Part shown: one piece after another, positions 1 to 64,000 of the stretch
How positions within the stretch are numbered: position 1 is the stretch's first letter
Layout of the letters: each line of letters opens with the position of its first letter
NCBI GenBank assembly: GCA_036785375.1
Contig: JAWMAR010000033.1
Coordinates: 11,408,001 to 11,472,000, forward strand
Direction: 5' to 3'
DNA from: Leucoraja ocellata
Lineage: Eukaryota
DNA length: 64,000 nucleotides
The notes under the pieces: model-generated
What the model was told of the DNA's origin: nothing
Database searches by the model: none
What the model saw: the letters and a program-made list of their open reading frames with translations, nothing else
Made by a program: the position numbers and the translations under genes

Positions 1-727
1 GACAGTGTTCCAATCAGCACCGGTTACTTTTAGTCAATGATTGTGACTCTTGAAATAATCACTTGCTAATGTGAACAAAACACTTAACTGGCACTGCTGC
101 AAAGTATAGATCTTTGTAGAAAGCATGCTGTGTATGCAAACCACACTTCCAATCCCAGCAACCAGTAAGAAGGCTGATGGTATGTTGACCCTTCTTACAA
201 GAGGGTTTGAATCCAAGAGATTTTGGATTGCGATTAATTTGATGGGACCACATTTAGAATATTATGCACAGGTCCACGTGTTGTTAAAGCTGTAGGTAAA
301 CGTGACATCATCTTGGATATAATCAGTTGAATGGCGGGAAAGACACAAAAGGCCACATGGTCTCCCTCTGCATCTTTTACTGCTCTCTCATTAACTTCTC
401 CTGGTTATTCATCGTCTCAGAATAAGGAAACAGTCTTTTAGAATTGTTTTTCTCTCAAATGTCTGTGATCCAAAAAGCCAGTGACTACTTGTTTTATATA
501 CTCAGTATACAGACTGACAAATGCTTGGATAGCCAGGGAAGTAAGGGACTTTAAAAAAAACTGACTAAACAGTCTATAGTAAGGAGAACCTGTAGATTTT
601 AGAAAGATATTAAAGGGCAAATATGGTAAATTAATGCATGATAATTGTCAATGTACCAGGCTAAAGAAATCTCACAGTATCTGACTACAGTTTCACAAAG
701 GCAGCATTAAGGTTAATACCTTATTTT

Positions 728-950
728 GTGTTTGAAGGAACTGCAAATGCTGATTTAAACCGAAGATAGACATAAAAAGCTGCAGTAACGCAGCGGGTCA
801 GACAACATCTCTGGAGAAAATGAGTAGGTGACGTTTCGGGTTCAGAGGTTCAGACTGAAGAAGGGTCTCGACCCGAAACATCACCTATTCCTTTTCCCCA
901 GAGATGTTGTCGGACCCGCTGAGTTACTGCAGCTTTTTGTGTCTATCTTC
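728..950. mobile_element. Short PLE-derived hairpin element with hammerhead core
   Basis: Inverted arms ~762-840 and ~871-950; core at 855-882; flanking repeat aataccttatttt (715-727) / aatactttatttt (951-963). Confidence 0.85.
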
Positions 951-1039
951 AATACTTTATTTTATCAGCTAAGATAGGATATATGATGTCATTTTGTATA
1001 TGCTTGAGTTGGATGGATGGTTCCGATCAACACTTTGCA

Positions 1040-1560
1040 GGAATGATATCACTGTACTGGAGAGGATACAGTCGAGGTTTATGAGGAAGTCGCCAGGACA
1101 TTGAATAGGTTGAGGTTATTTTCTGTGGAATAAAGGAAGCTAAAAGAAGGCTTAAATGGGATAAATATAATTATGACAAACCTAGATAGAGTAGATCAAC
1201 ACAGACAATAGCCAGAGAGCATTGATGTAAAATATTCAGTATAAGGATTAGAGAGGAACTCACCCAACGGAGGGAGTCCATGTGGAACTTCCTGTCTAAC
1301 AGGGCAATAGAAACCACAAGCTGCAGGACAGATAAAATGTATTTGGATATTCACATTAAACTCAGTGACCGACACAGCTGTGGACCAAGAATTGGAAATA
1401 TGGCTGACCCAGATATATGGAGGTGAATGGGCTTTAATTCTGTGGTTCTACAAAGCAATGGCATGTGGGGGTACAAGATCAGCCATGATCTTATTGATTA
1501 GAGGACAGGTTGACAGAGCCGTGACTTACTCCTGCTCCTGTTTTCTTGTGTTTATATGTT
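1040..1560 (+). mobile_element. Old decayed CR1 LINE 3' fragment
   Basis: LERIQSRFMR-like segment and gatcagccatgatc...tactcctgctcct 3'UTR. Confidence 0.6.
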
Positions 1561-4500
1561 CTAATTCTGTAAGTAGAGCGGGATATATGGTCTGTAAAAG
1601 TAGAAAAATGAGGAAAGAATCTGAATAAAGCTCTGACCAAATAATCAGAGGGAGATGTAAAATAGACTAATTGCAACATTATTTTTATTTTATGTAATTT
1701 CCAGGTTTACTCCACATAAATATGAAGCAACGGTGCTGAGGGTTTATCCTTTTCTGCAGCCTTGTTAAGGATTACAAATATGGAGCTCAAAAAGAGGATG
1801 TATTATTGTTAAAATTAAAGACATTAGCATTTGCCATTAGCTCCCCTTAAATGCGCATCTCCTTCACTTTCTTCTTAAAGGGTTTGCCATATACGGCAAA
1901 TGTAATCCCATAATGGTTCTGTGATCACTGAAGTGCTGCCGTTTCATTAGACGTAAATCAATTGTGTAACAAAACCTGAGCGGAAACAAATACACTCTGA
2001 AGTCAACCTGCTTGAACCATCCATTAACATATGACAGCCTTTTATTTGCATATTAGAATAGGCCTGGCCTCTCCAGGGACAGGTTAACCCTAGTGATAGC
2101 TACACTGCTAATGAGATTTAATTCCTTAATCCAATAAATAAATCGGCATGGCTGTATACAGTGGCTGTTTGAAAACTCTGCCAAGAAATGGCCAAAAGGC
2201 CATGATTATAAACATGTTTACATTCTACCACATTCCACTGAGAAAGCTTCACTACTGCTCTGGTCCAGTTCATCAATCATAACCAGGCGTTACACTTGGT
2301 ACTGTCAATAATTTGTTGTTCAATATTGCCCAAACATATGTACATAAGGCCAGGGGTTTCATTCTGTGCCCCGTTGAAAAACCTGAACTGACTGCACAGG
2401 ATTCTTAAACAAGTGCTTCCAGGCTAACCTCCACAATCAAATATATACACGGTAAAATGCATACAATGTAGAGCAAGGAAAACCAATAATTACTATCTGT
2501 TGGTGCTGTCTTAAGTTATGATAAATTGGATGTTCCAAATATTTCACATTTACTGACCCATAATCAGATAGTTTCATGTACACACCGCATGAAGATTTTT
2601 CTTTTACATTTAATAACTGAAAACACATTCCCAAAGATCTAATTTAAAATTTGATATTTTTAACACACTATTAGAATTTTGTTGGCAATCTATTTTATCA
2701 TGCCAACCATGCATTTTGTTTTAAGAATGTAGCTTTCAAAATCATATTATGGATGAACATTTAATCGAAACACTTCATAATGACATGACTAAGTAATGCA
2801 GGGGAAAGAAAAATCAGCTTATTAAAAATGTGCATGACAAACGACGGCTTTGAATGTTTTGATATTATTTATGGCAATTTATCATGGTTGTTACATTTTT
2901 GCAATTTTTGTTAAATAAGTAAAAATACCCAATTTTATCAAATAATGTTAATATTGAACAAAAAATATCCTCCAAATGGAACTGAAAATATAAATTCATG
3001 TATCAGGAGACATTTTGGTCTTGATTTTATTTTTAAGAGTTTGTTGGCAGTAAAGGGTTGGGTGAGGAGATGTACATAATTCATTTTCCCAGCAGGCACA
3101 TCAGTTCCCCAAATATCGGGACATCAAGGGCAGCAATTGGGCCCCTGGGCAGGGCACCATCCAGAGAAATGTCGCCCAATATTCAGAAGTTGTGGCTCAT
3201 GATGCGATTGACATGTGACTTTAACTCAAGCGGATTCCTAGACTATCTTCAGCTGGATACACAATAGGAACTGCAGAGAAGATGTTTCACTGTACCTCAG
3301 TACACGTGGAAATAAAATAAACTGGGTATATCTGACAAACATCCATTTGATTGAACTTCTCATTACTCAGAATGTAAGCATTCTGCCCAAACTCCACAAG
3401 GATAGCTAAAAACAAACTGCTGGAGGAACTCAGCGGGCCAGGCAGCATCCGTTGATTTAAATAGTCAGATGACATTTCAAGTCTGGACCTTTCTTCAGAG
3501 AATCACATCAGTAGGTTTAGACAAGAACATTAATGAACAATTCACAGCTCCTCAGTGAATGTTACAAGATCATCCAAAAAATACAATTTATAAAAGAACG
3601 AATGTTTACTGTGTAGAAATGTTAATAGAACATGAAATAATATGCTGGAGAAACGTAGCAGGTTGAGCAGCATCTGTGGGTCAAGAACCAACAATGTTTC
3701 AGATAGAAAGCCTACATCAGTACGCAGCTTGGCCTGTTGACTTCCTCCACCAAATTGTTTGTCGTTCCAAATTTGAGCATCTGCAGTCTCTAGTGTCTTC
3801 AGTTAATAGAACATATTTGACTATGAGCACGTTGTGTGTGGTAGTTTGCATCAGCTGATACTGCAGTAGCCTCAATCTCGGCCGTGCTGTTACTGTGACA
3901 CATTTAGATGAGGCTCTATATCTCTCATGAGTATTCTTAATCAAAGAATCAAGGGCTGTTACAAAGGCTATTCACTTGGAGGAATCAAGTGTATCTAAGC
4001 AGTGGAAGGCCTACTCAATGGAATGTAGTAAGAAACAATTTGGTGTTAAATAGACTTCTTAGGCTGTCATTAAAGCAGCAGGTGCTTCCCACAGAGAGGG
4101 TTGGTCTTGCACTCACAACTCAGTAACACATTTAAAAAGCAGTCTGCTTGGGATTGAGAACAGGTTGCTACTTTACCCAGTCTAACTATGATGGGATGTG
4201 GCCGGAGAAATGCAAGGAAACAGCACACATTGAAAACGAAATGAGTGTCGAAACAAGAAATAAGGAAAAGATTAAGGATAAAGAATTGTTGCAGAATTTG
4301 CAACAAAATTAATTGTGTGGGAAGTTAATATCCGCTTCAATCAACTGATCTGTGTAAATTATTGCCTCGTCCACTTCTGATAGAGAAAGCCCATGGATCT
4401 CTATATTTTAATTTCAACCAGTGGTAACATGGAAGTGATTTTCCCCAAACCTATTTATTTACAGCAGGAATCACGATAGGAACATTACATTGGAAAACAT

Positions 4501-7500
4501 TTACTAATTTAGATTTTAGTGAATTAGTTTTAAGGAATATTTTTGAGCAGCATGAGTTTTCATAATTACTGTAAGGTAAACTATTAATGTACCTGTAAAA
4601 TTATGTTATTTCTTTACCAATCGTAAAATGCTGGATATTTGAATCTCTAACTTGTTACATTCCACAAGTAGACCAGCGATAAGAACCAGACCCTCCGTAG
4701 TCAGTAACTAAACTGATGATAGTTATGAAAAACACATTTCATCAAATGTAATATTTTCATTATATATTTTTTTCACTTGGTTATATAATCCTAGATCACA
4801 TGACTATCACCAGGTGAGTGGATAGTTTGGCAGGAGTGACAATGCCTTTCATAAACCATCTCCATGCTAAGTATGATTCAAGTTCGGCACGGACTTGTAG
4901 GGCCGAGATGGTCTGTTTCCGTGCTGTAATTGTTATATGTTATATGATTACTTACCAAATTGCTCACCTGCTTGAAACCAAAGCAATGTAAAATGTGAGG
5001 AACAGATTTAGAAAATGTGTTGACTCAAGTCAAATTGATGAAGCAAAGCCGACACTAGGGTGCAGGGGGACTTTTGCAAACATGGACTCATTCATCCAAC
5101 CTGTATGCGGAATTTTGATTAGGCAATGTTAAATGATTCTTAGTGTTTTATGGCTTTGTAGTGGATGGGGTTAAAGTCCAAATGAAACAAATTTCACAAG
5201 ATACAGTTTCACTCTTCAAGGCATAATGTACAATAACAAAATACTTGCTGCTTTATTTAAATTATATTTGGAGATTATAAAATATGCTTAATTGTTGTTT
5301 TTAGTACATGTTCTATATCTGGTTTAGAAGTAAATGGCAGCAGTGAGTTTTATTTTAACTGTCAATGTGGAATCAGAACTAGTAACGGCAGCAAGAGTTG
5401 CCTGTGATGTTCATGTCCATTGTGTTTCTTTTGTTGCCATGACTTCATGCACCAGTTAGATTTCTGCATTTCCTTCTTCTTTTGTCTGGGTGGCAAACGC
5501 TAATGGCTAAAGATTCATGTTTACATTGTGAATACATTGGGGTGGAGAGGGTTAATTTCAATGTTTTTAATACACTCTTATGTGACAAATACGCACTCGC
5601 TGTCTCTTGGTTTGTCTTTCAACAATTTCCTTCGAGAGACAAATACCTAACATTTGTGAACTAACTGCCAGTGCATCACATTGTGTAGCAATGCAAAAGT
5701 CAACCTCTAATCCTTACTGAACATCCAGCTGTATTAAACCGTGTCACACATAAATCCATCTGTATTTATTTCTGGACAAAAAACAAGGCCCATCCTACAT
5801 CCCTACAAAATTATGTGATGAAAGATTGGACAAGTTCACTTTGGTGGTGGGAAATGTGAGCAGAATGATCCATATACACTGAGGTTTCAGGGAAAAAAAG
5901 TACAGAAATCTACAAATAATTAAAATAGTATAAAGTTAATTTATCAACATTGTAATTACAAAAAGAGCATTTCAATTTTTCTCATTTGTTGATGTCTGGA
6001 CAAGAATTACTGGAACCCGACTCCAGCAAAACTTGGGCAGATATTAATTTCTTTACTTAGATCCACTGTCCTCTTGTCCGTCTACCATTTTAAACAGGTC
6101 ATGCTACCATCAGTGGAATATTTACTGATAATCACTTTAGTTATCTACCTCTTTCCACCCATTAAAGAAACTTTGTGTTCAATGATTTTAATTAGTGGGC
6201 AAATATGAATAAATATTTATGATACAAAAATCACAACACCACAAACTTTTTGTCCCTGAGTTTCATGGTCCCCGAATAAAAATGGTTAGCATTACAAGAA
6301 TATTACTGACTCATGCAGAATGCTCGGATCTTGCTTGCATCTATCAGAGAACTCTTTCTACTTTGCAGTAACCTTTCGCCCCCAAGTACTGGTTTTCTCA
6401 GTAACCTATTAATACCACTCTGAAAAAATATTTGTGAGGATACTGTTTTTTTTAAATAAAACTGCAATTTATATGCTTGCATTTAAAAAAAAAAGTGTCA
6501 GTTGTAGAGAGTATAATTTATCACCTTGCTGTTGGCAGGTGCAGTGGAATTCTGCAGAGTGGAAACTGTTTTATTCTGTAATAACCCAGAGCCCTGAGTG
6601 GAGGCGGAGATGAAGGAATAATTGGAAATAAAACTTCATGATGCAGAAAATAAAAAGGAGATTAAACAGATGTGCATGTTTTAAGGATCATTGGTTTTGT
6701 CCTTTTGCAAATCACAGTATTTTAAGCCAAGCCTCCTGTTCATTTACATTAACTTAAAGCTGTACCATTTCAGGGAAGCAATAACCACTAATACAGTGAT
6801 TATACAGTGCTCATGTGGACGTTAAACATGGTATACTTGAAAATATACTTATTTTAATTTTGTGCAACATGCAAACATTTTCTCCATGAGGATTAAGTAA
6901 CAGAGTTCGCACCTAGTACAAAATAAATCAAATTAGATTCAAATACAAACCAGATATCTGCATTAGTAAAAATGCAAGGCTCAGTTTGATTTTTGCGGGC
7001 ATTTGCTCTGAAGTGGTGATACCATGATACTGACTTACATAGGTTGGAGACAGAGAGAAATGGAATTATCCCCAATGATACATTTTGATTCCAACTTAAG
7101 ATGCTGACCAAGATGAAATGCTGCAGAACCGATAACTCCCCACATGCTCTCAACCAAATTATACGTGTAATCCTTAAAGGTTAATGAAAATATCCGGAAG
7201 CAGCTAACTCACCTGTTTTATACGACGGAATATTTGGGGGGGAGGGGGGAGGAAATCTACGTTATGTGATCTGGTGATTAGTTGATAAGAACATTCTTCT
7301 AAAATAATTTCCTTGCTCTAAATAATCTCTATCATTAGAAAAAAAGCAACTATTCTTAGCTGTTTAACTGGGGAGATAAAGAGAGGTAATCGGAGTTTGC
7401 AATTCCTAACTCTGATTCTTCTCAATTTTTTAATTATAATGGTGATGGTTCAGTAAACTGGAAAAGCTCTGGCTGTATATAACATTTCCTGAATATATGT

Positions 7501-8811
7501 CAGGAAACTGCAATAAATAATGTTGCAATTACCAAAGGCAATAATGTCCAATGAACAGGAGGCGGGTACATTTCCAAAACAGGAAAATCTAGTCTTGTAT
7601 TTTTTTTCTTTGTCCCAATTCTCATCCACTTCATCACTCATCAAGGTGTTGAATCATTTTGGTGAATGCTTCTTTGATTGGAAGTTGCCAAAGACAATGA
7701 GCATAGACTGATTATCCAACCATCGAGAACTCAAATCCTATTGTCATTCTCCAGCAGATATCACAGTGATTTTGTGATGAGAGGAACAGCTAATTTCCCC
7801 TCTTACATGACTTTGGGGCACGATCCAATCATGCGTGTTACTGCTACCCTCAATCAACTAATTCACCACAGCTATGTATCCTTTTAAAATTTGCTCACTA
7901 CTTCATCCATCAGTTATATCTTCCCCTTGGCCCTCATCTCGTGTCACTAGTTATACATGAGATAAAGGCTGGGATTTCTGGGCACCAGAGCCAAATGAGC
8001 TAAAGGACCGAACCTTCAAACACATGAAGATTCATACATATATTCCACAAAGAATGCCAATATATTTTACACATTTTCTGCCTTGTAGCGCTGTGCAGTT
8101 GCCTAAACCTATTGCCTAAACAAGCAACCATATCCTTTAATTACTGAACCTCTCCACAATGATCAGAGGGACTTCATGCATCTTTCCCCCATAAGAATAA
8201 GGACTAATCCAGCTGCTTCCCCGCCTAGAATCAATTATATACGGTGTGTTTTCCCCACAGCTGCCCAGGTGTTCTCTGAGCTACTTGTCTTGACTACTTG
8301 CCACTACAATGTTCATTGCCAGGTATATGGCTCGACAAGGTTACATAGTCTCCTTGTTCTTGGTGCTTTCCCCATGCCAGGCCCTTCTATATATAATATA
8401 TAACGCCATTTGACACCTCTGCTGTCTCTATATCATCGAACTTGTTCTTCATTATTCCTCCAATTAAAGTCAGGAAACACTGGTTTGATCATTTATACAT
8501 GAAGTGTACTAACCCTGCCGACAGACTGGTGCTGAACCATGCTGCTGCAAAGCTGTATTCACCAACACATTGTTGAGCTTCAACTACTGTATGGCTGCAA
8601 ATTCATCACAACTTCACAAAACTGAGCTGTGGGGCGAGAAATCTGGGCCGATTCCAGAAAACCATAAATTAACTAGCCTTTCATGTAATGAGAAAGAGGG
8701 TGAGGTAAGATTTAGTTTGGAATTTTGCTTTCAATCAATTCTGAAAGTCCTCCTGGAAATGGAGCCATGTTTTAACATTTGTTTAATGTGAGTTCACAGC
8801 AACACAAATAA

Positions 8812-8912
8812 GGTGTAGGAATGAACTGCAGATGCTGGTTTAAACCGAAGATAGACACAAAAAGCTGGAGTAACTCAGCGGGACAGGCAGCATCTCTGGA
8901 GAGAAGGAATAG
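8812..8912 (-). mobile_element. Short PLE-derived element, truncated solo
   Basis: Family consensus; perfect 13-bp flanking repeat gcaacacaaataa at 8799-8811 and 8913-8925. Confidence 0.85.
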
Positions 8913-8967
8913 GCAACACAAATAATGTTTGCTGAGTCTTCCACACCCATTGCCCTGTCCTTAGACC

Positions 8968-9434
8968 CACTCACCTACCCCCACACAAACGCACCCACAC
9001 ACACACAGCCACATACACATATACCCACACAAACACTCACACACACACCCACACAAACACACCCACACGCACACAGCCACACACACAGCCACATACACAC
9101 ATACCCACACAAACTCACACAAACACACTCACACAAACACCCACACCCACACAAACGCACCCACACACACACCGCCACATACACACACACCCACACAAAC
9201 ACTCACACACACACCCACACAAACACACCCACACACACACAGCCACACACACACACATACCCACAAACACACTCACACAAAAACATACACGCACACAAAC
9301 ACAGCCACGCACACATTCCCACACAAACACGCCCACATACACACACAGCCACACACACACACACGCACACAGCCACACACACAGCCACACACACACACAC
9401 AGCCACACACACACAAACACACAGCCACATACAT
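8968..9434. repeat. CA-rich degenerate microsatellite
   Basis: (CA)n interrupted by ccc/aaa/gcc. Confidence 0.95.
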
Positions 9435-11612
9435 TTTAAGGTCACTTTTTTAATTCACCAGTTGGAATTCCTGGTGTGAAGAGACTTTTAGAAAATGAAC
9501 AAGGAAGCTGAAGTGGGCAGCTGACAGCTTTAGCATGAAGGAGGCAAGTCATTTGTTCTTGAGCAGCCAACCAGGAGAAGAATGAGAGTCAGAAGGATCC
9601 CCATTTTGTCCAAGCATTGTCAAATCAGTGAAAGTAAATCTATAAAAAGTGCCACACGTTGGGGAAAGTTACTTTGCAGAGAATAATCCTCTCCTCTGAA
9701 CTCTTTCAGCTAAGTGTCTGTTGGAGAGTACATTTACGTTTTAATACTCCTCATTAAAAGGCACCTCATTTATGTTCCTTGTAATTGTTCAAAAAGTAAA
9801 TGTTTTTTCTTTTTTTCCTTCTATACCTTTAACCTTCAATTTTCTTTCTTTACTTTCCAATTGGAAGTTGCTTTCCTTCATTCCCAGCTGGCTCTCCCTT
9901 TTTGGGGACATCTGCAAATTGACGTTCCTTGACCAAGTGTTATCCGGAGAAGTTTTTGTCACAAGCAGCATAATTTAAAATGTAGATTTTTTCATGAACA
10001 AGGCATTTTTGACCTACACTGATGTCAATGTTTCCATGAACATCAGAGTGTGTCAGTGTTACAAACTTTGTTCAGTGGTTAGCAGTCATATTTCTGAGGC
10101 AGAAAGTTGTGGGATTTAAGTACATCAGAACAAATTCCACTATGATATTAATGTGTTAAGAGACTGGTGCATTGCAAGGAATGATATGTTTATGAACTAG
10201 ATGTTAAATCAAGGCAGTATTTGCCTGTTTAAATGATCAACGAACCTGTGGCTCTAATTGAAGAGGACAACTTTTTCTGTTCAACTGTCTTTAATCAACC
10301 AAGATCACTAAAGACAGATTAAATAGTCATTCATCTCATTGTGGATCATGGAATTATAGTGTGCAATGTGACTCATGTGTGGATATTTCAAAATAATTGA
10401 ATTAAGTACGTGAGCATGTGGATATAATGAAATGTGTCTTTCCTAGAAAGAAAAATGTTGCTTCACCCAAATACCATTGTTTGCCTGATGTTGACAACCG
10501 CTGAGAGACAGGAGCCAGCTCCTCACGTTGAGAACTGTGAAAAACAATAATGCCTCCATATTCCATAACATCTGTGGGAAAATATACTTTTTATTTTGGT
10601 GTAAATTGTTATTTTTGTCCTTTTCTTAGCTTCTATTGAAATATCCTGTCACTGACTGATGAATGATTTCACAGTCCGTCTTTCTCGCTAAGTAACTATT
10701 CTTCCTGCACAAACATGGACGGCCACAATCCATGCAGGGCCTCACAGTTATATCAATTGCCCATATGTTTCTTTAAGCAGAAACCATAAATGTACTGTAC
10801 TTCCATCAGGGTTTCTGAAATAATGATCTGGAGTGGAGGCTGGGAGATCTCTCTCCTCCCACTGCATACCCAAATGGTTGTGTGTTTGAACGGATGATTT
10901 TTTTTGCGGAGTCGTATTTTCCCAAAGCAGAATCAGAGAGGAATTCCACAAAGGTAAGAGCTGGCAAGATGCTCTTATGGGAAGAGCTGTTGCATTTGCA
11001 GAGACAGTAAATGACTAAACATACAGCTATTCAAGCATGTGATATAACAGAGCACTACTGTGCTTCTCAGCTCTAATGCCTCTCAGTTTTACATCCGGCC
11101 TCTTTCAGTAGACTTGTTTTCAGACAATGGACGTACATTGAGGTAAATTTTCTATTCTAACAATGAATGCATCATTTCATCGTCAGGCAAATAAGCAGGT
11201 CACTTGTTTTCCATTTTGTGGTAAACCATAAAGACCAGCTGAAAAACAACGTTACACATTCACTGTTAATTTGCGTGAAACGATAGGTCAGTCATGATGA
11301 GTAATATTTTATACATGGTGATATTCAGCATTTATTTTAAAGATGTTCATATATCAAGCAGAATAAATAACTGGCACATTTGTCATTGACTGAAACATCT
11401 TATCTTCATAATTAAAATGCAAACCTTCACTGTGTCTGTCCAGGCACAGAATAGTCTCGCTGTATACTTCCCCTCTGGAATGTTAATGGGAAGTGCAGTC
11501 AAATTAATGGAATTAGCTCATTCTTATTCAGGTTAATGTGGTTTTATTAGGTCTCGTGAATCAGCACCTAGTAAATATTAAAATCAGATATCTCAGATAT
11601 CTTGATGATTTA

Positions 11613-11780
11613 TGTAGGAAGGAACTGCAGATGCTGGTTTAAACCGAAGATTGACACAAAACGCTGGAGTAACTCAGCGGGACAGGCAGCATCTGTGGAG
11701 AGAAGGAATGGGTGACGTTTCGGGTAGAGAACCTTCTTTCCTGTCCCGCTGAGTTACTTCAGATGTTGGAGTCTATCTTC
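11613..11780. mobile_element. Short PLE-derived hairpin element, internally deleted
   Basis: Tail plus full arm, then a partial inverted arm (cctgtcccgctgagttac...tctatcttc). Confidence 0.8.
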
Positions 11781-12093
11781 AAAAGAGTAACTGTTGGGTC
11801 TGTATTCCTGCGACTAATGTTTATTTTATTTAACAAAACAAAATGAGGCAAATATGTGAAAACATAAAAGCATCTGTTTAGGAATTGATTAGTCCCATAC
11901 CCTTACTTCAACACAAATATCTGCTGGTAATCCCATTCTACAGGGTCAGGTGGTAGCACATGGTGGAAACACAAGTGCAGCCATTCAGATGTTAGTATCT
12001 ATGTGGAGATAAACCCAGGCTGATCAAAAAGTATTATTTATTTCCTAGGAAGAGGATAATCTTCTCCAGGGACAGAGATGCTAACAGTAAACT

Positions 12094-12675
12094 GATGTGA
12101 CCATGATGCCATGTGCCATGTGACTGAGATGCCATGTGACTGATGTGCCATGTGACTGAGATGCCATGTGCCATGTGACTGAGATGCCATGTGACTGATG
12201 TGACATGTGCCATGATGTCATGTGACCATGTGACTGAGATGCCATGTAACCATGATGCCATGTGACCATGTAACTGAGATGCCATGTGACAGGTGCCATG
12301 TAACTGAGATGCCATGTGACCATGATGTCATGTGACTGAGATGCCATGTGACCATGATGTCATGTGACGATGATGACATGTGACTGAGATGCCATGTAAC
12401 CATGATGTCATGTGACCATGATGTCATGTGACCATGATGTCAAGTGACTGAGATGCCATGTAACCATGATGTCATGTGACCATGATGTCATGTGACCATG
12501 ATGCCATGTGACCATGATGCCATGTAACCATGATGTCATGTGACCATGATGACATGTGATTGAGATGCCATGTGACTTAGATGCCATGTGACAGGTGCCA
12601 TGTAACAATGATGTCATGTGACCATGATGTCATGTGACCATGATGACATGTGACTGAGATGCCATGACAGGTGAC
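12094..12675. repeat. Mosaic minisatellite of ~8-nt modules (catgtgac / tgagatgc / catgatgt)
   Basis: Read directly from the sequence. Confidence 0.95.
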
Positions 12676-13883
12676 GGTCGAATAACAGAGACTCTTCGAA
12701 TCAACATCATCTATTTTAAATTGGAAATGTTGTGAAAAATCATATTGAGTAGATAGATAACATTAAGTTTCTGTTCCAGAATACGATATCCCAATTGGAA
12801 ATGCCTGATCCAATTTCCAGAGTGGCAAGCAAGAAAGAGGCAATGCCACAACACTCCTGGTTAAACCCATTTTCAGTCACAAGGAGCTGCGTCTGCGTGC
12901 AATCTAATTTTTGGGCCATTATGGATAAATTCCTCTCTAAATTCTGAAGGAAAGAAATGAAAAATCTTGGAAAAAATCTATAGGTTTTAAGCCTCCCACC
13001 TAGCTATTATTATTCCAGTTGGGTTCTGAAAGTAAATTCAAACTGCTGCTAACGTTTGTTGACTTGTGAATTCCTCTTTGTTAATTAAGTTAAAAAATCA
13101 TTGTCACTTTTCATTAGCTAAGCTGCGCCGAGTAACATGACAGACCTCCCATGCCTTGTTTTATTTGAAACCTGATTTTTTAATGACATGTGATGCAATA
13201 TATTGTTCCTCATACCTAATTAGTCTGCAAACACAAAGGACAAACACAGTAATATCAGTGGTGTGTAACATGGCTCAGAGCAATTGCTTAGTGGTCCTTA
13301 GAAAAGGTAACTATTAAAAGGACAGGAAAAAAACTTGTTGTTTAGAATCCTGACTGCCTGTGTGTAGGAGCTGGACAAAGAAATCAATGTGGCATCACCA
13401 ACTTGTCTAAATGTTTATGGCATTTGTATAAAACGCTGTCTCTGCATCAGCAGAATGTACCCAAACTGCTCCTAATTAGGAATGGGAGTATGCTTTCCAA
13501 GTCTAATGGCCATCCCATTAATCTACAGAATGTGTGTGTATACATCATTATTGGTCTATGGCCTTACCAATTATAGACTTACAATAACCAATCAAATAAT
13601 GATTTCTGGGATATAATAATATTGTAAATATATTTCTACCAGTCTTTCATCAAGCACAACCACACATTTGATAATTTCATTGCATTTTTGAAGACTCCTA
13701 CACCCATTTTTAAAATGATATTTCTCATTTCATTAAGTCCTTCACAACAATTCAGTGAACATGAGAACAGACAGATGAATGTTCAGTATTGGTACTCATT
13801 GCCCATGAATAAAGTTTACACACCATCTTGATTGAACTGTCTGACAGGTTTTCTTCTTTCCTTAAAGAGAAATATCCTGAGTT

Positions 13884-13974
13884 TAGACAAAAGTGCTGGA
13901 GAAACTCAGCGGGTGCAGCAGCATCTATGGAGCGAAGAAAATAGGCAACGTTTTGGGCCGAAACCCTTCTTCAG
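13884..13974 (-). mobile_element. Short PLE-derived element, second subfamily (UUCG loop)
   Basis: Minus strand ctgaagaagggtttcggcccaaaacgttgcc; flanking repeat aatatc(c/a)tgagtt at 13871-13883 and 13975-13987. Confidence 0.8.
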
Positions 13975-16900
13975 AATATCATGAGTTGTTCACTGGCACA
14001 CTTTAATGCATCAGCCAAAGTAGGGATCATGATTTTAAAAAATCATTAGCATGATGCCATTACTCTTTGTTTTTTAAATATTTAATACTGGCAGCCCCTT
14101 AAACTATCAGGTACATCACAATCAAGTCTAATGGCATTACCTTGTGACCTCTTCCCAACGTTATCTCAGCAATGGGACTATTGTTTGATCTCTCCACTCT
14201 CCCAGCCATGAACACTAAAGAAGACTGTGGTTTCCTTTCCACCAATGTGGATGAGCACAGTTGACACACTGTGGGCTCAAAGTAAACACTGGGAGTTTGG
14301 TGACCTGGATGATTCACAGGATTTTACTAAATAAAATATTACTTTCAAAGATGTAGCATCAATGAAAGGCCACCATTCATTTTCCTTGAACTGCGTAGCT
14401 TGCTGGGACTTTTTGGAGGGCAATTAAGGGACAAGCATTTGCAATTCTTCTGTGACATTGCACCTTGCAAATCAATTCATAAGCTATTTCACAATTACTT
14501 TATGAACTAATAAAAGGCGCAACGTATTACAACACCAGGCAAAATGGAATGGAATTGTGTTTTATCTGCTTTATCAATTATGGCTAAAAATTATAATCAC
14601 AAAAATGGGGTAAATCAAGTAGTTTTGGAAGCTTACACATTGGAAAGCACCTGGAAGTTGTTATCCTTGATCAAAATGATGAAAAAACAGAAGCTTATCA
14701 AAACCTCTGCATAAACAGATTATTTTTGCATTGCCCTGAGTAGTTAGTGGTACACTGTAAAGGACACGGGTAACATTTATATTGTGAAATATTTGTAAAG
14801 AGATGACATTGCGTGATTAGGTTAGACCCTTGAAGAACAAAGAGAGAATGGAAGGGATCAAGAGGTGGCAGAAACCTGTGAAATGTGTGGACCGTTGAAG
14901 ATTCTAACACAAATAGTTAAAAATGGAATGCAGCCAAAAATGTAATCACAACAAACAGCTGAAGGGGTGGCTTGTAGTGTGACTGGAAACGGGTAGGACT
15001 AATTGGAGGATGCATTCACAGAGCCAGCTAAATATGATGAACTGAATAGCCTCCTCTGTGCTGTACCATTCACCAAAGAAATAGGGAACTAAACTCCAAT
15101 TAAATGTTCAAAATAAAGCTGAGGATTTTTGTTATAAAAGTAGTTCCTAACAAAATATTTTTCAGGCAATTATACCATCAAACCAAAGAACAATAATGCT
15201 TCTCATAGAGTGTCATCTGTGGGTCAATCCTAGCCTGAGTCAGTAGATTACAGCTTTGACCCACTTGGGAGACTAGAGAACAACATCTAGACTGTACTCC
15301 AATGCAGTACATCGTCAGAGGGGTGTGTTTAGAATAAGAAACTAAACCAAAGCCCTTTCTGATGATCTCAGAAAATGTCATGGCATTATTTGGAAGTGCG
15401 GGATATCTAGTCAACAGACTATTTGGTCATTCTCACACAGTTATACCAACTTGCTGCCATGTTCACTATAAGGCTCTTTCATTGTCCTGAAGAGAATGTG
15501 ACATGTACCATTTGTAAGGTGCTACGTAAAACCACAAACAGAAGTGCGTTCTCTCATTGTGCAGGTGATTAGTAAGAGCAATCCCAGTTAGCTAGTTCCG
15601 ACACTTTCCCTGTAGGCATGTTATTCTTTTTAAGTACTTACCCAATCCCTAATATAAGTCATGGTTCAATCTGCTTCCACCATTCTTCAGCAGTACATTT
15701 TACTAATTAAGAACCTGTCATGAAAAGGAAAATACTCACATCTTATTTGACCTCTTTGCCAATCACCTTAAATATGCGTGGCCAGGTTCTAACCCTTCCC
15801 CAATGGGAACAGTTTCTTTACCTTGTCTTGAATGTTTCTACCGTATCTTCCCACAGTCTTCTATGATCTAGCTTTTTAATTGAACTCTCTTGACCTTGTT
15901 GCCAAACAGGTACATTTTTCTGCGCCCATTCTAAGGCTCCTGCATCTTCCTAAAGTACATTCACTTGCTGAACTTTCCAAAAGAGGAAGAGGACATTGCC
16001 AAGCTTAAATAAAACTATAAAACGCTGAAAATATTCAACTGGTTAGGCAGCATCTATGAAGAAAGAGTAATGTAGGTAATTTGGTCACTGAGCCAGTTGC
16101 TATGAATCCTATAATCATATACACTTGTTTCATGTTCAGTCTTATTCCTACAGTTTAAATTGTTCCCATTCTGAGCTCAGGAGGTTCACATTTATCACAG
16201 TGGTCATGGGGTTCCATTCTTGGGGCACCAATGGGGAAATATTGTAGCTGGACTAGATACCCTGCATCATGAGATCTCACACCAGTTTAGCCAAACAGCA
16301 AAATGTAACCAACATTTCCACGCTCAGTTCCGATATGTTTAGCGGTGATGTTGTATTTCATATTTTACAGAATTGGCTATTTGTACTTTTATTTAAGGAG
16401 ATTCTATCGGAAATCTTGAGTTACAGAAGTCTCTGCTGGATGATGCCCAGTCTCCATGGATTCTCCCATGAGGCACTCTGCTTCGTAAGTATCCAATCAA
16501 AAGTGACAGAAAACAAATGTGGCTTGACCCACACACTCCAGGAGGGCGGTTATGTCAGGACATCACGCAGATGAGATGACAACCGTTGTTTTGATACTTT
16601 CTTTGGGCTGTCTTTGATCCACATCAGACAACACAGTGTTACACAGGGTCTGAACAAATCAACAATCCTATCGTTCAGTGTCCGCATCAAATATTCTCCC
16701 TCGGCCCCTCAACCATCTTACTGGACGTCGTGTATTACAGCCAATCCCTGTTTGCTCTCATCACCTGTCAGTTTTGTTCGATATTTTGCTCAAATGTTAA
16801 ATGTGAGGTCGCTAGTCTTTGCTTCCTGCAGCGTAGGTAACAATGCACCCTGCACAAAACATTTAGTTTTAATTAAATCACATAGCAAAGATTGGAGTCT

Positions 16901-17106
16901 TAACAGGTGAATAATTTTAAATAAACCTTCATGGTAATTTTGAGTTATGCTTATTGATGGTCACGTCTAACCTTGCTTTTCCATTAATGTTTTTATTATA
17001 AAAATATAAAAATTAGAAATAAGGATGATGTTGCATTGAACCGTAAAGAGAAGAAGATCTCAGTCGTGTCAGCTGTAAGACCAAAGTTTAGGAAGTTACT
17101 ACCATA

Positions 17107-17334
17107 TAGAATGGTTAATTTATGGAATTCCCTGCCACAGAGGTCAGTGGAGGCCAAGTCACTGGATGGATTTAAGAGAGAGTTAGATAGAGCTCTAGGG
17201 GCTAGTGGAGTCAAGAGATATGGGGAGAAGGCAGGCACGGGTTATTGATAGGGGAGGATCAGCCATGATCACAATGAATGGCGGTGCTGGCTCGAAGGGT
17301 CGAATGGCCTCCTCCTGCACCTATTTTCTATGTT
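17107..17334 (+). mobile_element. CR1 LINE 3' end
   Basis: RMVNLWNSLPQRSVEAKSLDGFKRELD plus 3'UTR ending ctattttctatgtt. Confidence 0.88.
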
Positions 17335-18419
17335 AACACAAATAGCAGAGAAATGTTGAAGGAACAGTTAGAACAGCAGAAATAGTCAAACCAATAGTAA
17401 GATATGGAGATACAAGGAACTGCAGATGCTGGTTTACAAAAAAAGGCATGATGCTGGAGTAACTCAGTACGGAATGGAAGTTGAGTTTGGTTATTTTGAA
17501 TGGGATCAGGCTTATGTGAAAACCAACTAGCAGCATGGTTGAATCATATACATGTTTACTATTCTGTATTCAAGATAGGCGACATCAGTAATGAGAAAGA
17601 CAGAATTAAAGATTCAGGTTAACGTCAGCAAAACTGACTTTTGATTTTCAACTATCTCTCTGTGTTAGCTGTGCACCATCAGTTGTCTCTGTAAGTCAGC
17701 CAGAGTTTGGGGACTCGGGCATTTTTACCCAGTTAAACACGACAGAGTTGAGCAACACTAGTAAGTTTCCACCAGTCCTGTAGCCAAAGTTGCAACCATC
17801 AAGGCTTTGGTTCCACTCCTTTAAAGAGTGAGACCATGAAGTGTCGTGAAGTATTAGACCCACGTGACTCAGGCATAACATACTCACTCACTGGGCAGAA
17901 TGTTTTCCTAATGATAGGACAGATCTTGTTGTCTGCATAACTCCAGTGCACTGATTGTTTCATTTTCCACTCCTTTGCTTCCTTAAGAAGGCTCCAAGTG
18001 TTATTTTCCTGTGGGTCAGGAGTACGTACTTGTTAACTCACTTAGCATCTGAAATAAAGGCTATGCTTCTGGTGTTCAGACCAGCTCAACCTTATAAAAA
18101 CTCTCTTCTTTTAAAATTTCACCTGCATCTTGAACTGCCAGGCATGAAAGGGTAAGTGTAGCAACTTTTATAAACACAAAAATGAAGGGAAAGTTACTGT
18201 TTTTACATTGCAAGTAGTCAAAGGATTAACTGATCATTCACCTCATTTGGGAAACTCCTGTGATAAATAATAGGGCATCTCCCTTTGACAATAAATGTAT
18301 TTCAGAGATCAGATCAGATCAAATTTATTTCAGCTCAGATTAGTTTGTTATCAGATATACCAAGGTGCAATTAAATTCATGTGTTGCACACAATAAACAG
18401 GCATACAGTATTGATAAAT

Positions 18420-19170
18420 ACATGGGGGTACAGGGGGCAGGGCAAGGGATTGGGCGAACAACTGTGACAGGTGGCTGTGTTGAGGGTCAGGGTGGAGGAA
18501 ACAGTGTGAGCAATTCTAATCAACTGAGGCCTGTCAGTCAGGAAGTTCAGAAGCCAATTGCAGTACATGGATAGGACACGTTTGCAGGGATATGGACCAA
18601 ACACAGGCAGGTGGGACTAGTGTAGCTGGGTCATGTTGGCCAGTGTGGGCAAGTTGGACCAAAGGGCCTGTTTCCACACTGTATCACTCTAACTCTGTGG
18701 ATACTCCCTTTGATTCCCCCCCAAGGTTCAGAGGTTTAGAGATGAGTTTGTCAGTTATATGATGTTGAACGCTGAGCTGAAGTCATGTTGACGTAGTTGT
18801 TCTTGTTGTTAAGATGATCCAGAGCGGAATGTAGTGCAAGAGAGATGGCATCTCCCATTCCCTATTCTTCCTCTAGGCAAATCACAGGGGAATTAGACTA
18901 GTGTTCGATGGTCAACATGAACTCAGCGGGCCGAAGGGCCTGTTTCCACGCTGTATCTCTAAAACTAAACCTAATGCAAGGTTTCTGATTAGTTTTGGCC
19001 TTTATTGTCTTTGTTGGAATGTAGCGATCACTGCAGTTCTTGATGAAACTGGTTACTGGCGAGGTATAGCGTACTCATTCAGGCTGGATGAGGTTCTCTT
19101 GAACATGTTTCATTCCACCGACTCAAGGCAGTCCCGAAGTGGAGCCTCATTCTCCTCAGACCACTGAGTT
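18420..19170 (-). mobile_element. Fragmented Rex1-type LINE with nested CR1 tail (~18570-18695) and SINE tail (~18890-18970)
   Basis: CNWLLNFLTDRPQLIRIAHTVSSTLTLNT (RT) and WSEENEAPLRDCLESVEWNMF remnants. Confidence 0.75.
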
Positions 19171-19452
19171 AATACTCTTTTTTTCTGCAAAGGTATTATA
19201 AAATGGCGTATAAATATAAATGTTATGCTTTGCCTGCATGAGCTCAAATGGGACAAAAGACTTCCTCCAAACTGATGTTTCTAGCAGCTGTTTGTAGACA
19301 TGAAACATGTTTGTGAATCACAGCATGGTGGGAGACATTTGGCCCATTGTGTGTGTTCCAGCAACTGCAAGGCAGTCTAATGGTCCCATTCCCCCATCCT
19401 CTCTTCATAATCTAGCATGTTAACAAACCTATTCAAGTACTTAAGTTCTTTT

Positions 19453-19758
19453 TAGTTTAGTTTAGTTTAGAGATACAGCGCGTAAACAGGCCATTCGGCC
19501 CACCGAGTCCGCGCCGACCAGCGATCCCCGCACACTAACAATATCCTACACACACTAGGGACAATTTACAATTTTACCAAAGCCAATTAACCTACAAACC
19601 CACACGTTTTTGAACTGTGGGAGGAAACCGGAGCACCCGGAGAAAACTCCCGCAGGTCACGGGAGAATGTGCAAACTCCGTACAGACAGCACCCCTGGTC
19701 AGGATTGAACCCGGGTCTCTGGCGCTGTAAGGCAGCAGCTCTACCCGCTGTTGCCACA
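19453..19758 (-). mobile_element. HE1-like V-SINE, full length
   Basis: tRNA-like head (box A tggcaacagcgg, box B gggttcaatcc), central ccggtttcctcccaca, CR1-like tail ending in (taaac)n. Confidence 0.88.
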
Positions 19759-20060
19759 AAGTTCCTGTCGTGATAATCTGCCTCATGCTCCTCCTTCCTC
19801 TGTTAATTCATGCCATATTGTCACCATACAAATATTTGTTTTGTGCCACCACTGGTTCTTTTGGCAATTACCTTGTCCTTGGCTCCTCCACCAAATGTTT
19901 TTGTCCAGTTGCTCCATCCATGCCCTTCAGGATTGTAAATACCTCTCACGTGCTTGAAATCTCTGCTCTGGGAAGAAGAACAACCCTGCATCTCTATTCT
20001 GTTCTCAGTCCAGAATTAAAATCCTTCATCCCTGGAATCAATGCTACTCATCATTTTCTG

Positions 20061-20160
20061 AAGATAGACACTAAATGCTGGAGTAACTCAGCAAGACAGG
20101 CAGCATCTCTGGAGAGAAAGAATGGGTGGCGTTTCGGGTTGAGACCTTTCTTCAGACTGA
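20061..20160 (-). mobile_element. Short PLE-derived element, solo
   Basis: Family consensus including a degenerate hammerhead core. Confidence 0.8.
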
Positions 20161-21164
20161 GTTTTTCTGTATCCTTTTCTAAAGTATGGTGCCCAGAATT
20201 GGACTTGTGTTGTGGCTGAAGCAGTGTTTTATAAAGGTTCCTCATTACTTCCTTGATCTTGTACTCTCTGTCTTTTGTAACGGAGCCAGGATTTCACATA
20301 CCCATTTTAGCCGGCATATTTTAGGGGCATTTTCTTTGAATTGTTCATGATGACATGGTATTGGTTTGAATGGCTAGTTCCACATTGTATGATTTATGTG
20401 AAACAGTTTGGAGGAAATAATTTAGTTTAGGCTGCAATCATTCCTGATAGTTCTGAAAATGATCCAGATATGGACCAATATGCTGTCTGGACTGGAGTCA
20501 GTCCCATGTTCATATTTGTATAAGTGCTACTCCAATCACTTCATTAATAGTTTTCGCAGTATGACCAGCCAGCGTGACTTAAAATCCTGCAAAAAGTGCT
20601 GCTGTGTGTATTCGATGGCTTTTAAGTGATTGTTCACTTTATTCACCTAACCATTACTTTGTGCAGCGAGAAAGAGCACGCAAACTGCTGACAAAAGTTC
20701 TAAATCCCTTTTTAAGAGTTTCTAGCTGTCTCCTTTTGAGTATCTCTGAAGCTAATCTTTGAATAAGAGAGAGTGGAGTGGAGCCTGGAGTGTTACTCCT
20801 GCCGGGTTAATAGGGGCTAATGAAGTTTGGGTTCCACTGTTTGTTTTCTTAATGAGTCTAACGCAGAAACAAAGGTTACCGGGAAGCACAGTGCTGAAGT
20901 GATGGGCCCCTGTTGTGAATGCATTTTGTATTGCTTTGGTTGATGGGTTTATATCACTAACTATAATAGATGTTTTGAGTTTGTATATCAGTGAAATGAT
21001 CTTTAAAATATTGTCTCACTTCCTATTAAAATGTATTGTCCACATGGGGTTTTAATAGTGCTCTGTGATGGTATGTGATCTACAGACTTCAAAATATTCC
21101 TGATAGACTCATCTTTCTGGCCCTTTTCACCCATTGTTGTCCTGCACAGATTATAAAGAATGTG

Positions 21165-21257
21165 AAGAAGGGTCTCGAACAGAAATGTCACCCATTCCTT
21201 CTCTCCAGAGATGCTGCCTGTCCTGCTGAGTTACTCCAGCATTTTGTTTCTATCTTC
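21165..21257 (+). mobile_element. Short PLE-derived element, solo
   Basis: Family consensus; flanking repeat attataaa(g/c)aatgtg at 21150-21164 and 21258-21272. Confidence 0.82.
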
Positions 21258-22595
21258 ATTATAAACAATGTGTTGAGCAACAATTTGGCATGAGAAATGA
21301 AGGAGTAGAAAATCTTATCACATTCTGAGCCATCATACATTAAACATAACAGTGGTTTAGACACAGTCATCTAACAGTTAATTAGTATTTCCAAGATTTT
21401 GATTTAGGGAAGAATGTTTGTCAAGGCCCCAGGAGAGGTTTCATAAAACATGGAGACTTTAACATAAATTAATCTAATATGGAAAAGGACATGAGATGAC
21501 TTGAAAATAAAACATGGCAGTAATATTAAAATGAGTTTAATCCAAGGATTGAAAATATAGAATCAATGTGTGTGTACAAAGTAATAAAGGGCTGTTGTAA
21601 GATTCTCTCGCGGAATAAAGATAAAAGACAAAAAGTGGTGAAGTGGTGGCTCACTGGAGCAGTTAATGATGACGGAGATTCAAAGGAAACTCTTAGATCT
21701 GATCTAGAGCTACTTAAAATCTACATTGATTATTTTATTGAGGGCAATGTTAAATTCACCCATTCTGATATTGATTTGATGCTAGCCGAGATGTTAAGGT
21801 GTGAGAAAAACGTAAAGATCTGCAAAGAGTTAAAATTGGTTATGTGCTTGTCTAAGTAAATGCCAAATGAAGGATAATGTGGGTATGTGTGAAATGATGC
21901 TGTGATATGGAGAATGGAACAGTTGAATAATGTTAGAAGATGCTTGGGCAGGATTTCAGCATCGGGTAACCAGAAACTGAATAAGGGGATAGTTATGCAT
22001 GAGAAGAAATATTAAACCCAATTGCAAAAGACGACACATGTGGAAAGGAAGAGATTACTGAAAGTAAACTGGGTTCCCATAGAATCTAGTAAGAAGAAAA
22101 ATAAACTACAATGAAGATTCAAGAAAGGATAGAGATAGATCTACTTTCAGAGAAGATAACAACAAAGAAGGAATTGTGGGAACCAAGTGTATACGAGAGT
22201 GAGGAAGTAGTGTACATTAGTTAAAAAAATACTTGAGCTAAAAGCTGGTAACCGCAGACTTAACGGCCCCTCACTATCGTTTTAAATGAGAGTCTGCAGT
22301 CAGGGTTAGTAAAGGATTTCATCTTTCTAAACCCTCTTGATTCTAGAGTGGACCTCACGTATTGAAAGATAGGAAGTGTAACCTTGCTAAATAAGATCAA
22401 AGAGATTGATGGAATATAACTAAAATAAGTTTGACCAAAAGGAAGAAAAATGTCAAAATGTTTTATTAAGGACATAGTAACAGGCCCAGGAAAGGTCAGG
22501 TAAGTCAGTATGGTTTTGTGAAAGGAAAATTGGCGAGGGAAAAATCTAATAGAGATTTTACTGGCTAAAGATCGTAGAGTAATAAGCCATAGATA

Positions 22596-23387
22596 CAGCG
22601 GCTTGCAAAAGTATTCATACCCCTTGAACTTTTCCACATTTTGTCACGTTACAACCACAAACGTAAATGTATTTTATTGGGATTTTATGTGATAGACCAA
22701 CACAAGGTGGTGCATAATTGTAAAGTGGAAGGAAAATTATACATGGTTTTCACATTTTTTTACAAATAAAAAACTGAAAAGTGTGGCGTGCAAAAGTATT
22801 CAGCCCCCCTGAGTCAATACTTTGTAGAACCACCTTTCGCTGCAATTACAGCTGCAAGTCTTTTGGGGTATGTCTCTACCAGCTTTGCACATCTAGAGAC
22901 TGAAATTTTTGCCCATTCTTCTTTGCAAAATAGCTCAAGCTCAGTCAGATTGGATGGAGAGCGTCTGTGAACAGCAATTTTCAAGTCTTGCCAGAGATTC
23001 TCAATTGGATTTAGGTCTGCACTTTGACTGGGCCATTCTAACACATGAATATGCTTTGATCTAAACCATTCCATTGTAGCTCTGGCTGTATGTTTAGGGT
23101 CGTTGTCCTGCTGGAAGGTGAACCTCTGCCCCAGTCTCAAGTCTTTTGCAGACTCTAACAGGTTTTCTTCCAAGATTGCCGTGTATTTGGCTCCATCCAT
23201 CTTCCCATCAACTCTGACCAGCTTCCCTGTCCTGCTGAAGAAAAGCATCCCCACAGCATGATGCTACCACCACCATGTTTCACAGTGGGGATGGTGTGTT
23301 CAGGGTGATGTGCAGTGTTAGTTTTCCGCCACACATAGCGTTTTGCATTTAGGCCAAAAACTTCAATTTTGGTCTCATCTGACCAGA
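22596..23387 (-). mobile_element. Tc1/mariner DD34E transposon, 3' half (Passport-like), one frameshift
   Basis: WSDETK...[32 protein letters not shown] (34 residues between D and E), ends KGGSTKY*. TA at 22594-22595 followed by a CAG terminus. Outer and inner direct repeats TGCAAAAGTATTCA near 22603 and 22789 (IR/DR type). Frameshift near 23230. Confidence 0.95.
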
Positions 23388-23700
23388 GCACAAGAACAGG
23401 CCCTTCAGCCCACAATGTCTGTGCCAAACATGATGCCATGACCATATCTTGTCTACCTGCACATAATCCATATCCCTCCATTCCCTGCATATCCATGTGC
23501 CGATCCAAACGTTTCTTAAATTGTTAAAAGGGTCATGCCATTATTGTATACTTTTCCTTATATTTGACCTCCTAAATTACGACACCTCACACTTGCACAG
23601 ATTAAACTCCATCTGCCATTTATCTACCTGTTTCTGCAGCTGATCTATATCTCACTGGTCAATTGACCCCAGCAATCTTGGTGTTGTCTGCAAACTTTAA
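23388..23700 (-). mobile_element. CR1 LINE fragments truncating the Tc1 element
   Basis: aacaggcccttcagcccac CR1 tail motif in reverse, plus ORF2 remnants. Confidence 0.7.
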
Positions 23701-23868
23701 AAGATTACATATGGAAGTTGTACACAGGTTAGGTCTTATGTAAAAGAAGATATTTATCTTTAGAAGTGTTGGAAATAGGAGGTTATACTGGATTGAATCT
23801 TATGGTGAGAGGGCAATTTGGAAAGTCTATATTTTTTTCAGTTTAGAAAAGTGAATAATAATGATATT

Positions 23869-24004
23869 GTAGACACAAAAAGCTGGAGTAACTCAGCAGG
23901 ACAGGCAGCATCTCTGGAGAGAAGGATTGGGTGACGTTTCGGGTCTCTACCCTTTTTGGCTATCTTCTGTTTAAACCAGCAGCTTGCAGCTCTTTCTTAC
24001 ACAA
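23869..24004. mobile_element. Short PLE-derived hairpin element, internally deleted
   Basis: One arm plus the inverted end with its tail. Confidence 0.75.
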
Positions 24005-25224
24005 TAAACATATTGAATTATATATTTTTAAATCCATTTTGACGGTGGATCATGATACTGACTCCCTTGACTGGAAAGTCCAAGAGTAGGAACTATGATA
24101 TCAGATTGAAGGTTTGGTCATATAGATTAGAAGTACATAATAGCAACAACATTATGCTTGACCATGAAGTGTTTGATACATGTATTGAAAACTGGGATTA
24201 ATAGAGCGTGTGATCACATGATGCAGGAAGAGGATGGGAATGTGGAGTTGATGAAGAGCCTTTCCAATATTGGAATTGTGGAGTAGGATAAGAGATGAAT
24301 GAATGGTCTTCTATTATCGGGAACCAAGAGAGCGCTCTTGGCAATATCACATCTTCATACTGAACCGCAATGCTGACACACATTTCACATTCCTAGAGAC
24401 ACAAGAAACTGGAGATACTGGAATCTTGAGCAATACACAAAGTACTTTGGAACTCAGCAGGACAGGCAGCATCTGTGGAAATAATGGACAGATTCGGTTT
24501 GGGACTCTTCTTCAAAATGATTTAATATTGCTAAGTGTTTACTGCGGAAAGAAAAAACAATTGGCAAGACAGATCTACGGAAATGTTTATGCTTCACGTA
24601 AGCTTTCTCCAATCCTTCTTCACCAGCGTTCTCTTTGATCCTCTGCAAAACTGAAAAGGGAAGTGCAGGGCCATTTAAAATCACCCTTGGCACCACTTCA
24701 ACCATTTAGGTTTTAATTAAAACAGTTCATATTTGCAGCCATGGAACTTGAGTTGTATAAATCCTCAATGTAGAAAGGCTTTATACTTTTAAAAGTAAGA
24801 TCCATTATGTCAGGTATACCTACAATACAGGCTGAAGTAGAAATGTTGCCAGGCTATGGTTAACCTTTAAATCAGCAATTGTCACAATGCCACATTACCG
24901 TCTGCATTGAATCCCATCGTGGCAGAAAGAGAAATAGTGAGATCTTCAAAGACTCAGTTTTAACTGGTCTCCAATTTCTTTCATGTACAGAAATGTTTTT
25001 GTACATAACATAAATTACATTTTAAAACGCAATCACTAAATGGGATTGAATCTTTTGTTACCTAAATTAGCTCTGGGCCCCAACATATATGTGTATAGTG
25101 ATGATAAACAACATGGTTTGAGGCTCTGTACAAAATTCTTCAGTGCATTCGAAGTCTGTGAATAATTATAACTCTTGTTAATTAAGGCTTTAAGCAGACA
25201 ATTGAGGCTGGCTTTACGTTAAGT

Positions 25225-25812
25225 GTGATACAGTGTGGAAACAGGCCCTTCGGCCCAACTCGCCCACACCGACCAACAATGTCCCAGCTACACTAGTCCC
25301 ACCTGCCTGTGCTTGGTCCATATCCCTCCAAACCTGTTCTATCCTTGTACCTGTCTAACTGTTTCTTAAACAATGGGATAGTCTCAGCCTCAACTACCTC
25401 CTCTGGCAGCTTGTTCCATACACCCACCACCCTCTGTGTGAAAAAGTTACCCGTCAGATTCCTATTGAATCATTTCTCCTTCACCTTAAACCTATGTTCT
25501 CTGGTCCTCAATTCACCTACTCTGGACAAGAGACTCTGTGCATCTACCCGATCTATTCCTCTCATGATTTTATACACCTCAATAAGATCTCCCCTCATCC
25601 TCCTGCGCTCCATGGAATACAGACCCGAGCTACTCAACGTCTCCCTATAGCTCACACCCTCTAGTCCTGGCATCATCCTCATAAATCTTTTCTGAACCCT
25701 TTCAAGCTTGACAATATCTTTCCTATAATACGGTGCCCAGAACTGAACACAATATTCTAACCAAGGTCTCACCGACGTCTTATACAACTGCAAGATGACC
25801 TCCCAACTTACT
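25225..25812 (-). mobile_element. CR1 (HER1-like) LINE 3' fragment
   Basis: LYKTSVRPWLEYCVQFWAPYYRKDIVKLERVQKRF...RRRMRGDLIEVYKIM is the CR1 ORF2 C-terminus, followed by its 3'UTR. Confidence 0.93.
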
Positions 25813-25824
25813 ATACTCAAAAGG

Positions 25825-26051
25825 CTTGAGTAACCCAGCGGGACAGGCAGCATCTCTGGAGAAAAGGAATAGGTTGCAATTTGGGTCGAGACCCTTCCTC
25901 AGTTCTTTCTCCTGACTCTCAGTCTGAGGAAGGGTCTTGACCCAAACGTCACCTATTCCTTTTCTTCAGAGACGCTGCCTGTCCCGCTGAGTAACTCCAG
26001 CACTTTGTGTCTATCTTCGGTTTAAACCAGCACCTGCAGTTCCTCCCGACA
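25825..26051. mobile_element. Short PLE-derived hairpin element
   Basis: Inverted arms; core ctgaggaagggtcttgacccaaacgtc at 25924-25950 (G of GAAA missing); tail at the right end. Confidence 0.85.
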
Positions 26052-26197
26052 CGTCCTTTCCCTTCATGTTGCTGTGGAGTCTGAGGCATCCGTTGACTTA
26101 GGGAGCCGCACAGTCATATAGCATCAAAACAGGCCCATGCTGATTTGTGGGTGGATTTTCCTTTAACTGTGTTTCTTAATGTTCATCCCATCCATCC

Positions 26198-26610
26198 CCA
26201 CCTCACTCCCACACAACAGCTCACCACCTTACTCCACCACCTCACTCCCACACAGCTGCTCACCACCTTACTCCACCACCTCACTTCCACACAGCTGCTC
26301 ACCACCTTACTCCACCACCTCACTTCCACACAGCTGCTCACCACCTTACTCCACCACCTCACTCCCACACAGCTGCTCACCACCTTACTCCACCACCTCA
26401 CTCCCACACAGCTGCTCACCACCTTACTCCACCACCTCACTTCCACACAGCTGCTCACCACCTCACTCCCACACAACAGCTCACCACCTTACTCCACCAC
26501 CTCACTCCCACACAGCTGCTCACCTTACTCCACCACCTCACTCCCACACAACAGCTCACCACCTTACTCCACCACCTCACTCCCACACAGCTGCTCACCA
26601 CCTCACTCCA
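26198..26610. repeat. 39-bp minisatellite
   Basis: Unit caccacctcactcccacacagctgctcaccaccttactc, about 10 copies. Confidence 0.95.
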
Positions 26611-27276
26611 ACATCTTACTCCAACACAGCTGCTCTTTGCATATCAAGGATCTTCAAACTAACCAGTTCATTTTGTTTATATTATTTTGGAAAAATGATG
26701 TTTGCCACGCAAAGGTTGCATTGTCCAACTGCTTGGCTGGAATTTAAAGATTTGCAAATAATATACCAGTCTTTTATGAAAATACACAAATGTAGAAATC
26801 ATTTCAATTTATTTAACAGCTTTAGGCTACAAAAACAGCTTTAAAAACAATTAATATTATATAGACATCTTGTTAAAGAACTCTCATATAACACCTTAAG
26901 GCACAATTATTTACTAAAATAGCACACAATTATTTTTCGCTCAATTGAAAAAATAGACCTTTTTTAGAAATGTTATATCACAGCTCTATGTTCTGTATAT
27001 TACATAGGGCATTATATATTCAGCATTCCTTGACCTGAGTTGCAGATATGCACAATAAAACAAGAACATGCTCACATGACAGTGATTTACCGAGTTAACA
27101 CACACATCAGATTTTCTCTCAGTGCTAGAAATCAGTTTCCAATTCTGATGTAAGATCTGCAGATAAATATTCATCGGATTTTTTTTTAAAGTGTACTTCC
27201 AGCATTTTCTGTCCCTATTTCAGATTTCTAGGGACATTTGAATTTAAGAGTGGCATCATCAGACTAACAGGCAGAG

Positions 27277-27291
27277 GCTGCCCCCTGGTGG
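27277..27291 (-). promoter_or_regulatory. CTCF consensus site
   Basis: Minus strand CCACCAGGGGGCAGC in non-repeat, AT-rich context. Confidence 0.6.
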
Positions 27292-27620
27292 TTTTGTTAA
27301 CCAAGGATTGTTTTTGAGATTACTGTATAGTGCCAATGTACAGATATCACAATATAACTGCTTTGATTCAGCAGGTCTGCAGCCAAGCTCACCTTACGCC
27401 CTGCAAATGGACAACATCAAAATCCCCTAATTTCAAAATACGATTTGCTCCTTTATTTTCACCATCTTTCTACTAGATAGATAATGAGTTGAGAAAAAAA
27501 GTTGTTGAATAGTCATTGTTTGACCAAAAACAACCTCATTAATTGCAGTTAAACCTGTGGGAGTGAACAAGTTGAGATCTATTAAAAAATATTCACCCAA
27601 AAATATTCACTGCTGCTGCC

Positions 27621-28056
27621 GTAGGTATCTAGCTCCTGTATGTATCTAGCTCCTGTAGGTAACTAGCTCCTGTATGTATCTAGCACTATAGGTATCTAGC
27701 TCCTGTAGGTATCTCGCTCCTGTAGGTAACTAGCTCCTGTATGTATCTAGCTCCTGTATGTATCTAGCTCCTGTATGTATCTAGCTCCTGTAGGTATCTA
27801 GCTCCTGTATGTATCTAGCACTATAGGTATCTAGCTCCTATATGTATCTAGCTCCTGTAGGTATCTAGCTCCTGTAGGTATCTAGCTCCTGTATGTATCT
27901 AGCACTATAGGTATCTAGCTCCTATATGTATCTAGCACTATAGGTATCTAGCTCCTGTAGGTATCTCGCTCCTGTAGGTAACTAGCTCCTGTATGTATCT
28001 AGCACTATAGGTATCTAGCACTATAGGTATCTAGCTCCTGTAGGTATCTAGCTACT
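27621..28056. repeat. 17/16-bp minisatellite
   Basis: Unit gta(g/t)gtatctagctcct with 16-bp ...tagcact variants. Confidence 0.95.
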
Positions 28057-30104
28057 ACAGGATGGGTGACACTGGCCATCCTGTGAAATCATTCTAACTG
28101 TGTTTGGGATCGATTGGGTTCATTTGTCAATATCAGATTTGGGGCAATATTTGGGTTTTAAAAGGGAAATGTGTGGAACCATGAGTTCCTGGTTCAGGAA
28201 CAGCTTCTTCTCAACAACCATCTGGCTATTGAACATGACAAACACCAACTAAACTTCAAACTATGAACTGTCTTGGTTGCACTCGGGACTTCTGGCCTTT
28301 GTTTTGTTTTACACTGATATTGGGTCTTTTTTAAGTTATTGAACATTATTTGCCTGTTTATTGTATTATCTATTAAATACTGTGTTTACAGACCCGTTAT
28401 GCAGCTGCAAGTAAAAAAATCCATTGTGCTGTTTTGGTACATATGACAATCAAACACTCTTTCTCTCTCTCTCTCTCTCTTGAGATGGGATATGGCCTTT
28501 TTTTTAGGACAGGCATTTCACAGGGTATTTCTCATCATAAAAAATCTTTAAAGGACTTGAAACTGCAGAAATAATTCCAGTTTTGAAATGAAATCCTCTG
28601 TGTGGTTAACGCTTAGAGTAATTCACATATTCACTTTAGCTTTTTATTTCTCTTTGTTCTAGTTTGTGGAGTGATGTCCAGTAACACACCAATAAAAACC
28701 TGCTAATTTCTGCCCAAACTTATGTGGCAATAACTACAGTGCATTTCCTGAGAAATTCTGAAATCTATTTCATTTTGCTAACAGTGAATATTTCATTAAA
28801 ATTAATGATAGGTTTTGGTTCCAGTGCAAACACTTACATTCCATCGCTGGAGTGATACACTCATTGTAATCAGATTACAATTTGGTTCCAGTGCAAAAGC
28901 TGTCCTACTCTCAGTCAGCCTGTCAATGCAAAGTTGATGGAGACGTTATGATTGGTCTAAAAGTTGGGAACTCCCTATTTGCACTCCCATTATGAGTGAC
29001 CACATTAATCCCCATCGTTACTTTGAATCACCAACTAAATGCCTTAAAATAAATCTCCACACAGCTTCCTTCTGTGTGTACATTAGCTCCAATTGACAGA
29101 CTAACAAGGCTTGTCAGAGGCTCATTGGCCTTATCCATTCTGTAGCTACATAATTTAGACGATGATAACCTCTAGTTTCTGCCTTAAATAAAAAGGAAAG
29201 AAAGTAAAAATGCAGCATGTGCAGGGATTGTTTGGATTTTATGCAGTCGTATAAAACAGATGTTGAATTTGCAGCCCATTTTACATCATTCCCATAATTA
29301 TTTCCATGGAAGTTGTTGAGTATAAAATGGGCTGTTGACTAACATTATTGTGCAAAGTTGAGATATCTCTTCTGACCTGCTTTTGATAAAATGCAAGCAT
29401 CACAAAGAGTAATTGTAAAATAATGGAGAACTGGACCAAAAGCAAAGAAAAAGCACAACCTGCTTTGTTATTGCATTGTTCCTTTTCCATTCTAATAATG
29501 ATCTTTAAACCCAGTGGAGGTCTATGAAAAGGAGCCAATTTATGACCATATTTCAACTGTAGTCCTGTGCTCTGCCTTGCAACATCTGCTTGGCTTTTCA
29601 TAGCGGTTTATTTTTAATTTAGTTTTTCTTCCTCTTTTTTTACTCTTTATGCAAATATTCACTAGAGTGGAGATTGTAGTTGACTACAGTTGCTTTTCAT
29701 AATGACTAAATCTTTGGAGGTCTGCTAATATTTCAAAATATGGAGGGTTTACACAAAGCCTGTCTATAGATGGAACTTCCAGCACAGAAACAGGCCATTT
29801 GCTTCAACTCATCTGTGATATTTATGCTCAACAGGAATTGTCTTCCATCTGACTTTGTCTAGACACATATATGACCAGAGCAGGGGTGGTCTTTCATCAA
29901 TTTCTCATCATAGTTTGCCACAAAAAAGCATACATTTTCCAGCAGGTTTGTAACCAACAATCACCAGCTGAAATCCTTGCTACATTAGTTCGATACTTCC
30001 AGTCATTCCATACAGATCATGATGCACTAGGCAGTGTATCGCTAGGCAGTGTTTTCACCCTAAACCTCTGCTGAAATATGAAGAAGTTTCTTTTGAAGTC
30101 TTCT

Positions 30105-30545
30105 ACTTAGATTGTGGACGCAGCCAGATCATCACTCAGACCAACCCCCCTTCCAATGACCATCTACACTTCAGAAGGCTAAAAGCATCATCAAGGACCA
30201 GTCTCACCTCGGTCACTCCCTCTTCTCCCCTCTCTGATCGGGCAAGAGGTACAAAAGTGTGAAAACGCACACCTCCAGATTCAGGGACGTTTCTTCCCAG
30301 CTGTTATCAGCAACTGAATCATCCTCTCACCAACTAGAGAGCGGTCGGTCCTGACCAACTCTCTACCTCACTGGAGACTATCGGACTCTATTTAATCGGA
30401 CTTTACCATGCACTAAATGTTATTCTATTCATCATGTATCTGTACACAATGGATATTGTAATCATGTACAGTCTTTCCGCTGACTAGTTAGCACACAACA
30501 AAAGCTTTTCACTGTACCTCGGTACACATGACAATAATAAACTAA
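30105..30545 (+). mobile_element. Rex1/Babar-type LINE 3' end (in or near the PSD4 3'UTR)
   Basis: SIIKDQSHLGHSLFSPL..GKRYKSVKTHTSRF motif; tail ttcactgtacctcggtacacatgacaata. Confidence 0.8.
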
Positions 30546-30791
30546 CACATGACTGAGCCAGGAGGCTCCAAATGTGGAATGTGCAACATAATAAAATGAC
30601 CTTTAAAATTCATAAAAGAGATTACAAAAATAAAATACCTCCCCGCCCCCACCCCCCATCTCCCCATGTTGGTTCCTACCATTTTACCTCATATTTTCTT
30701 GACCATTTTCTTCATGTATTTGCTTACCGGAGTCAGATTTCCACAGGTCACTCAATCCTTTTATATCAATGTATTTTATATACGATAATTT

Positions 30792-31037
30792 TTATATTAA
30801 TTTTCTATGCCTGCTCGGAATAATTTTCCTGTAGGTCCTTCGCTCTGATACATTTCTCTTCACTTTGACAACCGGTACCTGTTCTTGGTTGAGAGATGGA
30901 CTGGAATATGATTTTTTTAAGTTGCATCCTTCTCCTTCCAAGGTGTTAAACAGCTGTGCTTCCAATTTGTCCAGATCGTCAGTGCCTTCATTCAGCTTAA
31001 TTTTTAAAAGCTTCACATAAGTTTCAATTCGACACTT
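30792..31037 (-). CDS. PSD4: PSD4 last coding exon
   Basis: ttttgcag|; [11 protein letters not shown]...[42 protein letters not shown]. The KVKRN(I/V)[12 protein letters not shown]-terminus is characteristic of PSD4. Confidence 0.95.
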
Positions 31038-31496
31038 CTGCAAAAATTAAATGGATTTTAAATCATCAAGCGTAGGTTGGTGGATCAAAGCACATTGTGC
31101 ATCACACAAGAGTAGCCAAACTACCATGTACAGTTTGATTTCCACATTGGACGATGGTTTGATAACAATGAAGAGGGTGCAGAAAAGATTTGAGGATTCA
31201 AAAGCTTCCCGCTATTAAAAACTACCCCTAAAACAGCTCTTCCATTTTTCCCTATCCAATTCTCTCCATTCCCCTTTTCCTGAAGTTAAACACTCTAATA
31301 TTAATTTCACTATCAATGCAAGTTGCAGATTAACCAGATGATGTAATTCTGATATAAAATCCCACACCTGTTTTTTACTCTCTCCTGATGCGACATGATC
31401 TGCTCAGTATTATCACCAACTGTTCCCTTTGGCATCTCACAGTCACCAACTGTTCTCATTCATCTCCCTCTATTTACAGTACCCAGGTCAGATCAG

Positions 31497-31950
31497 CAAT
31501 CCAGGACAAGAAGGCTCTGCAGAGAGTAGTGCGTTCGGCTGAACGCAGTATGGGAACTTCACTCGCCCCCGTGCAGTAACTATACATCAGGAAGTGCAAC
31601 TCCAGAGCCAACAAAATCATGGGAGACCCCTTCCACACCCTGCAACGGACTGTTCCAGCTGCTACGGTCAGGTAAATGCCTCCGCTGCCATGCTGTGAGA
31701 ACGGAGAGGTTGAGAAGGAGTTTCTTCCCAGAGGCCATTCGGACTGTAAATCTCACCAGGGACTAACTTTACTGAACGTTTTTCCTTCCAATATTTAATA
31801 TGTAAAATAATATGTGTGTGTTTATGATTGTGTTTATAGTTTGTTTGGTTGTTTGTCTGTTGGTCTTTTTGCACAAAGTCCGCGAGCATTGCCACTTTTC
31901 ATTTCACTGCACATCTCGTATGTGTATGTGACAAATAAACTTGACTTGAC
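31497..31950 (+). mobile_element. Rex1/Babar-type LINE 3' end
   Basis: QDKKALQRVVRSAER...LFQLLRSG...ERLRRSFFPEAIR; ends gtgacaaataaac(ttgac)n. Confidence 0.85.
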
Positions 31951-32185
31951 AATGATGAAACATCTCTCTCTCTCTCTCACGTGGAGAATTCAATGTTCAT
32001 ACTTTTAGTTTGTAAATGCATCTGCCATTTCTCTGCCCATATTTGTAACTGATCTATATCCTGCTTATCCTGTGACAGCCTTCTTCAGTGTCCACGACTC
32101 CTCCAGGTTTTGTGTTGTCTGCCCAACCAATCCGTCATTGTTATGGATCACAAACCCAGCTCATGCCCACATTTTAAAACATTAC

Positions 32186-32329
32186 CTCATATTCAAAATA
32201 TTCCTGCTTCATTTTGTACTCCTCAAACTCCTTTGCTTTGCTTTTCTTGTCTGGAACATTCAGCTGGTGATCATCAAGATCGTCCAATATCGACTGCAAC
32301 ATGGAGTCATGAGATTCAAGCTGTGCCTC
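32186..32329 (-). CDS. PSD4: PSD4 coiled-coil exon
   Basis: tttcag| ... GAG|gtaatg; 144 nt; EAQLESHDSMLQSILDDL...KEFEEYKMKQEYFEYE. Confidence 0.93.
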
Positions 32330-32419
32330 CTGAAACAAAGCATGAAGTTCATCGATGAGACAAGTGGGTGCCTCGGGATACAGGGAGGACAACCAGGGTG
32401 GGGGCAGGAGGGGGGAGAG

Positions 32420-32670
32420 AGGGCTTATTTGAAATTAGGGAAATCAATGTTCATATTGCTGGGCTGTAAGTTGCCCAAACGAAATATGAGATGTTCCTCC
32501 AATTTGTGTGTGTCCTGACTGTGGCAGTGGAGAAAGCCCAGGACAGAAAGCTCAGTATGGGAATGTTTGGCAACCGGGAGATTGAGTGGGCCAAGGCGGA
32601 CTGAGTGTAAGTGTTCAGCCAAACGATCGCCCAACCGAAGCTTGGTCTCTCTGAAATAAAGGAGCCTATT
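32420..32670 (-). mobile_element. Penelope-like element ORF 3' end (GIY-YIG endonuclease fragment)
   Basis: GLLYFRETKLRLGDRLAEHLHSVR...KLEEHLIFRLGNLQPSNMNIDF resembles the PLE endonuclease motifs YIGETKRRLGDRFAEH and EQHLIFRLGTLQPxGxN. Confidence 0.85.
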
Positions 32671-32734
32671 CTACGGGCAGGGTAGATGAGGATACTGTCA
32701 ACTTTCGGAGTGCTTTGTCCTCTTTAACTGTATT

Positions 32735-33123
32735 AGTTTAGTTTATTTTATTGTCACGTGTACCGATGTACAGTTACAAGCTTTTTGTTGCATGCTAAGC
32801 AGTCAGTGGACTCTACATGATCACAATTGAGCCATCCGCAGTGTACATGTACATGAAAGAGGGAATAATGCTTTGTGCAAGATAACATCCAGTAAAGTAC
32901 GATTAAAGATAGTCCAAGGGTCTTCAATGAGGTAGATAACAGCTCAGGACCGCTCTCTAGTTGGTGAGAGGATGGTTCAGTTGCCTGATAACAGCTGGGA
33001 AGAAAATGTCCCTGAATCTGGAGTTGTGTGTTTTCATACTTCTGTACCTCTTGCCTGAGGGGAGAGGGGGGAAGAGGGAGTGAGACTGGTCCTTGATGAT
33101 GCTGCTGGCCTTGCCGAGGCAGC
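32735..33123 (-). mobile_element. Rex1/Babar-type LINE 3' end
   Basis: CLGKASSIIKDQSHSLFPPLPSGKRYRSMKTHNSRFRDIFFPAVIRQLN. Confidence 0.85.
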
Positions 33124-34138
33124 TTATTATAAGTAGTAATACTGATGTTGTAGAGATTTCTGACTTCTGTGTGATCCCAGTATCGGTAATCCTTGTGTTG
33201 TGAGCATTCAGGTAGCGAAAATTCACCCTTGCAGAATTCACTAATCCCTACTTAAAATGAAATCTCCAGTAAAACTCAGATTCCTACAGAATTTATTTGA
33301 TAAAAAGTAAATAAATAAATACCAAATTTATTTTATTCAGCTTGCATTTCTTGATGCACATGCCGAAGACGTGACTTTGCGTTGTGGAAATTCATGATAC
33401 AAACCATCCATAATGCGGGGGGCACCTGCAAATGAGCTAACCCGTACAATAGGTTTGCTGAAGATTGCTTCAGCTCCACTCACAAAGCATCAACAAGAAT
33501 GAAGCAAAATTATGGAAGAAGAATTTTGTATACTAGTGATCCTAACTCATTAATGTCAGAAGCTGAAACATTTTTACTACCTGCGTTTGAAGAATAAATA
33601 TCGACCAGGATATTGGGGATAACTCCCCAAATACTTTCTCAAAAGTGGTGTTGGATCTTTTTACATCCACCTGTCGGATTTTAATCTCAGCACCATGATG
33701 GGCCCCGAAAGTGATCTCCTTAGTTTACACTAGCTTATGATTCAGAGTTGAGATTCTGCCTGGCTCTGGAGCCAGAAACAGGAAGACAACTAAACAAAGA
33801 ACGGAAGAGGGCGATCTGTAGTGACCAAGAGCAATACAATATGTCAAAAGCATACACATAAAAAATAAACTAACCTAAGGGAAGAAATAATTGAGGGTCA
33901 AAGATATATCTATTAATAGCAAGTATCTTGTAATGGATGATAAAAAAACAGTGGGAAAAGTGACATTTTACAGAGAGATGTCCTCTAGAAGGGAAAGCCA
34001 ACATGTTTGTACCCGATCAATGTTACCCAATTGACCAGTTATTACCAGATCTCAGTGGATTTCATAGCTGCTATTATTTTTTTGGAAGGAGATATTTTGG
34101 TAGAAATAACACAGTGGAACTAAAATACGTCAATGTAC

Positions 34139-34283
34139 CTCTTTCTGTTTAGAGACAGTGGCTGGGTATATTGGTCGACTAAACTTCCTCTTTGAACCAA
34201 TAGCTGCTGGGAATGGAGGTGAAGAAAACATGGCGGCCACGAGATTGACCCGGGTGATCCACGAGTTCATCTGTTCCGCACTT
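34139..34283 (-). CDS. PSD4: PSD4 exon, end of PH domain
   Basis: ccaacag| ... GAG|gtacat; 145 nt; [40 protein letters not shown]. Confidence 0.95.
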
Positions 34284-35254
34284 CTGTTGGAGTTAAAAAA
34301 CAGCATTATTGATGTACTTTGAGGAACTGAAGTCGGATTACTTTCAAATTATTGTTGCCTAGCTGATTGGTTGGGGAGCAAACACTAAGTGAGAGTATCG
34401 AACTGGTGCAATGACTTTATTCAAGAAGTCCACAAAGGGGCAGAGATAAGGTAGCAGGACATGTTATTTTTCTCAGTTTAAGGAAGTCTGGATAGGCTGG
34501 GTTTGTTTTCCTTAGAGTGGAGAAGACCAATGGGGACTGATGAAGAGGTACAAACATGAGGGGCATAGTGGGGTGGATAGACGTGAACTTTTTGCCAGAT
34601 AAGTGGTGCAACGAGAAAGACACAGATTTAAGGTAAAGTTTAGAGGAGGTCAAATTAAGCATTTTTTTGCACCCGGGGGCATAATTCTTGGCACATTTAA
34701 AACTGAGATGAAGAGAAAGTTATTATTTCCAGATGAGGTAACTCTCCACCCTTGAGGCCCGTGGAGACCCAGTCATCGAGCAGATTGAAGGTAGGTTGTT
34801 AAACGTTTTGGGCACGGAATCAAAGGATGTGGAGATGAGGAAGGTGAACCTGATGTAGTGGAACAGTCATGCTATTCCTGAATGACGGAGACTCAAGCAT
34901 TAGATTTGAAGCTTTTGGCATTGTTACAGAGCTCTAGGGGCATCTGGTGGATGTGAGAATATGGCAACATAGTGCTTAATTTACCAGATTAGCATCCAGA
35001 GTTCTAGACGCTGATTTTGAGACATAGAAATATGAATCTCACCGTGTCATAGAACGTAGAACATGCCAGCTGGGAAATTTAAATTCAAGCAATTAACTTA
35101 GCCAGCGATAAAAACTAATCCCAATTAAGAACTGTGATTCTGTTTACAGTAGAATATTTTTACTGTCACCAGTTTGTCATAAAATCCCATCTTGTACTGT
35201 TGGTACTATTTGTCATTCTAAGTTTTTATTACAGTAAAGTTTAGATGATACTTA

Positions 35255-35401
<147 letters not shown>

Positions 35402-35467
35402 CTAGGAAGAGTAATGACATATTACATTTCATTGCTTCTTGAATGACTAGCTGGTTATTTCGACTTT

Positions 35468-35728
35468 AAAGATACAGCCTGGAAACAGACCACGCCCACC
35501 AGTCCACTAGCACTTTCCCACGCACTGGGGGCAATTTACAATTTACACAAGCCAAATAACCAACAAACCTGAATGTCTTTGGTGTGTGGAAGGAAACTGG
35601 AGCACTTGGGGAAAACCCATGCACACAGGGAATATGTAAAACTCTGTACAGACAGCACCCGTAGTCAGCATTGACCCGGGTCTCTGATGCTGTAAGGCAG
35701 CAACTCTACAGCTGCGCCACCGTGTGGC
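35468..35728 (-). mobile_element. HE1-like V-SINE
   Basis: Same head and core as 19453-19758, more diverged. Confidence 0.8.
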
Positions 35729-35824
35729 CCTTTCCCATTGCCAGATGATGGTACTGGGATAGGGATGAGATGAGAGCACCTTGTCAACAGAACAAAGTAG
35801 ATGCAAATTGTATCTAATGACTCA

Positions 35825-36265
35825 GAGGCATGTTACCTGAACTTATAGGTGTGAGTTATAGCGAGAGGCTGAATAGGCTGGTATCTTTTTGCCAGCTGGT
35901 GCATAGTTGGCTGAGGGATGACCTTGTTGAGGTGTACAAGATCATAATGGGCATGGATCAAGTGAATGCTCAAGGTCTTTTTCCCACTGCAGAGGATTTT
36001 AAGCAAAGGCTTAAGATGAGACGGGTGAGATTTAAGAGGGACCTCGGGCAACTTTTTCACTCATATCTGGAATGAGCTGCCAGAGAAAGCTATAGAAATG
36101 GAAACATTTATGACTTTCAAAATACATTTAGAAAGCTATATTGAAAGGAAGGGTTTTGAGAAATCAAACCAAATGTGGGCAAATGGGACTAGCCCAGAAT
36201 GGCAATTCGACTGGCATGGACAGAGGGTGCTGAAGGGCCTGTTTCCATGTTGTATAGTTCTTTGA
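35825..36265 (+). mobile_element. CR1 LINE 3' fragment, decayed
   Basis: SYSERLNRL...LRDDLVEVYKII, tggaatgagctgccaga, gggcctgtttcc tail. Confidence 0.85.
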
Positions 36266-36410
36266 CTTTAAACCCCTTGGATCAAGTATGGTTGAAAATA
36301 ACATTATTTAGTCTACCGTTTTTAAATGTTCATTCTCATTTATTATTGATTAGTTTAAGTACACTACAAAATGGTGTTAGTGAGTGTGATGTGTGTAAGA
36401 TCTATGTCTG

Positions 36411-36488
36411 CTGAAACGTCACCGATTCCTTCTCTCCTGAGATGCTGTCTGACCCGCTAAGTTACTCCACCATTTTGTGTCTATCTTT
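36411..36488 (+). mobile_element. Short PLE-derived element, truncated
   Basis: gaaacgtcacc...ttttgtgtctatcttt arm. Confidence 0.75.
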
Positions 36489-37583
36489 AATTAACCTTGG
36501 GTCCAGTCAGAAAATCATACCAGCCCATGTTCAATTCTCAAATATTACCTGTACAATAGAACTTTTTTTTAAATAATAGTGGAAAAGTTTATAGATCTGT
36601 GAGCTCCTCCTAATGATCCAACTGTATGTTGAAAGGATTTGCAGTTATAATATAGTTTTCTGTTGGTCCCTAAAAGACACTAGGTGGTGCTCATGGAACG
36701 CTACAATGCCAAGGGCTGTCTATTTCACATCAGGCAGCAAAATGAGGACATGTTTAGTTAAGACCACTAGAGACCATACAGATTTGGAGTTTGCTCGGGT
36801 GCAAGAGTTGCCAAAAAGTTTCCTCCTCCTTTCTCTTTACATCCCTTCAAAGTTTTAGAGTTACCGTGATGTCATCCATTGACTTTAAATCCGATGCAAA
36901 CTTTCCTGTCAAGTAGTACTCAGGCCCCAGTTAAAACTGTATCAAAGTCTTGATGTAATAGGATCCAATTAACATAAATCTTCAGGTCTTATTTCAGGCG
37001 ATTGCACCAGCTGTCTACAAAAATCCCGAATAGCACTTGAAATCAGGGGCGGAAAACCCGGGGGAACAAATTACTTTCTTAGATTAAGGTATTTTAGGGA
37101 ATGATTGATTATATCCGTATAGATTTGTAGAAAGAAAACTAGCAGAGAGCAGCATTATTTGAGCACCATTACTCCATGTTGATATATTTATTTTTCTCTT
37201 GCATGAGATTTGTCATCCCAACTGGCCAGAGAATGTACACTAAATCTGAATGGCTAGAACCTAGATATAATCAATATGATTTGGATCATTCATAACTAAC
37301 AATTCAAATATACCAACAACTTGCAATTGAATTTTGTATTTAATCTATGTTTTTGGATTGATTTATACGTTGCTTACTCCTTGAGAAAGATAGACACGAC
37401 TTGTCTTTTCCTTACTTTAAGTACAGATTTTAACAATTATGGCAAGAAGGAGCAGGAGAAGATAAAGAGTTTTATGGATGAAACTAAGAAGGAATGTTAG
37501 GAGCAAATGTGGTGATTTGAACATTTAGAATACAGAAAAGCGGAGTATTAATGAAATGCTCAAGGCCAGATTTGTGAGTTTAC

Positions 37584-37654
37584 CTTCAGCAGATAGATGA
37601 TAGTTCCCTTTAACACAGCGTAAAAGGTTTTCCAGCTTCTCTTTCCCCATGGTG
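37584..37654 (-). CDS. PSD4: PSD4 PH exon
   Basis: ccatag| ... AAG|gtaaac; 71 nt; [30 protein letters not shown] matches PSD4 as I recall it; paralogs have TPRG. Confidence 0.95.
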
Positions 37655-38529
37655 CTATGGAACATAGGAAAGCAAGAATTAGAAATAGCTACTGCACTGG
37701 AACAAATGTTACTGTACTAGAAATTGCATAGGATCTAAAATAGGCATGTTAAAATGGTGCTGCTCTCTAACACACTAGTTTTACAGAGGCCCTGTGGAAT
37801 ACAAACCAAGGCAGCCTTTGGCCATAGAAAGGCATTACTTCAGCTACCCCTGCCATCGTCGCATTAGTGGCAGAATTCAGTTGGGTGTGGGGATGCATGA
37901 TCAGGTTTGAGGACATTAGTGATTAGACAAAAGACAATAGGTACAGGAGTAGGCCATTCGGCCCTTTGAGCCAGCACCACCATTCAATGTGATCATGGCT
38001 GATCATCCATGAAGATGGGTAAGGAATTCTAAATATATATATCCATATAGGAAAAGTCCTTTTTAACACCACCTTCCTATCTCCATCAGAAAACCCCTCT
38101 CATACGCTGCTGTGTCACAATTGCCTTTGACTAACTTTGTGCAAGCAATCATTCTCTGACTGCAAGCTCCCTGAGAGGGAGTCAAGTTGTCACCGTGCAT
38201 GCAACCACCCATTAACCCACATCCTTCCTCTATAACTTGTAGATTGTTAATGTTGCCATGCCAAGGACTTGGAGAACTCAGAGGTAAATTTGTTTGGCTA
38301 TCTGCAACTATAGTTCTCAAATTGTTATTAAAAGTAATTGTTGATTGCTAATATTTCTGCAGACGGCACAGTGGCAACTAATTATGTAGGTCCTGGGATG
38401 TTTAAATTATGATAGTAATTTGATCCAACTCAAGAGGTTGATTAAAATAACCCATAAGTGCTGGAATAACCCAGCAGGTCAGGTAGCATCACTGGAAAAG
38501 ATTGACAGATGATGTTTTGAGTGGGTTGA

Positions 38530-39130
38530 TCAGCTAGGTTATTATGCCGAGAAGTGGCAAATGGTGTTCAATTGGGATAAGTGTGAGTATTGTATTTCGG
38601 CAAGTCAAAGCTTGGTGCAAGGCTCACAGCGAGCAGATGGGGCATAGAGTATGTTGCAGAGCAGAGAACAAATATATAGCTCCCTGAAAGCTACGTCATA
38701 GGTAGACAGGGTGGTGAAGAATGCATTTGGCAGGCTGGCCTTCATCGGTTAGGGCAATGAGCAAAGGAATTGGGATGTTATGTGGCAGTTGTACAAGATC
38801 TTGGTGAGGGAGCATTTGTAGAATTTAGTTTTGGTTACTCTGCTATAGGAAAGATGGCATTAGACTGGAAAGGTGAGATGGGAACATTTTAAAAGGGACC
38901 TGTGTGACAAGTCTTTAACAGAGGATATTTGGAATGAGCTGCCAGAAGAAATGTTTGAGCAGGTACAATAACAACATTTAAAAGACTTTTGGGCGGTACA
39001 TGGATAAGATAGGTCTAAGGGATATGGGTCAAACACAGGCAAATGGGAACAGTGTAGATGGGGCATCTTGGATGACATGGAGGTGAATTGGGCTGGTGCC
39101 TGTTTCTCTGCTGTAATACTCAATGACTCT
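38530..39130 (+). mobile_element. CR1 LINE 3' fragment, decayed
   Basis: AEKWQMVFN..KCE-like segment, LYKILVR-like segment and CR1 tail. Confidence 0.8.
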
Positions 39131-39597
39131 AGTACATTACACCTGACCTATACTATAACAACTGTGTTGTACTCTGGTGCCACTTATAGTAGAGCATGCA
39201 TCATTCTTTCCGCCCTGCCCCTTGCCCCATTTTAATCTCTGTGATTTGCTTAACTAAGACCTTGCCCCATCATGCACAAAGTTTTGTCTCCTTCATAAAC
39301 CTTGGGATTTATGTGTTTGCTTTCTCTCCCTCACAGCTATCAGGTGTAGCACACTGATTCCAACTTTATGTTGTAGGTTGAGACATGAGCACAAAGTACG
39401 GACTATCACCAGTGCAGTACAGACACACATGTCACGATGTTAACTGAAGCATCTTTCTGATTTCTCCCTGGTTTTTTTTCCCTTTCTTTTTCTTTTTTCC
39501 TTATTCTCCCTTCACTCTGTTCTCTGAAAGAGAGAATGTGGTAGTCCACAGTCCCAGGATACCTTCAACTGGAAATGCAGTGGGAGAGATAACTAAC

Positions 39598-39773
39598 TTT
39601 TTTTGCCATCAATGTCAGCGTGGAATTTGCGACTAAGAAATCCTTGCTTGTAGGTGGGGGCTTTGTGATCATGCAGGACCTCCAGGAAAGGGCTGCCTTT
39701 GTCCGTCGTGCCTGATATGTTGATGGTATCTTCAGACATTGGCATGATAGATCTCTGCAGCTCTTCATCATCC
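39598..39773 (-). CDS. PSD4: PSD4 linker / PH domain start exon
   Basis: attccag| ... |gttagt; 176 nt; DDEELQRS...SPFLEVLHDHKAPTYKQGFLSRKFHADIDGKK. Confidence 0.94.
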
Positions 39774-40457
39774 CTGGAATAATTAATAGCAAAGAGGATG
39801 GATATTAATCTAATTTCTGTATGAAGTTAGATTTTTAATATTAATTAGTGTGGCTTGTTATCATTCAGACCCACCAGGATGCTGCCATATTAACTAGCAT
39901 GAAGATATGTTCTGCATAATTCCAATGGTGGTCGGACTGCACTATTCCTCCTGTCCCCAAGTCCGCAGGCTAGAAGTTTCTCACTAGATTCTGGATACAT
40001 TTTTAAAACTTTACTGGGTGGATTTTGTATTAACTGGATATCCCTCACTGCATTCTCTCTAGACTCATGGCTCAATACTGAGTTCTACATAAATGTGATG
40101 TCCAACACCATGTAGACGGAGCTTGATGGAGACATAATGTTCCAATCTAGGCTCGCTATGGCCCTGATGCCCAACATCAGATTCTCTGTGAACCTGATCC
40201 CCTCTTGGCCCCAGTATGGATCAATTGCCCCTTTGTTCTGTATTGATACAAGTGGAGTGACTGTCCAGATCTCATGTCCACATGAACCCCACTATCTGAT
40301 GTTCCCCATTGGCTCCTGTATACAACTCATGTTTCCCAGTATTTCCTGATTGATCTGATGTCCTTCTTTTCACTTTCTCCATGTATCCAGTCAGACAAGG
40401 AAGCTTTTATTATGAAATAAGTAACACAGTTGCTGGGGTTAAGTGTTAGGTACTTAC

Positions 40458-40501
40458 ACGGCCCATTCGAGCTTCTTACTTTTTATTGAATGGTACAGAG
40501 C
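40458..40501 (-). CDS. PSD4: PSD4 exon, end of Sec7
   Basis: tttccag| ... GT|gtaagt; 44 nt; ALYHSIKSKKLEWAV. Confidence 0.94.
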
Positions 40502-40986
40502 CTGGAAACCAGAAACAGGGAATGCTTTGAATGTTCAATAAAGACAGCCAGTGAACAGATAGTTTGGAATGAATACAGCATTGACTATGGTTTATTCATA
40601 AGCAGCAGTTACAAGTCCAGTTTGCATTGTTAGCCAGTACATTTATTTGATATTTACTTTGTTTATGGTTTCAATGGAAAATTTACTTCAAGGTCAGGTT
40701 AACTTAGATATCAGTTATTCAAGATATTATACATGGTGCATGTAGATTTTTGTTACAGAGTTTTTCTTCATGCCCCAGAGTGGCAAGGATCAAATCAGGC
40801 GAGGTTTACCATCACTGTCCCGTTACCTTTGCTGGAAAGAACTTTTATTGGATAAGTACTTGCTACCTTGAGTTCATACACACAAAATATTTGCCAGAAG
40901 ATGATTGTAATACAAATCGTATCCCAACAGGGTCAAGATCATCAATTAAAGGGAAGAAAAGATTGTTGAAGGGGAAAAGTAATTTA

Positions 40987-41085
<99 letters not shown>

Positions 41086-42531
41086 CTAAAGTGCCAAAAT
41101 AAACAACGGTGAAAAAGTACAGTAATAAGGAAATTGGGGTAAGGATGAATTCACATGTTGATTTTCACAGGTACAATGTGAGCACACATTTCAAGTAAAG
41201 CCAAGACTAAACATAGCTGAATATATTATGGCTATGCACACACTTCAGTTTTCCATGTGTTTAGTGGTCTGTGAATGCCAAGCACAGCAAACAGCATCTA
41301 ATTGAGTTCCTACTATGTCTCAATGCATTGTGGTAGCTAATCATCACAATAAAACAGCAGAAAGGCTGTAATGGTTCCTACTCACCCTGGACTTGCCAGA
41401 ATCAAATAGAGAAAGCTGCCTGGGTCAGATTACTGTCGGGTGTCTGTTTATGCAAATGTCCGGAAAGATCAGGATTGTTCTCTTAAAACGTCTGACATTG
41501 TCAAAGTTAAAAGCGGAATACTATCAACAGGATGACTTGCATTTAGCTAGTTAGCTACTTATATTATTCAAGCTTAAAGGAAGTACACACTACTCGGTAG
41601 TGTATGAATCATCATCACAGGCATCATTATGTTGTCTTCCACTTTCAGTATCATTTATCCTACTTTTCAATACCACACCTTTGATTAATGTACACATCAA
41701 TCTAACTCGTTTTGTAATAAGAGTGAATTCTTAAGTCACCCAATGACATGTCAGAAACCCAGCAAAGGTTCTGAAAAGGTTGTGAGTTTGTGTGAGAACA
41801 AATGCAACACAACATGAACAAAATTGGTTCTTCATGCAAATAGAAAATAGCTTTGTTTGTACATAGGCAGATTGCTCTAACTTCTGTGGCCTGCTGACAA
41901 ATTTTGCATTTTGCAGCAAATTCCAGTCTGTTGTCTGATTGTACATGTACAGCACTCAAATTCTCATATAGTAAGTTACGTACACTTCTAGTGCTTGTAA
42001 AGTGTACTATTATTTGCTTAAGTATCGATAATATAGTTATGTTTAATTGAATTATTTAGGATTAACTGTTCATGAATTGATTCTCATCAGATTGATGATT
42101 ATTCTGTTAAAATTGGTCACTAACCAAAATGGCCAGATTACAACTTGCTTCTCAGTAGGTGAGCACCATACTACATTTTTGATATATATTTGATGACTTT
42201 GGTTTCCATTATCCACAGACAGTTTGCAGAACCAGTGGCAGCCTCAGTATGTTTATGCCATTAGACACCTTGGGAAAGATTAAACACTATTTCAACACTT
42301 CCTGCAAAGACTTGGGGCACTGGTCGTGTGAGATTCTTTACAGATATCTGTTTAGTGGAAACGTCTGATTTTTGAACAATGCTGTGAACTTTCCGCAAAC
42401 GGCAGTCTATATTTTAAACTGCCATAGCTATGTTGTACTTATTATCATAAAAGTAGCCAGCCATCATATTTATATATTACACGTTTAATTCACCTTGTTT
42501 CTAACTTCAGCCAGGATCCGAGGAAACTTAC

Positions 42532-42590
42532 CTTGCCATGAAGATCTGAATTTAAAAGCATAATTGCACAGATGAGGGTGTGGACAGCAT
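42532..42590 (-). CDS. PSD4: PSD4 Sec7 exon
   Basis: ctgtag| ... AAG|gtaagt; 59 nt; DAVHTLICAIMLLNSDLHGK (Sec7 motif 2). Confidence 0.96.
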
Positions 42591-43582
42591 CTACAGAGAA
42601 TAAGGAGCAAACGTTATGAGATCAGACAAGTTCTTTGTTTTAACTATCATTGTCCTTTTTAATTTCAAGTTAAAATGCGATATAATTGGAAACCAAAACA
42701 AAAATTAACAACTGATCAATTGTTTATATTGCTGGCATGCCTTGTCACATCTAGAATATACAGGGATTAAATGGAACTACAATCCCAGACTGCTGAAACT
42801 ACACGGATATGGAGATGGGTTTGCATCATAATGCTCAGTAAAACTGGACATGGAAAGTATTGTGTGTACTTTCATCGCCAGACTCAATTAATAATGGGTC
42901 TTAGGCTGGGTCATAAACTCAAGGTCTCCAGACTTGTATAGTTGTCCATGGACTGCTTTGTCTAGTGCTGGAGAAGCAGCTGTAAAGGCCCATGGTGTTC
43001 CTGCTGAGGAAGCAGTTCTATTCCTTCTGACTGCAGATTAAACAATGTTCACTGTTACCTTGTCATTGACAGTTTTCAGTGGGTATATAATGACAAAATA
43101 AAATTTGAATAGGACAATTTACAAAAAGGATATTGAAACTGGCAATTGGGCCTTTTTGTCATTTTGACGGATCTTGTTTTATTTTATTGTCAAAAACACC
43201 TGTATAATGCAAGCACATGTTGAATGTTTTCCAAGTGGGGCAGGTCCGAGCCCTAGACTGACCACTGGCCCTATTTTCTATCTAGATACCAGTCATAGAT
43301 ATGTGCTAATTTTACCTTCATGTTTCTTATTGATAGATTAGGTTTAAAAGAATGACTGCTCTTTTTGTCCACAACAAAGTAAACAAAAACAAGATACACT
43401 TGCCTGCTGTTTTTAAATTAGATGGGAATAAATTACATATAATACAAATAATAGATGATAACCTTCTGTTAAGTTATTGGAAAGTATATTTATTGGACAG
43501 ACACGTGATCTCAATCTGGGCCCATATGGATAACATAGTAAAGCTGGTGTGCAGTGAGGCTGCTCCAGATAGTTGCTCGTAC

Positions 43583-43695
43583 CTCGACTGTGAACAATGT
43601 CCGGATTACAATGCTGGAAACGATTGGAGAAGCAATGCAACACTCGCTCCCGTTCCTGCGTCTCTCCCGTCAGTGCTAATGACAACAGGAATTTT
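43583..43695 (-). CDS. PSD4: PSD4 Sec7 exon with catalytic glutamate finger
   Basis: cacag| ... G|gtacga; 113 nt; [31 protein letters not shown] (GETQERER motif of the EFA6 family). Confidence 0.96.
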
Positions 43696-43822
43696 CTGTG
43701 GACAAAATCAGAAAAGAATCTCACAAAAGATGCACATTAATATTGTCATTAATAGCTTATTAAATATTTTTTTACAAAATAATATTCGACCCATAACAAA
43801 TTCAAAAGATATCCAAGACTAC

Positions 43823-43903
43823 CTTAGTGCCTGATCAAGGGTCATCTCTCGGAAGTCAAATAGTTGCAGATATTCCTCAGCTACCATCTGACTGAATTCA
43901 TTA
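43823..43903 (-). CDS. PSD4: PSD4 Sec7 exon
   Basis: cctttag| ... AG|gtagtc; 81 nt; NEFSQMVAEEYLQLFDFREMTLDQALR. Confidence 0.95.
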
Positions 43904-44234
43904 CTAAAGGATAAAAAAGGAGAGAAATCTGAGAAGATTGCTTCTGCTTCTTCCGAGAAGGGTTAGTTTGGCAAATAGTCTTAATAGTTTTGTTAATTTA
44001 GCCAAAGAATATTTATGCAGACCAACATTGTCAATGATGGTAGAGTAGTGAATATATTTCTGCAATTCCATCAGACATATTAATAGAAACATTAGCTGAC
44101 ATTTTAAAGGAGATCAATTCAATGAAATTCAACCAAACTTGCAGAAAAAAAGAGTAAACATGAAAATGTTAAGAATCTGACCCTAAATGTGGCTTTTTAT
44201 ATGTTTCAATAACTTTGAGTTTAAACTGACATTA

Positions 44235-44690
44235 GGGACAGAAACAGGCATTTGACCCACCACGTCCATGCCAACCATTTTGCCCATTTACATCAATCCC
44301 ATTTGCCAGCATTATGTAGTGTCTTTCTATGTCTTGTCTACTTGGGTATCTGTCTAAATAATTACAAGTAGTAGGTGAATCTGATTCCATACATCCTCTG
44401 GCAGCATGTTCCAGATATCAGCTGCTTTCTGTTTAAAAAATGACTGCCCCTACACCCCCCCCCCCCCTTTAAATCTCCTACTTTCCACCTTAAAACGATG
44501 TTCCCTTGTGTTTAAGGACCCCCACTGTGGAATAAAGATTTATGACCATCTAGTCTTTTTCTGGCACATATAATCGTATGTACTTCTATCATGTCACCTC
44601 TCAGCTTCCTGCACTCCATGGGAAAACAAACCCAATCATCCCTGTAACTAAAGTCCCACAGTTTAGGCAACACCCTAATAATTCTCTATA
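44235..44690 (-). mobile_element. CR1 LINE 3' fragment, decayed
   Basis: Reverse CR1 tail and ORF2 remnants similar to 25225-25812. Confidence 0.65.
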
Positions 44691-44994
44691 CTGCGTCCCA
44701 GGGCTGTCAGACTATAGTTCGGCAATTAGTTGTGAAGACATTGTGATTCACGGGACCTGGCTGTGATCAGGCATGGTCTCTGAATTGCAATATTGTACTT
44801 GGGAGCATATCACAAGAATTTGGTGCATGATTTGGATGACTACACTAAATCAGTTTGTAATTGTTATCAGTGTCATTGCTAACAGTCTGCATGTTATAAT
44901 TTTATTTAAGCTTTAAATGAGCAGATTTGAGAACTAATTATTTACCAGCCTGGCTATAAACCATGTCTTCAGCAGAAGTAATGGCATGTCTTGT

Positions 44995-45306
44995 AAAACT
45001 GAAAAATGTGCAAGACGGACGAGGTCAGACACGTGGAGTGAGGAGGCCGCTGCTGAGGGAATGAACAAAGGAGGATCCGGTGTAGGGAGACCAGCGTGAG
45101 GTTGGGGGAGAACAATGGACAATGGAGACCCGGTGTGTGGGATCGGTGTGGGTGGGTGGGGGTAGGGGAGAACAAAGGGGGACCTGCCACAGATACTGTG
45201 TATAGTTTGTAACTTTGCCAGCACCCTTATATGGCGACTTTTGCATACCTTGCGTATGCAAGGAAAGAATTTCACTGGCTTCACTAAAGTATTCATTCAT
45301 TCATTC
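44995..45306 (+). mobile_element. Unclassified SINE-like element (relatives at ~51530-51703 + and ~54756-54990 -)
   Basis: G-rich body, shared gtaactt...gc(a/g)ccctt...ttgcatacct...aaagaatttcactg 3' block, microsatellite end. Confidence 0.6.
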
Positions 45307-45344
45307 AAAACATTATTGTGGAAATGATTGTGTAACGGACATAC

Positions 45345-45536
45345 TTCTTTTCTATGTAGGGTGCAATATCCGTCTTCTTAAATCCATCCAGATGGTAGAG
45401 TTTGTAAGCCAAGCTAATGGCAACTTCTTGGTCTGGTTTATCCCCATTAGCCAGTAGAGCTTCAAAGTCCATTGGCTTACTTGTGATGCTTGTTTCTGGC
45501 AGAATTTGAGGTTGTTGCTTGCTCTGAATGACATCA
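45345..45536 (-). CDS. PSD4: PSD4 exon, start of Sec7 domain
   Basis: gatacag| ... |gtatgt; 192 nt; LANGDKPDQEVAISLAYKLYHLDGFKKTDIAPYIEK matches the EFA6/PSD Sec7 N-terminus. Confidence 0.93.
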
Positions 45537-45887
45537 CTGTATCAAGGCAAATAAAATAACAGTCTGTTAAGAATACAAAGTGCTGTAATCACGTGGTATT
45601 CTCTTCTTCCTCCATCATTTCAGCACGGGACTGGAATAACCCCACAACACTTCAGGCCCTGAACATTCTAGGAATAGGAAACATCTTTTAGGCCTAAGAA
45701 ACCTATCCTTTTGAAATATCAGCTGCATATTCTGTAATTCCTTTCTTCCCACAATAAGATCACTAAGGTTGCTTTAAGCCACCCCCTTCATTACCTTCTC
45801 ATCAGTATCCTTACTTCCCATCTGCAGATTGGATCTGATGTGAATGGATCACAGCTCGTCATTCTCCCACTCAGTATTCATGCAGAA

Positions 45888-46114
45888 AATAGACACAAAA
45901 AGCTGGAGTAACTCAGCGGACAGGTAGTATCTCTGGAGAGAAGGAATGGGTGACATTTCGGGTCGAGACTCTTCTTCAGACTGAGTCTGAAAAGGGATCT
46001 CAACCCACAATGTCATCCATTCCTTCTTTCCAGAAATGCTGCCCGTTCACTGAGTTACTCCAGCTTTTTGTGTCTAGCTTTGGTTTAAACCAACATCTGC
46101 AGTTCCTTCTTACA
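45888..46114. mobile_element. Short PLE-derived hairpin element in a PSD4 intron
   Basis: Inverted arms plus tail; perfect 16-bp flanking repeat cagtattcatgcagaa at 45872-45887 and 46115-46130. Confidence 0.9.
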
Positions 46115-47324
46115 CAGTATTCATGCAGAATAACTAGCAGTAAGTAGCCTTGCACTGGCTCCAATGGGCTAGCATATAAGTAGCTGAGACTATTTGATTA
46201 TTATTAAGGTTTTGACATGATCCTTACTTTGGTTTCTGACCTCTGACACGAAGGCTAGCCCTGAAGCACCGTGCTGAAAGAACAGCTGCCCAGAGCAGAG
46301 TGAAGCAACTGCTTTAATTGCTGTTTTTGTAAATCGCTGCTGTATTATACGTTAAAAGTAACATCTATGACGACTATTTTATTGATACAAAATAGCATTG
46401 TAATTAGATCATCAAATATTTTAAGATTAAAAACGGAATGACTACACACTGAGTCACATATCCTTGCATGACATCTGGCATCACGTGCCAAATACTATTA
46501 ACAGGAATACCACAGCTTTATTTAATGTGAGTAGATGTAACAAAAGTCCAAGCAGTTGTAGAAGCTTGGACCTTTGCAGCTTTGTGGTTGGCAACCTATT
46601 GATTGCACTAGATGCAGTCAAGCAAATTAATAGGAAACCTCACTGTTTGTCTTCAAATGGCCCTCTGGCAGCAAGATCAATGAGAGCAAGATCAATGGCA
46701 CAACACCAACATGAGAACAGTGCCCAAAAGCTTCCATATAAAGGTTGTGGAAGCCGCTGCTATGATCTTAAGATTTCTATGCCCAAGAAAAAAGTAATGA
46801 CTTCAAAGCTGTTGGGGGGGGGGGGAGAGGTGAGGAGGGGCAGTAAGGCTAGAAAGCACCAATTGGACAAGCAGCTGAGCATATAGGTGCCAGCAGAGCA
46901 ATAGATAGATAGGACATTGCATACTGTAATTGCTTCAGATTTAGGAAATCCTGGCTGTTTTAAATGCAAAGCCAGATAATTCAATGTGCAACTTGGAGCA
47001 TTGCTGAGGACATTTTGTTTAGTGAAGAATGGGTGGTAGCCAAATGGCCTTAAAAATAAAACACAGCCTAATTTTTCATGAAGCTCAATTAAAGATAAAT
47101 CATAAAAGTAACTTTTAAGAATAAAACAAAACTAAAAGATATCATTGGTCTATTTGCATCGATAAATAGGAGTACCCCTGTACTGAATATTATTTGAGGT
47201 AAAGATTTTTCCTTCCGTTGGACATGTATGAATTGGACTAATGCCAATGTCTATATGCCTATCCTATTATCCTTGAGAACATGAAGTTGAGCCACTTTCT
47301 TCAACACTGTGATGAAGATATTAT

Positions 47325-47470
47325 AGACAATAGACAATAGGTGCAGGAGTAGGCCATTCGGCCCTTCGAGCCAGCAACGCCATTCAATGTGATCATGGCT
47401 GATCATCCACAATCAGTACCCCCTTCCTGCTTTCTCTCCATATCCCCTGACTCCGCTATCTTTAAGAGCT
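47325..47470 (-). mobile_element. CR1 LINE 3'UTR
   Basis: Reverse complement of the 17210-17330 3'UTR with (agacaat)n tail; shorter copy at ~37925-38010. Confidence 0.8.
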
Positions 47471-48306
47471 ATTCCTGCTATGTTGTGAACTCAACCTTTG
47501 GTCTAAATGATGGTGAAGGGATGGCATTGTATTCCTGGTCACACTGATATGTGATGTGGGAAGCTGCAATGCTGCAGGTGTTATAATTTGTCTTCTGTGT
47601 CATAGAGGTTGGACATTTATTGTGTGGCATCCATCAAGCTTTGGTGAGCTGCTGCAGTTTAATTTGTGGAAATTGCACACTGCAGTTCATGGTACAACAG
47701 TGATAGATAGATTGATTGTTTGAAATAGTGGATGGGGTGCTAATCAACTGGACTCTTTTTTCTAGATGTGGCCAGACTTGAGTGCTGCCAATTGGAGAGT
47801 ATTCCATAACATAGTATATCAATGGTTGACAAACATTGCCAAGTTAGGAGATGAATCATTCACTGTAGAACACCTGCCCCAACCTGCTCTTATAACCACA
47901 CTGCGTGTGCCTTTTCTGATCAGTGATGCAAGAATGTTAATAGAGGAGATGGTACCTCCTCTTGTCCGTATCCCATCAGTCAAGATGATGGAGGAGTTCG
48001 AGGCTTTGGCTGATCATTGTGCTTTTGAGCGCATGGCTATGTCAGTAGATTTGTACTTGTCTGAGGAATAACTAGTTCCATTTTTGGACAAGTCCTTATC
48101 TAACAGAACTATAAACTTGTCAGGAAACTCTTCTGCAACAAGTTAGAATCCAATATCAAATAGGTTGATGGACTCGGATTCAGTGAAGCCCACAAAATAC
48201 ATTTAGATTGATATTTAATGGAGAAAAATAAAGTGCAATTACATGAATCTAACTCACAAAGAGCTGGGATAGACCCAGTGGGTGAAATGATTTCCATCTA
48301 TTATGT

Positions 48307-48819
48307 GTAGGAAGGAACTGCAGATGCCCTTATGGCTAAAGGGATCGGGGATATGGAGAGAAGGCAGGTACAGGATACCGAGTTGGATGATCAGCCATGA
48401 TCATATTGAATGGCAAATGGTGCAGGCTCGAAGGGCCGAATGGCCTACTCCTGCACCTATTTTCTATGTTTCTATGTTGGTTTAAACCAAAGGTATACAC
48501 AACATTCTGGAGTAACTCAGCGGGACAGGCAGCATCTTTGTGAAAAGGAATGGGTGATGTTTTGGGTTGAGTAATTATAAGTTCTATGAAGAAGAGTCTC
48601 GACCCGAAACGTCACCCATTCCTTCTCTCCAGAGATGCTGCCTGCCAGTGCCGCTGAGTTACTCCAGCACTCTGTGAAACGTCACCCATTCCTTCTCTCC
48701 AGAGATGCTGCCTGTGCCGATGAGTTACTCCAGCACTCTGTGAAACGGCGCCTATTCCTTCTCTCCAGAGATGCTGCCTGCCTGTCCCACTGAGTTACTC
48801 CAGCATCTTGTATCCTCCT
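48307..48819. mobile_element. PLE-derived hairpin element with triplicated arm and nested CR1 3' end (~48329-48477)
   Basis: Tail split by a CR1 tail; three tandem arm units starting at 48606, 48676 and 48742; flanking repeat tctattatgt at 48297-48306 and 48820-48829. Confidence 0.85.
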
Positions 48820-49017
48820 TCTATTATGTACTGTTCTACATTCTCAATTTATGGTTATAATTTATGTTAAATTATTCATACCTTCAGACATATATTGTTT
48901 GTTACTCAGCTCATTTCACAATAGTAAAAGGTAATTATTTTGTGCTGATCACTAATTATCCAGCATTGCTAAGTGCTACTATGCTAAACAAGTCAGCTTG
49001 AGTGAGAACATACTTAC

Positions 49018-49462
49018 TTTGCAATGATCAGGTCTGTGATTTCTTCATTCTCATCTTTCTCCTGTTGTCGAGGTGAGTCACTCAGTTCCATCCCTTCAAC
49101 GTTTGGATCAACATTATCATAGATGTTATTAATTGGTCCTTTCTTTCCAGTTATTGTGCATTCCAAATGTTTTTGGTCTATGTGCAACACTGTATGATTG
49201 TTCATGGTTTTGTTCCATATCTCCCGATCGGCCATAGGAGCTGCTTGGTTTATTACCTGGCAATCGCGGAATGATGATTTGGTATTCACTGAGTTCCCCG
49301 TCTGGCTGGCTTTTTCTGTCTCAGTAGAAGCTTCTTGTTCTTGGTAGACATCATCTATGTGATCCCTGAAAGTTTCTATCATTGATGTATGCTGATTGTC
49401 AGAGAAAAGCACTGCTTCAGAGATCGCTGTGATGCAGCTGGTCCCAATAGTCTCTTTTATAT
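49018..49462 (-). CDS. PSD4: PSD4 coding exon 3 (DIKETIG...TDLIIA)
   Basis: ctctccag| ... GCAAA|gtaagt; 445 nt, phase 1 to 2, open frame (part of ORF 49014..49619). Confidence 0.82.
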
Positions 49463-49568
49463 CTGGAGAGAACAAAGAAATAATTACAGGCTGCTGGGAA
49501 GAACAAGGAGTATGAAAATAGTTCAGATGAAAAAATAAGAACCAGCGGGGTGGGATGCAAATACTTAC

Positions 49569-49680
49569 CAGGAAAGAATGCTTCCTTGGCATTGAAATAA
49601 TTGGGCAAGGATTCTTCATTGCTTGTTATTTTCAGCTGTTTGGAGGGCGATTGATTTCCAAATGAAAGGTAGCTGGAGTC
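49569..49680 (-). CDS. PSD4: PSD4 coding exon 2 (DSSYLSFGNQ...KEAFFP)
   Basis: ttgttgtag| ... CCTG|gtaagt; 112 nt, phase 0 to 1, open frame. Confidence 0.8.
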
Positions 49681-51108
49681 CTACAACAAGAGAAAAGGCC
49701 ATCAGTTACATGTGACCAAGTTGTATCTGTGAATTAACAAGCTCCAGAATCCTGTGCTGTACATGTTCTCTTTATGGACAAACGATCAACTGTTGTAAAA
49801 GAGTAAGGTGTCAATTGACATAAATATTTAGAGAAGGCTCTGATAATTTAGTGAACTGAACCACAAAGACCTGGAATGACCCAGGTGGATCATCTATCTG
49901 TGCTGTTGTACAGGGCCGACTCTGGCCACTAAGTGGGGGGAGGACCTTTGATTGTTTTCCTTTATCTCCTGGTGAAACGAGTTTCCACCAGGACACTTGC
50001 AGATACATTTCACTTAATCGTCTAGTTTCATGATCCATACTTAGCTAAGACACAAAGTAAGAATTGGTTCTAAGAATGGGCAGATTGGGATTATTGACTC
50101 AAGGCGAGTTTCCGTTAGAGAATGGCACAGATGAGTTGATTTCCTGCCTGAGCAGGTGGAAGGTGGGGGGAATTTTAATCACTGACTGATTCACGTCTTG
50201 GACGGCATGGAGAATCAATAGGATAAATAACATTATTTGTGAGGAAATGAGAGTTTGTAACATTTCCAACCATGTTTGAAATTATTCTGTTCTTCCTGAA
50301 GATCTGCAATCATGCAAGTGATGGCCTATCTTAAACCCAGAAACATATTTGCTTCTGACTAGTTCGAGAGCCATCTGGTCTCACCTTAATAGAAATATTT
50401 CCTTCATTCTATCCATCTCTCTTCCACCTTTTCAGCTACGTAAAAATAAAGTTTTCTCTCTCCCTAGTTCTGATAAAACTTTAACTGGTTCCCTCTTTAC
50501 AGATGCTACCCAACGTGCTGAGTATTTCCCTTTTGTTAAATAAATGTAATTTGCTACTTTATGCTTTAATTGCTATTTTCTGACGCATATTATCTCTTAA
50601 ATAGGAAAACAGGCCAGTCGAGGTTTTCATTACATGAAATATGTGCTTTTAAAGTATATTTTGGCAACAAAAGCAGAAATGTTCAGGCATAACCCTCCCG
50701 CCATATGGTCTGCCTGTTCCCGTTTCTCGTTTCTCATTGGCTTTAATTGGTCACGTTCTGTGCAAACAAACACTTACCCCATGGTGTATTTTACCAGCAA
50801 GGTCTTTATGTAAAATGAACCATGATGATTTGTGTTTGATCAAATGTTACATTTTGTCACTTCTTTACAAATATAGTTAAAGAACAAAACACTGAATGCT
50901 GAGGTACTGAGAGGCCCAAGGGTGAAATCTCACTCCAACCTGTTTACCTACAATGTTGAGCAAGACTGCTCTAAACTGTGGTTATGGTGCTTAGTGGTTT
51001 CTGGATCACAGTTACACAATTCCTTTCATTCCTTCATATACATCCTTCACGATGATAACATTCTAAGCCCAGCACATTTATTTGGCACAAATTACACACA
51101 ACACTGAT

Positions 51109-51205
51109 TTAGACACAAAATGCTGGAGTAACTCAGTGGGACAGGCAGCATCTCTGGAGAGAAGGAATGGGTGACGTTTCGAGTCCAGACCCTTCTTCAG
51201 ACTGA
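51109..51205 (-). mobile_element. Short PLE-derived solo with intact hammerhead core, sense to PSD4
   Basis: Minus strand CTGAAGA-A-GGGT-CTGG-ACTC-GAAAC-GTC at 51200-51173. Confidence 0.85.
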
Positions 51206-54035
51206 ATCTTTCCCATTCTTATTTTTAATATAGGACCACCTATAATCATAATACACAAATTAAAAATAGCTGATCCAGTTCCTGAAATGTCTCACTCCAA
51301 ACTGCTTTTTTTGTAGTTGATCTATCTTGTGAGGATGTGAAATTTGTCTGTGATGGAATGAGTGAGGATTCTCGAGTCTGGAGGAGATGCTGGGGCCACT
51401 TCCTACAGGGGCCCCAGTGGATTTCCTGTCCCTCCATTCCCCTAGTGAACAGGGCTGCCACCCTGGTGTTTCTCCCAGCGATCAAACGCTCACCAAAGTT
51501 TATATTTCACTAAAGGGGCCAGCTAGAACAAAGTGGGACCCGGCATGAGGGACTGGGGGGTGGGAGGAGGAAGAGTGATTTTTGAATACTTTAGTAACTT
51601 AGTAGGCGCTCCTTACGTGACAACTCTTGCCTACTTGTTCTGTGTGCAAACAAAGAATCTCACTGTACCAAGTACACATGACAATAAAGTATCAATCAAT
51701 CAAATCTGGGGACCCTCTCCATCTCTCCTGGATCCTCTTTCTCCTACACACTGGTGTCAGGTTGCCACATAGAATGTGCTTTAAAACTAACTTATTATAA
51801 ACTGCATGCAATTGAGTCTATTCCTGTTAACAACGCCACAGATCCTATTTTTAACAAGCACATTGTAAATGTAACTCTCTCGCCACTTTTCAACGTATTT
51901 TGGCCAAATAAATTACTTTTTGTGAAGGATCAGATTGCGTGACAATGCTGCAAGCACATGTTCAGGATTAAGTCTGATTTCTAGTCAGTGGTTTATAAAC
52001 CTCACGCCTCGTAGACCTCTGCTGTAAATATTCTCATTGACAAACCACAACATGAAGAACTATTTGTTTTAATCATCTGCTTCCTTCAGAATAATCTCAG
52101 AATATTCAACGTTTTTGCAACATTAAAAGCTCTTTAGCCAGAAACAGATTGGGAGCAGCTTGATGTTATTTTTGACCACAATGAGCTTTGATCAAACTCT
52201 GTGCCTTCACTCAACCACCTGTAGACTGGGGAGGCCCGACAGGAGAGGAGAAACATTTATGGTACAGGGAGGGGGTACTTTTAAATTAAATTAGGAGGCA
52301 AAGAGGGTCATGGATTATCACTGGCAGACAAGATTAGGGAAAATATGCAAGTATTTTACGTACATTAAGAGAAAGAGACTAACCATGAAAAGAGTAAGAG
52401 CTACGTCGACAAACGGACAAACAACATGGAGCCAGAGAGTGCATGTGAATACTTCACATCTGCTGAGCAGATTTGCAACATTAAAAACTCTATACAAATG
52501 GAAATAGTCATTGTAACGTGACTATAGTGAAATAGAAATAGTCAGCCTATTTACAAAGAAGCTGAAAGTTTTAAAATAACAAAAACAGGTTACCCTGTCC
52601 ATTAAGTCTTGGATGATGTTTTACAAGTTGGAGATCTAATTCTATCACCCATTCTTCAACCCATTTTACTTCATGGCTACCTATGATCTATTCAGTTCAT
52701 CCTTAGATACTGATATCTCTGCTTCAAACACAAAATATGTATTCAAGACCTCTCACCTTTGTGAAGAGGTTTCTGCAGTTCTGATTCATCTATTATTTTT
52801 ATTCCCGATCCCCCAGCCTCAACAGTCTATATCTATCGCCCCTTCATTATTTCAAAATTCTTCTTTCATAATCTTTCACTACTTGAACTCCCCATAATCT
52901 GTGTCAGTGATGATCACCCAAGGTTTCAAGGTTTTCTTTGCATTAATTTTTCCTCAGTATTATCTCTGTTCTGTGTTCTCGATAACACCTCAACATCCTT
53001 CCTATGATGTTGAGACTAAAATGCACTGCCTCTGTGGTTTTACATTGATGTAGGTTCACCGTTGCATCTCGATTCTCAATCATTTCCTGCATCTATTTCT
53101 CCATTTTGCTTTTGGCTGGCAAATAAGAACTGAAGAAGTAAGGAAGTAAAGAATTGAACATGAGCAATGTGGTTAGAATATTACAAAATGGAAACTATCA
53201 AGGGGGTGAAATCAACCAAACCTGCTCGACCAGTCTGTAGGGTTTACCACTACATTTTCCAAGACATAAGCTGATCAGAACACTTTAAATGATTTGTTTA
53301 ACAAAATGTTCCATTCTGAATTATCAATAAAGAGATAAATAATGAACAATTCACTAACTGGAGTTCATGCTGAGCAGGTTTGGGGTATTGGTCAGCAAAT
53401 CTAAAATCTTCCCTCCAAATGGGTGCCAGCTACCTCTGCAACAGCAGGGTCCAAAGCAAAAGCATATTATCATCTTAACAAAGTTGCATAAAATTCAGTA
53501 AGTATAGTTTAAAGTTCTATAAATGTGTAAGAGTAACGCATAGCCAGTAACAGAAAGCAGTGAAAATACCCCCAGGGACTGGGTAGTCTGGGACTTCCCG
53601 AATGGTAAGAAACTCACAATTATGAATCTTTGACAGCTTGTTCATTAGGGATTATGTGCCTGTTTAATTCAGAAGCTGCTGGTGTGAGAATCATGTCCAT
53701 ATTTACTCTTGCTGCGTTGGATTATGCTTCTGACAGACGGTGTCCAGGTTCATGTTGTGGTCTTGGGGCTTTTGCAGTTTATTGGGGAGATTATTCAAGT
53801 GGCTGTTGTCAAATGCTAGTCCCACTATCAGGCTACCGCAAAACCGTGCAACACTGGCTGCTGCCTGAACCCAGTACAGACCGCTTTGTGCTGCTACAAA
53901 TCCACACTAACATCAGCTTGTAGCCCCAAACACACGCTGCCAGAAATTAGCACCAATTTTTGTTTTCTGACAAATAAGTACAGCATTGTTCAGATGTCAC
54001 AGAACCCCAACACTGACAGATGCTCCCAGCACCAA

Positions 54036-54756
54036 CCCTTGGTGCAGTTTCTCCCTGCATGCCCCCTGGTGCAGTTTCTCCCTGCATGCCCACTGGTGCA
54101 GTTTCTCCCTGCATGCGCACTGGTACAGTTTCTCCCTGCATGCCCACTGGTGCAGTTTCTCCCTGCATGCCCCCTGGTGCAGTTTCTCCCTGCATGCCCA
54201 CTGGTGCAGTTTCTCCCTGCATGCCCACTGGTGCAGTTTCTCCCTGCATGCCCCCTGGTGCAGTTTCTCCCTGCATGCCCACTGGTGCAGTTTCTCCCTG
54301 CATGCCCACTGGTGCAGTTTCTCCCTGCATGCGCACTGGTACAGTTTCTCCCTGCATGCCCACTGGTGCAGTTTCTCCCTGCATGCCCACTGGTACAGTT
54401 TCTCCCTGCATGCCCCCTGGTGCAGTTTCTCCCTGCATGCCCACTGGTGCAGTTTCTCCCAGGACTGACCCCTGGTACAGTTTCTCCCTGCATGCCCACT
54501 GGTACAGTTTCTCCCTGCATGCCCACTGGTGCAGTTTCTCCCTGCATGCCCACTGGTGCAGTTTCTCCCAGGACTGACCCCTGGTGCAGTTTCTCCCTGC
54601 ATGCCCACTGGTACAGTTTCTCCCAGGACTGACCACTGGTACAGTTTCTCCCAGGACTGACCCCTGGTACAGTTTCTCCCAGGACTGACCACTGGTACAG
54701 TTTCTCCCAGGACTGACCCCTGGTACAGTTTCTCCCTGCATGCCCACTGGTGCAGT
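54036..54756. repeat. 27-bp minisatellite (28-bp variant at the 3' side) in a PSD4 intron
   Basis: Unit ctggtgcagtttctccctgcatgccca, about 26 copies; variant ...cccaggactgacc. Confidence 0.97.
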
Positions 54757-55037
54757 TGAATTGAATAGAATTGAATACTTTATTGTCACATGTCACAAGG
54801 CACAGTGAAATTGTTTGCTAAGGTTGCATTACCAAGGTATGCAAATAGCCACAACATAAAGGGCGTTGACAAAATTACAAAGTATCCTGTGCCAGGTCAA
54901 CCCTTGACCCCCTCCCCCCCCCCTTCACAGCCGTCCCCTCACACCGGGTCCTCTATTGTTCCCAGCGGCACGTCCACCATCTCCCACGTCGCCCGTCCTC
55001 AACCGTAAACGCCCTCAACAATCGACCTGGACGACCA

Positions 55038-55130
55038 TCTCTCCCCGGCAGAGACCCCTGACACAGTCTCTCCCCGGCAGAGACCCCTGACACAGTCTCT
55101 CCCCGGCAGAGACCCCGACACAGTCTCTCC
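55038..55130. repeat. 29-bp tandem repeat, about 3 copies
   Basis: tctctccccggcagagacccctgacacag. Confidence 0.9.
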
Positions 55131-55499
55131 CGACACCAGCCCCTGGTACAGTCTATCACTAGCACCAACCCTCGCGCCAGCAGAGGATAATTTTCAGTCA
55201 CCTACTAATACTCAATCCACCAATGATAATTCTAAATTACCAATTGATAAAAACGTAAACTCCAAAGTTTGAGGAGCAGTTGTTCAGGTGGACTGTCACT
55301 CATGCTTATATTTTCTGGCACCTACAATCTGCAAACTTCAACTATACTTTAATTCCCACTATACTTTGGTCCAATATCACCAGAGCTCTAATAGCAAGAA
55401 ACAACATATGGAACGTTGGGCTCAGTTGAGAAGGGATGGTATGGAACTCAGTGGTCAATGTCCATCTTTGTGTCTCCAATTATAAAAAGATCCCATTAC

Positions 55500-56537
55500 C
55501 TCACTCTCCGTTAGTTGGTTATTCCATCCCACAAGCTCCTTGTGCACTGAAGGAATGTATGAGGGTAACATGGATACAGAATCCTCTGTGCTTATTGCAC
55601 TGTAACTCTCTGCAATTACTTCCTCGACCATATGGATTTTCAGTTCACTGCTCGATGGCTCACAGTTCATGGGCATTACCACTGGATCAGCGTTACTCCT
55701 TTCACCCAACTCCTCCGCAGTCGTAGCAATATCTGTGGTCAAAATTGGAATAAATGCTTGGTTCTGATGCCACACATCTTGTTGCAAAAAAACAACATCT
55801 GATGGATCCATAATAATTTCATCAGGAGTTGTGGCTGCATCAGATACCTGGGCGAAATCTTCAGATTTATCCCTCAGCATTTCTTCATCCGTTTCTTCAT
55901 GGACAGAGGGCGTTAAAGGCTCCAACAGACCAGGACTCTCAATCGTCATCCCATCAGAATTATTAAATAGATATTCAGTACTTTCCTCAGCACAGTTTCC
56001 TGTTTCATTGGTCGTTTTGGTCAGTAATACTGCTTGCACCCATGGTGTAGATCCATTACTTTCCAATGAACTTGCACTCTCTGATCGATTAGAAGCATCC
56101 AATTTGTTTACATCCTCAATAAACACCATATTTGTTAGCTCAGTAGAAAATGTTTCAATTTGTCCTGAATCTAAATTCTCATTCGAGGCAAATGTGCTTT
56201 TGTTTTCCAAACTAAAACTCAAGAATGAACCTTCGGCAATAACATTATGAGTTTTATGTTCTTCATCAGCATCCTCCGCATATCTGATGTTACCTGGCTC
56301 CATTTCATTACCCAGATTGTCTGAGATCTGAAATAGGTTTCTTGCAAAGACTGTATTGTCATCTTGTGTATTTGGCTCTGAAATCCGTAATAAGTCAGAG
56401 TTATCGCTATGGAGAGGAGTGACATCTTCTGCACTGATTCCAGTGTCTTCTTCAATGTCGTCATCGCCTTCTGCAGCGTCTAAACCTTTTGAGCAAGATG
56501 TTTGTTCCATGTCAATCAGGAAATCAAAATGATCCAT
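55500..56537 (-). CDS. PSD4: PSD4 first coding exon (346 codons, acidic low-complexity N-terminus)
   Basis: Long ORF MDHFDFLIDMEQ...LTESE with an in-frame stop just upstream of the ATG. Acceptor ttttcacag gives exon start 56624 (5'UTR part). Donor GAG|gtaatg is phase 0, matching the next exon. Assignment to PSD4 rests on phase and position, not recognisable homology. Confidence 0.75.
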
Positions 56538-57894
56538 CTTCAAATATTAAAGGGAAGTTACAACAGATCCGTTCTAATTTCAATGGATTCCACAAAGTTG
56601 TAGTCAGCTATTTGCCATGATGATCTGTGAAAAAAATAATTTGAATGATTGCAAAATGACTGGTAAATGTTTCAATTTGTCCTGAATTATAGTTGCATAA
56701 ATTCTGCCAAACATTCTCACATTTTAAGATTTTGCACAGGTTCTACTAATAAGATCTGCATAATAAAGCCTGGTTAAAATGGAAGCTCAGAGGATTCTGA
56801 GGATGCAGGGTTCTAAAACTTAATTCGGCTCATCGAGTCGACTCCGCCATTCAACCTTGGTTGATCTATCTTTCCCTCTCAACCCCATTCTCCTGCTTTC
56901 TCCCCGTAACCTTTGACCCCTTATTAATCATGATCTAGTCAATCTCTGCTTCAAAGATACCCAAGGACGGCCTCTACAACCATCTATGGTGTTGAATCCA
57001 CAGATTCACCACCCTCTGGCCAAAGTACTTCCCCACATCTTCTTTCTTTACATCTTTTTATTCTGAGACTGTGCCCGCAGGGCCTAGTGGAAACATCCCC
57101 TCCACATCTACTCTAGTGAGGCCTTTCATTATTCAGTGGGGTAAGATTTAAGAGGGACATCAGTGGCAACTTTTTCATTGCATATTTGGAATTTAGCTGT
57201 TATGATGTTTGAACAAATCTATGGATAAAAGGGGTTTAATGGACAATGAGCAAATGGCACAAACCCAATATGTCAACTTGATCGGCGTGGATAAGGTGGG
57301 CTGAATTACTTTAAAGATCTATCATTCTATGAGAAGAATGATAAAGGACAACTATCATATTGTTGTGTGAGTCTTTCGTGAATGAAATTTGAGTTTAAAC
57401 TTGTTCTATTTAGTGCAATTCAAGATAAAGGCCACATTTTACCTGACCTTGTGATTAAATAACTCCCTTCTTAAGGCAATGACTGTTTGTACCTATATAT
57501 AATCTGATGAAAATAGCCTTGGGAGGACACACAGCTATTTTATTTATTTGCTCAGTAAATGGTACATATTAAGTGACTTTCTGTCTAGTGTTAAATAGGT
57601 GGGCCACAAAGCTTAGTGCCAACTCATCAGCATCTAAACATCTGCTCCTTCAAACACATTTTACACCAGTCGTTGAATATTTTAATTTAAAAATTAATGT
57701 ATGACAAGCACAAAATGAGTTCCAACATTTGACTGCAGGCTGGGTCCAAACTGCACAGAAAGAAGTCACAAATAATGTGGAGATCAATAATGCCAGTAAA
57801 ATAGTGAGGTAAAAGTAGATGCCTTTCTGCTGACTGGATAGCATCTGACAAAAGCTTTTCACTGTACCACGGTATACGTGACAATAAACTAAGC

Positions 57895-58026
57895 TAGTTT
57901 AGTTAATTTAGAGATACGGCACTGAAACAGGCCCTTCGGCCCACAGAGTCTGCACTGGCCAGCGACCCCCGCACATTAACACTATCCTACTACTGGGGAC
58001 AATTTACGCATACACCAAGCCAATTA
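57895..58026 (-). mobile_element. HE1-like SINE 3' part
   Basis: Matches the 3' end of 19453-19590. Confidence 0.75.
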
Positions 58027-60081
58027 TTGTATGCTTTAAGGGAATGGTAACATCTTTGTTGATGAATGATTTATGCTCAGTTAAGAAATACAAGTACAGA
58101 TGACAGAAAGGCAACATTGGATCTGAGGTATTAAGACCATATCTGACCTGGTTCATCTTGTTGATATTGTATTGAACAGTTTTTATTTTTTATCTGACAG
58201 AGTTAGTGCTAGATAGTGTAAAGTTGTAGTAAATTAAAAATACAACAAGCTACAGAATATTTAATTTAATTGTGGTATGGAATGCTCAAATAAAAATATT
58301 ATATCATCCATTTCCTTCAGGAATTCAAATAATGTCGATAAATCTTACAGCACAGAATTCCTTGCACCTTCTTCACCTGGTGAGCTCTGCTCTCATCCTA
58401 TCTCCCTGCCCTTGCCCCTTACCTTTCGGTATTCTTTCATTTCAAATATTTATCCAGTTTTTGTTCAAATGACGTCAACCTTTGCTGCAATAGCATTTTA
58501 TGATGAAACATTCTGTCCCTCTAGAGCAAATTCTACTAACTGTTGTTTATTTATTGTTAACTCAGTCTCTGCCTTGTTACTGATTCATCAGTCTGTGGAA
58601 TTGCCTTTCAGTTTTCATCTCCTCAAAAATTATAATACCCCCTATTAAATAATCCCCCTAATTTTTATTTTAAGAGTTCTGACTTTTATGTTATCTTTGT
58701 ACTTACCACTAATATTTATATTCTCAATATTGTGTTTAGTTGGGGTTATATTTTAATTTTAGTTAATCTTATTGATCAATAATATAATTGTAAATTAGAG
58801 AAAGAATGTTGCTGATACAAGTACGTAAAGTTAATGCTTTATGAAGATTCAATGAATGTAGGGTATTTGGGCCTTTGCTTGTATTATCAATAGCAATGGG
58901 CAGGAAGGTTTAGGGGAATATGTGCCAAACTGAGGCACATGAAATGAGCTGAATAATCAAACTTGATCAGCATGGATGAATTGGGCCGAAGTGCCAGTTT
59001 CCGTGCTGAGTGTCTCTGACTTCATGATTCTGGCATTAGAAGTAAAAGTGCTGCTCACTTGATGGATGATGTGGACCTGTTTTAGGAACAGGGGTAATAA
59101 AGTTCCCATTGTTGAGGTACCGTGACTTTCTTGCAAGTTCCTCTAACAAGGTAAAAAATTGCAAGAGTACTAGTAATAACATCACTTCCCACAATATAAA
59201 ATAATCTAAAATCACACCCCTTTATAAATGATAGGAAATTATAAAAAAACTTATTTTCAGTCTACACCGCATATATCCTCTCATTTGGTGTTGACAAGGT
59301 GTAATTTCTCTTCCTGTTGAAGGTAGCCTCCATTTCTGTGCATTGCTTCAATATCGCCATTAATACCAGAACAAGTTAAGATTGCACTTGGATTGCAAAT
59401 GCAGTAAAGTTAAGGTTACTGTGTTAGTTATATTTTCTCGGTCTGAAGAATAGATGAAATGTTTTTTATACAATGGTCATTTCTAATTATTGTATCAAAA
59501 TATTAATTAAATGTCTGATTTAATAACGTCATTTTTAGTTTGATAGCGTTGTCTTTATGCTTGAGAATTTTAAGAAACACAGAAAACATTTAACTGAGAA
59601 TCCCAGACAGAAACTGGACTATGCTCTGTAATTAAGACATAATATTTGACCATTATGTGTTTGAGAAGTACTTGAATGGCATGGGCTTGTTTCAGTTCTG
59701 ACTGTGTTACACGGGGATTTACTGAGCCTGAGCCTGCATACATTCAGCCTCCTGACATGGCACCTGTACATAGGGACCACCTGTCTCAAAGGATTAACCC
59801 ACATGCTTGGTGAAAAGTGGCGTGGAGAATGCCTCTCTGTTTGCAATAAGCCAACTTGAACACAAATGAATTCTATTTTTACATCTAACGTCATCTGTGT
59901 TCGGTCCACAAGGAATTGGATGAGATACGTTTTATTAACATTGATACAGACTCCACAAAGAGTATTTAAGCTGAGACTTCCTAAAATAAGCAAGACAACT
60001 AAACCAACTATAGCAAACAGGCCTTGCTTTTGCATGAACTCACTGATTCGATCAGGTTTGAAGTAAAGTTTGTCAACTTAC

Positions 60082-60280
60082 CATATGTCACTGCCTGTGA
60101 ATGAAGCCAGTTCCTTGAGAAGTTGGCCAGTGTTGTTGTCCACAGGGGGCGTGGGTGGGGTGGTGGGGGTGGCCTGAGTTAGGACACGAGAGCTTTTTAT
60201 TCTGCCATATTTTCCAACAAACTCTATTTTCTTCAAAGCCTCTGCTCAAGTTGACACATGCTCACTTCCTTCCGCAAGTT
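60082..60280 (-). promoter_or_regulatory. Candidate PSD4 non-coding upstream exon and promoter
   Basis: Strong donor ATATG|gtaagt at 60082/60081, GC/GT-box run at 60145-60172, tandem ETS motif GCGGAAGGAAGTG at 60263-60275. The transcription start cannot be determined. Confidence 0.4.
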
Positions 60281-61104
60281 CAACGTTTGACAGAAAATGA
60301 GTGAAGTGGGAGGATCCACAGTAACCAATAAAGATAAAGGAAAGTTAAAATGATTTATTTCTGCTGCTGAACAACAACCAGGAAGAGGAGATTCAAAGGG
60401 AAATTTGAACGGGTGAAATGCTGTGTTATGTGTTGTCCTTCAATCCATGCTCCAGAGCACGTACATTCTCCTAAACAATTCTGCAGCTCCCCCATTTAAA
60501 AATGGTTCTTACCAGCAGTGACAATCTAAGAGGCTTCCGTTGTCCTGATATGATCAAATGCCCTTGTATGAAAGACATAGGAGAGTGAATGCAACTCTGA
60601 CAACCCAACACCTGCTGCAGTAGAACATTACACTACTTCAAACAAAATGTATTTAAATGAATCAGCACCCTCGTCATTTGCCTTGAGTTGTCATGTCAAC
60701 TCAGCATTTAACTCTTTCAAAGCTAGTGCCAAATATTGTGCAGAATAGTTCATCTTGTTACTGTTTTGCAGATATTTAAATATGTAAGAATCGTAATGTT
60801 GGGTGCAATTCTGAATGGATGATTGTTGCAAATGATAAGTCCTGTGGTCGTACTTTATTTTAAATTTAGCCAGTAAAAATGTGAAATAAAAACTTAGGAA
60901 TTGCATCAGTACTTGAAAAGAGAAATGAAAATTAATCTTTTATGGTTGGATTCTTTGTTGGAACTTCAGTTTTCACATAATTAAATCGATGACCATGCTA
61001 TGGAAATTTCCTACTGTAATTTCTAGCTCCTATTAACTCCTTAAAATCTGCCACTTTCACTTAGCCTGGACCCAGTGTCCACATTACTATCATCGGAACC
61101 TTGG

Positions 61105-61625
61105 AACAGCACAGTACAGAAACAGGCCCTTCGGCTGATACTGTCTGTGCCAGACATGATGCCAAGTTAACCTAATCTCCTCTGTCTGGACATAGTCCAT
61201 ATCCCTCATACCCTGCATATCCACAGCCTCCTAAATGCTACTTTCATTATCAACCTCCTCTGACAGCACATTCCCATGCACCCACCATTCTCTGTGTAAA
61301 AAAAACAACTTGCCCTGTACATCTCCTTTAAATGTCACCTTACAGCTATGCCCTCTATTCTTTGATACTTCCACCATGGGAAGAATGTCCATGCCTCTCA
61401 TCATTTTATATACTTCTATTACACCTCCTGTCAGCCTCCGATGCTCTAGAAAAAAAGAGTCCAAATTTGTGCAATCTCTCTTTTGAATTCATCCTCTCTA
61501 ATCCAAGAAACATTCTGTAAAGCTCCTCTGCTCCCTCTCCAAAGCCTCCACATCGATCTGTAACGGGGAAACCAGAACTACACACAATACTCCATATACA
61601 ACCTGATCAATGTGACTTCCCGACT
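61105..61625 (-). mobile_element. CR1 LINE 3' fragment
   Basis: LEHRRLTGGVIEVYKMMRG, plus tail. Confidence 0.85.
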
Positions 61626-61711
61626 CAATTCCCTTACCTATGAACATATGACAGAGTAGGAGATAGAGCGTTATGCCAATAGATTTAGTTGAAGACAGAC
61701 AGGAATATCTT

Positions 61712-61900
61712 TGTAGGAAGGAACTGTAGATGCTGGTTTATATTGAAACTAGAAACACAATGCTGCAGTAACTCAGCGAGACAGGCAGCATCTCTGGAGA
61801 GAAGGAAAGGGTGAGGCTTCGAAGGGTCTCAACCTGAAACGTCACCCATTCCTTCTCTCCAGAGATGCTGCCTGTCCCGCTGAGTTGCTCCAGCATTTTG
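61712..61900. mobile_element. Short PLE-derived hairpin element
   Basis: Tail plus arm, then an inverted arm. Confidence 0.8.
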
Positions 61901-62214
61901 GTTCTTTGAGTGGGGAGACAGTTTCTGCCACATATGCTGTGAGTAGTGGACTGTGCAGTGAGTTGGGCTACTATTGATTAGTTGGGGAATGATGGTGAGT
62001 GTTGTCCAGTCCTGATAACCAATGCCATTTGTGAGGGGTTTTCAGGGGGAATGGCTCCAGTCCAATTTAAAACTTTCCCTTCTCGCCTTAAAAATATGCC
62101 CTCTAGTTTTCGGTTCCATACCAGCATGTTCAAGAGCAGCTACTTTACACAATTATCAGGTTCTTGAATCAACCTGCATAAGTGTAATCCTACCTGGACA
62201 ATGGAACATTATTG

Positions 62215-62460
62215 ACCACAGTTTAAGCTGAGAGAGGAAAGATTTAGTAGGGACCTGAGGGGTAGTGAGTATATGGAATGATCTGCTAAAGAAGGTAGTT
62301 GAGGCAGTTACAATAATAACATTTATAAAACATTTGGACAGGTGCATGGGGAGGGATATGGGTAAAATACAGGCAAATAGGACTAGCTTAGATGGGGCAT
62401 TTTGGTCAGCATGGATGAGTTGGGCTGAAGGGCCTGTTTCCGTGCTGTATGGCACTATGT
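62215..62460 (+). mobile_element. CR1 LINE 3' end
   Basis: SIWNDLLKKVVEAVTIITFIKHLDR plus gggcctgtttccgtgctgta tail; another copy at ~63635-63900. Confidence 0.8.
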
Positions 62461-62807
62461 ACTACCATGGACATGTATGCTGTTGTACTACTAACATGAT
62501 ATTTTTTGCGGAAGTTCTTATTTCTTTTTACTGTCTTGCAGAATTTGAACGTGTGCTTTATACATAATTTATGTTCTCATATGTTTGTCTGAATCTATGT
62601 TGCTATGATGCGGCTGCAAGCAAGATTTTAATTGTACCTGTATCTCAGTGTATGTGCATGTGGCTAGGGATTCGACTCTTTATTCTGGGCCCTGGATAAT
62701 GAAAGCAAATATCCAATATGCTTTCTTTACCGTCTTATTTAGATCTGCTGCCACCTTCAGGATTTCTCTGATTTGTACATCAGTGTCCACAATTATACAA
62801 ATGACAA

Positions 62808-63090
62808 ATATAGACACAAAGTGCTGGAGTAACTCAGCGGGTCAGGCAGCATCTGTGGAGAACATGGATAGGTGATGTTTCACAGAGTGCTGGAGTAACT
62901 CAGCGGGACAGGCAGCATCTGTGGAGAAAAAGGATGAGTGATGTTTCGAGTCGGGACCCTTCGTCAGCCGTGTCTGACCCGAAACATCACCCATCCATTT
63001 TCTCCAGGGTTGCTGCCTGACCCGCTGAGTTACTCCAGCACTTTGTGTCTATCTTTGGTATAAACCAGCATCTGCAGTTCCTTGGTTCTA
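62808..63090. mobile_element. PLE-derived hairpin element with duplicated arm
   Basis: Two tandem arms joined at gtttcacagagtgctgg, then an inverted arm and tail. Confidence 0.85.
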
Positions 63091-64000
63091 TAAAAAAGAC
63101 GATCCCCACTGACAGTCATATAAACTCCAGCCCCCACCCTAATTATTAAAACTTCATTTTTTATGCACCACTCACCCCCAACTAACTGATCGCAATAACG
63201 TTCTTATGCCAAATGACTCAAACCCAGTGGCTCCTGGCACCATCCACAGCAAATCACATTGGCAAGCCTTCACTGCCAACAGCTCAGCCTCTGGTCCCCA
63301 CCAGCAATGACACAAATCAACTCTCCCTCACGATTCAGAAACCACAACCGCACACACAACTATCTAACCCACACCCCACAGTACAAAGGACACCTCAATA
63401 ATCCTAATGTTATTCGGGGATACAAAATTAAAATTGGGATAGATAAGGGAAAAAGTAGGAATCTAGAGTGAGAACCACTTTTTAGGACTGTTTAAAGCAA
63501 GGCTAAGATATAGCATGAGTCAGGAGATTTAAAGAGGACCTGAGAAGGTCCATATAGTGGTTGGAGCCTTGAATACATTGCCCAATGCGGTGAGGGACAT
63601 GTAAGAAGCATCTGGAAAATCAAGAACTGGAGTCGGTGAGAGGAAAAGATTTAGTAGGAACCTGAAGTGCAATTTTTCCACACAGTGGGTGGTGTTTATG
63701 TGGAACAAGCTGCCAGATGGAGGATTTGAGACGGGTATAAGAACAACATTTGAAAGACACTTGAACAGGTTATGGATAGGAATAATTTAGAGATAAGGGT
63801 GAAACATGGGCGAATGAGACTAGCTTAGATGGTGCATTTTGGTCAGCATGGACAAGTTGGGGTGAAGGGCCTGTTTCTATGTAGTATGGCTCTATGACAC
63901 TAAGGTATAGAAAGCTATGGAGCAAATGCAGGTAAATGGGAGTTGTATAGATAAGTATAATGATGGGCGGAAGAGCTGTTTCTGTGACTGCCTCTTGCCC

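Follow-up and report, generated by a model that had tools for sequence, protein, structure and literature searches.

Penelope-like elements (PLEs) that carry an endonuclease (EN+) are retrotransposons for which, in the parts of the literature on which we draw, a CX2-5CxxC linker before the GIY-YIG domain marks Neptune or Nematis elements (PMC8557442). An initiator-like motif has been located in a rotifer pLTR (PMC3846280), and an internal promoter was reported in Penelope. Minimal hammerhead ribozymes with a helix I of 2–5 bp are described from PLEs (PMC4209133), and dispersed minimal hammerheads derived from truncated PLEs were already reported in 2014; cartilaginous fish are absent from the portion of the PMC4209133 alignment covered here. 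For PAc (Poseidon, green anole; Frangieh 2024, PMC11167929), the published account includes internal starts of the reverse transcriptase (RT), a protein-assisted hammerhead and uncut RNA as the main template. One Poseidon protein has been reconstituted in vitro in that work. Animal non-LTR retrozymes were found in the one cartilaginous fish sampled in a recent preprint (bioRxiv 10.64898/2026.07.22.740005).

The short repeats of Leucoraja ocellata described here agree with EN+ PLEs of the Neptune clade, as presented in PMC8557442 and PMC3846280, in their single ORF for RT plus a GIY-YIG endonuclease (EN) at the C terminus, the CX2-5CxxC linker and partial-tandem pLTRs. Heavy 5′ truncation, an adjacent inverted copy, a 30–40-bp tail on one end, short target duplications, and an initiator-like motif and palindromic junction in the pLTR are also shared. 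The repeats differ in number, with ~1.2 million loci compared with the tens of thousands cited in those sources for the most abundant PLEs, and in that most copies stop at one spot, the 5′ edge of the hammerhead. The sharp 5′ pile-up and the copy number are the only structural traits that go beyond those described for EN+ PLEs in these papers. Our literature search returned no paper on this pLTR family in rays or on the 5′ pile-up; supplements outside that search may list the family. We consider with good confidence that the repeats are 5′-truncated insertions of the pLTR end of an autonomous Neptune-type PLE with intact copies in this genome, likely made by an internal RT start and run-off at an RNA end that would lie at the predicted hammerhead's edge, and that most of them are likely dead.

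The locus that drew attention to the family lies near the start of a 64-kb window (contig JAWMAR010000033.1, 11,408,001–11,472,000). A sequence-only reading had placed a hammerhead core at 855–882 on the plus strand, and the letters bear this out (C3 at 855, H17 at 882), including the ACAT in place of ACGT in stem III that it had pointed out. The copy has a second defect: base 854 is A and, because A854 cannot pair with A883, there is no stem I. The stem III palindrome and stem I are thus both lost, and the copy does not qualify as a PLE minimal hammerhead. It is a single arm of a fold-back insertion (728–950). The right arm (850–950, plus strand) is a tailless pLTR unit that begins at the TCAG leader and stops at the first 3′ end, and the left arm (728–857, minus strand) is a pLTR unit with a tail and a partly deleted hammerhead. 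A 13-bp target-site duplication flanks the insertion (715–727 and 951–963, plus strand), with one mismatch in the right copy.

A profile built from real copies identified 31 family fragments in the window, which merge into 20 loci, in line with the earlier estimate of about 20 copies and a SINE-like density (~1 locus per 3 kb). The same profile found no match in the reversed 664-kb set, which comprises 264 kb around the window and 40 fixed-position 10-kb stretches of other contigs. A fuzzy search returned nine close copies of the motif. All of the other copies cited in the sequence-only reading are present within a few bases; the 45.9-kb copy has its C3 at 45979, not 45989. The hammerhead is only the first ~35 nt of a 100–137-nt unit, followed by ~65 nt more to the first 3′ end and an optional ~35-nt tail. 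Many copies have core mutations, as had been noted. Among the 15 window copies that span the core region, five keep the core boxes and one passes the full hammerhead descriptor (core at 51200–51173, minus strand).

That copy is the solo unit at 51104–51205, the sole one in the window to pass. Other solo units on the minus strand are at 3402–3499 (old, core boxes kept, stem III changed), 8813–8917 (with a tail, truncated inside the hammerhead, ~16-bp target duplication), 13875–13975 (a UUCG-loop variant with G12 changed and a 13-bp target duplication) and 20057–20160 (starting from the TCAGT leader, U16.1 changed). The solo unit at 21161–21266 (plus strand) extends from the core onward and has a 15-bp target duplication. 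Further minus-strand copies comprise a decayed unit fragment (16014–16069), a decayed 3′ fragment with a tail (17412–17469), a unit that starts within the core and has a short piece of tail upstream of it (23868–23989), an old unit with a tail and a damaged core (24401–24519) and an old unit that lost most of its hammerhead (38428–38522). The plus-strand unit at 36411–36492 begins at the GAAA box. Head-to-head pairs, with arms on both strands, occur at 3632–3792 (old and decayed), 11612–11790 and 61712–61908 (tail on the minus arm in both), 25811–26052 (tail on the plus arm, both cores damaged) and 45879–46116 (93-nt arms 84% complementary, tail on the plus arm, ~17–19-bp target duplication). 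Two further pairs are compound: the one at 48474–48824 is followed by two more 66-nt tandem units from the GAAA box, and the one at 62805–63085 has one 66-nt tandem unit and a tail on the plus arm.

The 66-nt tandem units recur, at 48676–48824 and 62805–62881 and also upstream of the window in stretches L020 and L018. They begin at the GAAA box and are without the hammerhead's first half, including the CUGAAGA box. Of 320 family matches, 14 start at this model position. They perhaps represent re-insertion into the element's own end.

The window also contains other features. The pair at 25811–26052 is inserted in an open frame (25470–25810, minus strand) that we take to resemble the 3′ end of a CR1/L2-type LINE. 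A Tc1/mariner-type transposase remnant is located at 22814–23523 on the minus strand (Pfam DDE_3, E 7e-11), and near-intact transposase frames of this type were seen in stretches L069 and L081. Minisatellite or simple-repeat blocks at 53950–54800, 26100–26700 and 8900–9480 give rise to long spurious open frames. A gene with PH and SEC7 domains (PSD-like) spans 30795–56537 on the minus strand in 15 aligned coding pieces; it is ~99% identical to a 1033-aa protein, and its best named matches are from rays and sharks. The family copies within this span are intronic, five on the plus and four on the minus strand.

The link to a PLE emerged from coding sequence near the units. In the stretch L025 near the window, the unit comes after a GIY-YIG ORF end and a spacer rich in pyrimidines. 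A remnant of this ORF end, of the same PLE lineage and without its hammerhead, is in the window itself (32428–32670, minus strand); its 81 residues gave 127,117 first-look candidates in the genome. Walking upstream from this remnant led to RT fragments (L073) and then to intact elements (L083). The L083 element has a 1233-codon frame, with RT and, at its C terminus, GIY-YIG, between two direct repeats (pLTRs) with the hammerhead motif in each. Pfam matches to RVT_1 (E 1.4e-6) and GIY-YIG (E 0.013) are both under Pfam's curated cut-off; the GIY-YIG match in L055 has an E-value of 1.7e-4. The L083 protein includes DKG, RYIDD and YIG motifs and a CX4CxxC linker at residue 1100. By this linker, which is shared with Nematis, and not by a tree, we assign the element to the Neptune clade. 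Relatives with the same domains are 63–73% identical in named sharks and rays and ~50% identical in invertebrates. A sequence search of the PDB with the element ORF returned no matches.

The frame differs from those of rotifer elements (~830–840 aa in the sources covered) in its length and in its long Pro-rich N-terminal extension (L083 2258–3760). In L088 and L089 this extension breaks, at about the same point, into two frames that overlap, perhaps through an intron or a shared frameshift. The spacer from the ORF stop to the core (L083 2009–2128) is pyrimidine-rich and intron-like, with GT at its start and CAG at its end; AG also lies just upstream of several fish hammerheads tabulated in PMC4209133. 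In L025 (4418–5416), we noted a ~1-kb insertion in which both arms have the EN end, the spacer and the unit, head to head.

The two direct repeats of L083, 3946 bp apart, have one mismatch in 723 bases, and three-unit tandem arrays of full elements with ~3.95-kb spacing are also present. The best 40 matches of the 5′ ORF part of L083 are all 97–100% identical (40/40). In addition, a 94-nt young variant of the unit has 4,441 exact copies genome-wide, and a control sequence has none. Judged by these identities, the parent element is very young. The main variant in the window trails the end of the EN ORF in L043–L054, and RT plus EN in L073; this variant is the pLTR of older subfamilies of the L083 lineage. 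In every well-sampled variant the unit follows the GIY-YIG ORF stop codon by 96–207 nt, the spacers fall into dissimilar clusters, and 87 of 101 EN ends (overlapping loci kept) have a unit within 450 nt. ORF-linked copies number 17 and 27 for the two commonest haplotypes, and in four copies of the older variant an EN remnant lies upstream, on the strand of the unit. The derivation from a PLE proposed in the sequence-only reading is therefore upheld, since the unit forms both pLTRs of intact RT and GIY-YIG elements, and its non-coding status is not supported, given the position of the unit after the ORF stop in every well-sampled variant. On sequence grounds the short repeats are the end module (pLTR) of a Neptune-type PLE and not a separate non-coding family.

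The abundance was estimated from 40 sampled stretches (400 kb) at fixed offsets on the larger contigs, which are not random draws, and scaled to the 3.44-Gb assembly. These contain 187 fragments at 135 loci and 4.5% of their bases belong to the family, corresponding to ~1.6 million fragments (bootstrap 1.2–2.0 million) and ~1.16 million loci (0.90–1.44 million) genome-wide. The 30 head-to-head pairs in the 400 kb suggest ~260,000 hairpins in the genome (155,000–390,000).

We sorted 182 core-reaching copies by the sequence right before the core, which is unique flank in 83, an inverted copy in 66, PLE spacer in 23, another shared spacer in 5 and a tandem unit in 5. The per-base 5′ stop rate (n = 295) is 0.17 at model positions 1–10, with shoulders of 0.014–0.024 beside the peak, compared with 0.004–0.005 at positions 31–70 and beyond −30. 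Copies with unique flanks match the leader for ~6 nt and then fall to background. The young ends were read from 95 exact copies, the first listed on four contigs, of the 4,441. Among these 95, 39 stop within 9 nt before the core, with a mode of 2 nt, and none stops 19–49 nt before it in a gapped alignment; greedy extension lengths over 12 nt carry C-run indel artefacts (22, 78), gapped lengths below 19 nt overshoot, and each measure was used only over its reliable range. The 3′ ends of the same copies are 0–5 nt past the unit in 60 and 31–39 nt past it in 33, the tail pattern of PLEs. A target duplication of at least 8 bp flanks 21 of 31 solo young copies vs 4 of 542 shuffled pairings; duplications of 9–17 bp frequently flank the insertions. 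One-third of the fragments sit in head-to-head pairs (52, vs one tail-to-tail pair), and many junctions center on the nearly self-complementary TCAG-T-CTGA leader. In 36 of the 52 head-to-head pairs the tail is on one arm only, where 26 are expected (p = 0.005).

Only 4 of 295 copies start at the hammerhead cut site ±2, equal to the background rate, and we reject cut RNA as the template. The insertion ends alone suggest instead that the template would be an uncut RNA starting in the TCAGT leader. Insertions end at either of two 3′ sites ~35 nt apart; by analogy with the in vitro work on PAc, these would be internal RT start sites used at a break where the endonuclease opens the target. Because such a template starts in the leader, the cDNA would be complete after 100–137 nt, and copies of greater length would derive from tandems by way of read-through RNA. 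Head-to-head pairs would arise where each broken strand is extended and the ends of the resulting two cDNAs are joined via the leader. The ribozyme would matter, if at all, only on full-element RNA, probably with protein help. A point against this scheme is that the short copies could themselves be re-copied.

Whether the 5′ pile-up is made by run-off at an RNA end is, in our judgement, evenly balanced. The leader fits the initiator consensus. Insertions most often begin, 2 nt before the core, with a G that follows an A, and not with the A that the initiator rule would choose. The 5′ ends spread over 0–9 nt and are blurred by microhomology, and no cap-derived extra G precedes three-base ends (0/3 outside an inverted tail). 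In reads of three RNA runs and in one contig set, all from other species, coverage of the unit is deep on each strand, which is what a common repeat would give. These fragmented libraries show no start or end pile-up near the core or the cut site, and they are uninformative on start sites and cleavage.

The main alternative keeps the PLE origin and concerns this step alone: the pile-up could arise where RT, copying a longer RNA, stops or switches template, either at the folded ribozyme or at a protein that occupies the pyrimidine tract and CAG. We regard this as possible, though we lean to doubting it. In its favor, the ends are spread and not confined to a single base, the core is immediately preceded by a pyrimidine tract and CAG, and upstream C-runs are kept at some junctions. 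In the parts of the sources covered, a D. virilis intron ends at helix I (PMC4209133), and self-priming at palindromes was proposed for inverted junctions (Arkhipova 2013). A cut at the splice site, however, predicts ends 1 nt before the core, which holds for 1 of 37 young ends, yet among 63 older solo copies the match to the leader is just 1 nt long in 18. Spliced ORF-to-core joins are absent among the 83 unique flanks, and the hammerhead fold is predicted to be 8–14 kcal/mol less stable than other folds. No GT-AG joint was found among 15 listed of 114 joints in the RNA data from other species. Splicing as a way to lengthen stem I was also considered and set aside: candidate donors near the ORF stop pair no better, by eye, and the 83 unique flanks include no spliced genomic copy.

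A strict minimal-hammerhead descriptor, the test suggested with the sequence-only reading, has 14 matches in the 664 kb, all in this pLTR family (14/14), and none in each of three shuffles. Rfam returned no hammerhead match at E ≤ 10, only weak miRNA matches. The core boxes, the extra base after A9, G10.1–C11.1, the palindromic 15.2/16.2 and UH are present in the majority of copies and in the intact elements. The PLE-type core that had been recognized from the letters fits the consensus in the PMC4209133 supplement: like the PLE hammerheads there, it has CUGANGA with one extra base, G10.1–C11.1, GAAA, a palindromic CG at 15.2/16.2 and UH, and most motifs are dispersed single truncated copies. 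It differs from the table in that paper in its 4-bp stem II, and its 2-bp stem I has U–A or U–G beside the cut site, where the 2-bp examples given there are G–C pairs. Stem I is indeed 2 bp, as had been cautioned; both pairs are weak, and the predicted pairing probability of helix I is near zero in the monomer. Position 1.1 is A or G, both able to pair with U2.1, the changes being one-sided only, and covariation was not above shuffles in an alignment of 14 rows.

Across four copies, the intact element included, the hammerhead fold is predicted to be 8–14 kcal/mol less stable than the best fold. Core decay was counted in 150 copies that span the core region, leaving aside 170 shorter matches: 64 keep the core boxes, and 34 keep the core, stem II and the palindromic stem III. 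Before base matching, the core shows fewer mismatches than the sequence behind it (5.4 vs 9.0%, p = 2e-4), and in the UUCG variant fewer than the flank (0.7 vs 6.0%, p = 0.003), but the core is A-rich, so that bases have to be matched. With base matching, core and flank of the main variant are not significantly different at A (4.8 vs 7.0%, p = 0.13), G (6.8 vs 7.5%, p = 0.88) or T (5.4 vs 8.9%, p = 0.23). G12, the general base of the hammerhead (PMC6155905), is changed in 28 of 112 copies, at the rate of other CpG bases. Purifying selection on the dispersed cores is thus rejected: dispersed copies of the main variant keep the core no better than base-matched flank. As the hammerhead fold is predicted to lie so far above the best one and the core decays like the flanks, single copies are likely inert, and the motif of the parent would need a partner or protein. 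Such help is reported for other PLE hammerheads in the parts of PMC4209133 and PMC11167929 covered. Most dispersed hammerheads are likely dead, predicted motifs.

The TCAGT leader and core boxes are identical across three spacer clusters with at least seven members each, which fits selection on the active lineage, yet good conservation extends to the 60 nt behind the core. Folding of L083 2125–2262 with aligned copies predicts a conserved 8-bp helix between the middle of the unit and the tail, a 4-bp hairpin, and pairing of the core with the 20 nt that follow, all without covariation support. Such structure may serve to place the two RT starts or to hold the ribozyme inactive.

We think it improbable that the repeats form a non-autonomous SINE- or retrozyme-like family whose short units are transcribed and copied alone by the PLE enzyme, with the ribozyme under selection. 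The ratio of short to long copies is very high, since only 23 of 182 core-reaching copies continue into the PLE UTR, a start signal may lie inside the short unit, and the 66-nt tandem units are a recurring type. Rotifer pLTR sequences alone mobilized other DNA, as reported in PMC3846280. Against this, ORF-linked copies exist for each well-sampled variant, and those of the commonest haplotypes and the older variant speak against a SINE-like lineage of its own without a coding counterpart. The core decays at the pace of its flanks, and the 66-nt units lack the CUGAAGA box. The PAc protein needs RNA beyond the RT start, which the stumps would lack (PMC11167929). The family resembles animal non-LTR retrozymes in its type I hammerhead, there derived from a PLE pLTR, but retrozymes as described in the preprint are tandem repeats with a hammerhead per unit, whereas copies here are solo or head to head and the 66-nt tandems are without half the core. 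A retrozyme identity fails on these grounds: the copies do not form tandem arrays of cores, with only 5 same-strand core–core neighbors (195–370 nt apart) among 165 core-bearing matches, and the copy ends are not at the cut site (4/295).

A role for the host, in which it retains copies to regulate its RNA by functional ribozymes or hairpins, is very unlikely. The 34 of 150 copies with core, stem II and palindromic stem III kept, the estimated ~260,000 hairpins and the copies in PSD gene introns speak for it; against it, there is no excess conservation of the core, neither strand is avoided within the PSD span (5 plus, 4 minus, a very small n), and there is no clear A-to-G (ADAR) scar in the 52 pairs, two of which have 4–5 changes on one strand. 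A DNA transposon or MITE whose terminal inverted repeats merely resemble a hammerhead is scarcely credible: many copies are 190–240-bp palindromes with target duplications, but most are single arms, paired arms are unequal (tail on one), the descriptor has its 14 matches vs none in shuffles, and the continuity of the unit with the RT–EN ORF in linked copies refutes this reading.

The reading of the repeats as 5′-truncated pLTR-end insertions of a PLE can be set beside PAc, as described in PMC11167929. Both have two tail-defining 3′ ends, possible extension of both strands, a hammerhead near the ORF start and no genomic sign of cut RNA as template. PAc belongs to another clade, its ORF starts inside the hammerhead and its RT starts are in the ORF, whereas the first ATG of the long frame here is ~165 nt after the core; the 5′ pile-up at the ribozyme edge is not among the features described for PAc in that account.

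A young intact Neptune-type element is thus accompanied by thousands of exact stumps with ends readable to the base. Given so young a parent and so many exact short insertions, models for the RNA start, the RT start and the junction are directly testable here. Tentatively, and a little short of even confidence, we suggest that the stumps correspond, for PLEs, to strong-stop DNA: RT would start ~100 or ~135 nt into a capped RNA that opens with stem I of the ribozyme, run-off would end the cDNA, which inserts, leader joining of two such products would make the hairpins, and the hammerhead would be a switch at the 5′ end (cap removal or folding) and not a cutter of the template. If true, one element thereby wrote ~4.5% of a vertebrate genome and ~260,000 hairpins. 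The PLE origin of the repeats also means that a few percent of batoid DNA, along with many miRNA-like or MITE-like hairpins, consists of PLE stumps, which annotation can mistake.
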